From UHGV virus genome UHGV-0385297: DNA of 64,000 nt; one strand, given 5' to 3'. The stretch is from a virus. Shown here piece after piece: positions 1 to 64,000 of the stretch. Both the position numbers and the translations under genes were made by a program. Under the pieces are notes generated by a model. It was not told the origin of the DNA. It searched no databases and was given only the letters and a program-made list of their open reading frames with translations. The stretch's first letter is position 1. Every line of letters begins with the position of its first letter.

Positions 1-505
1 CTATTAGTTTTTCTTCGGTTATTTCTTCTTTTTTATTAATATCATCTTGCTTATATTTGATAAAACCATCACTATCAGCATATGTCAAAGTGTTATATTG
101 TCCCATTGAAATCTGACGAATATAGGCATTCCAAACATTTGATTTAACCTTACCAGAAGCAAGATTTTCAGTTTCTTGAATACTGGAATCCCATACTTTT
201 TCGAGAAAAGGTTTATTCAAATAGCGAAGCGCGAGTCGTACAGATTCTTTGTCTGGTTCATGTTCTATACCATCTTTTCCAACTTTAAAAACTATTTTTC
301 TGGTACATTCTCTGCAAATAGGAGTTAAACCACTTTTATTCATTGGGTCTGTACTCATGTAGAATCCATCCTTGGATTTATGAGTATCACACAGATAACA
401 CCATGCACCGTCTTTAAGAGATTTAACCTTTTCCTCTAATGTTTCAATTTTCTTCCTAGCTTGAGCAACTGTTATTTTAGTTGCTGGTTCTTTAGCTGTC
501 GCCAA
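1..505 (-). CDS. Zinc-ribbon protein (partial; its end runs off the window at position 1)
   Basis: The minus-strand ORF is open to the window edge. It starts at TTG (505-503), 9 nt downstream of an AAAGGAAGGAAG RBS. Two CxxC pairs are present (CYLCD...CRECTRK). Confidence 0.45.
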   Translation of the reverse strand, partial: MATAKEPATKITVAQARKKIETLEEKVKSLKDGAWCYLCDTHKSKDGFYMSTDPMNKSGLTPICRECTRKIVFKVGKDGIEHEPDKESVRLALRYLNKPFLEKVWDSSIQETENLASGKVKSNVWNAYIRQISMGQYNTLTYADSDGFIKYKQDDINKKEEITEEKLI

Positions 506-704
506 TAACAGTCACTTCCTTCCTTTAATTCCAAACAAAAAAGAAGAGTAGTAACATACTCCTCTTAACAATTAAAAATTTCATCTATTATATTGTAGTT
601 TTTTTGATAGTAATAACCACTTACTATCTTGATACCTCCCCTGCACTATTTGGTAGTTTAGCCACGTCGCAACACCCAGTTCTCTTTTGGTATCTTCCCA
701 GGCA

Positions 705-789
705 CGTTCACGGTAGGATTCGAACCTACATGTCATAAGACACATTAGTTTTCAAGACTACGCCGTTATAACCATTTCGGTACATGAAC
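705..789 (-). tRNA. tRNA-Ser (anticodon TGA), long variable arm
   Basis: The acceptor pairs GTTCATG with CGTGAAC. The T-arm is GTAGG-TTCGAAT-CCTAC, the anticodon loop is cTTGAaa, and a long variable hairpin is present. The fold was done by hand. Confidence 0.65.
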
Positions 790-1282
790 TTAATAAAAAG
801 CAGGAGAGTAGTGCTGATCCACTCAGATCTATACCCATCGAATCATACAGTATATAGACTTTAGCATCAGGTTTCCTGCGTATATCCCTGTCTTTCCAGA
901 GTGCCAGACCGCCCAGCAGTCATTCAATAATCTTTCAAACTCAGATTTGGTGCAAGCACCACTTCTGATAAAAGTCTCCGTCAACTTTTGTTCAAAAAAT
1001 AAGGAATCAATGCAGGCATCGACTCCTCGAAAACTCATAAGAGTTTTGTTCAATAACGCCGCATTTAAGCAGTAGCGACAGTGAATATTTATTTTACCCT
1101 TGTATTCACTACGAACAAGTCATCGCTCGGCAATTTTTTTAATCGGTTAGCCGTGTGACCGATGCTCACTGGTTGTTTGTATCCTCTAACTAAAACGCTG
1201 CCGTGGCATCGCCCTTACAACCTGGATATGGTGGTTTGATTGATGTAGGGGTGTTGAAGATAAAGTATTGGAGAATAGAAGA

Positions 1283-2236
1283 TTAGAAAGTAAACTTGTC
1301 CTTGTTCTCCTTTACCTTTTTCTTATTAACAGTCAAGTAATGACGTACAGTAGTTTCGGTACTCTCATGATGTAAAAGTTCTGCTATATCCTGAATATCC
1401 ATACCAAGCTCTTTTAAAATATTTGAACCACTATGTCTAAGATCATGATTATGAAGTGTAGGTACACCGATCATTTTTCCTGCCTTTTTACACCAGTCGT
1501 TCAATGTGCTATTTTGAATACATTGAGTTTCTGTAACGTGAGGAGTAATAAATACCCAGCCAAAATCATTGATATTATTTTCTTCTCTATATTTCTTCAA
1601 TTTTCTTAGCAATTGCTCGACTTCCGGAGAGAAATATAAATCAACAACCTTTTGTTCTTTTTCAAGAACGTCATTGCACATACGCTCATCAAGATCAACT
1701 TGTTCCCATTTCAAATGAGACATTGCGTTTACACGAGCCATGGTAGATAACCCAAACATAATATACGTTTGCAGTTGTATGTCTCCATTTTCTTCAAGTT
1801 TTTCTCTTAACAAATTGACCTGATCAACACTTAAAAATGTTTGTTTGATAATAGCCATTCCTTGTTTTGGACGTTCTAGGAATTCTGTAGGAGATTCTTT
1901 AATCAATTTTTTCTTACGGAGAAATTTATAAAAAGCAGATACGGAAGCCATTACTCTTTTCTGTCTATTAACATTATTTCCTTGCTCTTTTCTCCAATAA
2001 AAATATTCCTCTATGTCTTCATCTGTTGCTTCCAGCACTGACAAATTAAATTGATTATCGTACATATAAATAAACCACTGTCTTAAATCTGAATTATACT
2101 GTTGAATACTATTATGAGATAAATCACGAATAGACATATCAATCTGATATTTTTGAAATAGTTTTAACGTTTCTGGATTGATATGTCCCAATTTTTCTTT
2201 ATCGTACAATAAAATTCTTTTACTTTTTTCTGCCAT
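1283..2236 (-). CDS. int: Tyrosine recombinase / phage integrase (XerC/D-like)
   Basis: Catalytic residues are visible (R in ARVNAMSHLKW, HDLRHSG, LLHHES..TTVRHYL with the Tyr). The ATG at 2236 has an AAAGGAAGTGAG RBS; the track's longer start at 2257 is less likely. Confidence 0.8.
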   Translation of the reverse strand: MAEKSKRILLYDKEKLGHINPETLKLFQKYQIDMSIRDLSHNSIQQYNSDLRQWFIYMYDNQFNLSVLEATDEDIEEYFYWRKEQGNNVNRQKRVMASVSAFYKFLRKKKLIKESPTEFLERPKQGMAIIKQTFLSVDQVNLLREKLEENGDIQLQTYIMFGLSTMARVNAMSHLKWEQVDLDERMCNDVLEKEQKVVDLYFSPEVEQLLRKLKKYREENNINDFGWVFITPHVTETQCIQNSTLNDWCKKAGKMIGVPTLHNHDLRHSGSNILKELGMDIQDIAELLHHESTETTVRHYLTVNKKKVKENKDKFTF

Positions 2237-2715
2237 TTTCTCACTTCCTTTACCCAAAAAATAAAAAGAAGCGAGATAGCAGTAAAATATATCACTTCTT
2301 TATAAATAAATATTCTATACTGAACAAAATTGCGTTTTCCGCAACTTTTTTAAAATGCGCAAATTTTATTTTTATACCACGTTGTCCGATATTTTCACAA
2401 ATGTCCGATTATCCACCATTACATTGCTCCTTTTGGTGGATATTCGGACAAATCAAATACTTGATTTTTACTAATATATCAATGTTTTTTTGAGTTTTTT
2501 TGCGAATCGTTACCTCTATACACTCTATTACTTATTATTAGCGTTAGCCACATAGCTTTTCTTTTTCTGATTCTGACGTTCTAATGCGGCTATGCCGCTT
2601 CTTTTTATAAATACCATTTTGAAAATAAGTGTAATTTTTTACACCTTTTCGCTCTAAAAGGTGTAAATATATACACCTACAATGAAGACTTTTTATAGTA
2701 TTTTAAGTAAAAATC

Positions 2716-3285
2716 TTACATATGGTCCTCTAATTCTATACTACTTGATGTCTCTTCAATATTAGCCCATTTACTTTTACTAAATAAATCTACAATTTCT
2801 TTTTCTATATCTTGACCTCTAAGAAAAATATAAGGGTTAACCACAAAACACTTTTTCGTCTTATTTGCATATGTATCGGATTGTCTTTCAACTTTCTTCA
2901 TGATATCTTTTTTACATAATGAACTTATAATTCTTTTAAAAGTTTCATAATTTTCACCTAAGATATCACTTATAGTTTTGCCGTCAACGATCTTGCCATT
3001 ATATCTTAAAATTCCGTCATTATAAGAAATGAAGGGTATGAGTGCCATAGTGACCGCATATTCCTTGGTAGGCAATTCTTTAAATAAAGCCGTAATAGGA
3101 TGTACAAACACCTTGACAAACGCCTCCTTCTTTTGGAAATTTATTATATGTGTTTGTTTATAATTGTTCTGCTGTTGACGTACAATTTTGTCACCTTCAT
3201 ATATTTCACTTAATATTTTTCCATACTCACTGACAACTGTACCAACTCTAATTTTTTCTTTTGTATCAATCATTTGAATCACCAC
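2716..3285 (-). CDS. Hypothetical protein, possibly a wHTH DNA-binding protein
   Basis: The 189-aa ORF abuts the next gene downstream; I recognise no catalytic motif. Confidence 0.5.
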   Translation of the reverse strand: MVIQMIDTKEKIRVGTVVSEYGKILSEIYEGDKIVRQQQNNYKQTHIINFQKKEAFVKVFVHPITALFKELPTKEYAVTMALIPFISYNDGILRYNGKIVDGKTISDILGENYETFKRIISSLCKKDIMKKVERQSDTYANKTKKCFVVNPYIFLRGQDIEKEIVDLFSKSKWANIEETSSSIELEDHM

Positions 3286-3286
3286 C

Positions 3287-3475
3287 TATCGAGAAGCTTT
3301 ATAGTTGGCTACGATTTCTTCAAGTTCTGGTGATTCATTAAAATAGAATACGTTTTTCCCATTTTGATTTTCATTTGGACGCATATCCAGTAATACAAAA
3401 CCATGCTGCATTAAAATACCTGCAAGTTTCATGTTAAAAATTGTTTTAATTTTTGTGTCTCTCATATGTTTTATT
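3287..3475 (-). CDS. Small phage protein (59 aa), paralog of 9371-9553
   Basis: The sequence MRDTKIKTIFNMKLAGILMQHGFVLLDMRPNE..KNVFYFNESPELEEIV shares a K.L..L...G......K..F.F...L..L pattern with the 60-aa ORF at 9371-9553. It falls below the track's length cutoff. Its stop lies 1 nt from the start of 2716-3285. Confidence 0.5.
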
Positions 3476-3607
3476 CTCCATTCATTTGATATAATTGCAC
3501 ATCACTCGCAAGAGTGGTGTGCGAGGATTGAGCCTCTGGCTCGATCCTATAGTGCCACAGGCACATACTTAGTTATTTTCCATTTCATAAATAAAACTTT
3601 GAATTAA

Positions 3608-3691
3608 TGGGTAGAGCAGGAGTCGAACCTGCGGTGTTTCTGATGTAACCGATTTACAGTCGGTTGCCCTCGCCTCTAGGCACATCTACCC
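3608..3691 (-). tRNA. tRNA-Tyr (anticodon GTA), long variable arm
   Basis: The acceptor is GGGTAGA/TCTACCC. The anticodon arm is ACCGA-cTGTAaa-TCGGT and the T-arm is GCAGG-TTCGACT-CCTGC. Confidence 0.7.
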
Positions 3692-3766
3692 AAATTATAA
3701 GAGTGCGTAGCCATAATAGACCACGCACCCATACACAAAAAGACTAATGAATTTTCATATCTAAAA

Positions 3767-4006
3767 TTACTTTGCTTCTTTAGCAACCTCAGCAGCTTCA
3801 TCTGGATGAGCAGCCGCCCACTTGTCACATTCCTTCTCGAATGTAGTGCCAGGGAATGTCAGCCAACCCTTTGCCTTACATCTTGGACAATCATCTGGAT
3901 GGCTCTTGCCCATACCAGGACCAAACTGAGACATATGCTGCTCATATTCAGCTTTCTCCATTGGGGACTCATATTCAATTTTTCTATGCTTGTAATCGTA
4001 AATCAT
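3767..4006 (-). CDS. Hypothetical protein with a CPRC motif
   Basis: An AAAGGAG RBS sits 7 nt upstream of the ATG at 4006 (MIYDYK...). The track's start at 4033 is 27 nt further upstream. Confidence 0.5.
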   Translation of the reverse strand: MIYDYKHRKIEYESPMEKAEYEQHMSQFGPGMGKSHPDDCPRCKAKGWLTFPGTTFEKECDKWAAAHPDEAAEVAKEAK

Positions 4007-4039
4007 ACAAAAGCTCCTTTCATAAAAACGCAAAAATAG

Positions 4040-4390
4040 TTACTTATTTTCCTCTTCCTGTTTAGGAAGAAGTTTATCTACAGCTTTATCTAGCTGCTGT
4101 TTTCCATAAGATTCAATGCTCTCAAATGCACGATCTACAATCTGAGAGATCATTTCAACAGTAAAAATAGGACGCATATATACAGGCACAAAAGCATATA
4201 GTTTTTCCACTACATACTCATGTTTCATGCCACCGGCTTTTATTGTATCCTTATATACAGACTCAGCTTCTGAGATATAATCGCCAGCAACTTCTTTTAA
4301 CCTGGAATTCGTCCTAAAATAAAGGCTCAGACCGCCAAGGATAACCCATACGACAATCTGAGCAATTTGAATAATTGTATTAATATCCAT
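4040..4390 (-). CDS. Membrane-anchored hypothetical protein
   Basis: It has a hydrophobic N-terminal helix (IIQIAQIVVWVILGGLSLYF) and is tightly packed in the operon. Confidence 0.5.
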   Translation of the reverse strand: MDINTIIQIAQIVVWVILGGLSLYFRTNSRLKEVAGDYISEAESVYKDTIKAGGMKHEYVVEKLYAFVPVYMRPIFTVEMISQIVDRAFESIESYGKQQLDKAVDKLLPKQEEENK

Positions 4391-4405
4391 AATATTTTCC
4401 TCGAA

Positions 4406-5020
4406 TTAATAACCGAGAAGCTTTAGAAAATCCTTCATCTGTTTTTCAGATAACTTTTCAGAAGTGTAGAATGTATGACTGGTATACTTACCATCTTCAG
4501 ACTTACTTACGGTAAATCCATGAATATCATCATCTTCGTCAGTTTCTACATCCAGATTCATTTCACCGTCATGTAGCTCTGCACAATCTTCACAGTTTCC
4601 ATCACATTCATCTGTAAGACCAAATAGAATAACTTCCTTCTCAAGGTCTTTACATTCTTCAATCACGTCCTGAGAGACGGAACCGTCCATATCAATGTAG
4701 AAAATATCTGCATCATACAGATCACCGTAATCATCCAGTGGGATGACAGTTACATAACCTTCGTCAGTTACGCTTAACATATATTCAATATCTGGATCGT
4801 CATCAGTAAGATCAACCCTCCAAATACTGGTTTCATCCAGATCCATAACCTCGTCAAAAATGTATTCGACCAGATCTCTGCCCGCGATCAGAGCTACAGT
4901 TTTATCTGTATGATATAAATGATGAATGAACTTATATGCTAATTCTGTGTAGTCATAAACAGTGATAATGTTTAAATTTTCTTTAACTTCAGGTGTTTTA
5001 TTTTCAGTTACCTTTTTCAT
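4406..5020 (-). CDS. Highly acidic hypothetical protein (possible DNA mimic)
   Basis: D/E-rich runs such as LDVETDEDDDIHGF and DLTDDDPDIEY suggest an anti-restriction-type mimic; this is inference only. Confidence 0.5.
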   Translation of the reverse strand: MKKVTENKTPEVKENLNIITVYDYTELAYKFIHHLYHTDKTVALIAGRDLVEYIFDEVMDLDETSIWRVDLTDDDPDIEYMLSVTDEGYVTVIPLDDYGDLYDADIFYIDMDGSVSQDVIEECKDLEKEVILFGLTDECDGNCEDCAELHDGEMNLDVETDEDDDIHGFTVSKSEDGKYTSHTFYTSEKLSEKQMKDFLKLLGY

Positions 5021-5099
5021 TTAAACGTATTTTCCTTTCATTCCTTATGTCGGATGCAATATGTACTATTTATTTTTTCTGGGATGGGAGAGTGTTAAA

Positions 5100-5399
5100 T
5101 TAAGCACCCTTTACAGCATCCTTTAAAGCGGAGCCAGCCTTAAACTTAACAGTCTTAGTAGCTGCAATTTCAATCTCTTCACCAGTAGCAGGATTTCTAC
5201 CAATTCTTGCAGGTCTTTCTGCTACATCAAAGCTACCAAAGCCGGTGATTGCAACCTTCTCACCCTTAACCAGTGCATCCTTAACTGCTTCAAAAACTGC
5301 ATCTACAAAAATAGTAGTATCCTTTAAAGAAATCTTTGCATACTTCTCGTCCTGTACTGCAATTGTCTGTACGTTCTTTACTAATTCGGTCTTGTTCAT
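5100..5399 (-). CDS. hup: HU/IHF-family DNA-binding protein
   Basis: The sequence MNKTELVKNV...GFGSFDVAERPARIGRNPATGEEIEIAATKTVKFKAGSALKDAV follows the canonical HU arm motif. An AAAAAGGAG RBS is present. Confidence 0.85.
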   Translation of the reverse strand: MNKTELVKNVQTIAVQDEKYAKISLKDTTIFVDAVFEAVKDALVKGEKVAITGFGSFDVAERPARIGRNPATGEEIEIAATKTVKFKAGSALKDAVKGA

Positions 5400-5907
5400 A
5401 AAATAAATATCTCCTTTTTCTCGTTAAAATTTTTTAAAATAAAAAAGGGTAGCTGCTCCGAATGGAGTCAACTCCCTATGATTAGTTACGATTTTCTTTG
5501 CGGATGATCGAGAACCTATTTGTTTATGCGATTTTAGCTGATCGACAACAGCGGGTTTGTCACCCAAAAATATTGTGAATTCTATAATAGTATAGTATAA
5601 TTGCTTCTGCGGAGTTTCTTCCGCATTCTAAGCTGCTAGTTTTTCCAAAAGATGAATAATCTTGAAGAAAGGCGGTGGTGTATAATGTTTAAGTGTGTGT
5701 ACCCTTACATTGTGCATGTCAGTGCTTACTGGCGGTTCCGACTGAATAAGTGGGAATTCGTTAGAACACATTGGCGAAGGCTACCCAGTTTGTAGCCAAG
5801 CATCGTTCATCCTAGAGACAGGATCAACTCTCGTGTTCTTGTCATTTTTTCTAAGATAACTAGCAGCTTTCTTCTTTTTTATCCCGCTTCGGCAATTATG
5901 TCTACTT

Positions 5908-7098
5908 TTATACAAGTTCAATAGGGTAGTAACAAGCTACTCCTTTTTGATTACAGATACATACCATCTGAGATGGTTTTCCAGATAATCTCTTCTCAAT
6001 AGTAAATTGATCACCTGAACCAGCTAAAGTACCACCTCGAATCATTTTTACTCCATTTGCTTCATCAACTGCACAAGTGTGCATGTGACCCATAATTAAG
6101 GCATATGGGAAATACCCAAGCATAGAGCAGAGATTATATGTACCTGCTTTAGAGAATGGGTCGTAGTCTCCGTGAACAACAGTGTAAAACTTTCCACGAA
6201 TATCCAAGTCTACAATACCTACATCCAAATTTCTCTTTAAAATATGGATATTAGATATATGCTGTAAAGATAAACCAACACCCCATGTAATAATGTCATC
6301 AAGACGTTCATCGTGTAATGCATCTTCCTTACGCTCAATCCTGGTATGATTCCCAACTACACTTGAAATAAATACATTTGAAAAATGTTTAGACAATTCA
6401 TAGCAGAAAGATGAAATAAGTTCGGTTGCAATCTTAATCTGTTCGATAACATTTTCTCTATTTGTTACCTGTAAACTTTTATGGATGGACCCTGAAATCA
6501 TATCTCCACATAAAACCACATAACATTTCTCTGAATTATGTAACTCCCTAATAGCAATTACTTCGTTCAGTAATTTATTAAGCCTTTCAGCGGCAATATT
6601 GGAATTGTATTCTCCCCAAACAGAATTAAAGCACTGTCCAATATGAAAATCACTTAAGACAATTAACATATCATTATCAGATGTAACATCTACTTTTTCA
6701 TGAGTCTCAAAATTAGTACGCCCAAGCTGAGAAAGTGTACTTTCCAGCAGGTCTAATTTATTTTCTACACGGGCATCAATATAATTCTGTCTCTGCCAAG
6801 CAGTTCGTTCATCTCTAAACTGAATTTTCTTTCGTTCTAGTTCACGGATCTGTTTATCCAACTCATTATTACGGTTTTCCTTAGAGAATACTTCTGTATT
6901 GAAATCTTTAGCATTGTTGTAACGCTTACGATAAGCACTCTCAGAGCGATAAACGGTTTCATCTTCCCTAAACGCCTTATTAATCAATGCAGCAATTTCG
7001 TCCCATGTCATATCTAAAAGGCCGTTTTCTTTTGCCTGTCCTAATCTCCAAATATACTGAAGTTCGGATTCTCCGTTTAATAAATCTGTATTAAACAA
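5908..7098 (-). CDS. Calcineurin-like metallophosphoesterase with an N-terminal coiled coil (SbcD/Mre11-like?)
   Basis: The motifs LSDFHIG, LCGDMISG, VGNHT and GHMH are preceded by a ~130-aa heptad-rich region. Confidence 0.6.
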   Translation of the reverse strand: MFNTDLLNGESELQYIWRLGQAKENGLLDMTWDEIAALINKAFREDETVYRSESAYRKRYNNAKDFNTEVFSKENRNNELDKQIRELERKKIQFRDERTAWQRQNYIDARVENKLDLLESTLSQLGRTNFETHEKVDVTSDNDMLIVLSDFHIGQCFNSVWGEYNSNIAAERLNKLLNEVIAIRELHNSEKCYVVLCGDMISGSIHKSLQVTNRENVIEQIKIATELISSFCYELSKHFSNVFISSVVGNHTRIERKEDALHDERLDDIITWGVGLSLQHISNIHILKRNLDVGIVDLDIRGKFYTVVHGDYDPFSKAGTYNLCSMLGYFPYALIMGHMHTCAVDEANGVKMIRGGTLAGSGDQFTIEKRLSGKPSQMVCICNQKGVACYYPIELV

Positions 7099-7114
7099 TC
7101 ATTCACCAACTCTC

Positions 7115-7330
7115 TTACGCATCTTCTTCATCGGAAGCAGTTGGCTCAGGAATATCCTCATCGACCTTTACTTTGATCACGATTTCTACTTCACTGCCCT
7201 CAAAGTCTTTCCACAAACAAGATAACTTCTTATCTTCACCGTCCACGGTAATAGTCATATTTTCAACATCAATTAAGCCTGCAGTCTTTAAAGAAGTAGT
7301 AGTGCTGCGTTTATATACTAGATTTGCCAT
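7115..7330 (-). CDS. Hypothetical protein
   Basis: It is a 71-aa ORF between the phosphoesterase and the ClpP-like gene. Confidence 0.4.
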   Translation of the reverse strand: MANLVYKRSTTTSLKTAGLIDVENMTITVDGEDKKLSCLWKDFEGSEVEIVIKVKVDEDIPEPTASDEEDA

Positions 7331-7378
7331 TTGATTTTTCTCCTTTTACTCAAAAAATAGAAGAGTGGTATACTCTTC

Positions 7379-8074
7379 TTAGATGATTTCGTCTAAACTG
7401 GTAATAATCTTGTCAGCTACGCCATATTCAATTGCTTCGCTTGAAGATAAATACCAATCGTTTTCAAAATTTTCATAAAATACATCTTCTGGAATTTTTG
7501 TTCTTGACAGAACAAATTTTCCTAATTCTTCAATTTGTCTCTGATAATTTAGAATAGCAGCAACGACATCATTGTAGCTTCCGCTAAACTGACCTGCTCC
7601 TTTATGGATGAGAAATTCAGCCGTTGGGAATGTCAGTCTCTCATGACAAGCTAAATAAATAAAGCAACCGCTAGAAGCTGCCATACCAACATTAATGCCA
7701 ATTACTTTTGTTGTACTTAAAGAAATTGTATCTACTAAGCAGTTGTTAACTTCTAAATCTCCGCCTGGGCTAAAGAAAATGACTTTAATTGGCTTACGAT
7801 CCTTTACAGGGATATTGTTTTTATTATCTTCGGAATTCCACTGCATAATCATTTTTGCATATTCCAAAGTCATAGTAGTGATTTCATCATCAATCCAGAT
7901 GATCCTATCATCATAATTCTTATAGAATTGTAAAAGACTAGGATCTGGAAGTTGTAAATTCTCTACGTTACTTGGAATTGCGATATCAAGATATGTAGCA
8001 TCTAATTTCTTTTTATTTGGGATTTCTTTAATCTTTATTTTATTTAGAAGTTCTTTAATTTCCTTTTTGTTCAT
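7379..8074 (-). CDS. ClpP-family serine protease with an N-terminal extension
   Basis: FFSPGGDL...GMAASSGCFIYLA...FLIHKG...EAIEYGVADKI aligns along the whole ClpP fold, including the Ser and His catalytic positions. Confidence 0.75.
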   Translation of the reverse strand: MNKKEIKELLNKIKIKEIPNKKKLDATYLDIAIPSNVENLQLPDPSLLQFYKNYDDRIIWIDDEITTMTLEYAKMIMQWNSEDNKNNIPVKDRKPIKVIFFSPGGDLEVNNCLVDTISLSTTKVIGINVGMAASSGCFIYLACHERLTFPTAEFLIHKGAGQFSGSYNDVVAAILNYQRQIEELGKFVLSRTKIPEDVFYENFENDWYLSSSEAIEYGVADKIITSLDEII

Positions 8075-8197
8075 AGGCGTTAAAGCCTCCGATTTCGTAA
8101 TATTTACTCTTTATGAGCATAAAAAAAGAGAATGCTTTTAAACATTCTCTTTGCCAAATGCATGGCTACTGGCGGCACGACCAGCTTTCCTATATAA

Positions 8198-9343
8198 TTA
8201 AGAACATAATAAAAGAGAGTCTTTATTTAGACTCTCTGGATTTATTATATAAGTTTTATCGTTATTAAAAAAATAATTATCTAAAATAGAATTTATATTG
8301 TCTCGCTCCCAATATGGAATACGCATTAATGGAATATTATAATCTATACAATGAAGATTCTTTGCCTGATCACGTTCTTTATTTTCCGTAAAATTAATGC
8401 TTGCAATTTCGATGCCATCTCCATTAAAATCGATAGGCATGTAATGTTGTTCTCCATCAAATTCAATCGCCATATTTAGTTTTGGTAAGTAAAAATCAAA
8501 TCTCAATGGGTTATCCCAATAGGCAGTATAAATTTCATGAGTGTCATGTTCATAAACATAATTATGCTCTTTTAAATAAGCTAAGATTGTTTTTTCTCCA
8601 ATGGAACAAGTACATTCATTGCATTTCGTTTTACCTTTTAAAAATAATCCATAACTTGTAGTATAGGGCTGACCGCATACCTCACAAGAAATTAAAAGGT
8701 TATAATCATTATAAGATGTATAATTCGATAATAATTTATTTTTCCCATTTGCTTCTATGGTTGCACGTACTTCTTCTATTGAATATTTTTGTTTTTCAAC
8801 CATAGATTCTCTGCCACAATAATAACATCCTCGTCCAGATTTAAGATGTATCCAATTATTCCATTGAATACCTTTATCTATATGTTTATTACAAATATAA
8901 GGCATTTTTGTTTCATTATTTACATAAATTGATGGCATCATAATACAATCATTATCTTTGAAAGTTGAAATCATTTTATTTAATGTTTCAACTTTTTTCG
9001 GGATATTTCTAGCTTCCCATTTTTCTTTTACTTTACCATGGATGTTTGGAGACGCAGTACCATATCTAATCTTTTTAACTTCAACACCTTTTATAGGCGC
9101 ACAATCACGACATGCCACCTTGGAAACAATTGTCGTACCTCTATAATATTTTTTTACTTGCATAGAAAATATTTTTCCACAATAGTCACATTGTACATCA
9201 ATAAATTTATCACTTGAATGGGGAATATCTTCGAACCTTACTTCAAATTTATCTCCAAACTTTGTAAACCGATATCCTTTTTCTTCATAATAAGATTTTT
9301 GTGAGCCATTCCATTCTACTAATAATTTTTCTGTAATAACCAT
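8198..9343 (-). CDS. Multi-zinc-ribbon protein with a C-terminal PD-(D/E)xK (DUF559-like) endonuclease domain; putative homing endonuclease
   Basis: About six CxxC modules precede the motif FDFYLPKLNMAIEFDGEQH...RD..K. The ATG at 9343 has a GAAAGGAA RBS; the track start at 9367 is TTG. Confidence 0.55.
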   Translation of the reverse strand: MVITEKLLVEWNGSQKSYYEEKGYRFTKFGDKFEVRFEDIPHSSDKFIDVQCDYCGKIFSMQVKKYYRGTTIVSKVACRDCAPIKGVEVKKIRYGTASPNIHGKVKEKWEARNIPKKVETLNKMISTFKDNDCIMMPSIYVNNETKMPYICNKHIDKGIQWNNWIHLKSGRGCYYCGRESMVEKQKYSIEEVRATIEANGKNKLLSNYTSYNDYNLLISCEVCGQPYTTSYGLFLKGKTKCNECTCSIGEKTILAYLKEHNYVYEHDTHEIYTAYWDNPLRFDFYLPKLNMAIEFDGEQHYMPIDFNGDGIEIASINFTENKERDQAKNLHCIDYNIPLMRIPYWERDNINSILDNYFFNNDKTYIINPESLNKDSLLLCS

Positions 9344-9370
9344 TTCGCAACGTTCCTTTCGTAACAAAGA

Positions 9371-9553
9371 TTAGGAAATAAGATATGTATTCTTTTCGAT
9401 ATCCCATTTCTCTAAGTTTTTATAAAGTAAATTATTTTTTTTAAATAAAAAGACCAAAAATCCTTTCGACTTTTGATCTGTATCAATTCTGATTACTGGA
9501 CAACCATTTTCAATTAGAAAATTTGCAAGTCGTTTACTTTTGCATACAAACAT
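9371..9553 (-). CDS. Small phage protein (60 aa), paralog of 3287-3475
   Basis: An AAGGAG RBS is present and the pattern matches the other copy. Confidence 0.5.
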   Translation of the reverse strand: MFVCKSKRLANFLIENGCPVIRIDTDQKSKGFLVFLFKKNNLLYKNLEKWDIEKNTYLIS

Positions 9554-9567
9554 TCAAAGATTTCTCC

Positions 9568-10806
9568 TTACATCTCATCTGCAATAGCAGCAATTTTACT
9601 TCTATAAATATTTTGAAGTTCAACTTCTCCATAGAAGTCCTGGCCTCTAAACACTTCTGACATTCTTCTCATACCATTGTTCCCACCGGCATATTGAGCA
9701 AGATCAACCTGTGCAGTGTAATCACCATCAATAATACAGATAGAATCTTCACCGATTCTTTGAAGAGCAAGTTTCATTAAAGAGATATCCATATTCTGAG
9801 CTTCTGTGATATAAACACCTGCATTCATACCGCTAGTGTCAAAACCACGAATATCTGACATAGGTAAGAGAGAAAGTTTTCCATCAAAAATTAACCGCTG
9901 GACTTCAATCATTCCACCTAGTTTACTGCTTAACATATTTCCAATCTGAGAATCGCATAGTTTCTCGTCTTTTGAGCCAGGATAATACCCCAGCTTTGCA
10001 CTATTTGCAGTAGCAACTGTATTACAAAAAACAATAATTTTATCAATTTTATGTTTTTCTAACTGATAGAATAAGAAACCTAACCCAAGGTAACTTTTAC
10101 CTGTGCCTGCAGGTCCTTTAATCATAGTTACTTGATTGGTCTGTAAACTATTTAAAACAAGTTGTTGATAAATATCTCCTTGATATGGATTAATCGTTCC
10201 GAAGAAATTAGTTTTAATGTTTGTAAATTTTACATTCTTGTACATTTCTCCGTCCCATTTCATTTTGTCAACAACTTCATTCTTTTCATTTTTTATAATG
10301 AGATATTGATTTGGAAGTAAATCATAGATATTTTCTGTAAGATGTTCATAGAAATAAGCCATATCTGGTTCAGATAATGATTTCTCAATAAAACCTTTGT
10401 ATTCGTCATCAATATTGTTTTTTACACTATCAACATTAAGACCAAATACCCATTTAGCAATTGTTTTACATGCAATATCATTTGTGATGAATAATACATC
10501 TGGAATAGTTGTAGCACATGCACAAATTTGATTGTCTGGTGTGTTTTCAAGACCTTTTTCTTCAATAATATTTAAAATATCATTTGTCACAACCACAACA
10601 TTAAACTTTTCTGGATTCTCATCAAGAATATGAAGAGTTTTTCTTGCAGCAAATTTTACTTCTTCATCTTTATTTCTTGATACTTTGATGTGTTCCATTT
10701 CGTGAAGAGAAGTAGAACTAATATAAAATTTTTCAGTATTTTCTAATAACTTATTCTGCAATAGCAGAAGAGCATTAGTATCATAAAAAATAGCGATGGT
10801 TTCCAA
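9568..10806 (-). CDS. phoH: PhoH-like ATPase with an N-terminal PIN domain
   Basis: A Walker A motif (MIKGPAGTGKSY) is followed by a PhoH-type C-terminus (GDYTAQVDL, RSKIAAIA); the N-terminus is PIN-like. Confidence 0.8.
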   Translation of the reverse strand: METIAIFYDTNALLLLQNKLLENTEKFYISSTSLHEMEHIKVSRNKDEEVKFAARKTLHILDENPEKFNVVVVTNDILNIIEEKGLENTPDNQICACATTIPDVLFITNDIACKTIAKWVFGLNVDSVKNNIDDEYKGFIEKSLSEPDMAYFYEHLTENIYDLLPNQYLIIKNEKNEVVDKMKWDGEMYKNVKFTNIKTNFFGTINPYQGDIYQQLVLNSLQTNQVTMIKGPAGTGKSYLGLGFLFYQLEKHKIDKIIVFCNTVATANSAKLGYYPGSKDEKLCDSQIGNMLSSKLGGMIEVQRLIFDGKLSLLPMSDIRGFDTSGMNAGVYITEAQNMDISLMKLALQRIGEDSICIIDGDYTAQVDLAQYAGGNNGMRRMSEVFRGQDFYGEVELQNIYRSKIAAIADEM

Positions 10807-10846
10807 CCGCCTTTCCTGTATATTTCGTTAATTATTGATCATTCAA

Positions 10847-11029
10847 TCAATGAACGATAGAATTTTTAGCATTCTGCTTTAGCAGCCACAGAACTTCTCT
10901 TTCCTCGACTGCCCAATATCTCTTTGCTCTGGACTTATGTGTAACAGAAGAAATCTTCACACAGTCTCCATATCCAGCTTTTCTTAACATCTGGGCTTCA
11001 CTCTGAGTAATCTTAATTATAATAAACAC
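10847..11029 (-). CDS. Hypothetical small ORF
   Basis: The ORF is 60 aa with no convincing RBS. Confidence 0.25.
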   Translation of the reverse strand: MFIIIKITQSEAQMLRKAGYGDCVKISSVTHKSRAKRYWAVEEREVLWLLKQNAKNSIVH

Positions 11030-11070
11030 TTCTTTCTTTATATATTTCTCCTATGATGGGAGATGAGTAA

Positions 11071-11143
11071 TGAATCCGGTTGGAATCGAACCAACGACAT
11101 AGGGATTTTCAGTCCCTTACTCTACCAACTGAGCTACAGATCC
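11071..11143 (-). tRNA. tRNA-Phe (anticodon GAA)
   Basis: A 73-nt cloverleaf: acceptor GGATCTG/CGGATTC, D-arm GCTC..GAGT, anticodon loop cTGAAaa, T-arm GTTGG-TTCGATT-CCAAC. Confidence 0.75.
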
Positions 11144-11170
11144 GTGCAACGGGTGTCTTACCCGAAAGAA

Positions 11171-11243
11171 TAGCGGGAGCTGGATTTGAACCAGCGTTCT
11201 CTAGGTTATGGGCCTAGTGACTTATCCTCTTGTCCATCCCGCA
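11171..11243 (-). tRNA. tRNA with anticodon CAT (Met or Ile2), atypical
   Basis: The anticodon arm is CTAGG-CCCATAA-CCTAG and the T-arm is GCTGG-TTCAAAT-CCAGC. Positions 1-72 look unpaired (T/T) and position 33 is C. Confidence 0.55.
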
Positions 11244-11321
11244 ATAATTTTATATATGGCTGGATATGTTTACACATATAATTCCATTTAACAGCCCACA
11301 GGCTGACCATGTATGTAATTT

Positions 11322-12140
11322 CTAATCACGAACTTTATTAATCTGATCTAATACTTCATCAATTTCTGCTTCATATAATTTCGCACAGCAAGCATATAAA
11401 TTATCAATATATCCGAACTGTTCTGCATATTTTATAACAGTAAGCTGATCTTTTTTCTTGACCTGCTTTAAGTTATAATTTTCAGTTTTCTGTTCTAAAT
11501 CAATATGGAAATTTTCTCTGAAACATTTGTATAATTCCTTATACCTGTTAGCATAATTTCCGCTTCTACGTCTACAAATCCTATTGATAATATCCTTTTT
11601 CTTATAAAGTGGGACATCATCAGTAAGACCGTTAATTACTTCTTGTTTATGAATAATTTCTTTTTTCTGGGAATTGATTTTTTGATCTTTTAATCTGAGC
11701 TGTTCATTCTGACTTCGAATAGTCTGAAGAGTAGTAGAAAATAGAAGTTTAGTATTCTCATCTGCAAATGGAAGATATGTGTCTATGAATAAGTTATCAT
11801 TGTTTATATATCCGCCAGTTTTACGAATTGTTGGAAGTACCTCAGATGTTACCCAGCGCTTAAAACGCTTGGCAGACTCAAGTTTACTGCCAAAAATCAG
11901 CGCATATAATCCAGATTCATTAATAATTACCATTTTCTGAATTCCACCAGGGGTCATCAAATCAGTGACTCCCTTATCTGTTCCATCAACATGTTTTGCT
12001 ACGGCATTGGCAATAGATTTTCCTTTCCCATATCCAAGTGCTTCTGCTATATCTTTTCCCACGAACCACGGCTCGCCATCAATTACTAAAGTTCTTACTT
12101 CACCAAATTCTTCATTTTTAAAAATTTCTAAATCTTGCAT
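11322..12140 (-). CDS. Bro-N domain antirepressor-like protein
   Basis: The N-terminus FKNEEFGEVRTLVIDGEPWFVGKDIAEALGY...SGLYALIFGSKLESAKRFKRWV follows the Bro-N/KilA-N pattern. Confidence 0.75.
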   Translation of the reverse strand: MQDLEIFKNEEFGEVRTLVIDGEPWFVGKDIAEALGYGKGKSIANAVAKHVDGTDKGVTDLMTPGGIQKMVIINESGLYALIFGSKLESAKRFKRWVTSEVLPTIRKTGGYINNDNLFIDTYLPFADENTKLLFSTTLQTIRSQNEQLRLKDQKINSQKKEIIHKQEVINGLTDDVPLYKKKDIINRICRRRSGNYANRYKELYKCFRENFHIDLEQKTENYNLKQVKKKDQLTVIKYAEQFGYIDNLYACCAKLYEAEIDEVLDQINKVRD

Positions 12141-12372
12141 AAATTATTTCCTTCCTACGCATTTGGGCAGCGCATCACCACATACAATATTTACAGTTAC
12201 TTGCCGATAACTCTTGTTATCTTATGAGAGATGACTGCGGCAACAATCATCTCGTAAAGAAATATTTATGCAAAACAGAGGTAATCACCTCTCATAAAAC
12301 AACAAGTTATTGTACGAATTTCTATTAATATATTCTCTCTTTCACACATGGAAAATTTTTGAGAATTATGAT

Positions 12373-12446
12373 AGCGAGATAAAGGAATCGAACCGATATA
12401 TCTCCGCATTAAAAGTACGGCGCTCTACCTTTTGAGCTAATCTCGC
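12373..12446 (-). tRNA. tRNA-Lys (anticodon TTT), weak T-stem
   Basis: Acceptor GCGAGAT/ATCTCGC and D-arm GCTC..GAGC are good. The anticodon arm is CCGTA-cTTTTaa-TGCGG. The T-loop GGTTCGATTCC is present but its stem pairs poorly, so this may be a pseudo-tRNA. Confidence 0.5.
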
Positions 12447-12898
12447 CAGACGCCAATAGGCATACTACAGGACGCAGTACACCCATCAGCAAAAGAAAAA
12501 ATATAGAAGAAAGGGTAAAACATATGAATATCTACATCTAAAATTTTAAGTAGCCATAGCAGCCAAGTACAAATCTTTACGGCAATTACATAACCCGCAT
12601 ATAAACTTTCTCCTGGATTTGATAAAATTTTAAAATTTATACATTGAACTTTAGAAGAAAAAGAAGTTTGAAAAATGAGTTTTAAACATTGAATTCTGAG
12701 CTTTGAACTTTTATCATCTTATGTAATATACTATTACAAAATATATTATTTGATAAAAATTTGCATTAGGCGCACAATTTTCTTCAAATTCCAATATTTA
12801 TTAACCTTTTAAGGAATATCTTCCTCTCCGTGATAACCCGCACGGAGAAACGGGATGTAAGTTCAAGATTTTCGCTATAACTACAAAAATATCACATT

Positions 12899-13531
12899 TT
12901 AAAAACTTACTTCGATGAAAGAAGTAGCATTACTCAGAGTAAGCTGAGAGTCAATGTTACTTAAGAAACCATCAATGTCTGCTTCAAGTTTCTGGATCTT
13001 ATCATAAAGATCAATCGGGTCTACAAACTCATATTCGTTCTGTAAACGATATGGTTTTACTACTGCATCCTGTTCCTCAGTAGTGAGTTTCTTAGCGCTG
13101 TCTTTACCAACTAAGGTAGTAAGCAGACTATCCACTTTTTCGTCTACCTTTTTGTTCTCTTTATCAACTAAAGTAGTGGCAGCACTGTAATCCAGCTTCA
13201 TCTTGCGTAAAAGGTTCTGTTCGTACTCAATGGAATTTTTACGCTCAATGCCTTCTGCACGAGTCATTTCCACACCATTTACTGTAATCTTTGTAATAGC
13301 ATTGGATAATACAATTTTAGATTTTAACTCTGAATGATTTTTAATAAGATCGGTTGCAGATTGAAAATCTGCCTTGCATCTATCTTTAAATGTCTCTTTG
13401 GAAACGGCACCAATTCTATCGGATGATTTCTTAGCTGCACCACAAAAATTTGCGTTTACAATTGCTTTATTAATTCTTGCGTCTAATAATTTTAGTTCAG
13501 TTAAAGCTTCGGTAACTGTAATTTTTCTCAT
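12899..13531 (-). CDS. Hypothetical protein
   Basis: A 210-aa ORF with an AAAAGGAG RBS. Confidence 0.5.
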   Translation of the reverse strand: MRKITVTEALTELKLLDARINKAIVNANFCGAAKKSSDRIGAVSKETFKDRCKADFQSATDLIKNHSELKSKIVLSNAITKITVNGVEMTRAEGIERKNSIEYEQNLLRKMKLDYSAATTLVDKENKKVDEKVDSLLTTLVGKDSAKKLTTEEQDAVVKPYRLQNEYEFVDPIDLYDKIQKLEADIDGFLSNIDSQLTLSNATSFIEVSF

Positions 13532-13668
13532 AATGATATACTCCTTTTTATCCTGATTGCATTTTTAAACGACTGCATTGTGCCGATGTTACGATTAATT
13601 ACATTGTTTTCCATACCTGTTATATAACACCATAAAATCACTCAAAAATGGCGTAATTAAGCCAAAAA

Positions 13669-14532
13669 CTAAGCTTTTCTATTTGTGGTATTACGTTTTT
13701 CGTTATATTTTTTATATCTAATTAAATCATTTTTTCTCTTACACTCACCACAATACATTTTCTTATTTCCTGTTTTTTCAATCAGTGCGCCACATTGTTT
13801 ACAGCGAGTGTACTTATTATTGTGTCCACGCTTAACTCCATAATATTCTTTCTGATAATTTCGAATATAATAGGAAAGAGAACGATTTATGTACTTAACA
13901 TAGAAATGATCTTCAGTAATAAAATCAAAATTATTTACAAGCTTTGTCTTATCTTCATACTCGTCAATCAATTTACAATTGTCAAAACACTTTCTAAGAA
14001 AACCCTCAATTATGATTTTGTACTCGTTCCAGGAAAGGGTCATTTTTTCTTTCTGAAATCTTTCTTTCGTGGTTAAAGCTTTATCCATAATGTCATCTAT
14101 GACAGAAGTAGCATTTTCTTCGGTCATATCTACACCAGAAGCCCATTTGTAATACAATTGTTTTGGCTTTTTGAGCAAATCCATATATTCCTTATTTAGA
14201 ATTACTTCTTTATCAAAATATTTCGTATAAATATTATTTATTTTTTGCCTTATAATTGAACACCAATTTTGATTTTTGGAAACAGATTTATAGTATTTAT
14301 ATTCAATCATGGACCATGCATCAAATACTTGTCCAACTGGTGTTCCCAGTAAATTCTTTGCTACCTTAAATCGAATAGCTTTCTTATATGTTCTTCTTTT
14401 ATTTCCACATGACCAGATGGCGGAGCAGAACGAAGAGAAAACTTCGTCCTTTTGCTCCTGAGTCTGTAGTTCTTTGTATTTTTCTATAATTTCATATAGA
14501 AATGTTTCGTTACAGTCGTAAATATGTATCAC
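13669..14532 (-). CDS. Hypothetical protein with a C-terminal zinc ribbon
   Basis: It carries CKQCG...CGEC at the C-terminus. Its start overlaps the end of the polymerase gene by 23 nt. Confidence 0.5.
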   Translation of the reverse strand: MIHIYDCNETFLYEIIEKYKELQTQEQKDEVFSSFCSAIWSCGNKRRTYKKAIRFKVAKNLLGTPVGQVFDAWSMIEYKYYKSVSKNQNWCSIIRQKINNIYTKYFDKEVILNKEYMDLLKKPKQLYYKWASGVDMTEENATSVIDDIMDKALTTKERFQKEKMTLSWNEYKIIIEGFLRKCFDNCKLIDEYEDKTKLVNNFDFITEDHFYVKYINRSLSYYIRNYQKEYYGVKRGHNNKYTRCKQCGALIEKTGNKKMYCGECKRKNDLIRYKKYNEKRNTTNRKA

Positions 14533-17140
14533 CTACTTCAAATTCATAATATTTTCCAAGATATTCATAAGTATTATATGATTTGTATGGAACTTCTCGA
14601 ATAGAAATATTTCGCTTTGGATTAGTATTATTTTTTAAATTCTCAATAATATATTCTCCATAAGCAGCCCAAGCTAAAGATTTACTGATTGAAAGAGAAG
14701 AGTATGAAGTTGCAATAACATAATTGGCAATAACATCTTCGTCAAGTTTAAGTTTTTCAGAAATATTATCTTTATATTTCTTTACAACTTCGTCCATACT
14801 AAAATCATTATTTTCATCTTTATGTAAATTTAGATGCTGCTTTATTTCATCTGCATACATATTGATGAATTTCTTACACTCTTTAATGACTCCTTTATCT
14901 TTTAGATTAAGGTCATTGTTGACGATTAAGCATCTTGTATCTATAAGATCATTAACACTGTTATCCCATTTAATATTCTTTTTCTCCCATGTCTCGATGT
15001 ATTCACATAATTCATTCATAGGAGAAGGAGACCTATAGGCATTCAATTTTTCTTTCTCATCTGGTTCAACTCCCTTATTTTTACTAAGAATATTCTGATA
15101 CGTTTTCATTTTTTGAGGATAATTATGAAGCAAGAAATACGGTAGCTGTTTTAAATGTTTTCTCAGACCACTATTCATATGCCACCTAAAACCGGTTTTA
15201 AGAAAATCAATTTCTTTGCCCTGGAAAATTCTTAGAAGAGAAGAGGAATCAGAGTATAACTTCTGAATATCTGGATTTGTTGTATACCGATTCTCAATGC
15301 TTGTTGCTACATTGGTTATTTCACCAATACGGTTATCTCTTGTCATTACTTCATACTCAATTAAATTTTCTTTCGTATATGGTTTTGACTTTGCTGTAAC
15401 CTTATCTTCGACATCAAGAATAATATGTTTGTCAATTTTTGAACCAATAACAATTGGTTCGTTGCACAAAAAGAAAATATCCCCGTCAAAATCTGCCCCT
15501 CCCTGCTGCGGGGCAGATATATCATACATATTAAACATCACGACATCTTGATCTTTAAAATATCCGAACCATTTATTTAAAATGTCATTTCGCACAATTT
15601 GAATCTTGTTTACTTCAGATGGGTCCACAAGAGGAGATCTAAAAGAAGCACAATATCCTGGTTCAAAATTTGCAGTATATAATTCTCTTTCTTTTAAGCA
15701 ACCGACTGGATTTTCTCCGACTGCATATTGAAGATAACCAATCATATCACCAACACCTGTATGATAAAAACCAGAACAATAAATTTTTCCTACTTTTGCC
15801 TCATCAATGGATTTTTTTAATTTTCTATAAATAAACTGCTTTACTGCAGGATCCTTCAACATTACATCATTGATCAATGCTGCTTCGAGATATTTACTTT
15901 CTGGCTCATATCCATCTGTATCATTTATACCCATGAATTTGTAGGTATAAAATTTATCTCCTTTAATAATCTTCTCGAATAGGTTAGTAGTGTATTTTGC
16001 CAATTTGATGATTTTTCCATCATTGTCAGGATTTAAAACGTCATATTCTTTTCTATTTTTATCTACAAAACTATTGATGTATTTCTCATTCCATAGATCA
16101 AGACATTGTAAATACTGAAAATTCATTCTGGTGTACTTGTTTAAGTGCTTTACATGATGGCTATACTTACTAATACCTAATTTAAACTGATATTTCTGTA
16201 ATGTCTTCATATATTCAATCCATGCATCATTTCCATACTTTGATTTAAAAATCTTATGACCTTTAAACATTGAGATGTTCCAGATACAATCAATATCATC
16301 GATTTTATGCTCATATCCATAGATATCAGTAATAGTAGTGTATCCCCATTCCTTTAGAATTTGTTTAAATGGAACATATACGGAATATCCTTTTATAAAT
16401 GGCAGACGAACCTGGTTTCCAATAACGTCATAGCCTAAATCCAACTGTGTACTAACAGTTTTCATAAATTCTCTTTCATGACAACCACATCCATCAAAAG
16501 GAGATAATCCTATATCTCTTAAACCTTCTTCAATTTCTCTAACTTTATATTTTTTGGACTCACCAGTTTCTTTATCTACGAAAGTTTTTTCTTTTTCTAT
16601 GACATATTTGATAAGCTGATCATTTAAAGTTTTTTCATATTCACCGATGATAACAATATTTGGAATATAATCTTTAATGAGAGTACAGGAGCTAAACGGG
16701 AGACATCTTTGCGCTTCATATTTAGAAATAACGCACTCATCAATTTCAATATCCATTTGAGTGATCATGTATAATTCATCGAAAATTTCGTCACATACAA
16801 AAGCAGTAATACCGTCTTTTCCCTGAGATGCAGATTTTCCAAAACGAGAATAATGAGTACCGTTATACGTAAATCCATTATTAAGAATATCTCGCAGTGC
16901 GGTTTCTTGTTTTGGATTCTTTTTTGCGACTATAAGCATAAGCTCTTTAATATGTGTTGAAAATCTACCTCTTAGCCTTTGAATCTGATCAAACAATAAG
17001 GAATCACCTTGTTTAATAAGATATTCATTATCTATTTCTTCATTTTTACTTAGACTCAAATCATATTCTGAATCAATGAGTTTTTTGATTGGTAACTTAA
17101 CCAAAGTGTATTGAATTGATTTTATAATAAACACCACCAT
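14510..17140 (-). CDS. YonO-like single-subunit RNA polymerase candidate
   Basis: This 876-aa protein contains QQGGADFDGDIFF. ADFDGD is the invariant Mg-binding loop of multisubunit RNAP beta-prime and of the SPbeta-prophage YonO polymerase. Its size and its HU-like neighbour also fit YonO. Confidence 0.55.
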   Translation of the reverse strand: MVVFIIKSIQYTLVKLPIKKLIDSEYDLSLSKNEEIDNEYLIKQGDSLLFDQIQRLRGRFSTHIKELMLIVAKKNPKQETALRDILNNGFTYNGTHYSRFGKSASQGKDGITAFVCDEIFDELYMITQMDIEIDECVISKYEAQRCLPFSSCTLIKDYIPNIVIIGEYEKTLNDQLIKYVIEKEKTFVDKETGESKKYKVREIEEGLRDIGLSPFDGCGCHEREFMKTVSTQLDLGYDVIGNQVRLPFIKGYSVYVPFKQILKEWGYTTITDIYGYEHKIDDIDCIWNISMFKGHKIFKSKYGNDAWIEYMKTLQKYQFKLGISKYSHHVKHLNKYTRMNFQYLQCLDLWNEKYINSFVDKNRKEYDVLNPDNDGKIIKLAKYTTNLFEKIIKGDKFYTYKFMGINDTDGYEPESKYLEAALINDVMLKDPAVKQFIYRKLKKSIDEAKVGKIYCSGFYHTGVGDMIGYLQYAVGENPVGCLKERELYTANFEPGYCASFRSPLVDPSEVNKIQIVRNDILNKWFGYFKDQDVVMFNMYDISAPQQGGADFDGDIFFLCNEPIVIGSKIDKHIILDVEDKVTAKSKPYTKENLIEYEVMTRDNRIGEITNVATSIENRYTTNPDIQKLYSDSSSLLRIFQGKEIDFLKTGFRWHMNSGLRKHLKQLPYFLLHNYPQKMKTYQNILSKNKGVEPDEKEKLNAYRSPSPMNELCEYIETWEKKNIKWDNSVNDLIDTRCLIVNNDLNLKDKGVIKECKKFINMYADEIKQHLNLHKDENNDFSMDEVVKKYKDNISEKLKLDEDVIANYVIATSYSSLSISKSLAWAAYGEYIIENLKNNTNPKRNISIREVPYKSYNTYEYLGKYYEFEVGDTYLRL

Positions 17141-17183
17141 TCATAATTATTTCTTCTTATTTATTCTCCCTATTATCCTTAAT

Positions 17184-17603
17184 CTACTCAATTTTTTCAT
17201 ATGCGTATCCGTCATCTGTAGTATAGTAAACATGTTTTATTCCTATATCTCTAATAGCAGCCATACAAGATGGACAAGGTCGTGCCAGTTTAAACACACC
17301 CCCATATCCTGCACGGTATATGTACAGTTTTACCTTTGAGAAATTAATATCCATATCACGGATCGCCGCCAGACAATTTATTTCTGCATGAAGTCGAGGC
17401 AATGTTTTATAACCTTTGTCGTATTCAATATGTCTATATCTGTTATATTTTTTCTGTAATGGATGAGTTTTGACGGTATTACAACCGATAGAAATAATAG
17501 ATCCTTGATAGACGGCTACACAGCCTACATGAGTTTTATGATAATCGGATAGGAGAGCAGTTTGATAAGCTTTCTGAAAATATTTCTGATCTGTCTTAGT
17601 TAT
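17184..17603 (-). CDS. dCMP/cytidine deaminase
   Basis: Zinc ligands HAEINCL and PCPSCMAAI are present, together with VGCVAV. The start is uncertain (ATG 17603, or the longer TTG 17687). Confidence 0.75.
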   Translation of the reverse strand: MTKTDQKYFQKAYQTALLSDYHKTHVGCVAVYQGSIISIGCNTVKTHPLQKKYNRYRHIEYDKGYKTLPRLHAEINCLAAIRDMDINFSKVKLYIYRAGYGGVFKLARPCPSCMAAIRDIGIKHVYYTTDDGYAYEKIE

Positions 17604-17793
17604 CATGATTTTTTCTACTGTCTCTCTGTTTGGACCAAGCTTCACAAGATTTGTTGAAAGCAATATCTCGCATAAGGCATTCATCAATTTCTGTCATACT
17701 ATATGGATGACCGTATGCATTGCGCGCGATTACACCTCCAAATGTGTGCTGGTACTTATGGTTCTTTGATTCGATGGTTACTGTTGTGTTCAT
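17596..17793 (-). CDS. Small protein overlapping the deaminase start
   Basis: It is 65 aa with an AAAGGAGAAAT RBS. Its stop overlaps the deaminase ATG (ATGATAACTAA), which suggests translational coupling. Confidence 0.5.
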   Translation of the reverse strand: MNTTVTIESKNHKYQHTFGGVIARNAYGHPYSMTEIDECLMRDIAFNKSCEAWSKQRDSRKNHDN

Positions 17794-17860
17794 TGTTAAT
17801 TTCTCCTTTGATTTTTAAAATATTTTTATTCACGATGTTCACCTTTCCTATGTGAAACTC

Positions 17861-18643
17861 TTATATATTGTTATTCTCTAAAAGTTCTATTTGTTTTTCG
17901 ATTTCCTTATTGCAATCATAGGTTTGATCAATTACCTGGTTGCCATAACTGTCTTTCGTGAAATGTCTGTAATCTGCAAAAACTTTAGGTGTAGTAATAT
18001 ATTTTTCACGAGTTGAGGTGCTGTCTTTGATTCTCTTCATAGCTTTTGATTTTATAATTTCTAATGCATCTAAAATTTCTACTATCCTACCTACGTAACG
18101 TTCTGAAAGTCCTGTTTCATCTGAAATGGTTTTATAATGCCGGTAACAGCATAATGGGGATGTTGAAGATCTATTCATATTTAGACGGAGATAAGATAGA
18201 AGCAATAGAATATATGAAGAAGACATACGGATCGTGTCTACGGAAGTTCCTTCTAATTCTTCTTTAAAATTTAAAATTTTTTCAAGCTCATCGAAGTAAA
18301 TAATTCCAAAACGATCTGGTATATCAAATTTTTCAATATTAAGTTTTACCTGCAGGTATTTCACAGAATTAGTATGTTCTTTTAAACACTTTTCAAAGTC
18401 AGGAAACGTTTCAAAATAATTCTGGTCTGCAAGAAGTAGTAATGTATTATAATATTTCTGATTAATCTTTCCATCTCGGTAATTTGGCTTAAGTTTTGAC
18501 CAGTGGCATAATTCTGTAGTAGAAAATGCCACTGTGTCATCAAGAGAACGCCTTGCACATAAGTATGAAAAGATAATCACACGTTTATCCGATAGGGCAG
18601 TATCATATATAATTTCTTTTGGAATCTTCACATAATTAGGCAA
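17861..18643 (-). CDS. Hypothetical wHTH protein (possible replication organiser)
   Basis: The stretch ETGLSERYVGRIVEILDALEIIK looks like a winged helix-turn-helix; the function is inferred. Confidence 0.45.
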   Translation of the reverse strand: MPNYVKIPKEIIYDTALSDKRVIIFSYLCARRSLDDTVAFSTTELCHWSKLKPNYRDGKINQKYYNTLLLLADQNYFETFPDFEKCLKEHTNSVKYLQVKLNIEKFDIPDRFGIIYFDELEKILNFKEELEGTSVDTIRMSSSYILLLLSYLRLNMNRSSTSPLCCYRHYKTISDETGLSERYVGRIVEILDALEIIKSKAMKRIKDSTSTREKYITTPKVFADYRHFTKDSYGNQVIDQTYDCNKEIEKQIELLENNNI

Positions 18644-18706
18644 GACGTATCACCTCACTATGCTACAAATGAGCTTATTTTACTGCTATCTACCACTTTT
18701 AATGTA

Positions 18707-19324
18707 TTAATGAGTATGTTTGTTATTTTCATATTCATTTTCAATCTCCTTTGCAATTTTATTACAATATAATTTATATAGTTTTATAACTTCATCATTT
18801 GAAAATCTAATCGTCATATAATTATTCTCCAAAAAGAAAATTCTTCGCATTTTATCTTTTAATTGCTGTAGTTTGTTTGTATGATTTGATCCGTCTATTT
18901 CAATTATCGTTCTCGATTTTCTATCTACAAAATCGGCAATATATCTTTTTACACCATATTTTTTGTATCCATCTTTACCTGTTCCAAATGATATTTGGCA
19001 CTCCAAGTATGGATACATTTCTTTAAATATTCGTTCATGTTTCGTGGTGAATTTATCATTACAACCGCCATGTAAATTAGATTTTTCATAAATTAAATAA
19101 TCTTTATAATTATGTACTTGGGTTATAACATTGTACAACGGTAAACTACTCTCAAATATTTTTTGAGATAAATCAGACAAACAAATGTTATTCATTTTAG
19201 AAAGCTTCTTTTTTAATAAAATCCAATTAAGACGTTCTTTGGAAACATCTATAGATTCTTGATACTTTCTATTAAAAACATTCAGTTCCTCAATGTTAAT
19301 CTGTTGCATTTTTAATTCCTCCAA
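18707..19324 (-). CDS. PD-(D/E)xK (DUF559-like) endonuclease-domain protein
   Basis: RYIADFVDRKSRTIIEIDGSNH...IRFSNDEV matches the C-terminal domain of 8198-9343. Confidence 0.55.
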   Translation of the reverse strand: MEELKMQQINIEELNVFNRKYQESIDVSKERLNWILLKKKLSKMNNICLSDLSQKIFESSLPLYNVITQVHNYKDYLIYEKSNLHGGCNDKFTTKHERIFKEMYPYLECQISFGTGKDGYKKYGVKRYIADFVDRKSRTIIEIDGSNHTNKLQQLKDKMRRIFFLENNYMTIRFSNDEVIKLYKLYCNKIAKEIENEYENNKHTH

Positions 19325-19382
19325 TTTAAATATTTTATTTGTAATATCTTATTCTCCAAAATTTTAAAAATCTTTCTGTACA

Positions 19383-19958
19383 TTTAGGTACATCATCTTA
19401 TACCCAAAACTCGCTCTGTCAGATTTTAAAATAGAAGAGTAGCTTTACATGGTCTGAAGTCCCCAATTTGGGTACATTTATATATACCTAAAATTCACTT
19501 TATCCAACTAAAGCAAAAATACGTTTAGGTACATGTAGGATATACCCAAAAGTGTAAAATTCCTTCATTTGGGTACATGCCAGCTATCACTTTTGTGCAG
19601 TCCATATCAAGATAGACTCATATATATCAAGAGAAGAGTATTGTACATTCACAATAAATTGTTCATGTACGATTACGGGCTTCGCCCTATATTTTGTTCT
19701 CTCTTTTTCTTTCTCTCCATTTGTTTTCTTCCTTTTGATATTTGGGTACATATATGTGTACCTATCTGCAGGTTTCTTTCTTCTTGTTTATTTTCTCTAT
19801 TTGGGTACATAGTTTATATACCTAAAATGAGTGGAAAAATAATAATATGTTCTTTAAATTGATTTCTTATGTATTTTTTTCATCTTTCTTTTATCCATTT
19901 CCACCTATTTTCACCTAAAACAGATTCGTATCCTCTTTCTTTTAAGATTTGGGTACAT
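19383..19958. repeat. Array of at least seven TTT(G/A)GGTACAT 11-mers, four with an inverted half-site (TACC(C/T)AAAA) 5-8 bp downstream
   Basis: Copies lie near 19383, 19465, 19523, 19569, 19737, 19800 and 19948. Further copies are at 20630 and 24118. Confidence 0.8.
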
Positions 19959-20146
19959 GCTTCAGCTCCGATCCAGTCATAGTCTAATGGTTCCTGGCAG
20001 CAGTGTAGGTAATAATCAATCTGTCCTATTAACCATTTATCCGAATTATTTTGTGATGCTGATAAAGTTCTTCTTTTAAAGCTATGTATTCTTGTTTATG
20101 TTCTTCATCAAGTGTTGACCATAGATCCACAGGATATAACATCATC
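19880..20146 (-). pseudogene. Frameshifted ORF
   Basis: MMLYPVDLW...HHKIIRING stops, then continues in the +2 frame as WLIGQIDYY...KWIKER. No single intact frame is 60 aa or longer. Confidence 0.35.
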
Positions 20147-20353
20147 TTATTTGTATCCTTTCTTATATAAGTCTTTGCATACTGCATAACCGATTGATGC
20201 CAAGTCATTGCCTTTTTTAATCTTTTCTTTCCAATTCTGCATACATACCTCTATAGAATTGGGAAATTTATAAGTCTTGTAAAATTCGTACATGATTGCA
20301 TATAACTCTTTAAATTCTTTTACTGTATAAATCTTTGTTTCTTTTGATGTCAT
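20147..20353 (-). CDS. Hypothetical small protein
   Basis: The ORF is 68 aa. Confidence 0.45.
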   Translation of the reverse strand: MTSKETKIYTVKEFKELYAIMYEFYKTYKFPNSIEVCMQNWKEKIKKGNDLASIGYAVCKDLYKKGYK

Positions 20354-20925
20354 TTTGAATTACCTCATTTTCTGTTTTATTTTATTGCTATATTATTGTT
20401 CTCCATTTTAAAATTTTTTCTTTGGATTTCTTTTTGTCCTGTTTCTGATCAGAAGAGTAATTAACTTTCTTCATATGCTATTAGTAGATCTACGATCACT
20501 TTTTAAGGATTAAAATCCATTTGGATGGCCCAGGTGATAAGTTGCTATGGTGCGAGATTCAACTGTCTTATTTTTCTGTGAGATAAGATTTAGGCTAATG
20601 AATATCCTGGATGGCTATTCAGGTACATGTTTTGGGTACAATGTTTTGTCTACCCTTGGAAATTCTTTCTTCGCAGGCTCAGAAAGACCGTCCCTAATCA
20701 TAGGGACTATTTCTTGTCAGTTTTTAGATAGGGGAGTAGTTAATGATCAGAATGAGATGTTCTACGAAATTCTTTACATGGGATTTGGTAACTCTGTGTG
20801 AGTTTTTGATACCTATTTTCGTTTCTAAGTATGCGAGTGGTAAGTTGGTAGGGTAGGAGAGTAAAATGGCTAGAATTTTTCTGAGCGTTGATTTAAACAA
20901 ATGATATTTTAGAGATATGAATTAG

Positions 20926-20958
20926 GTACAAAAAATAAGACACCCTGATCAGGATGCC
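20926..20958 (-). terminator. Rho-independent terminator for 20966-21820
   Basis: On the minus strand a CAUCCUG..CAGGGUG hairpin is followed by UCUUAUUUUUUGU. Confidence 0.55.
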
Positions 20959-20965
20959 TTATCTA

Positions 20966-21820
20966 CTATGATGCTTTATCAAAAATGGTTGTATATTTAG
21001 TTTGGGTTGTTTCCAGCTGCATAAGATTATACTGTCGCAGAAGTGTATCTACTACGTTTTCGAACAATACTCTAATGTGAGGTGAATGTTCAATGGCATC
21101 TAAGGTATAACATGTTTTCAGTTTATTTTCATAGCAATAATCTTCTTTTAGCTGATTTAAATCTATATCAGGATAGAGATTCTGCATTTCTCTGTAAAGG
21201 TTCTTATATAATTCTGTATAAGAAATATCAAAATATTCTGCTAAGAGCTGATACTTTGGGAACATCTTTGTGGACCAATAGGAATATTTACGCTGAGAGA
21301 TTGATTTCTGTGTAGTCTTAAGATTATTGATCTCATTTTGCATAACAGTAATAGTAGTAGTGATGTCTGTCATAGCTTTTGTTAATTCGGATACTGTTTT
21401 AGTTAATGAAAATACTGCATCTGTGACTTGAGTAAAATCATTCATTGAGACCAGATCATTGTGTCGGTATTTTTCTACAATATCCCATACCCAATCCATG
21501 AAAAGGTTTGCTTTTGGCTGTCTGGACCAACGGCAGATTTCCATAACACCACGTTCTGTATAATAAACACGCTCTTGTTCTTCGCTCTTAGTCAGGTTAG
21601 TACCAATTTGGTACTGACCTAATTTCATTCTTATACATAATGGATCTAATCTATCCTTATGCTTAAGATGAATTCTTCTAATACACATTGATGGATCAGT
21701 ATATTCTAACGCCTGACCAATCTGTTCTCTTGTAAGAAGGATATCATCATTCATATTACGATAGAAGCTGCAGGATAAATTATTAAAGGTTTCTGTGGTT
21801 ACTAATTTTAATGTACTCAT
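20966..21820 (-). CDS. Bro-N/ORF6N-like antirepressor-family protein
   Basis: The N-terminus FNNLSCSFYRNMNDDILLTREQIGQALEY...ERGVMEICRWSRQPKANLFMDWVWDIV fits the family. Confidence 0.55.
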   Translation of the reverse strand: MSTLKLVTTETFNNLSCSFYRNMNDDILLTREQIGQALEYTDPSMCIRRIHLKHKDRLDPLCIRMKLGQYQIGTNLTKSEEQERVYYTERGVMEICRWSRQPKANLFMDWVWDIVEKYRHNDLVSMNDFTQVTDAVFSLTKTVSELTKAMTDITTTITVMQNEINNLKTTQKSISQRKYSYWSTKMFPKYQLLAEYFDISYTELYKNLYREMQNLYPDIDLNQLKEDYCYENKLKTCYTLDAIEHSPHIRVLFENVVDTLLRQYNLMQLETTQTKYTTIFDKAS

Positions 21821-21920
21821 TTAGTTGTCTCCTTATGTATTTTTACTTTGTTAGTGGTTACATAAGAATATTCTCCTAATGAGTTAGGATTTGTTTACAG
21901 TTTAATTTGTAATAAAATCT

Positions 21921-21950
21921 TTCTTTGTATATTGAATGTTGTATGTTATA
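21921..21950 (+). promoter_or_regulatory. Sigma-A type promoter for 21986-22849
   Basis: TTGTAT, a 16-nt spacer and an extended -10 (TGtTATAAT) sit in the divergent intergenic region. Confidence 0.45.
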
Positions 21951-21985
21951 ATCATGTATAAGTCATATAATTTTAGGAGGAGAGC

Positions 21986-22849
21986 ATGAGAAGATCGTTA
22001 AAGGATTTGCGCGGTGTCGAAAAAGATTCATATAAAGGTTTGCCTGAAGAGCTGAGAGAGTTCAATTATTATATTCCTGATTGTGGCAATGTAATTATGG
22101 CTGTGCCTGAGTGTTTATTAGAGAAAGCAGAAGAAAACGGTGAACTGGATATGTTTGAGTGTCCGTTTCCTGTAAAGTATGTGTTGGAAAAAGGATATAG
22201 AATATATAAAAATCACGTTATTTGTGAAGGAAAGTATGATAAGTTTGTTGGATTGCAGGTTGAAGAGGATTATTATGAATATAATAGACCAAGTAAGAGT
22301 AGTGGCGGATCAATATATACAAATGCGTTGATTAATGCTCTCAAAGGTAAGGTCTTTCCATCTTATATAGGGATGTCAGAAGGCACATTATTTGATATGA
22401 GTGATACAGGAGCTACTTTGACCATGTTTATGTATGATCCTGAAAAAGATGAAATTGCACAGTTTGATAGGTCTAAACCAGTTGAGATTCGATTTGCTGC
22501 TATAAAAGATGTCATTATGATGACTATTAAATTGGGCAATTTAGAATGGTGGGAAGCACCATACAGTGTTCATTTAAGTAGGAATTTGACACGGATGCCG
22601 GTCATTGAAGATGGTAAGGGTATTAATCTTACTTTGATGTTAGTTAATATTAGAACTGGAAGAGTAGAAAATGTAAAAGTAGTACAGCTATCTACAGAAT
22701 TTAGTGTTGCGCTATGCAAGGCTATTGATAAGCAGAGATCTACGAAGTTCTCGAATACAATGTATAATATAAATATTGATCGGTTATATGATATGTATAC
22801 TGCGGATCAGCTGGCAGAAATGGGTACTGCAAGGTGTAAGATTGGTTAA
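21986..22849 (+). CDS. Hypothetical protein
   Basis: A 287-aa ORF with a GGAGGAG RBS. Confidence 0.55.
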   Translation: MRRSLKDLRGVEKDSYKGLPEELREFNYYIPDCGNVIMAVPECLLEKAEENGELDMFECPFPVKYVLEKGYRIYKNHVICEGKYDKFVGLQVEEDYYEYNRPSKSSGGSIYTNALINALKGKVFPSYIGMSEGTLFDMSDTGATLTMFMYDPEKDEIAQFDRSKPVEIRFAAIKDVIMMTIKLGNLEWWEAPYSVHLSRNLTRMPVIEDGKGINLTLMLVNIRTGRVENVKVVQLSTEFSVALCKAIDKQRSTKFSNTMYNINIDRLYDMYTADQLAEMGTARCKIG

Positions 22850-23340
22850 TGGTAGAGTGGATTTGTAGTATAGATATAATGGTAGATACGACAAGTTAAT
22901 AATCGGATACGTTAGAACGATCCCTGGGTAATGGTATGTTATGTACTGTTACTTGGGGATTTTTTGTTGTGTAATTGTGTTGGGATGGATCGGAATGGAT
23001 GAAGGGTATGTTTTGATGTGTTATGAGTTGAAAACATGGAATCGTAAATTCCCTTTAATATAATGAAGAAACACGTTTTAAGATTAGAATTTTAATTTTT
23101 GGGATGTTGCATTTTTTGAAATTTTGGTGCGATTTTTATTGAGATTGCGGGATTTTTACGATAAGGGGGCCGATAACAGTTTTTGAGGTGGTGACGAGGG
23201 GATTTTGGGCGTAGTTGTGGGGAAATGGAGTGTTGGGATTTGGAATGTAGATGGGAGAGGAGCGTGATACACCTGGATGAGTTGGAAGTGGTGGGTGATT
23301 TGGAAGAGATGTTCAAATTTTAATTTGAAAGTTTGATTTT
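22850..23340. other. GT-rich, nearly cytosine-free tract with no ORF
   Basis: About 490 bp of G/T runs (GGGATTTTT three times, GTGTTGGGAT twice, GGGG runs). The opposite strand is C/A-rich and G-poor. Confidence 0.7.
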
Positions 23341-23467
23341 GAACTTAGTGTGTAGATGAAACAGCTACCGGCTCTGGTGAAAACACTTTAGCACTTTAAA
23401 GTTTTAACCAGCCCCCATAAACAATAATAGTAATAATTACTGTTATTTTACACGGTTTTTTCCTATT

Positions 23468-23481
23468 TTACCGTAGCCGAA
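23468..23481. promoter_or_regulatory. LexA (Cheo/SOS) box CGAACATATGTTCT
   Basis: It matches the Bacillus-type consensus CGAACATATGTTCG at 13 of 14 positions. Confidence 0.6.
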
Positions 23482-23506
23482 CATATGTTCTGTTATTTGA
23501 TCCGAC

Positions 23507-23520
23507 TTCTGGCAATCGAA
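23507..23520. promoter_or_regulatory. LexA (Cheo/SOS) box CGAACATATGTTTG
   Basis: A 13 of 14 match to the consensus, 39 bp from the first box. Confidence 0.55.
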
Positions 23521-23662
23521 CATATGTTTGCTTATTGACTGTGAGCTATGATAGTTTTTTAAACTTTTACATGTAGTATTGATAACTACATGTAATGATA
23601 TTTAATACTATAAGAGGTAGTTCGACAGTGAAAAAATAATATCGAAAAAATTAAAATTGTTA

Positions 23663-23691
23663 TTGACAATCACACTATCATGTGATATATT
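23663..23691 (+). promoter_or_regulatory. Consensus promoter with a TCACA-N6-TGTGA operator in its spacer
   Basis: TTGACA, a 17-nt spacer (atcacactatcatgtga) and TATATT. Confidence 0.7.
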
Positions 23692-23763
23692 ATAGTCAAG
23701 TTCATAAAGAACGACAGCGGGAACGCTGTTATAGCACTTTTAAAAGTTTTTAGAAAAAAGTGC

Positions 23764-23792
23764 TTGACAATCACATGAACGTGTGATATAGT
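23764..23792 (+). promoter_or_regulatory. Second tandem promoter with the same operator
   Basis: TTGACA, a 17-nt spacer (atcacatgaacgtgtga) and TATAGT. Confidence 0.7.
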
Positions 23793-23799
23793 CATTAAT

Positions 23800-24400
23800 G
23801 TAAGAACAAAGTAGTTCAGTTCTTACAGCCGCTAAAATGCCCATGTGGGGCGGTGGCAAGTTCCTTGTCAATTTAATAGGAATAAAGCCCATGAATTGAA
23901 AAATTCACAGGCTTTAAAAGTTGGTTTGATAAACCAAACCGTAGCAAGTTCAGTTTATCATTCTATCTTTCATTTGTCAAGTCTGGCAAGTGTTTTCCTA
24001 TTAATCGGCTACCAGTGACGGCACTGGTGGACTTTGCGCAACGGTCAAGATAACAATACTGGATGCCCGCAAGAGTGTCTAGCGTTTACGCAAGTAAGCG
24101 CATTGTGAAAATACCCGTTGTGGGTACATTGAAAAATAAACAACTTATACAGTGTTTTATAAAGCGTTTGGCATTTTCAACAACGGGTGAATTCCCCGTT
24201 AAAATGTCCGTGTAGCGTATAAAAGCGTTACACTAGCAAGCTGGACTTAGCACGACTGCGGTTGTGAACGTGTTCGCATTTGCGCACTTAGCTTGCTACT
24301 GGTGAAAATCCCACACTAGGATTCTGAAATCTTGCCTAGTAGTGACCCGTAAGAAGGTAGGAAGTCGGTTTAAGGCTGAGAAGCATTTTGGACAATAAAT
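23800..24400 (+). ncRNA. Candidate large structured RNA or leader (GC-rich island, no ORF)
   Basis: GC is about 45-48% against roughly one-third in the flanks. Nested inverted repeats include AAAGCC..TGAATT..AATTCA..GGCTTT, GGTTTG..CAAACC, CCCGTTGT..ACAACGGG and TAGCAAGCT..AGCTTGCTA. It lies downstream of two strong promoters. Confidence 0.3.
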
Positions 24401-24538
24401 AAAATGATTGTAAGACGTGTCGTTATACATAGGTCAAGGGGCGGACTAGCACTACCAGTCTGTCCTTTGCTCGTGTGCATAACACGGCAACTACAAAAAA
24501 TAATTTTAATTCCGCAATGCGGAGAAAGAGGTATTTAT

Positions 24539-25339
24539 ATGAAGATTAACTTTTTAGCAAACTTTGAGAAAGTAACTATCAACGCTATTGTGCCAGCGGT
24601 ACAGTATGAGGCTAACCTGATGCTTCAGACTATGAATGATGAAGCAATCGCTAAACAGGATAAAATCATCTCTAATCAAAAAGGTGGTTACTCTGAGGAC
24701 GAAATTAAGGTAGCAAAGGACAAAAAGAGTAAACTGGAAGCCGCTAACGCTGAACTTGTAATTGCTAATGCTGAACTTGAGCCACGCTACAAGTCTACCC
24801 TGGAAGTAGTTACCAGTGCTAACAATGGTCATGTATCTAATGACCTTGTAGCGTTCCGTAACATTTTACGGCTTGTGGCATGCTCTGATAATAGCAAGTT
24901 TTTCCGCTATGCCATTATCACAGATGTCGATTTTTCAACGTTTTATGACCTGTTTGAAAAGTGCCATTCTATCGATGGTGACTTTGATGACAATGGTATG
25001 CGTGTATACCTTAATCAGGCTTGGAACACCCATAAAGACATCAAAGCTGAGATTGAAAAAATCCTTAAAAAAATGTTTTCACTCGTTGCTGACAGTGATT
25101 TAACCAAAAAAGTTACTATCAGATTTAACAAAACAGACCTTGGCATCTTACATGAGTGTTACGTCACAGGTCTGACCGTTTCTGCTAAAAAGGATAAAAA
25201 CGGTGAGGTAGTAGTGGGTGATTATAAATTTAGAACTGTAATCACTCGTAAGAAAGACAAGGATGGCAATGATAAGTTTGAAGGTGACAAGTTCAAAGAA
25301 CTCATTGCTAAAATTGCGTTTGGAAAACTGTATGCATAG
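24539..25339 (+). CDS. Hypothetical protein (first gene of the plus-strand block)
   Basis: An ATG with a GAGAAAGAGG RBS. The longer track ORF would start inside the structured region. Confidence 0.6.
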   Translation: MKINFLANFEKVTINAIVPAVQYEANLMLQTMNDEAIAKQDKIISNQKGGYSEDEIKVAKDKKSKLEAANAELVIANAELEPRYKSTLEVVTSANNGHVSNDLVAFRNILRLVACSDNSKFFRYAIITDVDFSTFYDLFEKCHSIDGDFDDNGMRVYLNQAWNTHKDIKAEIEKILKKMFSLVADSDLTKKVTIRFNKTDLGILHECYVTGLTVSAKKDKNGEVVVGDYKFRTVITRKKDKDGNDKFEGDKFKELIAKIAFGKLYA

Positions 25340-25428
25340 TTTTCACAGGACACAGCGGTTTAAGGGCGGTTCAACTCCGCCCGTGTCTAGTTATAGAAAA
25401 TATAAACAATTTACGGAGGTAAAATAAC

Positions 25429-25683
25429 ATGAATATGGTTCAGGTACAGAAAATGTTAATAAACGTATACCGTGATTACATCGGTATGGGCAGAAGGCAG
25501 AGCGAAATGGATAAAAGCGTTCTGTCTTTTTTAATGCAGGAATATTCCCAGACTTGCATGGACTGGGAAGAAATCCAGTGGCTCTGGATCCAGTATCTTA
25601 AAAAGGGTGTATTGGATCTTCCAGAGGCAATGAAAAGAGCCAAATTAAGAATAGAACAGGAGACAGCGGTATGTGTAAGGTAA
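25429..25683 (+). CDS. Hypothetical protein
   Basis: It has a GGAGGT RBS. Confidence 0.55.
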   Translation: MNMVQVQKMLINVYRDYIGMGRRQSEMDKSVLSFLMQEYSQTCMDWEEIQWLWIQYLKKGVLDLPEAMKRAKLRIEQETAVCVR

Positions 25684-26069
25684 AAGTGTATCACACAATT
25701 TCCAGGGAAGTATTTCACGGAATGCAATTTGCACCATTTTCTATCCGTGCGGTATTTGAGAACGGAACAGAGCTTGTATGCTCTGAATTTTCCAGAACTG
25801 AAAGCGGTATAACAATGTACCTGTACAACGGAAGTGGTGCATGGAAACGTATCTGCAATAACGGCATTTATGCGGATTTAATGGAAAAGTATTACCGCCG
25901 TTGGTTCAAAGAAAAACATGATAGTCTGAACTATGCAGCTATGATGAAACATGACCGTAAACGCAAAACAGGTTCAGCTGGACAGAGGCTCACACCATTC
26001 TGCGGACAGGTCACAGACTATGAATGTGCGAAAATTCCATTGCATGACTTTCGCAGAGTATGGAACTAA
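25671..26069 (+). CDS. Hypothetical protein
   Basis: A GGAGA RBS; it overlaps the previous gene by 13 nt. Confidence 0.55.
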   Translation: MCKVKVYHTISREVFHGMQFAPFSIRAVFENGTELVCSEFSRTESGITMYLYNGSGAWKRICNNGIYADLMEKYYRRWFKEKHDSLNYAAMMKHDRKRKTGSAGQRLTPFCGQVTDYECAKIPLHDFRRVWN

Positions 26070-26086
26070 CAAAGGGAGGTAGCGAA

Positions 26087-26242
26087 ATGTTAGAAATAAA
26101 TAATGATATTAAGATTATTACAGACGCAATTAACACTTTTGGAAGTTGTACTATGCACATTCTTCCAAAAGACAAAGAAGAGAAATTAACAGAACTGGGA
26201 TATGAAATATCCCGTAAAAGTTGGGGAATTATTATAAGATAA
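26087..26242 (+). CDS. Small hypothetical protein
   Basis: RBS GGGAGGTAGCGAAATG. Confidence 0.45.
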   Translation: MLEINNDIKIITDAINTFGSCTMHILPKDKEEKLTELGYEISRKSWGIIIR

Positions 26243-26256
26243 TTGGAGGTAGCGAA

Positions 26257-26340
26257 ATGATGAGTTTTGTTTGGGTAATGTGTGTATTTTTCGGTGGTAT
26301 GGCATGTGGTTATTTACTTACTGATAATAAGGAGGATTAA
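26257..26340 (+). CDS. 27-aa hydrophobic peptide
   Basis: MMSFVWVMCVFFGGMACGYLL, preceded by the same GGAGGTAGCGAAATG context as the gene upstream. Confidence 0.35.
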   Translation: MMSFVWVMCVFFGGMACGYLLTDNKED

Positions 26341-26344
26341 GGAT

Positions 26345-26710
26345 ATGAAAAGAGAAATGACTAGAGGAGAAATGAGACTGTATTTAACTGGCAATGCCAG
26401 TGTATGGGTAGGTAAGACATTTGCACATGGTAAAAACATGCGCATGGTATCCAGGTTCACAGAAGAGGCAGATTATACCTGTGAGTATGATGGTGAGGAT
26501 CTGGGTGATGGATTCTGCACACATGACGTAGACGAGGCACTTGACTGGTTATTCGGTGTACGGAAATCAAACTACCAGAAGCATTATTTCTACTTTGCGA
26601 CTGGGGAAAATGTAAAATCAATCTGCTTTTACACATCAGAGGACGCATGGGAATTTGTAAAAGAATACGCAGATAGCGGTTATGACTGCGTAGTAGAAAG
26701 ATATATATAA
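26345..26710 (+). CDS. Hypothetical protein
   Basis: RBS AAGGAGGATTAAGGATATG. Confidence 0.55.
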   Translation: MKREMTRGEMRLYLTGNASVWVGKTFAHGKNMRMVSRFTEEADYTCEYDGEDLGDGFCTHDVDEALDWLFGVRKSNYQKHYFYFATGENVKSICFYTSEDAWEFVKEYADSGYDCVVERYI

Positions 26711-26866
26711 AGGCAGACCATGCTCTGCCAGCTCTGAGTTATGGAAACCGCTACGAGGTTCAGAGCAGACAACGGAATTTATTTCGGCTAATATCCATAG
26801 GTAACTTGTAAACCAGTATAAAAACCGTTATACTTGACTTATAAAAGTGAAAGGCGGTGGAAAGGA

Positions 26867-27043
26867 ATGGAAGGCATGAGCGAAAGCGAACTGATTGCTG
26901 TATTAATCGATAAGTACACAGATTTACAGCGAATCAAAAAAGCAAACGGCGGAGTAGAAAACGCAGAACTTGATTATCAGATTAAAGTCACCACTGCGAA
27001 ATTAGCTTCTATGAAGGTAAATGTAGAAGATTTAACTTTATAA
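26867..27043 (+). CDS. Hypothetical protein
   Basis: A 58-aa ORF with a GGTGGAAAGGA RBS. Confidence 0.4.
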   Translation: MEGMSESELIAVLIDKYTDLQRIKKANGGVENAELDYQIKVTTAKLASMKVNVEDLTL

Positions 27044-27120
27044 TCCGTCCGGGATTCAGGGGCAAGGGATATAAAAATTCCTTGCTCTTTTTATGCCTAA
27101 AATACAGGAGGTAAAGTGAT

Positions 27121-27651
27121 ATGTGTAAATATTTCAGCGGATGCAAAACAAAACAGCAGCTTAAAGTACGGTTTAAAACTCTGATTAAAGAGAATCACCC
27201 AGACAATGGAGGGGATCTGGAAACAATGCAGACCATAAACGCAGAATACGACAGATTAGTTAAAATTCTTCCAGATATTCCAGGTTCAGAAACAGAAATG
27301 CGTGATGAAAAAGAAAAATCTGCACGGAAACCAGAACCAGAAAAAACAGAAACCGATTTTACAGACTTATCAGACGCAGTAAAACAGGCTATAGCCAGAG
27401 CAACGCAGATACCAGGTATTGAAGTGGAAGTGTGTGGTTCTTGGGTATGGGTATCCGGAAATACTTACGCAGTTAAGAATACATTGAAAGAAATTGGCTT
27501 CCGGTTCTCAGGCAAAAAGAAAATGTGGTATTTCCATGAGGAAATTGAAGGACGGAAATACTTCAAACGTAAAAGAGAAATGGATATGGGATCTATCCGA
27601 TCTAAGTATGGTACGGAAACTATGTATCATAGGGAAGTATGCTTAGGGTAG
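27121..27651 (+). CDS. J-domain (DnaJ-like) protein
   Basis: The HPD tripeptide appears in LIKENHPDNGGD inside a J-domain-like N-terminus. RBS AGGAGGT. Confidence 0.65.
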   Translation: MCKYFSGCKTKQQLKVRFKTLIKENHPDNGGDLETMQTINAEYDRLVKILPDIPGSETEMRDEKEKSARKPEPEKTETDFTDLSDAVKQAIARATQIPGIEVEVCGSWVWVSGNTYAVKNTLKEIGFRFSGKKKMWYFHEEIEGRKYFKRKREMDMGSIRSKYGTETMYHREVCLG

Positions 27652-27703
27652 TGCCTAGTATGACGGCAGAAGAGAAATTTTCTGTCGTTGATAGTGGGTA
27701 TTA

Positions 27704-27732
27704 TTGAAAATCACATGTATATGTGATAGAAT
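27704..27732 (+). promoter_or_regulatory. Third promoter carrying the TCACA-N6-TGTGA operator
   Basis: TTGAAA, a 17-nt spacer (atcacatgtatatgtga) and TAGAAT, directly upstream of the Cro-like gene. Confidence 0.65.
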
Positions 27733-27763
27733 GGAGGTAATTATATAGGACGGAGGAAAGGAA

Positions 27764-28045
27764 ATGATAGTATATAGAAAACTAAACAATTTGCTAAAAG
27801 AAAAAGGAATGACATGGAAAGATTTATGTCAAGCAGGAATTAGTGTTAATATGCCAACTAAATTTTCACTAAATAGAGTAGTGAAAACAGATGTTATAGA
27901 TAAAATTTGTGCATATTTACATGTTCAACCCGGTGACATAATGGAATGGGTAGAAGATGAGGATGAATTAAAGCAACTTGAAATAGAATCGCAAATCGCA
28001 GCACTCAAAAAGCAACTCGCAGATCTTAAAGGAGACAAACCATAA
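27764..28045 (+). CDS. XRE/Cro-type HTH regulator
   Basis: The HTH LKEKGMTWKDLCQAGISVNMPTKFSLNRVVK is present. The gene's own promoter carries the operator shared with the 23.7 kb promoters. Confidence 0.65.
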   Translation: MIVYRKLNNLLKEKGMTWKDLCQAGISVNMPTKFSLNRVVKTDVIDKICAYLHVQPGDIMEWVEDEDELKQLEIESQIAALKKQLADLKGDKP

Positions 28046-28254
28046 TGACCATAACCGGTGCATACCAAAAAGACCAGAACTTCACAACCATCTATACAGA
28101 AGATACCCTTTATACCATTGCCCGCAATACAGGTGAATGGAGTTACAGAAAAATGGGTGATTGGTTAGCTTGCGGAGGCAAATTAACACCTGAACTATTC
28201 CAGGAATGGAAAGCAGAATGTACTGAAACAGGTACGTTTAACCTTAAGGAGTAA
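28045..28254 (+). CDS. Hypothetical protein
   Basis: An ATGA start overlap with the previous gene. Confidence 0.5.
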   Translation: MTITGAYQKDQNFTTIYTEDTLYTIARNTGEWSYRKMGDWLACGGKLTPELFQEWKAECTETGTFNLKE

Positions 28255-28270
28255 AGTTAATACGCAATGT

Positions 28271-28312
28271 AATAGCATCTACCAGAGAAAAATCTGATAG
28301 GTGCTATTTCTT
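28271..28312 (+). terminator. Hairpin terminator (repeated element)
   Basis: AATAGCATCTA..TAGGTGCTATT followed by TCTTT. The same stem recurs at 29097. Confidence 0.45.
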
Positions 28313-28339
28313 TATGGAAATCAGTGTCATAAGTGCCAT

Positions 28340-28368
28340 CTTGACAATACAACAAATTTGATGTATTT
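28340..28368 (+). promoter_or_regulatory. Promoter for higBA
   Basis: TTGACA, a 17-nt spacer, and TGtATTTT. Confidence 0.4.
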
Positions 28369-28402
28369 TAAAGGTAGAATACAAAGGAGGAAGTTTTAAA
28401 GT

Positions 28403-28738
28403 ATGACACGATCTTTTATTGAGACACCAACGTTTACATCAAATTGGAATGAATTAGGATTGACTGACGAGGATTTAAGAACTCTTCAAAATGATCTGTT
28501 AGAAAATCCTAAAATGGGTGATGCTATTCCTGGAACTGGCGGAATAAGAAAAATTCGTATTCCAATGGAGAATAAAGGAAAGGGAAAACGTGGTGGCGCA
28601 AGAGTAATATATATTGATGTAGAAATTAAAGAAATAATTTATTTTATCAATGTATATTCTAAAAACGAAAAAGATAATTTAACAGAAGATGAAAAAAAGG
28701 CTTTTAAAGCCTTGGTGAAAATTTTAAAGGAGAGATAA
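28403..28738 (+). CDS. higB: HigB/RelE-family toxin
   Basis: GIRKIRI...GKRGGARVIYIDV...IYFINVYSKNEKDNL follows the RelE/HigB pattern; the toxin gene comes first. Confidence 0.65.
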   Translation: MTRSFIETPTFTSNWNELGLTDEDLRTLQNDLLENPKMGDAIPGTGGIRKIRIPMENKGKGKRGGARVIYIDVEIKEIIYFINVYSKNEKDNLTEDEKKAFKALVKILKER

Positions 28739-28740
28739 AA

Positions 28741-29058
28741 ATGAGTAAATTCTTTGACGAAACAATGCAAGGTTTACTTGAAGCAATTGCAATTGACAAA
28801 GGACAAATTCCAATGAAAAAGGTAGAGGGCTTATCAGCCCCTACCTTACGGGCAGAAAATATAGAAAGTAATTTGATCGATAATATCATTGCATTACGGA
28901 AAGAGAATAATATATCTCAAACGGAATTAGCTGATTTGACCGGAAGTAATCAGCAAACAATTTCACGTTTTGAAAAGAAAGCGCATAGTCCATCATTAGT
29001 TTTATTTGTTAAAATTATTGATGCACTTGGATATGAAATGCAGATTGTGAAAAAATAA
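28741..29058 (+). CDS. higA: HigA-like XRE antitoxin
   Basis: The HTH LRKENNISQTELADLTGSNQQTISRFE sits directly downstream of the toxin. Confidence 0.65.
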   Translation: MSKFFDETMQGLLEAIAIDKGQIPMKKVEGLSAPTLRAENIESNLIDNIIALRKENNISQTELADLTGSNQQTISRFEKKAHSPSLVLFVKIIDALGYEMQIVKK

Positions 29059-29096
29059 TAAAATTCGTGTCATACAAATAAATACAAAAGAGATTA

Positions 29097-29130
29097 TAGC
29101 ATCTATAGAAATATAGGTGCTATTTTTATG
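29097..29130 (+). terminator. Rho-independent terminator
   Basis: ATAGCATCTA..TAGGTGCTAT followed by TTTTTAT. Confidence 0.6.
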
Positions 29131-29163
29131 CTCAAAAATAAGTGAAATCAGGAGGGAAAATAT

Positions 29164-29343
29164 ATGTGTGAATTTATTGTATTTTATAAAACAAGAAGTG
29201 GTAAATACGCAAGAGAAATCAAATTTATTTCTTACAATAAGGCAAAGTCGTTATTCAGTACCTTGAATAGAGATTTTAAGTATCTCATAGGTGTAGACGA
29301 AAATGGAATACATCATACACTATTGAGTGAAATCAGGAGGTAA
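29164..29343 (+). CDS. Small hypothetical protein (59 aa)
   Basis: RBS AGGAGGG. It falls below the track threshold. Confidence 0.45.
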   Translation: MCEFIVFYKTRSGKYAREIKFISYNKAKSLFSTLNRDFKYLIGVDENGIHHTLLSEIRR

Positions 29344-29350
29344 AAGCGAA

Positions 29351-29767
29351 ATGAAAAAAGAAGATTTATTTTTCGGACCATTAATCTGCGGAGCTACATT
29401 AATAGCAGCCAGTGCGTTCTTAATCGGAGCAAGTTTAGGAACTAAACAGGCAGAACGGGATTTATATCCACTGCCTACAGTCGTAACCGAAATTGATCGC
29501 AGTATAGATAAAGTAACTTGTACAGATTACAACGGATATGAGTGGTCATTCTACGGCTGTGAGGATTGGCAAGAGAATGACATCTGTACTCTGCTTATGG
29601 ATTCACGGAAAACAGAGAAAATATATGATGACCGGATTGTACAGACCAGATATTCTGGCAATGTAGAATCCATGGTTGATATGGAAGCTGTAACCGACTT
29701 CCAGGCAAATGATGATTCGCTGTATTTGTACTTGGCAGATGGTACAGGTTACTATTGGGAAAGATAA
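29351..29767 (+). CDS. Membrane-anchored hypothetical protein
   Basis: An N-terminal transmembrane helix (GPLICGATLIAASAFLIGASLG). RBS AGGAGGT. Confidence 0.55.
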   Translation: MKKEDLFFGPLICGATLIAASAFLIGASLGTKQAERDLYPLPTVVTEIDRSIDKVTCTDYNGYEWSFYGCEDWQENDICTLLMDSRKTEKIYDDRIVQTRYSGNVESMVDMEAVTDFQANDDSLYLYLADGTGYYWER

Positions 29768-29787
29768 ATAGAAGGGAGAGTAAACAT

Positions 29788-29946
29788 ATGTGTCAGAAAG
29801 ATTACAAAGAGAAACGGTTTGCAATGACTGCAGCAAAGCAGTTGGGTTATGGAGATACGGTCATAGAACGGATCAGACAAAGCAATTCGCTCTATGAGAT
29901 TGATCGTATCATGAGAACCGCACGGCTTAACATGCCATGGAGATAG
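29788..29946 (+). CDS. Small hypothetical protein
   Basis: RBS GGGAGAG. Confidence 0.4.
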   Translation: MCQKDYKEKRFAMTAAKQLGYGDTVIERIRQSNSLYEIDRIMRTARLNMPWR

Positions 29947-29956
29947 GAGGTAAGAA

Positions 29957-30184
29957 ATGACAAGAGAACCAGAAGTAGTTATGTACTACACACTTGAAGA
30001 AGCTAAAAGATTGATCCGCCGTGAGGATGTACGGAAACGCAAACGGTTTTGGCGCAGTGCTAAACAGAAATTTGTAGGTGCTGCGCTGATTATGGTTGTA
30101 GCATTTACTGGTGAGATTGCAGCTATGGTGTTCGCTGTGATGTTAGGTTTGTACTTGATCTTTACAAAAGAAAGATGGATGTAA
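29957..30184 (+). CDS. Small membrane protein
   Basis: A C-terminal transmembrane helix (AALIMVVAFTGEIAAMVFAVMLGLYLIF). Confidence 0.5.
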   Translation: MTREPEVVMYYTLEEAKRLIRREDVRKRKRFWRSAKQKFVGAALIMVVAFTGEIAAMVFAVMLGLYLIFTKERWM

Positions 30185-30215
30185 GCGGTTCATAAATTTG
30201 AGCCGCTATTTTTAT
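30184..30215 (+). terminator. Rho-independent terminator
   Basis: AGCGGTTCA..TGAGCCGCT followed by ATTTTTA. Confidence 0.6.
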
Positions 30216-30256
30216 ACCCAAAATAAAAAAATCAAAGAGAAAAAGGAGAAAATATT

Positions 30257-31384
30257 ATGTGTAGAATTGATGGAAAGAAACTTACTGTATTAAGAAAATC
30301 TCAGAAAATGAGCCAGGAGGATTTAGCAAAGAAAAGTGGTTTAAGTAGGAGTGCCATAGGTAATTATGAAACTGGAAGATTTAATGCAAGTGATGAGGCA
30401 TTGGATATGATTGCACAGGCTTTAGGTGTTGAATCAAAAGAACTTGATAAAGATTTTATCCAGCTTGGAAAAGCTGTTATAGAAGGTAAAAATGATTCTC
30501 ACCATATCCATAACACAGATAAGCGGTATTTAACTCCACAGGAAACTCAGGAAATCCTTGATAAATTACGGTCTTATAGTGACAATGTGTCACTTGAAGA
30601 AGCGAAACGAGCATTGACAAAAGCAAACCAGTCTACAGTAGGCAATAAGGTATATGCGGTTGTAGCGATTAAAGGATTAAATATTCCTGTATGGCAGAGA
30701 AATACAGACAAAGAGAAATGCTTAGAAATCAGCCAGAAATATGATGAAAACAAATATGATCCAATTAAAGTATATGCTTTCAATGAAAAGTTATACGTAG
30801 CTGATGGAGCGCATAGATTAATTGCTTACATCATGCGAGGAGAAGAATATATTCTGGTTGAACTTATGGATATTGAAACGGAAATTGAAGCAGCTCATAC
30901 GTTCTTATTACAGAGTTTAGGCAGACGGAGAATGTCTCAGAATGATATGTGGAGAGCTGCTATTAAAGCCGGATTAGTCCAGTACGAAACATTACGGAAA
31001 ATTGCTATTAAAAATAAAATCCAGATTAAGGCAGATCTTAAGACGATTAAGAACCCTGTCGGAACTATCAATGCAGTATCAGGGAAAATGTTACGGATTG
31101 CGCATAGTGACCCTGATGTATTAGAGAAAGTGTTCGCTCTTATTAAAACACTTGGTTGGAATGCATCTGATACAAGTCCATACAAAACTTATATCCTGTG
31201 TACTTTGAAAAATATGTACGCAAATTTCAGCGAAAGAGAGAATGAATTAGAGAAGTTGATGATGGAAAACTGTATGGGTGCAACCTATTTTGAAGAGAAA
31301 GTTGCAACTGTAAATACACAGACAAGACTGTATGACGTTTTAATGGAAGATATTTCCAAAAATGCAGAAAAGAAAACTGCATAA
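30257..31384 (+). CDS. XRE-HTH fused to a ParB/sulfiredoxin-like domain
   Basis: An N-terminal HTH (LSRSAIGNYETG) and a central region KLYVADGAHRLIAYIMRGEEYILV that resembles the ParB N-terminal GxxRxxA box. The gene stands alone between a terminator and a hairpin. Confidence 0.6.
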   Translation: MCRIDGKKLTVLRKSQKMSQEDLAKKSGLSRSAIGNYETGRFNASDEALDMIAQALGVESKELDKDFIQLGKAVIEGKNDSHHIHNTDKRYLTPQETQEILDKLRSYSDNVSLEEAKRALTKANQSTVGNKVYAVVAIKGLNIPVWQRNTDKEKCLEISQKYDENKYDPIKVYAFNEKLYVADGAHRLIAYIMRGEEYILVELMDIETEIEAAHTFLLQSLGRRRMSQNDMWRAAIKAGLVQYETLRKIAIKNKIQIKADLKTIKNPVGTINAVSGKMLRIAHSDPDVLEKVFALIKTLGWNASDTSPYKTYILCTLKNMYANFSERENELEKLMMENCMGATYFEEKVATVNTQTRLYDVLMEDISKNAEKKTA

Positions 31385-31485
31385 ACATAATATTCAAAAG
31401 AAATATACATAGTTAGACTTTGCGGGCAAGGCAACTTGTCCGTGAAAATGTAATCATGTAAATGCAAATTCAAGGAGGAACATAT

Positions 31486-31746
31486 ATGAAAACAACAGTT
31501 ACTTATCAGAACGTAGGAATGGTTAGTATGAGAGCAAGAAAGAAAATCGGTTTTGAAAAACCGGTTCTTTTATGGGTATCTTATGAACCGGTAATTGAAA
31601 ATGAAAACAGAGTTATAAAAATCAATCTTAGAGGACTGGAAAATCCATTACCATTCAATTCTCTCAAGACTGATACATACGGAACTGGCAGGTTACATCA
31701 ATGGTTAGAAGATCATGGATGGAAACTAATCGGTCAGTTTAGATAG
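31486..31746 (+). CDS. Hypothetical protein
   Basis: RBS AAGGAGGAACATATATG. Confidence 0.5.
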   Translation: MKTTVTYQNVGMVSMRARKKIGFEKPVLLWVSYEPVIENENRVIKINLRGLENPLPFNSLKTDTYGTGRLHQWLEDHGWKLIGQFR

Positions 31747-31760
31747 GTAATCAGATAATG

Positions 31761-31860
31761 TACTCAATCATAGGTGCAAATGAACGGTAGAAACCTCTTA
31801 GTCGAAGGTACGTTTTTCTCAGAAAGCGAAATTGATTGAGTACATTAATGTGATTATGTA
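31761..31860 (+). other. Structured element with a 14-bp long-range inverted repeat
   Basis: AATGTACTCAATCA, 65 nt of sequence, then TGATTGAGTACATT. The enclosed stretch has its own small hairpins. It lies in the 5' region of the HicA-like gene. Confidence 0.5.
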
Positions 31861-31894
31861 TCACGAAAAATAAAAGCGAAAGGAGAATAAGTGT

Positions 31895-32107
31895 ATGTGT
31901 AACAAAGTAAAAATGGCACCTGTATCTAAGGTAAACTTTAGGCAGGCTTTACGAGGGCATGGCTATGTACTTGACCGAACTAATGGCGGTCACGAGACCT
32001 GGAAAAAAGTAGTCACTAAGACTTGTACGATTCCAAGTCACGGAACGGATATTTCAGCACCATTAGCGAAACGGTTAAGCAAGGAACATGATTTAGATTT
32101 ATTTTAA
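31895..32107 (+). CDS. HicA-like toxin (orphan)
   Basis: FRQALRGHGYVLDRTNGGHETWKK...TIPSHGTDISAPLAKRLSKE parallels the confirmed HicA at 54714. Confidence 0.55.
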   Translation: MCNKVKMAPVSKVNFRQALRGHGYVLDRTNGGHETWKKVVTKTCTIPSHGTDISAPLAKRLSKEHDLDLF

Positions 32108-32120
32108 GGAGGGAAAAGAA

Positions 32121-32519
32121 ATGGCAGATTACAAAGTACGGTTAGTTGCTGGGCGGTATTGTCTGGCAGAAACAAAAAATAATTGGATTGTAGGTTGCGG
32201 TTATAATCCAGACAGACCAGAAGGACAGCAGTGGGAGCAGGGTAAATATTTCTCTAAGGCAAATGGTTTAACTGGTCTCTTAAGTTTACACGAAGCAACG
32301 GAATATATGTATAGTCGTCTGGACGAAAACTACATTCCAAGGGAAAGGTTAATCGAATTGGCAACACGGTTTAAGGACTGTGCCAATGGAGATGAGGATC
32401 TTGAGTATGTAAAAGATGATATGGAAGACAACGAGCTTAAATTCTTTGAGATGGATGAGAAAACAACAGAAGATATGGAAATTGATGATGATATCTTGTT
32501 AGAGGAGAATGATTTATGA
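32121..32519 (+). CDS. Hypothetical acidic protein (not HicB-like)
   Basis: It lies immediately downstream of the HicA-like gene and has a D/E-rich tail. Confidence 0.5.
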   Translation: MADYKVRLVAGRYCLAETKNNWIVGCGYNPDRPEGQQWEQGKYFSKANGLTGLLSLHEATEYMYSRLDENYIPRERLIELATRFKDCANGDEDLEYVKDDMEDNELKFFEMDEKTTEDMEIDDDILLEENDL

Positions 32520-32791
32520 TGCCTACATATTCATTAATCAATTATTTTGATGTATGGGGAAATGCAAAAGATGGTTGGGAAGTCAATAATCTCTGTACAG
32601 AGAAAACTGGGATCACCATTACTGATGATGCGACCGATAAAGAGATTTTAGATTATCTTGTGCAGATTGGTTTTCTCGCTACATCTGATATGCGAAAGGT
32701 AAAAATAGATACTACTGACGGTGACATGATGGAAATTTACGCAGTTAAAGGTATGCAGCCTTTAGGCAGATTGCAGAGGGAATGGAAATGA
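32516..32791 (+). CDS. Hypothetical protein
   Basis: An ATGA start overlap. Confidence 0.5.
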   Translation: MMPTYSLINYFDVWGNAKDGWEVNNLCTEKTGITITDDATDKEILDYLVQIGFLATSDMRKVKIDTTDGDMMEIYAVKGMQPLGRLQREWK

Positions 32792-32928
32792 AAAAGAAAC
32801 CACGGTGGAAAGATTTACCTTTTGATGAACGGATGGATAAGAAGTTAAAACAGCGGGGATTATCCGAAGAAACACGAGAAAGGGTAAAACAGAAAATTAA
32901 AAAACGGAAACAATTAGTAGAAGCATAA
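32788..32928 (+). CDS. Small basic protein (46 aa)
   Basis: An ATGA start overlap; lysine and arginine rich. Confidence 0.35.
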   Translation: MKKKPRWKDLPFDERMDKKLKQRGLSEETRERVKQKIKKRKQLVEA

Positions 32929-32961
32929 AATTCGTGTTTCATTAGATTAGAGGTAAGAGAA

Positions 32962-33186
32962 ATGAATAATATTTTTGTGATTGATAAAACAACAAAATGC
33001 AATTTAGGAGTCCTTGATTTCACACCACGGATAGATGACAGGATTTCTATGAAAGCATCTGAAGGGAAAGAAATAGAAGTAGTAGTTGAGTGTGTATTAT
33101 ATGAGCCATTGGAACATGCAACATTGGTTTTTGTAAACATTGTCGAACCATATTACACAGCGTTAGTAAAAGCAATTAAATGGTAA
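32962..33186 (+). CDS. Hypothetical protein
   Basis: RBS AGAGGTAAGAG. Confidence 0.5.
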   Translation: MNNIFVIDKTTKCNLGVLDFTPRIDDRISMKASEGKEIEVVVECVLYEPLEHATLVFVNIVEPYYTALVKAIKW

Positions 33187-33257
33187 TAAAATTCGCATTT
33201 CATTAGAAAAAGGAAACAAATATGTATAGAGGATTCATTTGAAGATAGGAGGATATT

Positions 33258-33608
33258 ATGAATCTATATGATGGTTGCGAATCAAATAAGGAAATCATTT
33301 ATGGTTTTACTTCACTTGATTTTTACGATAAATTAGAAAAGCGACAAAATGAAATTTTATCACAAGGAAAGAAAGTTGTGTTTGTAGAATCAAATACAAG
33401 TGTTCATGCAGGTGCAAGAGTTGTTATATATTCTGATAAAATTCCTGAAATCATGCAGAATTATAAAAACAGATACGTCAAAATCAATGGAAAATGGACA
33501 AGAAATAGTCTTCTTGGATATTGCGATCGCTGTGGAAAGTATACAGAACTTATTTGTTTGAGCGATAAAGGAAGAACATGTGAAAATTGTTCAGACTGGG
33601 ATTTCTAA
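33258..33608 (+). CDS. Hypothetical protein with a C-terminal zinc ribbon
   Basis: CDRCG...CENC. RBS AGGAGGA. Confidence 0.55.
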   Translation: MNLYDGCESNKEIIYGFTSLDFYDKLEKRQNEILSQGKKVVFVESNTSVHAGARVVIYSDKIPEIMQNYKNRYVKINGKWTRNSLLGYCDRCGKYTELICLSDKGRTCENCSDWDF

Positions 33609-33644
33609 TAAATCTAAGATTTCTTTGAAAGGAGCGGAGCGAAA

Positions 33645-33860
33645 ATGACAAGTGTTGAAAAGTCAAAAGAAGATGCACGGAACTTAAATGAACTTATGGA
33701 TCATCTGATTAAGCTGATCGAATCGGATGACATGCGGTTCTCATTTGAATTTTGTGCAGGCGGTATAATGGGAATTTATGACAAAGAAAAAGCAATCGGT
33801 TATGCCGTTCACATTGCACCGATTGAATATGACGAAGATGGAAACGCAACAAATTTATAA
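33645..33860 (+). CDS. Hypothetical protein
   Basis: RBS AAAGGAGCGGAG. Confidence 0.5.
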   Translation: MTSVEKSKEDARNLNELMDHLIKLIESDDMRFSFEFCAGGIMGIYDKEKAIGYAVHIAPIEYDEDGNATNL

Positions 33861-33872
33861 GCAACCGCAAAG

Positions 33873-33910
33873 GCAGTTAGGAGAATAAATACCTAGCTGC
33901 TTATTTTATT
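33873..33910 (+). terminator. Rho-independent terminator
   Basis: GCAGTTAGG..CCTAGCTGC followed by TTATTTTATT. Confidence 0.6.
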
Positions 33911-33927
33911 ACAAGGAGGAATGAATT

Positions 33928-34338
33928 ATGTATGATTTTACAAAAAACGAAATGGAAATTGTTAAAGACAACTTGATGTCATTTATTGCAAACTTTGGTA
34001 AACCACGGATTAAGCGTGGAGATGATGGCGAAAGTTTCTATGTATTCACTGATGATTCAGATTCATGGAGACATTATTGTTATAACATTGATTATCTGAA
34101 TGGATGGTTATACGGATGTGTGCAAGCAGTTTGTGGAAATCCAAAGCGAGATAAAGAAATGAGAGAAATGTGTGATAGTGCAGGTTTTAGAGAAAGATAT
34201 GCAATCTTGTATGGTGAAAGAGGAGTGAAAAATATTAGTGGTCATAAATGCTATGTATTCACATACTCAGAAGATGACGAATACCAGGATGCAAACGGAG
34301 CACTTTATGACACAGTAACAAAAAGTTGGAGAGGTTAG
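33928..34338 (+). CDS. Hypothetical protein
   Basis: RBS AAGGAGGAATG. Confidence 0.55.
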   Translation: MYDFTKNEMEIVKDNLMSFIANFGKPRIKRGDDGESFYVFTDDSDSWRHYCYNIDYLNGWLYGCVQAVCGNPKRDKEMREMCDSAGFRERYAILYGERGVKNISGHKCYVFTYSEDDEYQDANGALYDTVTKSWRG

Positions 34339-34356
34339 AAAGGTTGGTTGATTAGT

Positions 34357-34761
34357 ATGAAATATGTTCCGAGAAATGAATATTTTGATTTGATTAGAAA
34401 ACTTGGTGTAAAGAAAACAGAAAGTGAATATGAGATTACAGATTTAGATTTATCTGTATATCCATTAAATGAAGATACAAAACGGATTGCAAATGTAAAC
34501 TTTATGGAAGAGACAAAAGATAAAAACGGGAATTATATGCTAAGTGGGCATTGGATGTCTGATTTAAGTTATCAGTTCGCAAAGAAATGTAAATTTGATT
34601 TAGTTCAGGTAGATGGATATAGTTCGTATGCTTATTCGGATGAACAGATGGCTGTGTTTACATATACGGAGGGTGATATTTATCTCACATTGTTTACTGA
34701 TAAAGCGAAATATGAAGCTGAAAAGGAAAGAACGATTAAATTTTATGAGGAGAAATATTGA
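34357..34761 (+). CDS. Hypothetical protein (MISMKY N-terminus shared with 35093)
   Basis: The start context TTGATTAGTATGAAATAT is duplicated at 35093. Confidence 0.5.
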   Translation: MKYVPRNEYFDLIRKLGVKKTESEYEITDLDLSVYPLNEDTKRIANVNFMEETKDKNGNYMLSGHWMSDLSYQFAKKCKFDLVQVDGYSSYAYSDEQMAVFTYTEGDIYLTLFTDKAKYEAEKERTIKFYEEKY

Positions 34762-34762
34762 T

Positions 34763-34924
34763 ATGAAAAAGAATACGGAATTATGTATAAGAGACAAAAA
34801 TGGATATATTGTAGGCTGGGAAGCTGGGTATTCAGATGATGAATTAAAACAATTGCTAGAGCGACATAAAGACGAAGGATGGCATATAAGTTATGCAGAA
34901 TATACAGAAGGAGGATTACGATAA
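34763..34924 (+). CDS. Small hypothetical protein
   Basis: RBS GAGGAGAAATATTGATATG. Confidence 0.45.
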   Translation: MKKNTELCIRDKNGYIVGWEAGYSDDELKQLLERHKDEGWHISYAEYTEGGLR

Positions 34925-35103
34925 TGGCTTATAAAAGAAAAACAAAGGATTGTTATGCAATCGAAGGGAATTGTGGTTACGGATGGGATATTGAATGTAA
35001 TTGTGAAGATAGAGCAGATGCAAAAGCACAGTTGAAGACATACAGAGAAAATGTAAATTATCCTGTGCGAATTAAGAAATGGAGAGAAAGGATTGATGAT
35101 TAG
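34924..35103 (+). CDS. Small Cys-rich protein
   Basis: RBS GAAGGAGG. The start overlaps the previous stop (TAATGG). Confidence 0.45.
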   Translation: MAYKRKTKDCYAIEGNCGYGWDIECNCEDRADAKAQLKTYRENVNYPVRIKKWRERIDD

Positions 35104-36064
35104 TATGAAATATACAATAGACACATTAAGAGAGATTAACGCAAGATTTTGTGGTTCGCATATACTTATGAATTACGATGTAGATAAGGCAAATATGTAT
35201 GTCGAACTTATAAAAAATACACGATCTGAAAAGACTCCAAGTGTAGGTGATTGCGTTAGATATACAAATGAATATGGAGATTACTATGGAGCAGCTCATA
35301 TTGAAAAAGCAGATGCGAATGAAGTTTATATCTGTGAACAACCATATACACCTTTTGTTTATGAATATGAAGGCAGAATCAGTTGTAATACAAGTGGTGG
35401 AGCATGGACACATTTACCAACAAGAGAACTGAAATATATAGGTAAAATTGAAAAGAGATTTTGTGATTGGGGTAATTGTGGAGGCTGTGCAGATGGTGCT
35501 ATTGATTTTATAGCAGAAGTAAGTTTATGGGAATATGTAGATAGTAAAAATCCTTTTGTAAGTGAAAATGGATATAAGTTCACAACAAAGGATTTTGATA
35601 AACAGTATATATCATTCAATCCTAAAGATGATTCACCTTATGTATATTTTGGAGAAGGTTGTGTCTGGAAAAGTAAAACAGATTTATATGCTTATCTGAG
35701 AACATATAGAGCAGAAATTTTCAAAGGACATTGGCAGAATCAGTTCATTGTGTGGACTTGGAAAGAGAAACAGCATCATATATCACCAACGGAATTTGAT
35801 AGTCTTAAATTAGAAGAAGATACATTCCTGATGAATGGTGACATCATGAGATGTAAAAGAAAATATGATGAAATTACCCATACTGTACACACATATTATG
35901 TTTGGTATTGGGACGATCCAACTAAAGACTTCTTTGAGGCAAGTGCAGAACAGAATAAAATAAGAGAAAAATATTATACACTTGATAGAAAAATTCCAAC
36001 ATATATTGTTGCAAGAGAAGAATTAAAGTCTGGAATTGAAATTCCAAAACATAAGGAGGTGTAA
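35093..36064 (+). CDS. Hypothetical protein (323 aa)
   Basis: A long ORF that is Cys-rich in places (CDWGNCGGCADGAIDF). Confidence 0.55.
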   Translation: MMISMKYTIDTLREINARFCGSHILMNYDVDKANMYVELIKNTRSEKTPSVGDCVRYTNEYGDYYGAAHIEKADANEVYICEQPYTPFVYEYEGRISCNTSGGAWTHLPTRELKYIGKIEKRFCDWGNCGGCADGAIDFIAEVSLWEYVDSKNPFVSENGYKFTTKDFDKQYISFNPKDDSPYVYFGEGCVWKSKTDLYAYLRTYRAEIFKGHWQNQFIVWTWKEKQHHISPTEFDSLKLEEDTFLMNGDIMRCKRKYDEITHTVHTYYVWYWDDPTKDFFEASAEQNKIREKYYTLDRKIPTYIVAREELKSGIEIPKHKEV

Positions 36065-36068
36065 TAGT

Positions 36069-36434
36069 ATGCAAATTCTTGATAAAGCCATTACACCAGA
36101 TGGAATAGAAATTGAGCTTAGAGATTTAAGTGGAAAACATAAACTGCCAGATTATAACGGATTGGTAATTGTCTTTCGTACAATTGCAAAGAAAACATTT
36201 CCACCTAATCTTGGATGGTATGCAAAAAAAGGCAAAGAATTTCGGTCATGTATTTGTTGCTATAAAAATTATACATCAGATATGTTAAAGGCAGATTATG
36301 AGAAATTAAAAAATGGTACAAAAACTCTTGCAGATTTGAAATCATATTTTTGGAATGGAAATAGAGATTGTTATGTACTTGGGTTGGAATGGAGTAAAAG
36401 TTATGCTGAAAACATTAAAGGAAATGTTAATTGA
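36069..36434 (+). CDS. Hypothetical protein
   Basis: RBS AAGGAGGTG. Confidence 0.5.
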   Translation: MQILDKAITPDGIEIELRDLSGKHKLPDYNGLVIVFRTIAKKTFPPNLGWYAKKGKEFRSCICCYKNYTSDMLKADYEKLKNGTKTLADLKSYFWNGNRDCYVLGLEWSKSYAENIKGNVN

Positions 36435-36636
36435 AGCGGGTTATCCTGAAAGCGAAATGTATCATCCTTCGTATGGATCTGATTTGTATGTATATGTAAC
36501 ACCGCTTACAACAAAGGTAATTGAAGAATGGTGTAAGGCACATGATTACAGAATGGCTTGGCATTGTCCTACATTTAAAGACCAGATAACAGGCAAAATG
36601 ATGTATGATTGTGCATTTCAGTGGTATGAAAATTAG
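36403..36636 (+). CDS. Hypothetical protein
   Basis: A GGAG RBS; it overlaps the previous gene's 3' end. Confidence 0.45.
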   Translation: MLKTLKEMLIEAGYPESEMYHPSYGSDLYVYVTPLTTKVIEEWCKAHDYRMAWHCPTFKDQITGKMMYDCAFQWYEN

Positions 36637-36689
36637 CAGATAGGAGCGTGATTATATGGCATATTAAGATTTAAGTGAAAGGAAGAACC

Positions 36690-37160
36690 ATGATGAATTT
36701 GCAGGTACTTGAAACGGTAAAAACTGAATATATAAAACTCAGAGATAAATACCAGAAGAAAGCAATAAAAGAGCGTGAAAAAGTAAACGATGTGTATGTG
36801 ATGGTATGTGGAGAGAAATGTTATACAGAATCAGAAATAAATGAGTGGTATGCATGTGACTATATTACTTGTGAGCAGTCGAATAAATTCATTGAAAAAC
36901 TCAATAAGAAAAAAGCCACAGCAGGAGAAATGAAAAACTCAATGACAGAGAGCGAAATGATTTGCAGAATCATAGATAATAGCATTTCAAATCTGAATCA
37001 GGAAGTTCATGATATCAAGGTAAAGCAGAAACGGGAAGCAGAAAAAGAAGAACGGTGGAAAATAGCACAAGCCCAGGGATGTTCCTACAGGGAGTTTTTA
37101 GAGTTGGAAGAAGTAAACAGAAGATCAGAGGAATATGAGAAGCTTATGGGCTTAAACTGA
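36690..37160 (+). CDS. Hypothetical protein
   Basis: RBS AAAGGAAG. Confidence 0.5.
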   Translation: MMNLQVLETVKTEYIKLRDKYQKKAIKEREKVNDVYVMVCGEKCYTESEINEWYACDYITCEQSNKFIEKLNKKKATAGEMKNSMTESEMICRIIDNSISNLNQEVHDIKVKQKREAEKEERWKIAQAQGCSYREFLELEEVNRRSEEYEKLMGLN

Positions 37161-37182
37161 AAGTTAAGATTTGGAGATAGAG

Positions 37183-37368
37183 ATGCAGAAGAAAGATACA
37201 TACACCAGAGAAGAAGTAATTGAGATGTTGACAGAGATGCAAAAAGAAACAGCACACACTAATGGATTTTTCGCCGGACACGTCACTCAGTTATGGGTTA
37301 TCAGAACCATGCTTGGTAAGAGAATTGCGGAACTGGGCGGCGAAGGCATCCAGGTCACAATCGTATAG
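37183..37368 (+). CDS. Small hypothetical protein
   Basis: A GGAG RBS. Confidence 0.4.
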   Translation: MQKKDTYTREEVIEMLTEMQKETAHTNGFFAGHVTQLWVIRTMLGKRIAELGGEGIQVTIV

Positions 37369-37436
37369 ATGGAATTTGAATTGTAGTAAATTATAATTTT
37401 CGCCATAAAAGTAAAATAGAAAATCGAGGGAAAAGT

Positions 37437-37658
37437 ATGAATAAAACTATTGAAATTACACCGAAACTAGAAAAAAGGATAGTTGATTTTTGTGATGATG
37501 AACTTAATTATCATATCAATGAGTGTGCATATGGTTGCATTGAATACAAAAATGAGATTCTGGCACAATTACAACTGCTAAATCTTTTAGGTTATACGGA
37601 AATGAGTAATGAATACAAAAGACAATACAAAGAATGTTTGGCAGAAAATCATAAATGA
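37437..37658 (+). CDS. Hypothetical protein
   Basis: A GAGGGAAAAG RBS. Confidence 0.5.
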   Translation: MNKTIEITPKLEKRIVDFCDDELNYHINECAYGCIEYKNEILAQLQLLNLLGYTEMSNEYKRQYKECLAENHK

Positions 37659-37700
37659 TTTTAGATACATTGAAATTGTAATTTCTTAGGAGGTAAACAA

Positions 37701-38009
37701 ATGGTAAAATGGATTATTGTTCACACCAATTCAGATAATGGATGTATAGAATTTAAATTATTTTATGGTACGGAAATTGAAGTGCGACAATTATTAAAAT
37801 CAATGGCCGTAAAAAGCGATATCATAACTAACTTTACAGAAAAAATGGATAAAGACGAAGCCGATATTTATGAAGAAATTTCAGATATGATTGATGATCA
37901 GGGTTTTGATCCAAAAAATAATACATATACAGTTATGGTGAGTGATCAATATGGAGAATGTGATGAAGTGTTTACGGCAATTGAGTTAGACAACATTAAG
38001 ACAGTATAG
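37701..38009 (+). CDS. Hypothetical protein
   Basis: RBS TAGGAGGT. Confidence 0.5.
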   Translation: MVKWIIVHTNSDNGCIEFKLFYGTEIEVRQLLKSMAVKSDIITNFTEKMDKDEADIYEEISDMIDDQGFDPKNNTYTVMVSDQYGECDEVFTAIELDNIKTV

Positions 38010-38090
38010 AAATATATTTTAGGAGAATAACTAAAGGCAGATGCAGAAATGTGTCTGCCTTATTAAATAGGAAAGGATAAGTAAAATACT

Positions 38091-39263
38091 ATGTTAAAAT
38101 TTAAACTTAATGCAAGAGAACTCAAAGAAATGATGGAAAAGGCAGCAACAGTAATTAATAAGAAAAGTTGTCTTCCAGCGTTATCACGGTTATATTTCCA
38201 GATTGATGAGAACGAACATCTTAAAATCTGGGGTACAAATATGGAGCATTGGTTAGAAGTGAGAAGCGAAAATATTTATGACACACAGCCAGGAGTTGTA
38301 GGAATTGATATTGAAGATATGAAAATCATTTCTAAGATGTCAGGAGAAATTACATTTGAAGACATTACTAAGGATGCAGACGCAAAGATTAGTATTAAAT
38401 GTGGAAAGAAAAATGTAACGATTCCTAGATATACAAATACAGATATTTTCTTACCAAGTATGGATGATACGGAAACTAAAATTCTTTCTGTTAAAGAGAA
38501 TTGGTTACTTGATACAGTATCTAAATTAGTTGTATTCACTGCGGCGGATGATAAAAACAAGATGATGCAGGTTTTTAACTTTAACACAAAAGATAAACGA
38601 GTAGAAGCGCTTGATGGTCATAGAATTGGAATGAGATCACTTGATACCCAGAAGATTTTTGTTACAACGGAAAACCCATTTGAAACAGTAAAGCTTCATA
38701 ATATGTGTGTTCCTGTTTTTAAAAAGGTAATGAGTAAGAAATCAGAAAGAGAAATTGATATTTACCAGGATAAAAAGTATATCAGAGTAGAAGGCAATGA
38801 TTTTACTTATGTGACTAGAAGAATTAATGGAGAATATTACAAAGTAAAATCAATGTTACCTACAAATGAGCTTTTCAGATTTAAACCAGATAGAGAAGCG
38901 TTCTTAGAGGCAATGAAGTACGATTCTGATTTAACAAAAGATATTACAATTCCAGTTGTATTACATAGCGAAAACGGAAAGTTATATTCATACATTAAAA
39001 CAGCAAGATATGAAGCATTTGATACTTTTGATACAAAAGAAAATACAATGAGTAATGATATTTATATTGGATTCAGACCAACATATTTAACAGATGTATT
39101 TTCAATCGCAGATGCAGATGAACCTGTATGTGCAGGAAGCAAGGACATAAATCCATTAATGATCTATGGAAATGAGTATAGTTTTCTTCTGCTTCCGGTA
39201 AATATTAGACAGGATAAAAACAAGATCATTGATGCAATCAAAAAGAATATTGAGAGGAATTAG
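38091..39263 (+). CDS. dnaN: DNA polymerase III beta sliding clamp-like protein
   Basis: The N-terminus FKLNARELKEMMEKAATVINKKSCLPALSRLYFQI...LKIWGTNMEHWLEV and the C-terminus FRPTYLTDVFS parallel DnaN; the 390-aa length also fits. Confidence 0.6.
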   Translation: MLKFKLNARELKEMMEKAATVINKKSCLPALSRLYFQIDENEHLKIWGTNMEHWLEVRSENIYDTQPGVVGIDIEDMKIISKMSGEITFEDITKDADAKISIKCGKKNVTIPRYTNTDIFLPSMDDTETKILSVKENWLLDTVSKLVVFTAADDKNKMMQVFNFNTKDKRVEALDGHRIGMRSLDTQKIFVTTENPFETVKLHNMCVPVFKKVMSKKSEREIDIYQDKKYIRVEGNDFTYVTRRINGEYYKVKSMLPTNELFRFKPDREAFLEAMKYDSDLTKDITIPVVLHSENGKLYSYIKTARYEAFDTFDTKENTMSNDIYIGFRPTYLTDVFSIADADEPVCAGSKDINPLMIYGNEYSFLLLPVNIRQDKNKIIDAIKKNIERN

Positions 39264-39301
39264 GTAGCGAAAGCTACCTGATTTCATATAAGGAGAATGA
39301 T

Positions 39302-39499
39302 ATGGAAAAATATAGAATGGTTCAGGGAATTGGTTTGTACTGGAATCGCCGTTGGGAAATTCAGAAAAGATATACATATTATGAAAGAAAACACGGAGAA
39401 TTAAAGGAAATCATCGGCTGGCATATGGTCTTTTGGTCAAGTAATAAAGAGAGATGTGAAGAAGTGTTTAAGAGGTACATGGACGAGGAGGACGAATAA
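39302..39499 (+). CDS. Hypothetical protein
   Basis: RBS AAGGAGAATG. Confidence 0.5.
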   Translation: MEKYRMVQGIGLYWNRRWEIQKRYTYYERKHGELKEIIGWHMVFWSSNKERCEEVFKRYMDEEDE

Positions 39500-39500
39500 T

Positions 39501-40475
39501 ATGACCATTGAAATGCTAGAAAATAGAATTGATGAGATTTTAAAAAATATATTCTACGTAAATGAAGATGGTGGCATTGAAATTTACACAGATTACAGAG
39601 ATAGGGAATTATCAGATAGTTTTTTAAAAAAGATATTTGAGCATGATAATCCAAGAGAAGCATTTAATGATGAATTGGCTGAATGGGCCGATGATTATGA
39701 ACAGAATTATGGAGAAAATGAATTAGAAAAAGATATCCGTAAAGAGCTAACAGAAGAAGAGGAAGAATATTTTACAGAACATTTTGATGAAATCCGAGAA
39801 TATGTAAAAGAAAATACATATTTTTATTATGACGCAGATGATTTTAATAATGAAGTAAAAGTAAATATCATGGTAGATTGTGGTAATTGGAATTATGATT
39901 GTGTTTGTGATAATGTGCTGAATTGGTATGGAAATTCAGGAGATGGAAACATTGATAAAGAGTCGTCTATGCTGTGGTTAGCAAAAACACAAGGTAAAGC
40001 AACTGCATTAAGAAAAGCTTGTAAACAAGTACATAGGGATGACGGATATTATGTAGATAGAGATAAGAATAAAGACAAATTTATTGAAAGCTGCATACAG
40101 GAATTTGAAAATCTTCCATCACATATGGCAACTGTAACATTTCTTGTAAAAATGCCGTTATTTGATTTATTTGATTTAATCGAATTACAGAATAAAGAAT
40201 ATGACGAAAAAGGAAAATATGATCCACGAAAGAATGAAAAATCAAAATCTTATATAGTTCTTGGAAAAGAAACAATGTGTGGGTTATATGATACTTGGTC
40301 TGGCGGTGGTTCTGTATTAGAAGTAGAACTGGATAAGGATGTTAAACTTCCTATTAAATATGCAATCTTTTGTGTAGAGGGATGCAAAATGCATGGATAT
40401 GATATTGATGAAGTTTATGGGCTGATTGATAGTTGTTGGAAAGAAACAGTAAAGGAAATAAAAGAGGTTGCATAA
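39501..40475 (+). CDS. Hypothetical acidic protein
   Basis: RBS GAGGAGGACG. Confidence 0.55.
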   Translation: MTIEMLENRIDEILKNIFYVNEDGGIEIYTDYRDRELSDSFLKKIFEHDNPREAFNDELAEWADDYEQNYGENELEKDIRKELTEEEEEYFTEHFDEIREYVKENTYFYYDADDFNNEVKVNIMVDCGNWNYDCVCDNVLNWYGNSGDGNIDKESSMLWLAKTQGKATALRKACKQVHRDDGYYVDRDKNKDKFIESCIQEFENLPSHMATVTFLVKMPLFDLFDLIELQNKEYDEKGKYDPRKNEKSKSYIVLGKETMCGLYDTWSGGGSVLEVELDKDVKLPIKYAIFCVEGCKMHGYDIDEVYGLIDSCWKETVKEIKEVA

Positions 40476-40522
40476 AACCTGATGAAAGAACGGTTTTAAG
40501 AATAGAAAGTGAGGAAGATATT

Positions 40523-40924
40523 ATGAGATACTACGAAACAAAAATTGGAAAGATTATTGAAGAAGAATTTGATCCACGGATGGGTAATGCAGTATTTGCT
40601 TATATAATGAGCAACGGAATCGATGCAATTAAAGAATATACGGATGAAGAAATTGCCAAAATCAAAGGCAATGTATTATGCACAGCGGAGTTCAATCAGT
40701 CATTAGTTAGATGTGCTAGAAGAATCTGTAGGGAATGTGAATGGATTGAGATGATCGAATTTATTCGGCTGTACTTATGGTGTACTCCAACGGTACATGA
40801 TGTGTATCTGTATAGAGAAGATTTTACAGAAGAAACTTTTGCAGAATTATTAAATTCACTTGACTTAGAAGATGAAGATGTAGGAAGCGAAATCAAATTG
40901 TTTGCAGTTGTTGATAAAGAATGA
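40523..40924 (+). CDS. Hypothetical protein
   Basis: RBS AGTGAGGAAG. Confidence 0.5.
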   Translation: MRYYETKIGKIIEEEFDPRMGNAVFAYIMSNGIDAIKEYTDEEIAKIKGNVLCTAEFNQSLVRCARRICRECEWIEMIEFIRLYLWCTPTVHDVYLYREDFTEETFAELLNSLDLEDEDVGSEIKLFAVVDKE

Positions 40925-40948
40925 ATTTGGAATTGAGGTGGAAAGTGA

Positions 40949-41293
40949 ATGAGATATTTAACCTATTATAAAGAGTATCCAATATATGAGCCAGCAGAAG
41001 GCGGATATTATTACGCTGGAAATGAAGTAGCACAAAGCGAAAGAATGTCAAAGCGGAAATGTAGGTCACGTTTCAATGAAATATGGAAAGAATGTGAAAA
41101 GGAAAACATCGAAAATGGATTTACAGAAGATGTAGATTGGGCAGAGGTTTATAACCGAACTGGAATTCATCCATGGATTAAATTTGGTGATAATTGTATA
41201 TACAAAGAGTCAAATTATGTTGGCCAAGGCGAAAGTTATGTAATCGAAAGAAAACTTGGAAGTCAAAGAAAAGGTTGGGAACCATATTGTTAG
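40949..41293 (+). CDS. Hypothetical protein
   Basis: A GAGGTGGAAAG RBS. Confidence 0.5.
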   Translation: MRYLTYYKEYPIYEPAEGGYYYAGNEVAQSERMSKRKCRSRFNEIWKECEKENIENGFTEDVDWAEVYNRTGIHPWIKFGDNCIYKESNYVGQGESYVIERKLGSQRKGWEPYC

Positions 41294-41305
41294 GAGGGAT
41301 ACAAG

Positions 41306-41494
41306 ATGACAAGATGCTATATTTGCGGAGTTTCCGATGAAAATGTTCCCAATTATCAGCAGACATACAAAGGTAAAATAAATGGAAAGCCAAGACGGAA
41401 AACAATTCGAATATGTAATTGTTGTGGTGCTTGGTTGTCATATGAAGATATAAGAGAAAAAGTTTCAGAAAATCGTGGATGGGATCAAGAATAA
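41306..41494 (+). CDS. Zinc-ribbon small protein
   Basis: CYICG...CNCCG. RBS TAGGAGGG. Confidence 0.5.
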   Translation: MTRCYICGVSDENVPNYQQTYKGKINGKPRRKTIRICNCCGAWLSYEDIREKVSENRGWDQE

Positions 41495-41511
41495 ATGGAG
41501 ATGTGGTAATT

Positions 41512-41685
41512 ATGATGACAGAAGAGAGATTTAAACGGACGAGCTGGAAGATGTCTTATGAAGAATATAAAAAGTGTTACTGTCCAGGCTGCAACAGAAA
41601 GGATTGCCCACATAGAGAGGCGTTCAGAAGAGTACCTGTTATTGACGGTGGCTTGGGCCTGTGTCCAAACTTAAATGGAAAATAA
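41512..41685 (+). CDS. Small Cys-rich protein
   Basis: CYCPGCNRKDCPH...LGLCPN. Confidence 0.4.
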   Translation: MMTEERFKRTSWKMSYEEYKKCYCPGCNRKDCPHREAFRRVPVIDGGLGLCPNLNGK

Positions 41686-41703
41686 AACAATGAGAGAATA
41701 TAT

Positions 41704-41735
41704 AAGAGGTAGAGAAATCTGCCTCTTATTTTATT
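41704..41735 (+). terminator. Rho-independent terminator
   Basis: AAGAGGTAGA..TCTGCCTCTT followed by ATTTTATT. Confidence 0.55.
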
Positions 41736-41746
41736 GGAGGGAAAAT

Positions 41747-42106
41747 ATGAAAGCGTATAAATTGTTACGAAAATTGTCAGATGGGAAATTATATCCGCTA
41801 TTCATTCATAAAACATATTCAACACCATTTAATGAGTGGATGCAGGCGGAATGCTATCCAACAAAGGGGTTTGCAGTACGGAAAGGATGGCATTGTACAA
41901 TTAGGCCTGAAGCACAACATTTGTCAATGCAGTTAGCAAATGGAGAACAAAGAGTTTGGTGCGAAGTTGAAATAGAGGATTATCAGTTCTACGAAAGACC
42001 TAAATGCCAGGGTGGGACATGGGCTTTGGCACAGAAAATGAAAATTGTAAAAATTCTAAGCGAAAATAAGGTTAAAGAAATATTAAATAAAAAGGAGACG
42101 GAATAG
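41747..42106 (+). CDS. Hypothetical protein, the homing target gene
   Basis: RBS TTGGAGGG. Its C-terminal 45 aa have a diverged second copy downstream of the HNH gene. Confidence 0.55.
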   Translation: MKAYKLLRKLSDGKLYPLFIHKTYSTPFNEWMQAECYPTKGFAVRKGWHCTIRPEAQHLSMQLANGEQRVWCEVEIEDYQFYERPKCQGGTWALAQKMKIVKILSENKVKEILNKKETE

Positions 42107-42108
42107 AA

Positions 42109-42858
42109 ATGGTAAAAACAAAGGAAGATTTAACAGGGAAAAAGTTTGGTAGGTTAACAGTTGTAAATCAGGCATACGATTTTATTAGTGGTGGAAGAAA
42201 AATTGCTGCATGGAATGTATTTTGTTCTTGCAATCCAAATAAAATTTTTCGAGTAAGACAAAAGGACTTAAAATCAGGACACACAAAAAGTTGTGGTTGT
42301 ATTGTTTCTGAAAATGCAAAAACAGTTGGGAAAATAAATGACGGGAAAAATGCAAAGAAATATAATTCATATAACCTAAACGGTGAATATGGTGTTGGAT
42401 ACACACTGAATGGAGAAGAGTTTTATTTTGATAAAGAAGATTATGAAAAAATTAAAAGTTATTGTTGGAGAATTGATACTCGTGGATATGTTACGACAAA
42501 TATTGATAAAGTCCCTGTTTTTATGCATAGATTAATTTTAAATATTACAGACAAAAATATTATTGTAGATCATATTTATCATAATAAAAATGACAATAGA
42601 AAATCAAAATTAAGATTATGTACGAACAAAGAAAATTGCAGAAATGCAAAAATTGGTATAAATAATACATCTGGTGTTGTTGGTGTTTTTTATAACAAAA
42701 ATAAAAATAAATGGGAAGCAACAATAAAGGTTGATGGAAAATCAAAATATTTGGGGAGATATGACAAAATTGAAGATGCAATAAATTGTAGATTAGAGGC
42801 ACAAAATAAATATTTTGGTGATTTTTCGAATAAAAAGAATGGAGAACAACGTGTATAG
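42109..42858 (+). CDS. HNH homing endonuclease with an AP2 DNA-binding domain
   Basis: The HNH_3-like motif is HRLILNITDKNIIVDHIYHNKNDNRKSKLRLCTNKENCRN. The AP2 motif is SGVVGVFYNKNKNKWEATIKVDGKSKYLGRY. Confidence 0.8.
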   Translation: MVKTKEDLTGKKFGRLTVVNQAYDFISGGRKIAAWNVFCSCNPNKIFRVRQKDLKSGHTKSCGCIVSENAKTVGKINDGKNAKKYNSYNLNGEYGVGYTLNGEEFYFDKEDYEKIKSYCWRIDTRGYVTTNIDKVPVFMHRLILNITDKNIIVDHIYHNKNDNRKSKLRLCTNKENCRNAKIGINNTSGVVGVFYNKNKNKWEATIKVDGKSKYLGRYDKIEDAINCRLEAQNKYFGDFSNKKNGEQRV

Positions 42859-42861
42859 GTT

Positions 42862-42999
42862 GAATGTGAAGTTGATGATTTTAGTACATATAATCGCCCA
42901 GAATCTCAGGGTGGAACATGGATCTTAGCACAAAGAATTAAAATTATAAAAGAGTTAAATGATGATGATGTTATGGAGATTCTGCAGAATGTAGCTTAG
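42862..42999 (+). pseudogene. Diverged 3' remnant of the 41747-42106 gene family
   Basis: The remnant translates to ECEVDDFSTYNRPESQGGTWILAQRIKIIKELNDD. The intact C-terminus reads CEVEIEDYQFYERPKCQGGTWALAQKMKIVKILSEN. There is no start codon or RBS. Confidence 0.55.
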
Positions 43000-43012
43000 G
43001 AGGAAAAGAAAA

Positions 43013-43483
43013 ATGAAAAGATATTTATTATGTGCTTTAGATGATGAGAATTACACAGAACCTAAATTTTATATTTATGAATCACGAGAAGAAGCATTTA
43101 AGGATGCAGTAGAAGATTGTATCAATGCAGCAGATGGTGGAGATTTTCAGATGAAAGTTGAAAATAATCAGAATCGTATTTCTGTTAATTTTGATCATGA
43201 TAACTTCTTTGTTACAGAAATTAAAGAGCTGGATTTGGATGACGGAAATTATGCGATTATTCGGCACCATGCTTATGAGGGTGTTGGGTTTGAAGTATTA
43301 TTTCAGGGAACATACGATGAGTGTGTAGAGAAACGAAAAGAATTTATCAAAAAGGCATTTGAAGAAAATGATTATTCTGGTGGAGATAATAGTGATTTCG
43401 ATATGGAAAATGATGCTTGCATTGATACTGGTATTGAGTGGGAAATTTACTCAATTGTGAAGTTGCCGGAAAGTGAGGGATGA
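43013..43483 (+). CDS. Hypothetical acidic protein
   Basis: RBS TTAGGAGGAAAAG. Confidence 0.55.
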   Translation: MKRYLLCALDDENYTEPKFYIYESREEAFKDAVEDCINAADGGDFQMKVENNQNRISVNFDHDNFFVTEIKELDLDDGNYAIIRHHAYEGVGFEVLFQGTYDECVEKRKEFIKKAFEENDYSGGDNSDFDMENDACIDTGIEWEIYSIVKLPESEG

Positions 43484-43689
43484 ATATGACGACAATAAAG
43501 ATTTATTGCAATAAGCGAAATCATAATAAGTATATTGAGGTTCGGAATGATGGTCACTATCACAATTCTGTGCGGCAATACATGGAATGGAAAGATGAAA
43601 ATGTGAAAAATCTACTTGGTGATAGGCGGTTGCACCGATGGAAAATAAAAAATTTAAAGGCTCTATTAGAGGATTATGAGGAGGTATAA
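43480..43689 (+). CDS. Hypothetical protein
   Basis: An ATGA start overlap. Confidence 0.5.
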   Translation: MNMTTIKIYCNKRNHNKYIEVRNDGHYHNSVRQYMEWKDENVKNLLGDRRLHRWKIKNLKALLEDYEEV

Positions 43690-44056
43690 ACAAGATATGG
43701 AAAATAAACAAGAAATGGAACTTTATATTAAACAGTTGGAAGAAGAAAATTTACGGTTAAAGACAAGTAATAAATCTCTCAGAACAAACAATAAGGGGTT
43801 ATTAAATGGCCACAACAAGCTGCAGCGTGATTTATACAGAGTAAGAAATGAACGGAATGAATTACGAAATAAACAGTTTACTGATGAGGAGCTACGAATT
43901 CTTTTTATGGCAATAAAGAAATTACTTAAAGGTATAAGTATGGAGTTAAATGTTACTTATGACAAGGTGAATTATAATTCACTAGAAATGTTATTAGCAC
44001 AGTCTTGGGCGGTAAGGCAGAAAGTTTATAAAATGCTGAAAGAAGAGGTGGAATAG
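43676..44056 (+). CDS. Coiled-coil hypothetical protein
   Basis: The start could be 43676 or 43697. Confidence 0.5.
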   Translation: MRRYKQDMENKQEMELYIKQLEEENLRLKTSNKSLRTNNKGLLNGHNKLQRDLYRVRNERNELRNKQFTDEELRILFMAIKKLLKGISMELNVTYDKVNYNSLEMLLAQSWAVRQKVYKMLKEEVE

Positions 44057-44060
44057 AAAA

Positions 44061-44300
44061 ATGACAGGTGGATGGGGATTTGAAACAATTTTTGGAACAA
44101 TTGGAGAAGAAATCGAAGATAAAACTTTTGTCGTTATTCCAAAAGAAGATTCATTAGATGTGTTACGGAAAATACAAAGCGATCTTGCCATGACTCAAAT
44201 CTTAGAAGGCTCTGAAAATATAGGAGATGTTCTATATAGATGCGAACTCATGGAAGAGGTAAATAAAGGCTTGAAAAAACTGGAAGAAATGATGAAATAG
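44061..44300 (+). CDS. Hypothetical protein
   Basis: RBS AGAGGTGG. Confidence 0.5.
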   Translation: MTGGWGFETIFGTIGEEIEDKTFVVIPKEDSLDVLRKIQSDLAMTQILEGSENIGDVLYRCELMEEVNKGLKKLEEMMK

Positions 44301-44327
44301 TCAATTTTATAAATGGAGGAATATTTT

Positions 44328-44510
44328 ATGAAAATGAATAGTTTAGAATTAGCAAAGAGAATTATTGATTGTATTTCAGATGGTTATGATGATGAAGAAT
44401 ACAGAGGAGAGGCAACAGAACAATTAGAAACAGAATTAGATGTAACACCTTCTTATATTGTAGATGTAATTAAAAAACTCTGTGAACGTATCGAAGAGTT
44501 AGAAGCGTAA
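44328..44510 (+). CDS. Hypothetical protein
   Basis: RBS TGGAGGA. Confidence 0.5.
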   Translation: MKMNSLELAKRIIDCISDGYDDEEYRGEATEQLETELDVTPSYIVDVIKKLCERIEELEA

Positions 44511-44550
44511 TCGGAATAAATTAGAAGCTACGGAAATGGAGGGACAAAAC

Positions 44551-44850
44551 ATGGATAAACGGATTCCAGAATATACGATTATAACACGGAACAAAGTGTT
44601 AGAAAACGACATAGAAGATGTATTAAAAGAGCAGAATGAGAAGAGGGAGATTCTTGAATTAAATGAAGATGGCTACATTTGTCACTTCTTCAATGCTGGC
44701 CCAGAATACAAAATAGTTTCAAGTATTGATGAAGCAACTGAATATTTGAATATAAAAGACGGTGCAGATCTAGTTCAGTTTTGTAATGGAAATTATGGAT
44801 TTGTAGCTTATTGCAACGGAAAAGAAGATGCTTTTGAGGTTATAGGATGA
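44551..44850 (+). CDS. Hypothetical protein
   Basis: RBS TGGAGGGAC. Confidence 0.5.
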   Translation: MDKRIPEYTIITRNKVLENDIEDVLKEQNEKREILELNEDGYICHFFNAGPEYKIVSSIDEATEYLNIKDGADLVQFCNGNYGFVAYCNGKEDAFEVIG

Positions 44851-44888
44851 AACAAGAGTTTCATTAGATTAAAAGGAGAGTATAAACT

Positions 44889-45086
44889 ATGGCATATATA
44901 TTAGGAAGATTGATTTCATGGAATATAAAATTTGAAAAAGTTGATAGCAAATGCGTAAGAGTATATGGAAACTTTGATGGTTTTTCTGTAGTAAGAGAAT
45001 CGGAACAGGAAAACTATATTGAAGTGGATGGAAGGCTTATTGACTATGAGGATTTTGAAGATTGGCTATATGTTATTAACCAATGA
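44889..45086 (+). CDS. Hypothetical protein
   Basis: RBS AAAGGAGAG. Confidence 0.5.
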   Translation: MAYILGRLISWNIKFEKVDSKCVRVYGNFDGFSVVRESEQENYIEVDGRLIDYEDFEDWLYVINQ

Positions 45087-45123
45087 AATGAGGATTTACT
45101 GTGAAGAATGGAGGTAGATTTAT

Positions 45124-45411
45124 ATGAAGAAAATTACAGAAGAGTTAATTACAGAAGCTATGGAAAATGGATTTACAAGAGAAGATGCAGAAAGAGGATA
45201 TGGCGTTTTTACATCTGATTATGGAAATGGTGCAGAACATATACAGAGGCTTGATTGCATGATGATATTCGATAGTGATAATGAAGCTGCTGAACAGGCT
45301 GAAAAAGACGGAATTAAAATTATACATGATATGGAATTTGATGATGAAAATTCAGCAGCTTATATTGATACACCTGAAAATAGAGAATTGCTGAAAGATT
45401 TAGCATTGTAG
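45124..45411 (+). CDS. Hypothetical acidic protein
   Basis: RBS TGGAGGTAG. Confidence 0.5.
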   Translation: MKKITEELITEAMENGFTREDAERGYGVFTSDYGNGAEHIQRLDCMMIFDSDNEAAEQAEKDGIKIIHDMEFDDENSAAYIDTPENRELLKDLAL

Positions 45412-45422
45412 GAGGAATTGTT

Positions 45423-45647
45423 ATGAACAGATATATTGTTGAAATTAAAAGAGAAGATGATGAAGAACCTTGGTTATTTTTAGTATTTTCAGAAGAAACA
45501 AGGGAATATGTAAAAGAAGTAATCATTGAAGCACAAAAGGAATTTCATTTCTCAGATACTTGCGAATTAATGGATTATGTTTGTGATACTTATGATTTTA
45601 GATGGGAAGATTTTGCATATGACATTAGTTTGGATATGGAAATTTAA
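45423..45647 (+). CDS. Hypothetical protein (paralog of 45691)
   Basis: A TAGGAGGAATTG RBS. Both copies end in W(E/R)DF.YDI. Confidence 0.5.
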   Translation: MNRYIVEIKREDDEEPWLFLVFSEETREYVKEVIIEAQKEFHFSDTCELMDYVCDTYDFRWEDFAYDISLDMEI

Positions 45648-45690
45648 CTAATGAAACGATGATTTAGTTGGCTTAGAAAGAGAGGAAAAT

Positions 45691-45960
45691 ATGAGAACAT
45701 TAAATTTAAGAATAAATTTCTTTTGGGATGACGGAGATGATATGGAGACATTTGAATTAACGGTGCCAAGCAACGTAAGTAATGCGGAAATACTGGACAC
45801 ACTAAAAAAAGAACATGAATATCTCTGCGAAGAAGACGAGGAAGACGTTTATGGGAAAACTGGAAGGACACCAGAAACATTACTAAATTATATATGTAAT
45901 AAATATTATGGGTGGTCATGGCGTGATTTTCAATATGATATTGATGTTAATTTCAACTAA
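45691..45960 (+). CDS. Hypothetical protein (paralog of 45423)
   Basis: RBS AGAGAGGAAAAT. Confidence 0.5.
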   Translation: MRTLNLRINFFWDDGDDMETFELTVPSNVSNAEILDTLKKEHEYLCEEDEEDVYGKTGRTPETLLNYICNKYYGWSWRDFQYDIDVNFN

Positions 45961-45991
45961 ATAAAACGTAGATATCAGAAACGGAGGAAAT

Positions 45992-46192
45992 ATGATGAAG
46001 CGTGATTTAGTAGATGAATTATATAAAACAGCATATAAACGATATAGAGACAAATATCCAAATAAAGATTTTGCATCTATTCCAAATTTTTTAGATTCAC
46101 TTTGGTTTAGTATTGAAGGCGAACTTAATAGAAATGGATATAATGCTGCAAGAAAATATGTCGAAGAAGCAGACTTAATTGTATTAAAGTAA
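45992..46192 (+). CDS. Hypothetical protein
   Basis: RBS ACGGAGGAAAT. Confidence 0.5.
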   Translation: MMKRDLVDELYKTAYKRYRDKYPNKDFASIPNFLDSLWFSIEGELNRNGYNAARKYVEEADLIVLK

Positions 46193-46227
46193 ATAAAACG
46201 GTAATTTCTTAATTGGAGGAAAATATT

Positions 46228-46434
46228 ATGGATGATATGCAATTTGCGAAATATAGTTGTGAAATCAGAGAAGTATTAGAAAATGTATCAGAAGAAAATC
46301 TGGAAATACTTGTTAGAAATGTAGTTGCTTATGCAATTTCAAACAATCGTAGCAAGACAAACTGGACTGCACAAGAACTATTTGTAGATGTTATTCCAGA
46401 TGAATTGATAGCGGAAATATTTAATGAAGAATAG
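46228..46434 (+). CDS. Hypothetical protein
   Basis: RBS TTGGAGGAAAAT. Confidence 0.5.
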   Translation: MDDMQFAKYSCEIREVLENVSEENLEILVRNVVAYAISNNRSKTNWTAQELFVDVIPDELIAEIFNEE

Positions 46435-46455
46435 TAGAAAGTGAGGTAGATGTAA

Positions 46456-46905
46456 ATGAAGAAATACACGTGGGATGAAATTTATAAGAGAGCAGATGAA
46501 TGTTGTTTTGGAGAGGATAATTTAAAGGCAAAGGATAATGCGAGAGAAAATGTGCGTTGCCTTGCACTTGAATACGGAGAAGAAGATTTGGAAAAAGCAG
46601 AGTGTCCAGAAGATGAAGTGGATTACTATTGTGATAAATACAATATTTTGTTTGATGAAAATGGTCACATAGTTGATGGATATATTGATTATGCCAAACT
46701 TGCGATTGCTATAATCAATGAGTTTGAAAGTGATAGAGAGGAATCAGGAAGAAGAGAAATCGAAAAAGGAATGAGACTTCTGCTTAGTAAGTATGTTTCT
46801 AAAAATGAAAGAAAAATTATTGATGATGTTTTTATGACTCTTACTGGTTGGAACTTGAAATCATTGTTAGAAAAATCAATAGAAATTGATGATATGGAAG
46901 TGTGA
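46456..46905 (+). CDS. Hypothetical protein
   Basis: An AGTGAGGTAG RBS. Confidence 0.5.
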   Translation: MKKYTWDEIYKRADECCFGEDNLKAKDNARENVRCLALEYGEEDLEKAECPEDEVDYYCDKYNILFDENGHIVDGYIDYAKLAIAIINEFESDREESGRREIEKGMRLLLSKYVSKNERKIIDDVFMTLTGWNLKSLLEKSIEIDDMEV

Positions 46906-46961
46906 TGTAGAAATTATGTAGATGAAACAGCAATTTAATAATTTGAAAGGAGATTATACTT

Positions 46962-47267
46962 ATGAAAAAAATTATTAATGGAAAAATGTACAATACGGAA
47001 ACAGCAGAGAAATTAACCAGTTGGGAACACAGTTACAGATCACAGGTTGATTGGTATGAAGAAATGCTCTACAAGAAGAAAACAGGAGAATACTTCTTAT
47101 ATGGAAATGGTAATGCCGGAAGTAAGTATGCAAGAGAGACAAGTCAGAACTGTTATTCTCCTGATGAGACAATTATTCCTATTACCGAAAGCACGGCAAG
47201 ACGTTTAGTGGAAAGAAATGCAAGCGTAGAAGAATACATCAGAATTTTTGGTGAACCAGAAGAATAA
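46962..47267 (+). CDS. Hypothetical protein
   Basis: RBS AAAGGAGATT. Confidence 0.5.
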   Translation: MKKIINGKMYNTETAEKLTSWEHSYRSQVDWYEEMLYKKKTGEYFLYGNGNAGSKYARETSQNCYSPDETIIPITESTARRLVERNASVEEYIRIFGEPEE

Positions 47268-47283
47268 GAGAGGAGAAATGATT

Positions 47284-47565
47284 ATGTTAGGAAAATATTT
47301 GGATATTAGTACATCCCATTTAAAAGAAGAGACACTGAATAGTTTAAGCGAAAATAAAATGCCTTATAGTTATGATTATAAAGAGGGCATATTCATTAGC
47401 GTACCTGATAAAGACATTATAGGGAAAGAAATTCGTAATCTGCCATCAGATTTAGTTGTATTGTTAGAATATGCTTGGGAAAATGATGTGCTTTTAATCC
47501 GGTTGGATACGGATGGAGAGATTGTTGATGATCTTCCTGTATACGAATGGGATGAGGTAAAATGA
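47284..47565 (+). CDS. Hypothetical protein
   Basis: A GAGAGGAGAAATGATTATG context. Confidence 0.5.
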   Translation: MLGKYLDISTSHLKEETLNSLSENKMPYSYDYKEGIFISVPDKDIIGKEIRNLPSDLVVLLEYAWENDVLLIRLDTDGEIVDDLPVYEWDEVK

Positions 47566-47602
47566 AACGGAAAATTCAATAGAAGAAAGAGAGGATATTT
47601 AT

Positions 47603-47800
47603 ATGAATAAAGTATATTTAATTTGGTTGTCAAATGATGATATTGAACCTATGGTTGTCGGTATTGCAACAAACAAAGAGAAAGCTAATGCAATGAGAGA
47701 CAAATTAGCATCTACGGATGGATTTGAATTTAATGATTATGAAATCGTTGAAATGAAATCTGACACTGTAATAATTGATAATATAGAATATAAATTTTAA
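47603..47800 (+). CDS. Hypothetical protein
   Basis: RBS GAGAGGATAT. Confidence 0.5.
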   Translation: MNKVYLIWLSNDDIEPMVVGIATNKEKANAMRDKLASTDGFEFNDYEIVEMKSDTVIIDNIEYKF

Positions 47801-47831
47801 GATGAAAAGCACATTTCTTGGAGGTGAAATT

Positions 47832-47999
47832 ATGAATGAGTTATATATAAGTGACAGCAGTATTTGTTTCAAAACGAATGAAAATACATATGATAAGGCA
47901 ATGGATAAATTTCTTAAAGCATGTGTTGATGCAGAAATTGATATTGTAATCGAAAATGCTTTTTTGAGAAATGAAAATGGAGATGAAATAGATGAATAA
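47832..47999 (+). CDS. Hypothetical protein
   Basis: RBS TTGGAGGTG. Confidence 0.45.
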   Translation: MNELYISDSSICFKTNENTYDKAMDKFLKACVDAEIDIVIENAFLRNENGDEIDE

Positions 48000-48189
48000 T
48001 ATACATGATAAGGTATTTATTTGTCCAAAGTGTAGCAATAAAACGTTATATCCTGTAAATGGAAACAAAGATATAATCGGTATTGGTTATCATGAGGTTT
48101 GTATTTGTGATGAATGTGCTGCTGAACTGTTAGCAGAACCGCAATTTGATTATTCAGTAAAATTTGTTGATATTCCAGAGGAGGAATAG
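47992..48189 (+). CDS. Zinc-ribbon small protein
   Basis: CPKCS...CICDEC, with an overlapping start. Confidence 0.5.
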   Translation: MNNIHDKVFICPKCSNKTLYPVNGNKDIIGIGYHEVCICDECAAELLAEPQFDYSVKFVDIPEEE

Positions 48190-48302
48190 AATGAAAAACA
48201 AAAAATGGACTTATGATTTTGTACCAGTTGGGATAAAGTGTATCAATTTAAAAATGAAAAATTGATATGGATTACTAAATTTTAATGAAAACCGTGTTTC
48301 AA

Positions 48303-48337
48303 AGGCAGATGAGAATAATCATCTGTCTTTTCTTTTT
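48303..48337 (+). terminator. Rho-independent terminator
   Basis: CAGATGA..TCATCTG followed by TCTTTTCTTTTTTGG. Confidence 0.65.
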
Positions 48338-48366
48338 TGGAGAATATATTATCAGGAGGTATGGAA

Positions 48367-49389
48367 ATGGAAAATAAAACATTAAAAATCTTGGAATTAT
48401 TTGGAGGAATTGGAGCGCCACGGAAGGCACTAGAAAATTTAGGATTTGATATAAAGAGTATTGATTACGTTGAAATTCTTCCATTCGCAGTACAAGCCAA
48501 TAATTCAATTTTTGATATTGCTTACAAACCACAAAGCGTTGTTGGATGGAATTTAAATCCTGATATTCTTATACATGGAAGTCCATGCCAGGACTTCAGT
48601 AAAAATGGTAGAAATAATATTAATACAGGACGGTCAATCTTATTTGAAGAGACATTAGCAATTATTGATCACAAGCTTCCAAAAAGACCAACGGTAGTTA
48701 TTTGGGAGAACGTTCCGAATCTTCTTTCTGAAGGCAAAAAGGTTAATCATCGTGTTCATCACTATCACTATCTGAGTGAAATGGAAAGAATGGGATACAA
48801 AAATTATTATAAAATTTTAAATGCAGCTGATTATAACATTCCACAGGCAAGAGAAAGATTATATACGATTAGTATTCTGAAAGATCAATTAAAAGATAAA
48901 GAGTTTGAATTTCCAGAAGCGGTTGAGTTAAAGAAAGATATTAGTTGTTACCTTGAAAAAGACGTAGATTGGGATAAATATTCACTTAGTCCTGCGGAGA
49001 ATGCAATTTTCTTTACAAGAGAAGACGGTCAATTATGCGTGAAAGAAGCAACAAAACTTGGGTATAAAGAAGTAAACGAATATGATGTAATTAATGTTGA
49101 GTTCCCAACAAGTACAACACGTAGAGGAAGGGTTGGACATGGTATATGCAAAACATTAACAACGGCTCCAAGACAGGCTATCTATTATGACGGGAAAGTA
49201 AGAATGCTAACTGCGAAAGAACATCTTCGGTTAATGGGATTTAAAGACAAAGATTATAATCATATGAAGAAAAGTGGATTAACTGATCAACAAATCAGTT
49301 ATCTTGCAGGTAATAGTATTTGTATTCCTGTGCTAATGGAATTGTATAAGGAACTTATGAAATTGAACTTATTTAGTAGAAGTGAATGA
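48367..49389 (+). CDS. DNA cytosine-5 methyltransferase (orphan)
   Basis: Motif I is ELFGGIGAP, motif IV is GSPCQDFS, motif VI is ENV and motif VIII is IPQARERLY. No restriction enzyme partner is present. Confidence 0.8.
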
Positions 49390-49402
49390 TGGAGTACGGA
49401 AA

Positions 49403-49582
49403 ATGAGAACAGAAATTAAAAAGCAGACGGAAGAATGGTTGGATGAACGGTGGATGATCGCAAATATGGAAGAAGCAAGACCGCAGGATATGAGTTATTA
49501 CGCCGGTGCTGTAAAGGCATTGGAGTTTGCTGGATATGAATGGCAGAGAGATGCAGAAGGCAAACATACATTATATATATAA
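49403..49582 (+). CDS. Hypothetical protein
   Basis: RBS GGAGTACGG. Confidence 0.45.
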   Translation: MRTEIKKQTEEWLDERWMIANMEEARPQDMSYYAGAVKALEFAGYEWQRDAEGKHTLYI

Positions 49583-49596
49583 GGGAGCGTGATGAT

Positions 49597-49827
49597 ATGA
49601 ACAGGAAAGCACTTTATAGAGTAGTTTTCCATAATGAATCAAATGATGTTTATATAAGTATTGCAATGGAATATAACAAAGGAGATTTTTTGTTAGATGA
49701 TTATGGAGAGAAATTATTAAATACGGATCAGAGAATTGCAGCTTATGATGAATTATCAAAATATGTGTCAGAAGATTTTATTCACGATACAGTAATAGAT
49801 GATCTGGTAGAAACTATAACAAAGTAA
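49597..49827 (+). CDS. Hypothetical protein
   Basis: RBS AAGGGAGCG. Confidence 0.5.
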   Translation: MNRKALYRVVFHNESNDVYISIAMEYNKGDFLLDDYGEKLLNTDQRIAAYDELSKYVSEDFIHDTVIDDLVETITK

Positions 49828-49857
49828 CTGATAAAAGTTAGATTTGGAGGAGAAATT

Positions 49858-50202
49858 ATGACCTTATACGAATATATTAAATCAGCTCCTGATGGAGAAG
49901 AAATTGCAGTACATGATCAGGATTATGATATGGAAAGTTATTTTTATAATGATGACGCTGATGGTGATGTGTGGCAAATGGAAATGTTAAAATTAGCGAA
50001 GCTGCTAACAGTAATTGAGTCATACGGAAATCGTGTTACGGTTAACCTTTCCGATTTGATAATAAAGAAGTTAGACGAATTGGAAGCTGCAAATTTGTTC
50101 ATTAGATGCAACACCAATGCAATTATGAACGATATGAATAATATTCTCGCAGGTTATGTAAGTGAAGAATGGCTAACAAGATTTGTAAAAGCGCTAAGTT
50201 AA
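49858..50202 (+). CDS. Hypothetical acidic protein
   Basis: RBS TTGGAGGAG. Confidence 0.5.
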   Translation: MTLYEYIKSAPDGEEIAVHDQDYDMESYFYNDDADGDVWQMEMLKLAKLLTVIESYGNRVTVNLSDLIIKKLDELEAANLFIRCNTNAIMNDMNNILAGYVSEEWLTRFVKALS

Positions 50203-50205
50203 TGG

Positions 50206-50233
50206 TTACAGAATAATGCAAAAGTGGTATAAT
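50206..50233 (+). promoter_or_regulatory. Promoter for the lipoprotein gene
   Basis: TTACAG, a 16-nt spacer, and TGgTATAAT. Confidence 0.45.
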
Positions 50234-50280
50234 GAAGTAAAATATATAACCTCAAAACACACAATAAGGAGGAAATAAGT

Positions 50281-50898
50281 ATGATCGGAACATTATTATT
50301 TTTAACTGCGTTAGGTGTTAGTGGATTAAGTTGTTTAAGTGACAATCATTATTGTAAGAAAACAAGTATACACAAAGAAGGAGATGATACCGTATGGTAT
50401 GATCGAAAAGGTAGAGAAATTAGAAACGGAGAACGTACTACCTATAGAGTAAGAGAAGATAAATATGGGAATCTTGGTGGACAGGTAGTGGGAGTAAATA
50501 GTGGTAGGGTTTATGAAGATAGCCTTGCTAAAAAATATGCGTTTTACAAGGCAGAAGAAGATAAAGAAGCACAATGGGCAAAAGAGAATGGAAATCTTGC
50601 CTATAATAAATACTATCCTCAGTATAACAAAGCTTATACGACAGAGATTAGTACGGGAAAAATTATTTCCTGTCTTTGGGAATATAAAACAGAATGTGAT
50701 GGGCCATCGAAATATAGAAAATTCTATTTTGATCCAGCAACAATGACAATTCCAAAAGGAACTGCTCCTGGAGATATAGGAGTAGAAATATCACTACATG
50801 AATATGTAGATTTGCATGGACCACTTATGTTCACAGGTGATTCATTTCCATATGATAGTGCGGTGAGAAGAAAACTTGGAGATTGGTTATATAGTTAA
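50281..50898 (+). CDS. Putative secreted protein or lipoprotein
   Basis: A signal-peptide-like N-terminus (MIGTLLFLTALGVSGLSCLS) with a Cys at the lipobox position. RBS AAGGAGGAAAT. Confidence 0.55.
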   Translation: MIGTLLFLTALGVSGLSCLSDNHYCKKTSIHKEGDDTVWYDRKGREIRNGERTTYRVREDKYGNLGGQVVGVNSGRVYEDSLAKKYAFYKAEEDKEAQWAKENGNLAYNKYYPQYNKAYTTEISTGKIISCLWEYKTECDGPSKYRKFYFDPATMTIPKGTAPGDIGVEISLHEYVDLHGPLMFTGDSFPYDSAVRRKLGDWLYS

Positions 50899-50939
50899 AT
50901 GAAAACGCAGATTAAAATTAAGTATAAATGGAGGTCATT

Positions 50940-51017
50940 ATGTTCATCGAATTGATCAGTTGGGCAATTGCTTTAGGTATTGTTTATGGACCATGGATGC
51001 CATGGAATAGACGGTAA
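50940..51017 (+). CDS. 25-aa hydrophobic peptide
   Basis: MFIELISWAIALGIVYGPWMPWNRR with an AATGGAGGTC RBS. Confidence 0.35.
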   Translation: MFIELISWAIALGIVYGPWMPWNRR

Positions 51018-51058
51018 ATAAAATTGAATACAGAGAATACATGTAGGAAGGTTGTAAA

Positions 51059-51340
51059 ATGCAGCCTTCCTATTTTAGTACAGAGAAAGGAATAAAAATA
51101 ATGAGTGCAGAAGAATACGTTAGGAATGTAGCCAAACGGAAAGGATGGATCAAGTATTATATGCTTCACCGTCCAGTGAGTATCGGAACACAGCCACAGA
51201 AAGGATTCATGGATTTTATCAACTATGATAACAAGACAAATGTAAATGGTATATCTGCCTGGGCGGAAGTATATTATGATCGGTTACTGGATCAAGAAGA
51301 ACTGGATAAATATGAGATGATGAAAGGAGAAGAGTTATGA
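51059..51340 (+). CDS. Hypothetical protein
   Basis: The start is 51059 or 51101. Confidence 0.45.
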   Translation: MQPSYFSTEKGIKIMSAEEYVRNVAKRKGWIKYYMLHRPVSIGTQPQKGFMDFINYDNKTNVNGISAWAEVYYDRLLDQEELDKYEMMKGEEL

Positions 51341-51714
51341 GTCATATTGTAAGAATTATTTCAGAAAGAGAACGGAGACAACAGTCAATTTATGAACATT
51401 GTTTTCATATTATTGGCGCACCATATTATGAAACGCTTGGGTTTGGATGTGATAAAGAAGGCAATTTAACTCAGACGGATGATATGGAAAGTAAACTTAG
51501 AAATTACAATGATTGTGCCGATCATCCAGAAAAATGGGAAGATATGGGTATACGAAAAAGGTCTTGTTGGTATACAGAGCCAGCACATGCAAAATGCAGC
51601 TGCGGGTATGAGGTTATCCTTCAGGGAGATACATATTGTGATGGATGCGGACAGTTGTACAATCAGTTTGGACAGGTGCTAAAAGATCCAAGTGAGTGGG
51701 AAGAAGATTGGTAG
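51337..51714 (+). CDS. Cys-rich hypothetical protein
   Basis: CSCG...CDGCG. RBS AAAGGAGAAG. Confidence 0.55.
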   Translation: MSHIVRIISERERRQQSIYEHCFHIIGAPYYETLGFGCDKEGNLTQTDDMESKLRNYNDCADHPEKWEDMGIRKRSCWYTEPAHAKCSCGYEVILQGDTYCDGCGQLYNQFGQVLKDPSEWEEDW

Positions 51715-51954
51715 AGAAATCTGGTGGCTATAATATTGCAACCTATGTTATAATATTTATGAGAGGTTCGAAATATGATGAAATATTTTTCAAAAAACAG
51801 GTCAAGAGTGGGATGAAATGGCTAGAAAATAAAAAGAAACTCTTTGTGTGCGGGGAATACTATATCTCTAGAATTAAATCAAGGATCAACCCCGCCAAAG
51901 AGTTTCTGAAAACATTATAACATAACTATCGAAAAAAGAAAAGAGGTAAAATAT

Positions 51955-52668
51955 ATGTCTTGGTATGAAGGAAAGCACTCATGCGGTCATGAGGGTGGTA
52001 TAGAGCTTGTGGGCACAAAATCCTACAAGGAATGGAGGGCAAAACAGTATTTTTCCGATTTGTGTCCAGACTGCAAGCAAAAAGAAAAGAAAGAAAGAAA
52101 TAAAGAGATTGCAGAACAGTATGATATGCCCGATCTGAGCGGAACGGAAAAACAGATCGTCTGGGCAAATACAATAAGGGCAGATTTCCTGGACTATTGT
52201 GAAAAACACGAATTGGCGGCAGAATTCTTAATCAATACAAAAACTGATGCAAAGTTCTGGATTGATAATCGGGATCATATCTGTGATAAAGAGTTTGTGC
52301 TGTGTTATGAGGATATTTTGGAAAGAAAGCTACAAGCATCAAGATTTCTGCCGGAAGATACGATCATACCCACAAGCCAGAAATATTATGATACAGTAGA
52401 GATTACAGAGTATGTAGATTTAGGTGGTGTTGATCGATATATAAAGCTTTGCTACATGAAAAATAGCGATTTCATAAGCCTTGTTAAAAGTAGAGGATAT
52501 GAATGGAATCAGTACGTAGGAGGATGGTGTAAATCATTGCCAAAAATTGTAAAACATGATTTTGAAAATGAAGCGATTGAAATAGGCAAAATATTGTTAG
52601 ATAATAGGTTTTCTGTTTGCGTTCATGATGAGAATATAAAAGCAAAATTAGAATTGATTAGAGAATAA
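51955..52668 (+). CDS. Hypothetical protein
   Basis: RBS AAGAGGTAAAAT. A CPDC motif is present. Confidence 0.55.
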   Translation: MSWYEGKHSCGHEGGIELVGTKSYKEWRAKQYFSDLCPDCKQKEKKERNKEIAEQYDMPDLSGTEKQIVWANTIRADFLDYCEKHELAAEFLINTKTDAKFWIDNRDHICDKEFVLCYEDILERKLQASRFLPEDTIIPTSQKYYDTVEITEYVDLGGVDRYIKLCYMKNSDFISLVKSRGYEWNQYVGGWCKSLPKIVKHDFENEAIEIGKILLDNRFSVCVHDENIKAKLELIRE

Positions 52669-52763
52669 TATAATTAGGAAATAATAGATTCATTTGGAGT
52701 GGAATTGTCGTAAGGCAGTTCTGTTTCTGATATAATGGAGAATATAATATTGAGGTGATTTGT

Positions 52764-52988
52764 ATGGAATATCCAAAAGAAATTTACTTGGATGGTTATA
52801 CATATACGCAAATGTATGAACATGAAAAAGGTGGAATGTATTATCATTCAGAAGAATGCAGCGATGTTATTACAGGTTCATTTATTAGTTTATATCCAGA
52901 TGGAAGATTAACATATTTATGGGATGGATATGAACATGAATATGGAAAATATGATTTTGAAAATAATAAAAAGATTGGAGGATTATAA
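52764..52988 (+). CDS. Hypothetical protein
   Basis: A GAGGTGA RBS. Confidence 0.5.
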   Translation: MEYPKEIYLDGYTYTQMYEHEKGGMYYHSEECSDVITGSFISLYPDGRLTYLWDGYEHEYGKYDFENNKKIGGL

Positions 52989-52990
52989 AT

Positions 52991-53251
52991 ATGTTATATA
53001 CAATAGTACATACAGTAATTAATAATAAAGGAGAACACCCAGAAGCAAACGCAAGGGTGCTTGGGATATATTCAAATGAAAATGTTGCTATTAATGAAGC
53101 GGAAAAATGGATTAAGAATACAAAGACTTCTGACATAAATGTAAAGAGAATAACAGACACAGAATGGTATTTTTGGTATGAAGAGAATGGAAATAGCTAT
53201 GGCGGTTATGTAGATGTATATGGAAAAAGATTAGACGAGCCAATTGAATAA
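52991..53251 (+). CDS. Hypothetical protein
   Basis: A TTGGAGGATTATAAAT RBS. Confidence 0.5.
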   Translation: MLYTIVHTVINNKGEHPEANARVLGIYSNENVAINEAEKWIKNTKTSDINVKRITDTEWYFWYEENGNSYGGYVDVYGKRLDEPIE

Positions 53252-53287
53252 ACCAATGAAACCAAGTTTTCTTTGGGAGGTATGAAT

Positions 53288-53440
53288 ATGATTACATTTA
53301 AGTGCTTATATAAATTAACAAAAGAAGAAGTTCAGGGAATTGTATTTGATATTAAAAATGGTAAATCTTATACTGTTTCAGGCTGGGAGGATTATTATGC
53401 TACAGATGCAGATATTATTGAGTATTATAATTCCCTTTAA
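53288..53440 (+). CDS. Small hypothetical protein
   Basis: RBS GGGAGGT. Confidence 0.35.
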   Translation: MITFKCLYKLTKEEVQGIVFDIKNGKSYTVSGWEDYYATDADIIEYYNSL

Positions 53441-53517
53441 TAAAAATTACACATCTTGAATAATGTAACTTGGGATTATGTAAAATCACATAAAATCTAA
53501 GTTTCAGGAGGTTATGA

Positions 53518-53709
53518 ATGCAAAATAAAAAATATAAGTACAAAGTGAGTAATATAGCGGATGATGAGACAAGCGGATATATAGAGTTGACACCAGACGA
53601 AGCAAGGATTGTGCAATATGCAACAAATGAAGAAAATTGGAATATTATAAAACAAGGAGAATATAGTGGTGGATTTGAAATTGACGTAAATAATCCAATT
53701 GAAATTTAA
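53518..53709 (+). CDS. Hypothetical protein
   Basis: RBS AGGAGGTT. Confidence 0.5.
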   Translation: MQNKKYKYKVSNIADDETSGYIELTPDEARIVQYATNEENWNIIKQGEYSGGFEIDVNNPIEI

Positions 53710-53737
53710 CTTTCTTTTGATGATTGGAGGTAAAAAA

Positions 53738-54079
53738 ATGGAAAATAAAAATTTAAACTGTTATGGATATTTATTAAATTGTCCAGAAGAAATGCTCGTA
53801 GATATCAATGAAACAATGAAAGATAAACAAACAACTATAAATTGGAACAATTTTAAGGTTGGTGATGCTTTTTATGCAGAAAATACTTACAGATGTGTAA
53901 TGGTAGATCACGTCATGAAAAGAATCGTATTTACAACAGAAGAATATAAAAATGAGTTTGAATTAAGATATAATAACAATAAATATAAAAAGCCAGATAT
54001 GAGAGAAAAGATAAAAGAATATATTGGTGAGCCTGATACAGAAATTGATAGGCTTGAGGGGTTTATTAAAAAATACTGA
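53738..54079 (+). CDS. Hypothetical protein
   Basis: RBS TTGGAGGTAAAAAA. Confidence 0.5.
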   Translation: MENKNLNCYGYLLNCPEEMLVDINETMKDKQTTINWNNFKVGDAFYAENTYRCVMVDHVMKRIVFTTEEYKNEFELRYNNNKYKKPDMREKIKEYIGEPDTEIDRLEGFIKKY

Positions 54080-54170
54080 TAGTCCATATGATTTACAGAT
54101 TAAAGGTAGGCTGAATGCAATAATCGAAGTGAAAAATGATTTACTTGGTAGATTAGAAGAGGCGATATAG

Positions 54171-54338
54171 GTGGCAAGAATAATAGATAAGCCAAATAAA
54201 ATAAAAGTGAAACTCATTGTAGAAGTAGAAGCAGAATTCTATGATGATGAGTCATCAGAAGAAACATTAAGATATTGTGTTGAACAAGACTTGGAAGATG
54301 CAGGATTCAATGTTATTGATGTTTCAGTCATGAAATGA
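54171..54338 (+). CDS. Small acidic protein (GTG start)
   Basis: A GAGG RBS 8 nt upstream of GTG. Confidence 0.3.
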   Translation: MARIIDKPNKIKVKLIVEVEAEFYDDESSEETLRYCVEQDLEDAGFNVIDVSVMK

Positions 54339-54367
54339 CGATTTTAAGTGAAAATGGAGATGGTTAA

Positions 54368-54601
54368 ATGGATTTAGATAATATAACCGATATTGAAATT
54401 TTGAAAAGTGCATTAAAAAAGTACATGGTTCAAATGAAAAAAGATGCACATTCAAATGATGGCACGGATTATCTTTTTAAAGAAGGGCTTTGGTATTATG
54501 TTACTCAAGATGGAACAGGTGTGACAATTTATTCAGATAATATGGAACACGATTGTATTTTTGATTATGATACCGCAAAGAGATATTTAAATGTAGGATA
54601 A
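54368..54601 (+). CDS. Hypothetical protein
   Basis: RBS ATGGAGATGG. Confidence 0.5.
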   Translation: MDLDNITDIEILKSALKKYMVQMKKDAHSNDGTDYLFKEGLWYYVTQDGTGVTIYSDNMEHDCIFDYDTAKRYLNVG

Positions 54602-54660
54602 AAAATTAAATAAAGGTTGGTTTCATTGATGGCTTTGTGTATTGAGTGTGTATAAAAACG

Positions 54661-54688
54661 TTGACATTACGCAATAAGTGTGTATAAT
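54661..54688 (+). promoter_or_regulatory. Consensus promoter for hicAB
   Basis: TTGACA, a 16-nt spacer, and TATAAT. Confidence 0.55.
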
Positions 54689-54713
54689 ATATGTATAAGG
54701 AGGCAGACACCCC

Positions 54714-54887
54714 ATGAAAAGAACGGAATTAGTCAGTAGACTAGAAAAAGGTGGTTTTGTCTTTGAGAGACACGGTGGCAGTCATGACATATATGTTCGG
54801 GGAAACGTTAAAGAAACAATTCCGAGACATAAAGAAATTGATGAGCGTTTGGCAAAGGCAATACTAAAGAGAAATGGACTTTTATAG
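54714..54887 (+). CDS. hicA: HicA toxin
   Basis: MKRTELVSRLEKGGFVFERHGGSHDIYV...TIPRHKEIDERLAKAILKRNGL is a canonical YcfA/HicA sequence (57 aa). RBS AAGGAGG. Confidence 0.75.
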   Translation: MKRTELVSRLEKGGFVFERHGGSHDIYVRGNVKETIPRHKEIDERLAKAILKRNGLL

Positions 54888-54946
54888 TCCATTATTTCTT
54901 TAGTATTATATGAATATCAATAATTAGAGAATGGAGGTTTAAAAAG

Positions 54947-55366
54947 ATGAAAAATGTATATCCTGTATTCTTTACAAAAACAAATGAAGATATATTAGTT
55001 GAAGTTCCAGATTTTGGAATTTTAACAGAAGGTAAGGATATGAATGATGCCATGAATATGGCACGAGACGCAATTGAATTAAAATGTGTATCAATGGAAG
55101 ATGATAAAGAAGAAATTCCAACACCATCTGAACTTAAAGAATTAAATCCGGCAAATGGAACCTTTGCAGACGATGGAGAAACCGTGGTCTCATTTGTAGA
55201 TATTGATTCTACATTATATAGAAAGAAAATTGATACAAAAACTGTAAGAAGAAATGTTGCCTTACCAAGCTGGTTAAATTATGCTGCGGATCAAGCAGGA
55301 ATTAACGTGTCACGGATTTTACAGGAAGCACTTATGAGAACATTAAAAGTGGAGAATAGGATGTAG
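54947..55366 (+). CDS. hicB: HicB antitoxin
   Basis: The N-terminus VYPVFFTKTNEDILVEVPDFGILTEGKDMNDAMNMARDAIE is HicB-like. The C-terminus is RHH-like (RRNVALPSWLNYAADQAGINVSRILQEAL). Confidence 0.7.
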   Translation: MKNVYPVFFTKTNEDILVEVPDFGILTEGKDMNDAMNMARDAIELKCVSMEDDKEEIPTPSELKELNPANGTFADDGETVVSFVDIDSTLYRKKIDTKTVRRNVALPSWLNYAADQAGINVSRILQEALMRTLKVENRM

Positions 55367-55370
55367 CTTA

Positions 55371-55523
55371 ATGGAAAATTATATGAATCCGCCTGTTGAT
55401 TACCAGTGGACTGATCGGGATATTATAAACGAATATCAACGCTGTCAAGATAAGAAACAAGTGGCAAAGATATATCTGATCAGTGTAAAGGAAGTGACGG
55501 AAATCCTAAAACGGAATAAGTAA
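55371..55523 (+). CDS. Small hypothetical protein (possible HTH)
   Basis: It starts 5 nt after the hicB stop and has a weak RBS. Confidence 0.3.
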   Translation: MENYMNPPVDYQWTDRDIINEYQRCQDKKQVAKIYLISVKEVTEILKRNK

Positions 55524-55536
55524 ATATGGTTTTATG

Positions 55537-55570
55537 TAGAAGTAGAGAAAATCTACTTCTATTTTTTTTA
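55537..55570 (+). terminator. Strong rho-independent terminator
   Basis: TAGAAGTAGA..TCTACTTCTA followed by TTTTTTTTAT. Confidence 0.75.
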
Positions 55571-55630
55571 TGCAAAATCGGAATGGATATGGAGAATACA
55601 TAGATAGGAAACTATCGGAGGTAAATAGAA

Positions 55631-56182
55631 ATGCAATACATAATAACTAATGGTGAGAAATATTTAAAACAGAATCCTCAAGCTGGATATTTGGTTGTGG
55701 ATAATTTTAGTGATGCATCGATATGGCAAGTAAAAGAAAAGGCAAACAATGTAATAAAAACCTGTCCATTATGTAGGACTTATGATATGGAAACCATTGA
55801 ACTTACAACAAATGATATTGAAGATACTCCTATCAACTATGATTTAGAAGAAAAGATAGGAGAAATTGAACGGTTTACGGAACAACTTCAAAGCCGAAGA
55901 ATTATACTTCTAAAGTTGATACAGAGAGAAGATTTAAAAATTGTAGACATAGAACATGTTGCTGAGTTTAAAAATTTAGGAGCTGCGGCTGGCTATAAGA
56001 TTTACAAATTACTACATGACTGCAAATGCAGAAGAAGGGATTATAAAAATGAGCTGAGGCAGATAGATGGTATTCTTGGTAAAACATTAAATGCAAAAGG
56101 AATTATATGTATGAAAAAAGCAATAAAAAGTGTACAGGAACAGAAATATGAGCCTCGGATTTTAAAAGAATTATTTCAGTAA
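55631..56182 (+). CDS. Hypothetical protein
   Basis: RBS TCGGAGGTAAAT. Confidence 0.55.
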   Translation: MQYIITNGEKYLKQNPQAGYLVVDNFSDASIWQVKEKANNVIKTCPLCRTYDMETIELTTNDIEDTPINYDLEEKIGEIERFTEQLQSRRIILLKLIQREDLKIVDIEHVAEFKNLGAAAGYKIYKLLHDCKCRRRDYKNELRQIDGILGKTLNAKGIICMKKAIKSVQEQKYEPRILKELFQ

Positions 56183-56194
56183 AGGAGAATGATT

Positions 56195-57196
56195 ATGGAA
56201 GAGAAAAGTAGATATGCAACAAAGAAAAAAGGTAAAACAGAAGTTCAGCCATTATGGAATATGGAAGATATTAAAGCGGTTATAGAATGGTTTGAGAAAA
56301 AAGAAGATTGGGATGGATATTTTATCACCATGTTAGAGCTTCTTCTTGGTAGACGTATTGGTGATACTATCTCTATGAAGTGGTCTGATCTGTATTATGA
56401 AAACGGAAAGAGAAAAGAAGCAATTAACACTATTGTAGAGCAGAAGACAGGTAAAGTCACTGAACTGCCAGTAAGTCATATGACATATGAAGCAATGGAT
56501 ATTTATTTGGACCATACCGGCATTAATCCAATGCAGCATTATGATGAGTTTATTTTTAAATATGAAGCGAAAACTGCATGGGTTCAGCGTTATGATAATC
56601 CTGTGTATGATAATACAGACATAGAAGAATGGTGCAGATTCTTAGGAAAGGATTTTACGGAAGATCGTAAACAGAAAATTTTAAAGGATTTTGAAAAGCA
56701 AAAGGAGTATAAAACATTAGGTGGTTATTTGTATTATGAAGTAGAATGGAATGACATTGTAAAGTGGCAGTCTGATGATTATAGGAAGAAACTAAAACAG
56801 GCTGCGAAAGCTATTGGTATCACAACTCCAGTCAGTACGCATAGCCTTCGGAAGTCGCTAGGATACTGGGTGTATAAAATGCATATGTTCGATCCTAACT
56901 GTTTGCTGACATTACAGAAGCTCTTTAATCATGCAGATCTTCAGACAACTATAATTTATATTGGTTTAGTGGAGGAACAGAAGAGAAGATATTTGGAAGA
57001 TCATGGAGAGTTCATTAAGAACGTCCTGGCTGGCAAGGGAGATGAAATCATCAAAAACATGCCGGTCATTTCATTAAAATCAAACGACTTTGGAAATGTA
57101 ATTATGAATGTTATCAAGGGAATGCAGGAAGGCAAAGAAGCAGTTGAGGTTTACCAGATTGCTATTAACATGGCAAATGAGAAGCGAATTGCGTAA
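56195..57196 (+). CDS. Tyrosine recombinase (second copy)
   Basis: R in LLGRRIGDTIS, then HSLRKSLG, then LQKLFNHADLQTTIIYI with the Tyr. RBS AAGGAG. Confidence 0.7.
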   Translation: MEEKSRYATKKKGKTEVQPLWNMEDIKAVIEWFEKKEDWDGYFITMLELLLGRRIGDTISMKWSDLYYENGKRKEAINTIVEQKTGKVTELPVSHMTYEAMDIYLDHTGINPMQHYDEFIFKYEAKTAWVQRYDNPVYDNTDIEEWCRFLGKDFTEDRKQKILKDFEKQKEYKTLGGYLYYEVEWNDIVKWQSDDYRKKLKQAAKAIGITTPVSTHSLRKSLGYWVYKMHMFDPNCLLTLQKLFNHADLQTTIIYIGLVEEQKRRYLEDHGEFIKNVLAGKGDEIIKNMPVISLKSNDFGNVIMNVIKGMQEGKEAVEVYQIAINMANEKRIA

Positions 57197-57209
57197 AAGG
57201 AAAGCGGTG

Positions 57210-57695
57210 CTATTTTTTAGCATCGCTTAATTCCTTAATCTGTTCTATTAGCTTATCATATTTATCAGCTGATATAACAACATGTCGGCGCATAAAAGAG
57301 TGTACTATTTGGTTTGCAACGTCTTGAGCTATCTGCGCCATTTTTTCTTCATCTTTTGTATCGACATTTACTTTTATAGGAGTGCTTGGATCATTCGGAT
57401 TATTTAAACTAACAGTAAATGTTGATTCTTGAGATTTTTCTTTTGGATGGTCGATGTCAAAAACAATGTCAGGTGAATCGCACCATTTTGTTATATCATC
57501 ATTAATAAGAATATCATTTGGCGTACAGTGAAAAGTATTACATAAAGAAGTAAGGACATCGAAATTTATTCGTGTCGTTTCACTAGAGTATAATTGTTTT
57601 GCAGGATTATAATTTACACCTATTGCCTTAGCAAATTTGTTGATATTACCGTCAAACATGACATCTACATATTTTTTTATATTAAGTCTATACAT
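57210..57695 (-). CDS. XRE-family HTH regulator
   Basis: The HTH is INKFAKAIGVNYNPAKQLYSSETTRINFDVLTSL. It is transcribed divergently from the MazF-like gene and converges on the recombinase gene. Confidence 0.65.
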   Translation of the reverse strand: MYRLNIKKYVDVMFDGNINKFAKAIGVNYNPAKQLYSSETTRINFDVLTSLCNTFHCTPNDILINDDITKWCDSPDIVFDIDHPKEKSQESTFTVSLNNPNDPSTPIKVNVDTKDEEKMAQIAQDVANQIVHSFMRRHVVISADKYDKLIEQIKELSDAKK

Positions 57696-57721
57696 GCATA
57701 ACCTCTATATAAAAGAGAAAA

Positions 57722-57786
57722 TTAACGTCTACAATAACAGTATACAATAAAAAAGTGAAAAAGTAAATTAATGTCTACAATAACAC
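57722..57786. repeat. Two direct copies of TTAA(C/T)GTCTACAATAACA plus an inverted ATTGTAGA flanking the -35
   Basis: The direct copies are at 57722-57739 and 57769-57786; 57769 forms TCTACAAT..ATTGTAGA around the promoter. Confidence 0.7.
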
Positions 57787-57815
57787 TTGACATTAATTGT
57801 AGAGTGTAATATACT
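57787..57815 (+). promoter_or_regulatory. Promoter of the MazF-like gene
   Basis: TTGACA, a 17-nt spacer, and TATACT. The track's TTG start coincides with the -35 element and is therefore not a start codon. Confidence 0.55.
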
Positions 57816-57861
57816 AAAATTGTTCAAAGAAATGAATACTAAAGGAAAGGAGGATGCAGAA

Positions 57862-58221
57862 GTGGAAGGCGGTTATAAGAAGTTTGATGTAGTATTAGTA
57901 GATTTTGGTGAAGAAATATTAGCTGGCGAACAAGGTGGCATTAGACCGGCAGTGATTGTACAGAATAATATAGGAAATAGGTATAGTGTTTCTACGGTTG
58001 TGATGCCGTTTACGTCACAACCCAAAAGTTTAAAGCAGTCTACGCATTCTCTTTTTCCTGCGAATGAAAAATATGGTTTAACAAAAGACTCCTATCTTTT
58101 AGGAGAATGTATTAGACAGGCTTCTGAACGCAGAATTATAAAAAAAATGGGAACCATTTCTGACAATGCTGGTAGAGAAGAAGTAAAAAGAGTTTACTTC
58201 TCAAATTGGGGAAATGACTAG
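57862..58221 (+). CDS. MazF/PemK-family toxin (mRNA interferase)
   Basis: FDVVLVDFGEEILAGEQGGIRPAVIVQNNIGNRYSVSTVVMPFTSQ follows the PemK pattern. A GTG start with an AGGAGG RBS is preferred; ATG 57832 is the alternative. Confidence 0.65.
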   Translation: MEGGYKKFDVVLVDFGEEILAGEQGGIRPAVIVQNNIGNRYSVSTVVMPFTSQPKSLKQSTHSLFPANEKYGLTKDSYLLGECIRQASERRIIKKMGTISDNAGREEVKRVYFSNWGND

Positions 58222-58230
58222 GAGGATATT

Positions 58231-58509
58231 ATGGAGTATATATTAATGACAGTAGAAGAGGCAAAGAAGATGGCAAAAAAAGATGCTGTTGTTCTTGTAG
58301 CGGTAAATGATTTAGAAAATCCCAAGGATATAAGTGAATTTTCAAAGAAGAGATTTTTTGAATGTGAGAAAATGATTAAGGAAGCAGAAACCATCGCATC
58401 GGTCTGTGATGATTTTATTAGGCAGCTTAGATGTTATACGGAAAGACAAGATGCATTTCCTGATCTAAGACTAAAAGGGAAGGAGAGTGTGATCCTTTTG
58501 CGGGAATAA
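58231..58509 (+). CDS. Hypothetical protein downstream of the toxin (possible antitoxin or immunity protein)
   Basis: RBS TAGGAGGATATT. Confidence 0.5.
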   Translation: MEYILMTVEEAKKMAKKDAVVLVAVNDLENPKDISEFSKKRFFECEKMIKEAETIASVCDDFIRQLRCYTERQDAFPDLRLKGKESVILLRE

Positions 58510-58517
58510 AATAATAC

Positions 58518-58531
58518 CGAACAAATGTTCG
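58518..58531. promoter_or_regulatory. LexA (Cheo) box CGAACAAATGTTCG
   Basis: A 13 of 14 match to CGAACATATGTTCG. Confidence 0.6.
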
Positions 58532-58540
58532 ATAAAGTAG

Positions 58541-58569
58541 TTGACAGAACAAATGTTCGGCTATATAAT
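58541..58569 (+). promoter_or_regulatory. SOS-controlled promoter with a LexA box (AGAACAAATGTTCG) in its spacer
   Basis: TTGACA, 17 nt, TATAAT; the second box sits at 58546-58559. Confidence 0.55.
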
Positions 58570-58593
58570 AGCAAATGTAAAGAGATTCCAGAA

Positions 58594-58728
58594 ATGGAAA
58601 CGGAAAATAAAAAAGACTACCATCTGATAATGTGGTTGCCGCCACAAAACAGATATACGGTAGTCTTAATACATAAGCACCCATCAAGATACTATGCAAT
58701 ACATATTATACTTTGTTTCATTTCATAA
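58594..58728 (+). CDS. Small SOS-regulated ORF (44 aa), speculative
   Basis: It is the only ORF between the SOS promoter and the terminator at 58821, and it has a weak RBS. Confidence 0.25.
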   Translation: METENKKDYHLIMWLPPQNRYTVVLIHKHPSRYYAIHIILCFIS

Positions 58729-58820
58729 ATCAAGTTAATCAAAGCAAGTATCTGCTGAAATTTTCCAATCTTTATTTTTACAACAAGAGAATATAAGCAT
58801 AGGGCTGTAGTCAAGCGGTT

Positions 58821-58850
58821 AATGCAATAAATTATTGCATTTATTTTTAA
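58821..58850 (+). terminator. Rho-independent terminator
   Basis: AATGCAAT..ATTGCATT followed by TATTTTTAA. Confidence 0.55.
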
Positions 58851-58870
58851 TACAAAAAAATATATAAGGA

Positions 58871-59638
58871 GTGATTTTTATTAGTTCAAGAGCGTTAGTT
58901 GATAACTATTCAAAAGAAGAATTAGAAAAAATTGTTACTAATTCATTTTCTATGGCAGAAGTTATTGAAAAATTGGGATATAAAACAAGAAATGGAAGTA
59001 ATTTTAAAACAATTTTGAAACGAATTAAAGAATACAATATTAATTGTGATCATTTTAGAGTTCCTGAAAGAGTTGTAAGAACTTTTGAAAATACATTTTG
59101 TAAAGATAGTACCGCAAGTCAAAATACATTAAGAAGTGCTTTTATAAAAATAAGTGATAATACTTTTTGTAAAATATGTGGACAATCAAATATATGGAAT
59201 GACAAAGAACTTACAATGATTTTGGATCATATCGATGGGAATAATCATAATAATGTGATTAATAATTTAAGATGGATATGTCCCAATTGTAATAGTCAGT
59301 TACCGACCTTTGCTGGTAGAAATTTAAAAGAGAGAAAATCTCAAATTGATGGAAAAATAAAATATGTTCCAATGATAAAAAGAAAAAAGAACATGAAAAT
59401 ATGTCCTATTTGTAATATAAACGAAATTTCTATGAATAGTAAAATGTGTCTTGAATGTTATAACAAAGACAGAAGGAAAAACATTCCTCCAAAAGAAGAA
59501 TTAGAAAAATTAATATACATAAAATCTTTTGTAGAAATTGGCAAGAAATATAATGTTACAGATAATGCGGTAAGAAAATGGTGCAAATCTTATGGATTGC
59601 CGTTCAGATATGGTGAATTACATAAATATGGAGCCTAA
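58871..59638 (+). CDS. HNH endonuclease (homing type)
   Basis: LDHIDGNNHNNVINNLRWICPNCN is an HNH motif. The start codon is unclear; GTG 58871 abuts the AAGGAG sequence. Confidence 0.65.
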   Translation: MIFISSRALVDNYSKEELEKIVTNSFSMAEVIEKLGYKTRNGSNFKTILKRIKEYNINCDHFRVPERVVRTFENTFCKDSTASQNTLRSAFIKISDNTFCKICGQSNIWNDKELTMILDHIDGNNHNNVINNLRWICPNCNSQLPTFAGRNLKERKSQIDGKIKYVPMIKRKKNMKICPICNINEISMNSKMCLECYNKDRRKNIPPKEELEKLIYIKSFVEIGKKYNVTDNAVRKWCKSYGLPFRYGELHKYGA

Positions 59639-59686
59639 TTACATTACAAATCACACAATCGGTGGTCAATAAAAGACTGCCGGTAT

Positions 59687-59760
59687 GGATCGTTAGCTCA
59701 GTTGGTTAGAGCAATCGGCTCATAACCGATCGGTCACAGGTTCAAGTCCTGTACGATCCA
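59687..59760 (+). tRNA. tRNA with anticodon CAT (Met or Ile2 type)
   Basis: A 74-nt cloverleaf: acceptor GGATCGT/ACGATCC, D-arm GCTC..GAGC, anticodon arm ATCGG-cTCATaa-CCGAT, T-arm ACAGG-TTCAAGT-CCTGT. Confidence 0.75.
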
Positions 59761-59786
59761 TTGACGAAAAAGGAGGGAAAAGGAAA

Positions 59787-60401
59787 ATGGACTATGTAAT
59801 CAGAAATAATAGGGGAGTTTATATCAAAATCGATTCAGGTGGTAGACCTGTCTCATGCAATTTCAAAGATAGAACACTGATGGATCGCAACAAAGCAAGA
59901 AATGTTTTAAATTCGCTTCCAAAACATATGAAGAAAATGAAATTCTTCATGGAAGCCATTCCTGAAATCCCTCCGAGAGTAATTGAGACGCCACAGACGT
60001 ATAAACCATCTGAGAATATTACTCGTTGGGTGGAACAATTTGGAACCTGCGGAGATATTTTCAACTCGGCTGTAAAACGAAGCAATGAGCTGATCGGTAT
60101 TCTGTATGATCTTGATAAGGGATTGCTCAATATCCTTCATTCAATCGAGATTGAGAAGCCGAAAGATTTATATACAGGCTGGCAGCTCTATAAGGCTATC
60201 CGTGAAAACCGTACTCAGCGTAGAGAAACAAAAGATGAAATCCAGATTATCCAGAATGTTCTGACGAATATCAATCCAGAATGTGTTCAACGTGAACGGA
60301 TTCAAAAAGCCGTGGATGGACTTTTCCATAGAAAATATACATATCGAATCATCGAAGGAAACGAAGATGATGAGAGTGAAACAGAAATACATAACAATTA
60401 G
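59787..60401 (+). CDS. Hypothetical protein
   Basis: RBS AAAGGAGGGAAAAGG. Confidence 0.55.
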   Translation: MDYVIRNNRGVYIKIDSGGRPVSCNFKDRTLMDRNKARNVLNSLPKHMKKMKFFMEAIPEIPPRVIETPQTYKPSENITRWVEQFGTCGDIFNSAVKRSNELIGILYDLDKGLLNILHSIEIEKPKDLYTGWQLYKAIRENRTQRRETKDEIQIIQNVLTNINPECVQRERIQKAVDGLFHRKYTYRIIEGNEDDESETEIHNN

Positions 60402-60412
60402 GTAGGTTCAAT

Positions 60413-62671
60413 ATGGGGAAAGTAGAAAAAATAAATCTGAATGAAAAACAGATGGAATTAGTTACATATTATTCTGAAAATGATATGGCGAGATTAAAAC
60501 GGATTTGTAATCCAATCATTAATATGAAGAACGTAGATCAGAAGGATTATGATGACTTGTACAGTGATGCACTGAAAGTTCTTCTGGAAAGTGTTCAGAC
60601 ATTTGATGAAACAGCAGATTGTTCCTTTAATACATTTCTTACAGGAAATATTAAACGGTCATTCTATGATTGGAGCCGTGATCAGCTGACTTGGAAGCGG
60701 TGCAACCTGGAATATGAAACAGATGAAAATGGAGAGATTAAAAAAGATAAGAATGGAAAACCAATAAAAAAGAAAGTCTATGATGTTTCTATGGATGTTC
60801 CATTGGAAGATGGATCTGATTTAAGAGAAAAAATCCCGTCCAATTTCAGTGTAGAGACAGAACTTGGATTAAATGGAGATGATACTGTAGAAAAGGTAAA
60901 TATACTTCTTGATAGTATGCCACGGTTACAGAAGCAAATTACTATTTTGAAAATGAGGAAAGTTCCTGTAGAAAAAATTAAGAAGATCTTAAATATATCG
61001 CAAAGCGATTATGAAAACGCAGTAGAGCGGATTAAGAGAAATGAAAATATGGAAATGTTTTTAAAAGACACGAAATATAATATGGAGGAATATAATATGA
61101 AAGACAGAGTAATTGCTATTAGCGAATCCGAAGATTACAGAATGGACAAATTACCAATGTTCACATTATTGCAGCAGAAAAAAGATGGTGACATTAACTG
61201 TAAATACATTTTACAGAGAAAACCATTTCAGTGGTCAGAAGAAGAAGCGAATCGTTATTTCTGTAGAATATTAAGTTCTCTTCCTGTTCCTGAAATCGTT
61301 TTATGTGAGCAAAAAGTAAAGGAATTGATTATTGCATATTTAATTGATGGTTTACAGCGTTTATCTTATGCGGAGGCATTTAGAAATAATCGTATTAAAA
61401 TTGGAAGTGTAGGTGCAGAAAGACACTTAATTGAATATAGAGAATATTCTTTAGACGAAAACGGAAATCGAATTTTAGATGACAACGGATTTCCAACCTA
61501 CGAATTAAAAATATGTGATGTTATTGGAAAATACTACAAAGATCTTCCTGATGAATTAAAAAAGAGATTTGATGTATTTAATTTCAATGTGACTAAGTTT
61601 TTTAACTGCACGGATCAGCAAATTGCGGATCACCTTCGCGACTACAACAACCACTCATCTATGAACAAGGAGCAGTTGGGACTGACCAAGATTACTACCG
61701 TAACAGCTGGGAAAATTAAGAAAATCTCTGAGAAGAATATGTTTTTCAAAAATTGCTGTAAAATCACTACAACTAATGAGACTAAAGGTAAACTGGAACG
61801 TGTAGTTGCCGAAGCAATTATGCTTTTGTTCCATAAGGACGATTGGAAAGCTAAATTGGAAAATGCCTATAAGTATGTAGATGAAAATGCAACAGACGAA
61901 GAGTTTGAACAGCTTAATTCTGATTTAAACCGTTTGGAATTAGCAATTGGAGAAAATAATAAGGAAGTTACCAAGTTATTTACTCCAGCTGCTATTCCTA
62001 TGTGGGTGGCGGTATTCAATGAGTTTACAAAGTATAACATTGAAGATAGCAGATTTGTAGACTTCCTTAATGCATATGTAACCGATTTAAAGGATCGTAC
62101 AGTAGATGGTGTAAGCATGAAAACTTTTAAATCAGAACAGAGTAAAAAGAGAACTACCATCATGGGAAAGATCAATCTGTTGGTTACTCTTATGAAAGAT
62201 TATTTACATATTGAAGATACAGAAGAAACAGAAAATACATATGAAGAAACAACTGATGAAAAAGTAACTGAAAACGAGAATAATACAGTAGAAGAGACAA
62301 CAGAAGATAATGTTACTACAGAAGAAATGGAATCAGTAGTAACTGAATCACAGTCAGAAGAAGATCATGAGTTACAGTTCGTAAAAGAGGTAGCTGATCC
62401 AAATGTAGAACAGGAAGATATTGAACTGTATAAGGATTTTATTGATGACTATCTTAAGTTAGACTCCTGTGTATACAAAGTTGGTATGCCGGTATTGTTA
62501 GCACTTATGGCATATGCTTGTAATGCAGAGAAAGACGAAGAGTTTAGTGAATGGCTCAATGAAATGGAAAAACAGCATAGAATTTTCACAGGTTCAGAGA
62601 AAGATAATTATGAGAAGTTGAAAGCAGAATTTCTTCAGTTTTTAGATTCTCATAACAATAAAGCAGCATAA
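60413..62671 (+). CDS. Sigma-70 family (region 2 plus region 4) N-terminal domain fused to a DUF262 (ParB/sulfiredoxin-fold) domain and a long C-terminal extension
   Basis: Region 2 reads DDLYSDALKVLLESVQTFDETADCSFNTFLTGNIKRSFYDWSRDQ and region 4 reads LQKQITILKMRKVPVEKIKKILNISQSDYENAVERIKRN. From about aa 250 comes KLPMFTLLQ...QRKPFQWSEEEANRYF...IAYLIDGLQRLS, the DUF262 DGQQRLT-type signature. The C-terminal 400 aa are acidic and helical. Confidence 0.55.
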   Translation: MGKVEKINLNEKQMELVTYYSENDMARLKRICNPIINMKNVDQKDYDDLYSDALKVLLESVQTFDETADCSFNTFLTGNIKRSFYDWSRDQLTWKRCNLEYETDENGEIKKDKNGKPIKKKVYDVSMDVPLEDGSDLREKIPSNFSVETELGLNGDDTVEKVNILLDSMPRLQKQITILKMRKVPVEKIKKILNISQSDYENAVERIKRNENMEMFLKDTKYNMEEYNMKDRVIAISESEDYRMDKLPMFTLLQQKKDGDINCKYILQRKPFQWSEEEANRYFCRILSSLPVPEIVLCEQKVKELIIAYLIDGLQRLSYAEAFRNNRIKIGSVGAERHLIEYREYSLDENGNRILDDNGFPTYELKICDVIGKYYKDLPDELKKRFDVFNFNVTKFFNCTDQQIADHLRDYNNHSSMNKEQLGLTKITTVTAGKIKKISEKNMFFKNCCKITTTNETKGKLERVVAEAIMLLFHKDDWKAKLENAYKYVDENATDEEFEQLNSDLNRLELAIGENNKEVTKLFTPAAIPMWVAVFNEFTKYNIEDSRFVDFLNAYVTDLKDRTVDGVSMKTFKSEQSKKRTTIMGKINLLVTLMKDYLHIEDTEETENTYEETTDEKVTENENNTVEETTEDNVTTEEMESVVTESQSEEDHELQFVKEVADPNVEQEDIELYKDFIDDYLKLDSCVYKVGMPVLLALMAYACNAEKDEEFSEWLNEMEKQHRIFTGSEKDNYEKLKAEFLQFLDSHNNKAA

Positions 62672-62697
62672 AAAATACATAGAAAGAGGTAAAAGAT

Positions 62698-63087
62698 ATG
62701 GCAAAATTGACGGGTTATTATGAAGTGGCAGAAACGATTCAGAGTGGTGGTAGATATTATTACGCAATCTACGAGGATTATGTTTGTTATCAGGTAGGAG
62801 ATAAGATTTTAGTTTCAGGAGCATGTCACAATATCTTGGAAATTACTTCTATTCTTACACCAGAAGAAGTAAAAGGCAAGGTAAATATCACAGCAGAAGT
62901 TATTTGTAAAGTTGATACAGAAGCATATGAAAAACGTGTTGAAGAACGTAGAAGAAAGATGAAACTTAAGAAAGAATTGGATAAAAGATTAAAAGAAATC
63001 GTTAACGAAGGGAAATATGAATGGGCAGCAGAGAAGAATTCTGAGTTTGCTAAGATGCTGGAAGAATATAAGAAGATGGGAGAATAA
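62698..63087 (+). CDS. Hypothetical protein
   Basis: RBS AAAGAGGTAAAAG. Confidence 0.55.
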   Translation: MAKLTGYYEVAETIQSGGRYYYAIYEDYVCYQVGDKILVSGACHNILEITSILTPEEVKGKVNITAEVICKVDTEAYEKRVEERRRKMKLKKELDKRLKEIVNEGKYEWAAEKNSEFAKMLEEYKKMGE

Positions 63088-63092
63088 TACAT

Positions 63093-63683
63093 ATGGAACA
63101 CGTAAATAACATTATGAGTAAAGCAGATGTGGAAAGATTAAAATCAGATAATTATCAGCCTATTACAGTTACTGCAGGTTATCCAATTACAAGTCATGCA
63201 GTCGGTGGTGGAATTTCTGTTGAAAAGTTTGCGGAAAATATAAAGGGTTCTCTTTCTTTATCTATTAAAAAAGAATCTAATGTAAAAATAAAAATCAAAG
63301 ATGTAAATATCATTGTAGAGAATAAAGTCGTAGAAGTAACTTTTACAGATGGAGATAAACAGAAATCAGTTTGCCGAGAGCCAGATGTGTTCAGTTTAGA
63401 GATGGCAATTTCTATTTGTATCACAAAACATGTACTTGGTGGAAGCAGTTTATATAATAAGGCAGTTCGCAATGGTCTTAAGTGTTATGAAAATAAGTTA
63501 AAGAAAGCAGAAACCGAAGAAAAAGAGAAAGAAAGAATTGAAAAACGCAAGGCGAAGTTAGCTGCTTATAAGAAGCGTAGAGCTGAGAAACGAAAAGAAG
63601 AACAGATCGAAACTCAGAAAGAAGCATATCTGAGAGCGATGAGAGATTTTAATAAGGAACTTTCTGAAGCTAGTTGCGAATAA
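63093..63683 (+). CDS. Hypothetical protein with a basic coiled-coil tail
   Basis: A 196-aa ORF. Confidence 0.5.
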   Translation: MEHVNNIMSKADVERLKSDNYQPITVTAGYPITSHAVGGGISVEKFAENIKGSLSLSIKKESNVKIKIKDVNIIVENKVVEVTFTDGDKQKSVCREPDVFSLEMAISICITKHVLGGSSLYNKAVRNGLKCYENKLKKAETEEKEKERIEKRKAKLAAYKKRRAEKRKEEQIETQKEAYLRAMRDFNKELSEASCE

Positions 63684-63744
63684 TACAATGGGCGGTAGAA
63701 ATGCCGCCTTATTAGAAAAAATGCATAAGATAGGAGAAAAATAA

Positions 63745-64000
63745 AATGGTAACAGATGTGACTTATGAGCTGATGAAAATTGGAAACAATCTGACGGATG
63801 ACACAAAGGCAAATGTAAATACTGCCGTGGATGACATTAATAACATCGTCAGAGAGATGATTGAGTCAGACAGTCAATTTCAGTTCAAAAAAGGAATTTT
63901 CCGTAGGCAGTACAATGCCGATGTGGAGTATTCTTCTTTCAATACTATTAGGATTCATGTGAAAGATGATAACAGAATCTACTATATTTCAGTAGAGAAT
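63745..64000 (+). CDS. Hypothetical protein (partial; continues past the window end)
   Basis: RBS ATAGGAGAAAAAT; the ORF is open at the 3' end. Confidence 0.5.

Follow-up and report, generated by a model that had tools for sequence, protein, structure and literature searches.

Locus and gene neighbourhood

The window, by which we mean the whole 64,000-nucleotide stretch of viral DNA that was analysed, carries on its plus strand a single 752-aa ORF at 60413..62671, which starts with ATG and agrees exactly with the ORF list. Based on this list and on its homologues, the whole ORF encodes a fusion of a sigma factor with an NsnA-like DUF262 protein.

A conserved partner gene of 204 aa (59787..60401, plus strand), identified by synteny and without a recognised domain, lies 11 nt before the fusion gene. 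In most viral loci, a homologue with 26-47% identity occupies the position immediately upstream, as it does in GenBank MT835469 (E=4.4e-9) and in two loci in which the sigma and DUF262 parts are separate genes (L075/L076, E=2.9e-15). The 204-aa protein had no match in Pfam, PHROGs, NCBIfam or the PDB, and no annotated homologue. A paralogue (E=3e-9) is located at 55631-56182; this region was considered as a small GmrSD_N gene, a candidate rejected on the basis of that paralogy. Small DUF262 paralogues occur in relatives, and are absent from the window.

A divergent HTH-repressor/operator region lies ~3 kb upstream of the fusion gene. A tentative sigma-A-type promoter-like site, TTGACA-17-TATAAT, at 58541..58569 (plus strand) precedes the gene string HNH / tRNA-Met / 204-aa / fusion. 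It matches the consensus in 12/12 positions, and an 11/12 site occupies the equivalent position in a relative with 53% identity (L005 8582-8610); both are consensus matches only, and total site counts are not above shuffled expectation. A search of the window for a phage-specific dispersed promoter motif, by repeat families and k-mer enrichment in 52 intergenic regions, found none. Its sole products were 'GTAAAATA', which is the spacer between RBS and start, and a local array of inverted repeats at 19.4-19.8 kb (19383-19822), within a divergent control region.

The window phage also carries TA modules and integrases. In relatives, the genes downstream of the fusion include the defence-like SIR2, HNH and TerD. 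A PurA-like protein of relatives, potentially pointing to a 2-aminoadenine genome, scores far below both the PurA and the PurZ cutoffs.

Conservation of the fusion

The fusion is confirmed as a genuine, widely conserved protein of a large gut phage. We retrieved 896 homologues, the full-length ones with 53-98% identity, and the family comprises 680 clusters at 50% identity. The 90%-identity cluster of the fusion protein holds 161 member sequences from independent assemblies, and the same architecture recurs in independent ENA, Logan, JGI and IMG-VR assemblies. Furthermore, full-length homologues align without a break over the sigma/DUF262 junction, which is continuous and conserved, and a sigma-like N-terminal domain is common to 74 of the 75 long-form representatives (50% clustering). 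The fused clusters, 74 in number, reach down to ~25% identity, and MT835469 has the fused form at 27% identity. Across 59 viral contigs the fusion is a core gene with a fixed position.

The sequence-only reading had proposed a sigma-DUF262 fusion in one frame, and had raised the concern that an assembly or frameshift artefact had merged two genes, an ordinary one for sigma and another for DUF262. Split forms do occur in other lineages. Nevertheless, because of the 161-member cluster, the unbroken junction alignment and the sigma-like domain of the long forms, the join is genuine and not artefactual. The conservation data, including the deeply divergent fused clusters and MT835469, rule this explanation out, with only a vanishing probability left to it. 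The same reading had known of no such fusion, and we likewise found no description of a sigma-DUF262 pairing in the literature that could be accessed and searched. Public databases label the family proteins only as “sigma factor” or “DUF262 protein”.

The sigma module

A first structure prediction, based on 17 close homologues, was poor (pLDDT 51) and was superseded by the model used here, which was built on a 74-sequence alignment. The Pfam scan of diverse relatives likewise covered 74 of the 138 representatives. In the model, the sigma and DUF262 folds are discrete, and are separated by a flexible linker at aa 218-241 (61064..61135), with pLDDT <50 for aa 221-232.

On the plus strand, sigma domain 2 with regions 2.1-2.4 spans aa 10-96 (60440..60700), and sigma domain 4, with its HTH (region 4.2), spans aa 156-217 (60878..61063). 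Between them, aa 97-155 (60701..60877) form a beta-hairpin insertion (DENGEIKKDKNGKP...), whose strands in the model are aa 98-101 and 119-122, and a region-3.2-like linker (VSMDVPLEDGSDLREKI). The profile of diverse relatives aligned this segment with a segment of SigA; no sigma3 domain is present. Both domains that characterise the Sigma-70 family are thus present, in the layout of ECF (group 4) factors: sigma2 and sigma4 only, without sigma3 or region 1.1.

Profile searches agree with the claim, made from the sequence alone, that sigma-70 regions 2 and 4 are recognisable in the first ~230 aa. Pfam Sigma70_r2 matches aa 42-91 with 24.5 bits, just above the gathering score of 24, and is also found in 17/17 close relatives. 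A match to PHROG_351 (“RNA polymerase sigma factor”) extends over aa 43-214 (E=1.4e-7), and the sigma70-ECF model TIGR02937 matches aa 40-208 (E=6e-8), at 32.5 bits and thus below its curated cutoff of 42.9. No Pfam region-4 match was obtained for the window protein itself, and Sigma70_ECF (PF07638) was matched by only 2/74 relatives. A profile of 74 diverse relatives matches solved sigma factors from sigma2 through sigma4, namely sigma-H (3mzy, E=1.4e-9), the ECF factor SigW (E=8.6e-6) and SigA (E=3e-5), and its alignment covers a region-3.2/4.1-like motif ('VS-LD-P...L-D-I', also written 'VS-D-P...L-E-I'). This motif belongs to the features specific to sigmas that thread through RNA polymerase, and its retention lends indirect support to the predicted binding of core enzyme and promoter-specific initiation. 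Judged by these matches, the N-terminal part is an ECF-like sigma2 + sigma4 factor. When searched alone against cultured phages, the sigma domain had no match.

The sigma module is conserved far less than the sensor module, and only core hydrophobic residues and K95/R96 reach at least 80%. Such low conservation fits a promoter specificity that co-evolves with its targets, and equally a relaxed constraint.

The sensor module and the C-terminus

The ParB-fold DUF262 domain, also on the plus strand, covers aa 242-425 (61136..61687). It carries the three motifs that define the NTP pocket of DUF262 proteins (I, QRxxxW; II, DGxQR; III, FxxxN; PMC12065111): motif I at Q268 R269..W274 (nt 61214-61234), with one extra residue (QRxxxxW vs QRxxxW), motif II as DGLQR at aa 312-316 (nt 61346-61360), and motif III at N412 (nt 61646-61648). 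A hairpin insertion (aa 339-369) lies inside the domain. Over 74-138 diverse sequences the motifs are invariant or near-invariant. In the 74-sequence set, Q268, R269, D312, G313 and N412 are invariant, and W274, Q315 and R316 are at least 90% conserved. This strict conservation suggests an active enzyme or switch and not an inert mimic.

GmrSD_N (PF03235) was matched by 10/17 close and 54/74 diverse relatives (best E=7.7e-18), in line with the DUF262 hallmark noted earlier, whereas the window protein alone gave only a faint match over aa 268-421 (E=5.6; 7.4 bits vs GA 33.2). The DUF262 part is detectable only by fold searches and by Pfam/PADLOC profiles; a sequence search against the PDB had no match, even with the diverse profile. 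Fold matches to BrxU, SspE and ParB indicate a ParB/Srx-like fold, and Foldseek showed a weak resemblance to ParB-CDP structures. The PADLOC NsnA model was matched by 7/9 family members tested and by the homologue of Bacillus phage PJN02 (E=6.8e-26); the window protein itself had no PADLOC match. In one relative (P0163), aa 227-584 cover NsnA model positions 42-383/385 (E=3.7e-19).

The sequence-only reading had described the remainder as ~400 aa of acidic helical sequence. Instead, it consists of a conserved helical domain of ~175 aa, an acidic disordered linker of ~45 aa and a helical bundle of ~105 aa, all on the plus strand. The first (aa 426-600, 61688..62212) is all-helical with pLDDT >90 and, judged by the NsnA model coverage of relatives, the counterpart of “ParBDB”, the DNA-binding domain of NsnA/DndB/SspE, a concept from PMC12065111. 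The low-complexity linker (aa 601-646, 62213..62350; pLDDT <50 for aa 604-646) is indel-rich in the alignment and varies in length among relatives. The C-terminal five-helix bundle (aa 647-751, 62351..62665; pLDDT ~90-96) was found by phmmer in 70/150 representatives, in both fused and split architectures, and contains the near-invariant W714 (at least 90% conserved).

The comparison to GmrSD enzymes was misleading. None of the 74 relatives has a DUF1524/HNH nuclease, and the model of the fusion protein shows only helices in the C-terminal regions; therefore, the protein cannot on its own be a restriction enzyme. Among defined families, the nearest is NsnA, the Menshen sensor, which likewise has no nuclease. 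Genes for its partners NsnB and NsnC were found neither within +/-6-10 kb of the examined loci nor among the window ORFs scanned.

Split and fused forms

Immediately upstream of the sensor gene, which has its own RBS, 7/7 short-form loci carry a sigma gene that is separate and ends in its own stop. These are complete stand-alone sigma genes, and end at profile position ~190-194, which corresponds to the inter-module linker of the window protein. On the tree we counted ~11 architecture switches, compared with ~46 expected at random; therefore, the fused and the split arrangement both persist in related lineages, in a Rosetta-stone pattern. The sequence-only reading had suggested, as candidate roles, a sigma or anti-sigma decoy, a transcription-coupled DNA sensor or an anti-defence protein. 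As gene-arrangement evidence, the alternation favours a cooperating sigma/sensor pair, and predicts a physical and functional interaction of the two parts. In Bacillus Zhangjivirus phages, more distant homologues of the sensor module are solitary and have no sigma in their neighbourhood, thus the sensor module can act without sigma.

The YonO-type RNA polymerase

Among the phage's gene products is a single-subunit RNA polymerase of the YonO type (PF05183, E=1e-13), a homologue of SPbeta yonO. The sequence-only reading had called the phage's own polymerase sigma-independent. The polymerase is indeed present, but its sigma independence is an assumption, as PMC5467207 states that the need of YonO for host or phage factors in promoter recognition is unknown. 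In SPbeta, according to the same paper, transcription by YonO is confined to the late operon, with 37 late genes. Host RNA polymerase would therefore still be needed for the remainder, and it is no paradox that a phage sigma factor should act on it earlier. By analogy with SPbeta, this leaves room for a middle class of genes directed to host RNA polymerase. YonO is also described there as being without most msRNAP domains, so that the canonical sigma docking sites are probably absent.

YonO and the fusion occur together on at least five viral contigs, and in one of them (L010) the genes are ~2 kb apart. Between clades in which YonO is ~82% identical, the fusion is ~52% identical, thus nothing points to a tight co-evolution of the two. 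The fusion protein is absent from the cultured YonO phages (SPbeta, Enterocloster, Thomasclavelia), and is therefore dispensable for the YonO-phage lifestyle in general.

Relation to known systems

Menshen NsnA consists of ParB-DUF262 and ParBDB with variable N-terminal DNA-binding domains (PMC12065111). The central module of the fusion family fits the PADLOC NsnA model nearly end-to-end, and shares with NsnA the three DUF262 motifs, the missing nuclease and an extra N-terminal domain related to nucleic acids. Unlike NsnA, which belongs to a bacterial defence island, the fusion is a phage core gene without NsnB/NsnC partners, and has an additional acidic linker and C-terminal bundle. Moreover, the sigma-related N-domains of NsnA are only region-1.1-like, whereas the N-terminal module of the fusion is a complete sigma2 + sigma4 factor that also occurs as a separate gene. 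From the type IV restriction enzymes GmrSD, BrxU and SspE, the family differs by the nuclease missing in its 74 relatives.

ECF41/ECF42-type ECF (group 4) sigma factors bear fused C-terminal regulatory extensions, either SnoaL-like or TPR. They resemble the fusion in having sigma2 and sigma4 without sigma3 or region 1.1, and by analogy it is plausible that the attached non-sigma domain is an in-cis regulator replacing a separate anti-sigma factor. In contrast to them, the fusion is phage-encoded and scores below the TIGR02937 cutoff, and its extension is a predicted ParB/DUF262 NTP-binding DNA sensor of ~530 aa, which also occurs as a separate gene. In the late transcription of phage T4, the sigma-like gp55 (with gp33) is activated through the DNA-loaded sliding clamp gp45. 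The fusion would resemble this in concept only, as a phage sigma whose activity is tied to a loading or sliding module that is bound to DNA and depends on nucleotides; there is no sequence or fold relationship, and its DNA-binding module is ParB/DUF262-like and fused or adjacently encoded. ParB-fold regulators such as DndB and the ParB/KorB type repress via operator binding or sliding on DNA. They combine a ParB-fold nucleotide-binding domain with a DNA-binding domain and act on transcription, as predicted for the fusion, but to our knowledge none of them carries a sigma factor.

Function and alternative explanations

Our best explanation, to which we give about an even chance, is that the fusion gene encodes a phage transcription-initiation factor of two cooperating parts. 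Host sigma-A-type promoters next to the lysis/lysogeny switch would drive its early expression. The minimal ECF-like sigma part (sigma2, 3.2-like linker, sigma4) would bind host core RNA polymerase and redirect it to phage promoters. The NsnA-type sensor, made up of the ParB-fold DUF262 nucleotide-binding domain, the helical DNA-binding domain and the small helical bundle, would bind DNA in an NTP-dependent manner and so target or gate sigma in cis, a direction of regulation that we infer. Sigma might, for instance, be licensed solely where the DNA belongs to the phage or is in a particular state. The two parts would act in sister phages as the products of separate, adjacent genes. The fused sensor may take the role of a cognate anti-sigma factor, and a third component is probably supplied by the conserved ~204-aa protein of the adjoining upstream gene. 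Against this explanation speak the weakly conserved sigma module, the TIGR02937 score below cutoff, the lack of a Pfam region-4 match in the window protein, the promoter motif missing from the window, the cultured YonO phages without the fusion protein and the sensor homologues without sigma.

In a more far-reaching and rather doubtful version, the sigma/NsnA-like pair and the 204-aa protein would form a new initiation device. Here, the NTP-gated ParB-fold sensor would recognise the template by its identity or state (phage vs host DNA, modification, replicating or injected DNA) and license sigma only there; as a variant, the device would be the missing promoter-specificity factor of YonO.

The own YonO-type polymerase, the poorly conserved DNA-reading surfaces of sigma, the lack of a phage-specific promoter motif in the window and the early position adjoining the switch would also suit a host-takeover decoy. 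Its sigma-like domain would dock on host core RNA polymerase and, instead of initiating, sequester or mislocalise it, with DUF262 as a DNA tether; host transcription would be shut off and the YonO-like polymerase would take over. However, >70 clusters (50% identity) have kept the 3.2-like linker together with the folds of sigma2 and sigma4, a pure core-binding decoy would not need the sigma4 HTH, and a YonO that covers only 37 late genes, as PMC5467207 has it for SPbeta, would leave host RNA polymerase needed otherwise. We consider the decoy unlikely. Somewhat less probable still is a promoter-specificity factor serving the YonO-like polymerase in place of host RNA polymerase. The factor need left unsettled in PMC5467207 and the shared contigs would allow it, but the cultured YonO phages do without the fusion protein, YonO itself probably has no sigma docking sites, and the two proteins diverge to different degrees between clades.

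We attach a similarly low probability to a defence or superinfection-exclusion sensor, a Menshen-like NsnA whose N-terminal “sensor” slot is filled by a sigma-like domain and whose effectors are encoded elsewhere. The closeness to NsnA, the many alternative N-terminal DNA-binding domains of NsnA proteins (PMC12065111), and in relatives the downstream defence-like genes and small DUF262 paralogues agree with this role. Yet no NsnB (ABC-ATPase/DUF3696) or NsnC adjoins any examined locus, the 74 relatives have no nuclease domain, the gene holds a fixed core position and not one in a variable island, and the N-terminal part is, when split, a complete sigma gene, unlike the region-1.1-like domains reported for NsnA. 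An anti-defence decoy, a phage DUF262 copy titrating or poisoning host DUF262-based immunity (Menshen, GmrSD, SspE, Dnd), could be expected from the homology to defence sensors, the early-region location and the nuclease-less DUF262 proteins of many viruses. It is improbable, as it leaves the obligatory association with sigma, fused or adjacent, unexplained, and the strictly conserved NTP-pocket motifs suggest an active enzyme or switch. Least probable among these functional roles is a ParB-like partition or replication-origin protein for phage-genome maintenance, with sigma4 as site-specific HTH. The ParB fold, the inverted-repeat array as a purely putative binding site and a temperate lifestyle with TA modules are in its favour; on the other hand, no ParA partner was seen, the integrases point to chromosomal integration, and a full sigma2 domain is superfluous for centromere binding.

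Biological significance

Sigma factors and ParB/DUF262 nucleotide switches have both been studied intensively, and the link between them is undescribed. Here, this link takes the form of a large family (hundreds of clusters) and of a core gene in abundant, uncultured, temperate human gut phages of 100-200 kb. It bears on the temporal transcription programme of YonO-encoding phages. Gating or targeting of sigma by the sensor would, if it occurs, amount to a new principle by which RNA polymerase is sent to a particular DNA molecule, and DUF262/NsnA-type sensors would gain a role outside immunity. Should licensing hold true, these phages would discriminate self from non-self at the level of promoter recognition.

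Results

The 752-aa ORF that the sequence-only reading described as a sigma factor fused to a DUF262 domain is a real fusion, and both domain calls were correct. In the ORF listing it occupies the expected position, 60413..62671 (+), with an ATG start, an AGGTAGG ribosome-binding site and a 204-aa ORF (59787..60401) 11 nt upstream. A word-indexed search returned 896 homologues, and an exhaustive search of 50%-identity representatives matched 680 clusters, of which 212 have E-values under 1e-30. Full-length homologues (709-752 aa, 53-98% identity) come from ENA, Logan, JGI and NCBI assemblies, with contigs of up to 932 kb, and 161 sequences fall into the 90%-identity cluster of the fusion. The proposed metagenome search for the same fusion found the full-length gene in at least 59 viral contigs of IMG/VR, mostly of 90-215 kb. 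GenBank MT835469, a 176-kb faecal phage, carries a fused form with 27% identity. The homologue alignment is unbroken across the junction between the sigma and DUF262 parts, which, together with the independent assemblies and the 161-member cluster, rules out a frameshift or assembly artefact. An artificial joining of two genes is refuted, with practically no probability left to it.

The first ~230 aa had been read as a sigma-70 domain, and profile matches agree. In the fusion protein by itself, aa 42-91 match Pfam Sigma70_r2 (24.5 bits, gathering score 24), PHROG_351 "RNA polymerase sigma factor" spans aa 43-214 (E=1.4e-7), and NCBIfam TIGR02937 (sigma70-ECF) spans aa 40-208 (E=6e-8). The architecture is ECF-like, yet this last match, at 32.5, is below the curated cutoff of 42.9. 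Sigma70_r2 is matched by all 17 close homologues. Furthermore, a profile of 74 diverse relatives significantly matches solved sigma factors across both sigma domains, namely sigma-H (3mzy, E=1.4e-9), the ECF factor SigW (E=8.6e-6, residues 29-176) and SigA (E=3e-5), and the family segment "VS-LD-P...L-D-I" aligns with the region 3.2/4.1 segment of SigA.

The DUF262 domain is faint in the fusion protein alone (PF03235, E=5.6, aa 268-421) and is borne out by the relatives, as GmrSD_N is matched by 10 of the 17 close and 54 of the 74 diverse homologues (best E=7.7e-18). The nucleotide pocket of DUF262 proteins is marked by the motifs QRxxxW, DGxQR and FxxxN (PMC12065111). All three are conserved: five positions (Q268, R269, D312, G313, N412) show no variation across 74 sequences, and three more (W274, Q315, R316) are at least 90% conserved. 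For the whole module, the nearest PADLOC family is NsnA, the sensor of the Menshen defence system. The NsnA model was matched by seven of nine family members tested and by a homologue in Bacillus phage PJN02 (E=6.8e-26). In one relative's protein (P0163), aa 227-584 span model positions 42-383 of 385 (E=3.7e-19). This near-full coverage implies that the module includes the helical "ParBDB" domain, a DNA-binding domain of NsnA, DndB and SspE (PMC12065111). A DUF1524/HNH nuclease is present in none of the 74 relatives.

A first AlphaFold2 model from a shallow alignment was poor (pLDDT 51), whereas the model from the 74-sequence alignment is confident (mean pLDDT 87.7, pTM 0.63). It resolves sigma2 (aa 10-96), a beta-hairpin and linker (aa 97-155), sigma4 (aa 156-217), a disordered linker (aa 221-232) and an alpha/beta DUF262 domain (aa 242-~425). 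The 400 aa of acidic helical sequence noted earlier exist as a stretch but not as a single region, being divided into a helical domain (aa ~426-600), an acidic disordered linker (aa 604-646) and a five-helix bundle (aa 647-751). Foldseek matches to the model include ParB-CDP structures and, in BFVD, a full-length 753-aa gut-virome homologue (E=5.7e-40) labelled merely "DUF262 domain-containing protein". By motif, profile and fold, the family belongs with DUF262 proteins and resembles NsnA.

A hairpin insertion in the sigma linker (aa 103-125, nt ~60719-60787), DENGEIKKDKNGKPIKKKVYDV, closely resembles DENGNRILDDNGFPTYELKICDV, a hairpin insertion within the DUF262 domain (aa 347-370, nt ~61451-61522). 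The former also occurs in the stand-alone sigmas of split forms. The two are possibly a shared interaction or DNA-contact element.

Among the best 150 of the 680 representatives, long forms (700-780 aa) and short forms (470-550 aa) are about equally frequent, the short forms matching only aa 240-750. With an iterated profile, the N-terminal domain was found in 74 of 75 long forms, and the N-terminal extension is absent from all 72 genuine short forms. Genomic contexts were retrieved for five short-form representatives at seven loci, and every locus has a separate 207-220-aa sigma gene immediately upstream, homologous to the fusion N-domain (E=1e-46 to 1e-56). This sigma gene is closed by a stop codon, and the sensor gene, which lies in another frame in some loci, is preceded by a separate GGAGG-type ribosome-binding site and begins with its own ATG. 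Gene order is that of the window: integrase-like, opposite-strand HTH, PemK/MazF, small ORF, ~203-241-aa gene, sigma, sensor. A neighbour-joining tree built on the central module shows ~11 architecture changes, some of which may reflect fragmentary proteins, against ~46 for shuffled labels. Sigma and sensor thus form a conserved two-gene module that became fused, and stayed so, in many lineages. In distant homologues from Bacillus Zhangjivirus-type phages, no sigma lies within 8 kb and the sensor module stands alone.

The 204-aa protein is probably a third component. Homologues occupy the same place in most viral loci (26-47% identity), in split-form loci (E=2.9e-15) and in MT835469 (E=4.4e-9). 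Searches of Pfam, PHROGs, NCBIfam and PDB gave no match for it, and its homologues are likewise without domain annotation. Its gene (59787-60401 (+)), directly upstream of the fusion, has a paralogue at 55631-56182 (+) (25% identity, E=3e-9), upstream of the integrase-like gene. At that position relatives have a small DUF262 protein instead (172-180 aa; 412 aa in the locus L073).

The window comes from a large temperate phage, of which it covers the non-structural part. As had been proposed, the phage encodes its own RNA polymerase, a YonO-like single-subunit enzyme (14510-17140 (-), 876 aa; PF05183 E=1e-13, phrog_8308). Its homologues include SPbeta yonO and, under the annotation "RNA-dependent RNA polymerase", genes in phages of Thomasclavelia and Enterocloster and in C. 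botulinum phage c-st. The enzyme keeps ~82% identity between phage clades that share only ~52% in their sigma-DUF262 proteins. Tyrosine recombinases lie at 1283-2257 (-) and 56189-57196 (+), the latter adjoining the HTH/PemK switch region, a position conserved across clades; in this it may resemble the integrase-like repressors of SPbeta-type phages. Also encoded are Ant-type anti-repressors, an exonuclease, homing endonucleases, a PhoH/PIN protein, a DnaN-like clamp, a C5 cytosine methyltransferase, and HicB and PemK modules. Six tRNA genes (two Met, Ser, Tyr, Phe, Lys) lie at 59686-59761 (+) and at 705-789, 3607-3692, 11071-11143, 11170-11244 and 12372-12447 (-); one tRNA-Met is 25 nt upstream of the 204-aa gene, in the same gene string as the fusion. 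The hosts are likely, if tentatively, Lachnospiraceae, based on MAG binning: the sole match in GTDB representative genomes was a Lachnospira MAG contig, and a Lachnospiraceae MAG is the labelled source of one of the homologues of the 204-aa protein.

Some 3 kb upstream of the fusion gene is a divergent region with an opposite-strand HTH gene, which looks like a genetic switch. Two 39-nt direct repeats (57712-57750 and 57758-57796, 82% identical) in the gap that separates the minus-strand HTH gene (57210-57695) from PemK/MazF are probably operators of a lysis/lysogeny switch. A promoter-like TTGACA-17-TATACT site (57787-57815) overlaps the second repeat and would place the PemK gene start downstream of the listed TTG, near 57832. 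Upstream of the fusion gene, a perfect sigma-A-type consensus (58541-58569) has an 11/12 counterpart in the corresponding position of a relative with 53% identity; these sites, simple matches to a consensus, suggest early transcription by the host RNA polymerase. An HNH homing endonuclease (58871-59638 (+), phrog_10822 E=2.5e-38), found in only some near-identical relatives, is a mobile insertion that separates the switch region from the tRNA, 204-aa and fusion genes.

Elsewhere, the inverted-repeat site GGTAYA-N6-7-TGTACCYAAA has five full copies at 19383-19822 (-) (none expected in shuffles), and several TGTACC(C/T)AAA half-sites extend the array to 20930. It lies within 1.6 kb of ORF-poor sequence where the GC skew switches between divergent gene arms, and may represent iterons/origin, operators or a centromere-like array. 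Where the plus-strand arm begins, two TTGACAATCACA...GTGATATA copies (23653-23689 and 23754-23790, 101 nt apart) combine a promoter with a palindromic operator-like sequence. Downstream of the fusion, relatives have a variable cargo spot (12756-15448 in locus L001 and 13282-18616 in L005). One relative carries SIR2 and RRXRR-HNH proteins there, and another clade has a P-type cation ATPase, three TerD proteins and one resembling PspA; a CCA-adding enzyme and RlaP occur as well. In a relative's locus, L002, the gene for a 365-aa adenylosuccinate-synthetase-like protein (16614-17711) lies ~6.6 kb downstream of the fusion and so outside the window; the protein scores far under the cutoffs for PurA (99 against 402 bits) and PurZ (41 against 300 bits). 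If PurZ-like, it would make 2-aminoadenine phage DNA possible, a point that would matter for a sigma that senses DNA.

Discussion

In its workings the fusion resembles two known kinds of protein, the sigma factors and the DUF262 proteins, and in part it belongs to them. Its known relatives in kind are sigmas with fused regulatory domains and NsnA-type sensors with variable N-terminal modules. The likeness has limits: an ECF-like architecture is combined with a sub-cutoff ECF score, the GmrSD nuclease is missing, and the central module resembles NsnA but the fusion loci lack the Menshen operon and its partner genes. The sequence-only reading knew of no sigma-DUF262 fusion, and our searches of the open literature likewise found no description of DUF262 with sigma, of ParB-like sigma fusions, or of both Pfam accessions together. 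Sigma is not mentioned in the GmrSD phylogenomics paper, and the sigma-related NsnA N-termini of the Menshen survey are region-1.1-like domains only (PMC12065111).

The N-terminal part would be a working ECF-like sigma that redirects the host core RNA polymerase, and the NsnA-like module, with its nucleotide pocket intact, would bind DNA and target or gate the sigma. We give this model about an even chance. Retention of sigma2, a 3.2-like linker and sigma4 over more than 70 deep clusters argues for threading into a multisubunit RNA polymerase rather than for a generic HTH. The model is weakened by three observations: no dispersed phage promoter motif emerged within the window, evolution of the sigma domain has been far more rapid than that of the sensor, and cultured YonO phages lack the fusion protein. 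A decoy for the host RNA polymerase is unlikely. At least five contigs carry both the fusion and the YonO-like polymerase genes, and the YonO paper leaves factor dependence open (PMC5467207); a specificity factor for that polymerase is nevertheless quite improbable. The boldest reading, either template-state-gated transcription initiation or such a factor, is doubtful.

A Menshen-like defence sensor, which would need remote effectors, has a slim chance, an anti-defence decoy is slimmer still, and a ParB-like maintenance protein, which the ParB-CDP fold matches bring to mind, is the most far-fetched of these. The alternation between fused and split genes is a classical signature that the two work together, and it strengthens the case for a functional sigma-sensor pair. 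In split lineages, the sensor would target or gate the sigma in trans.
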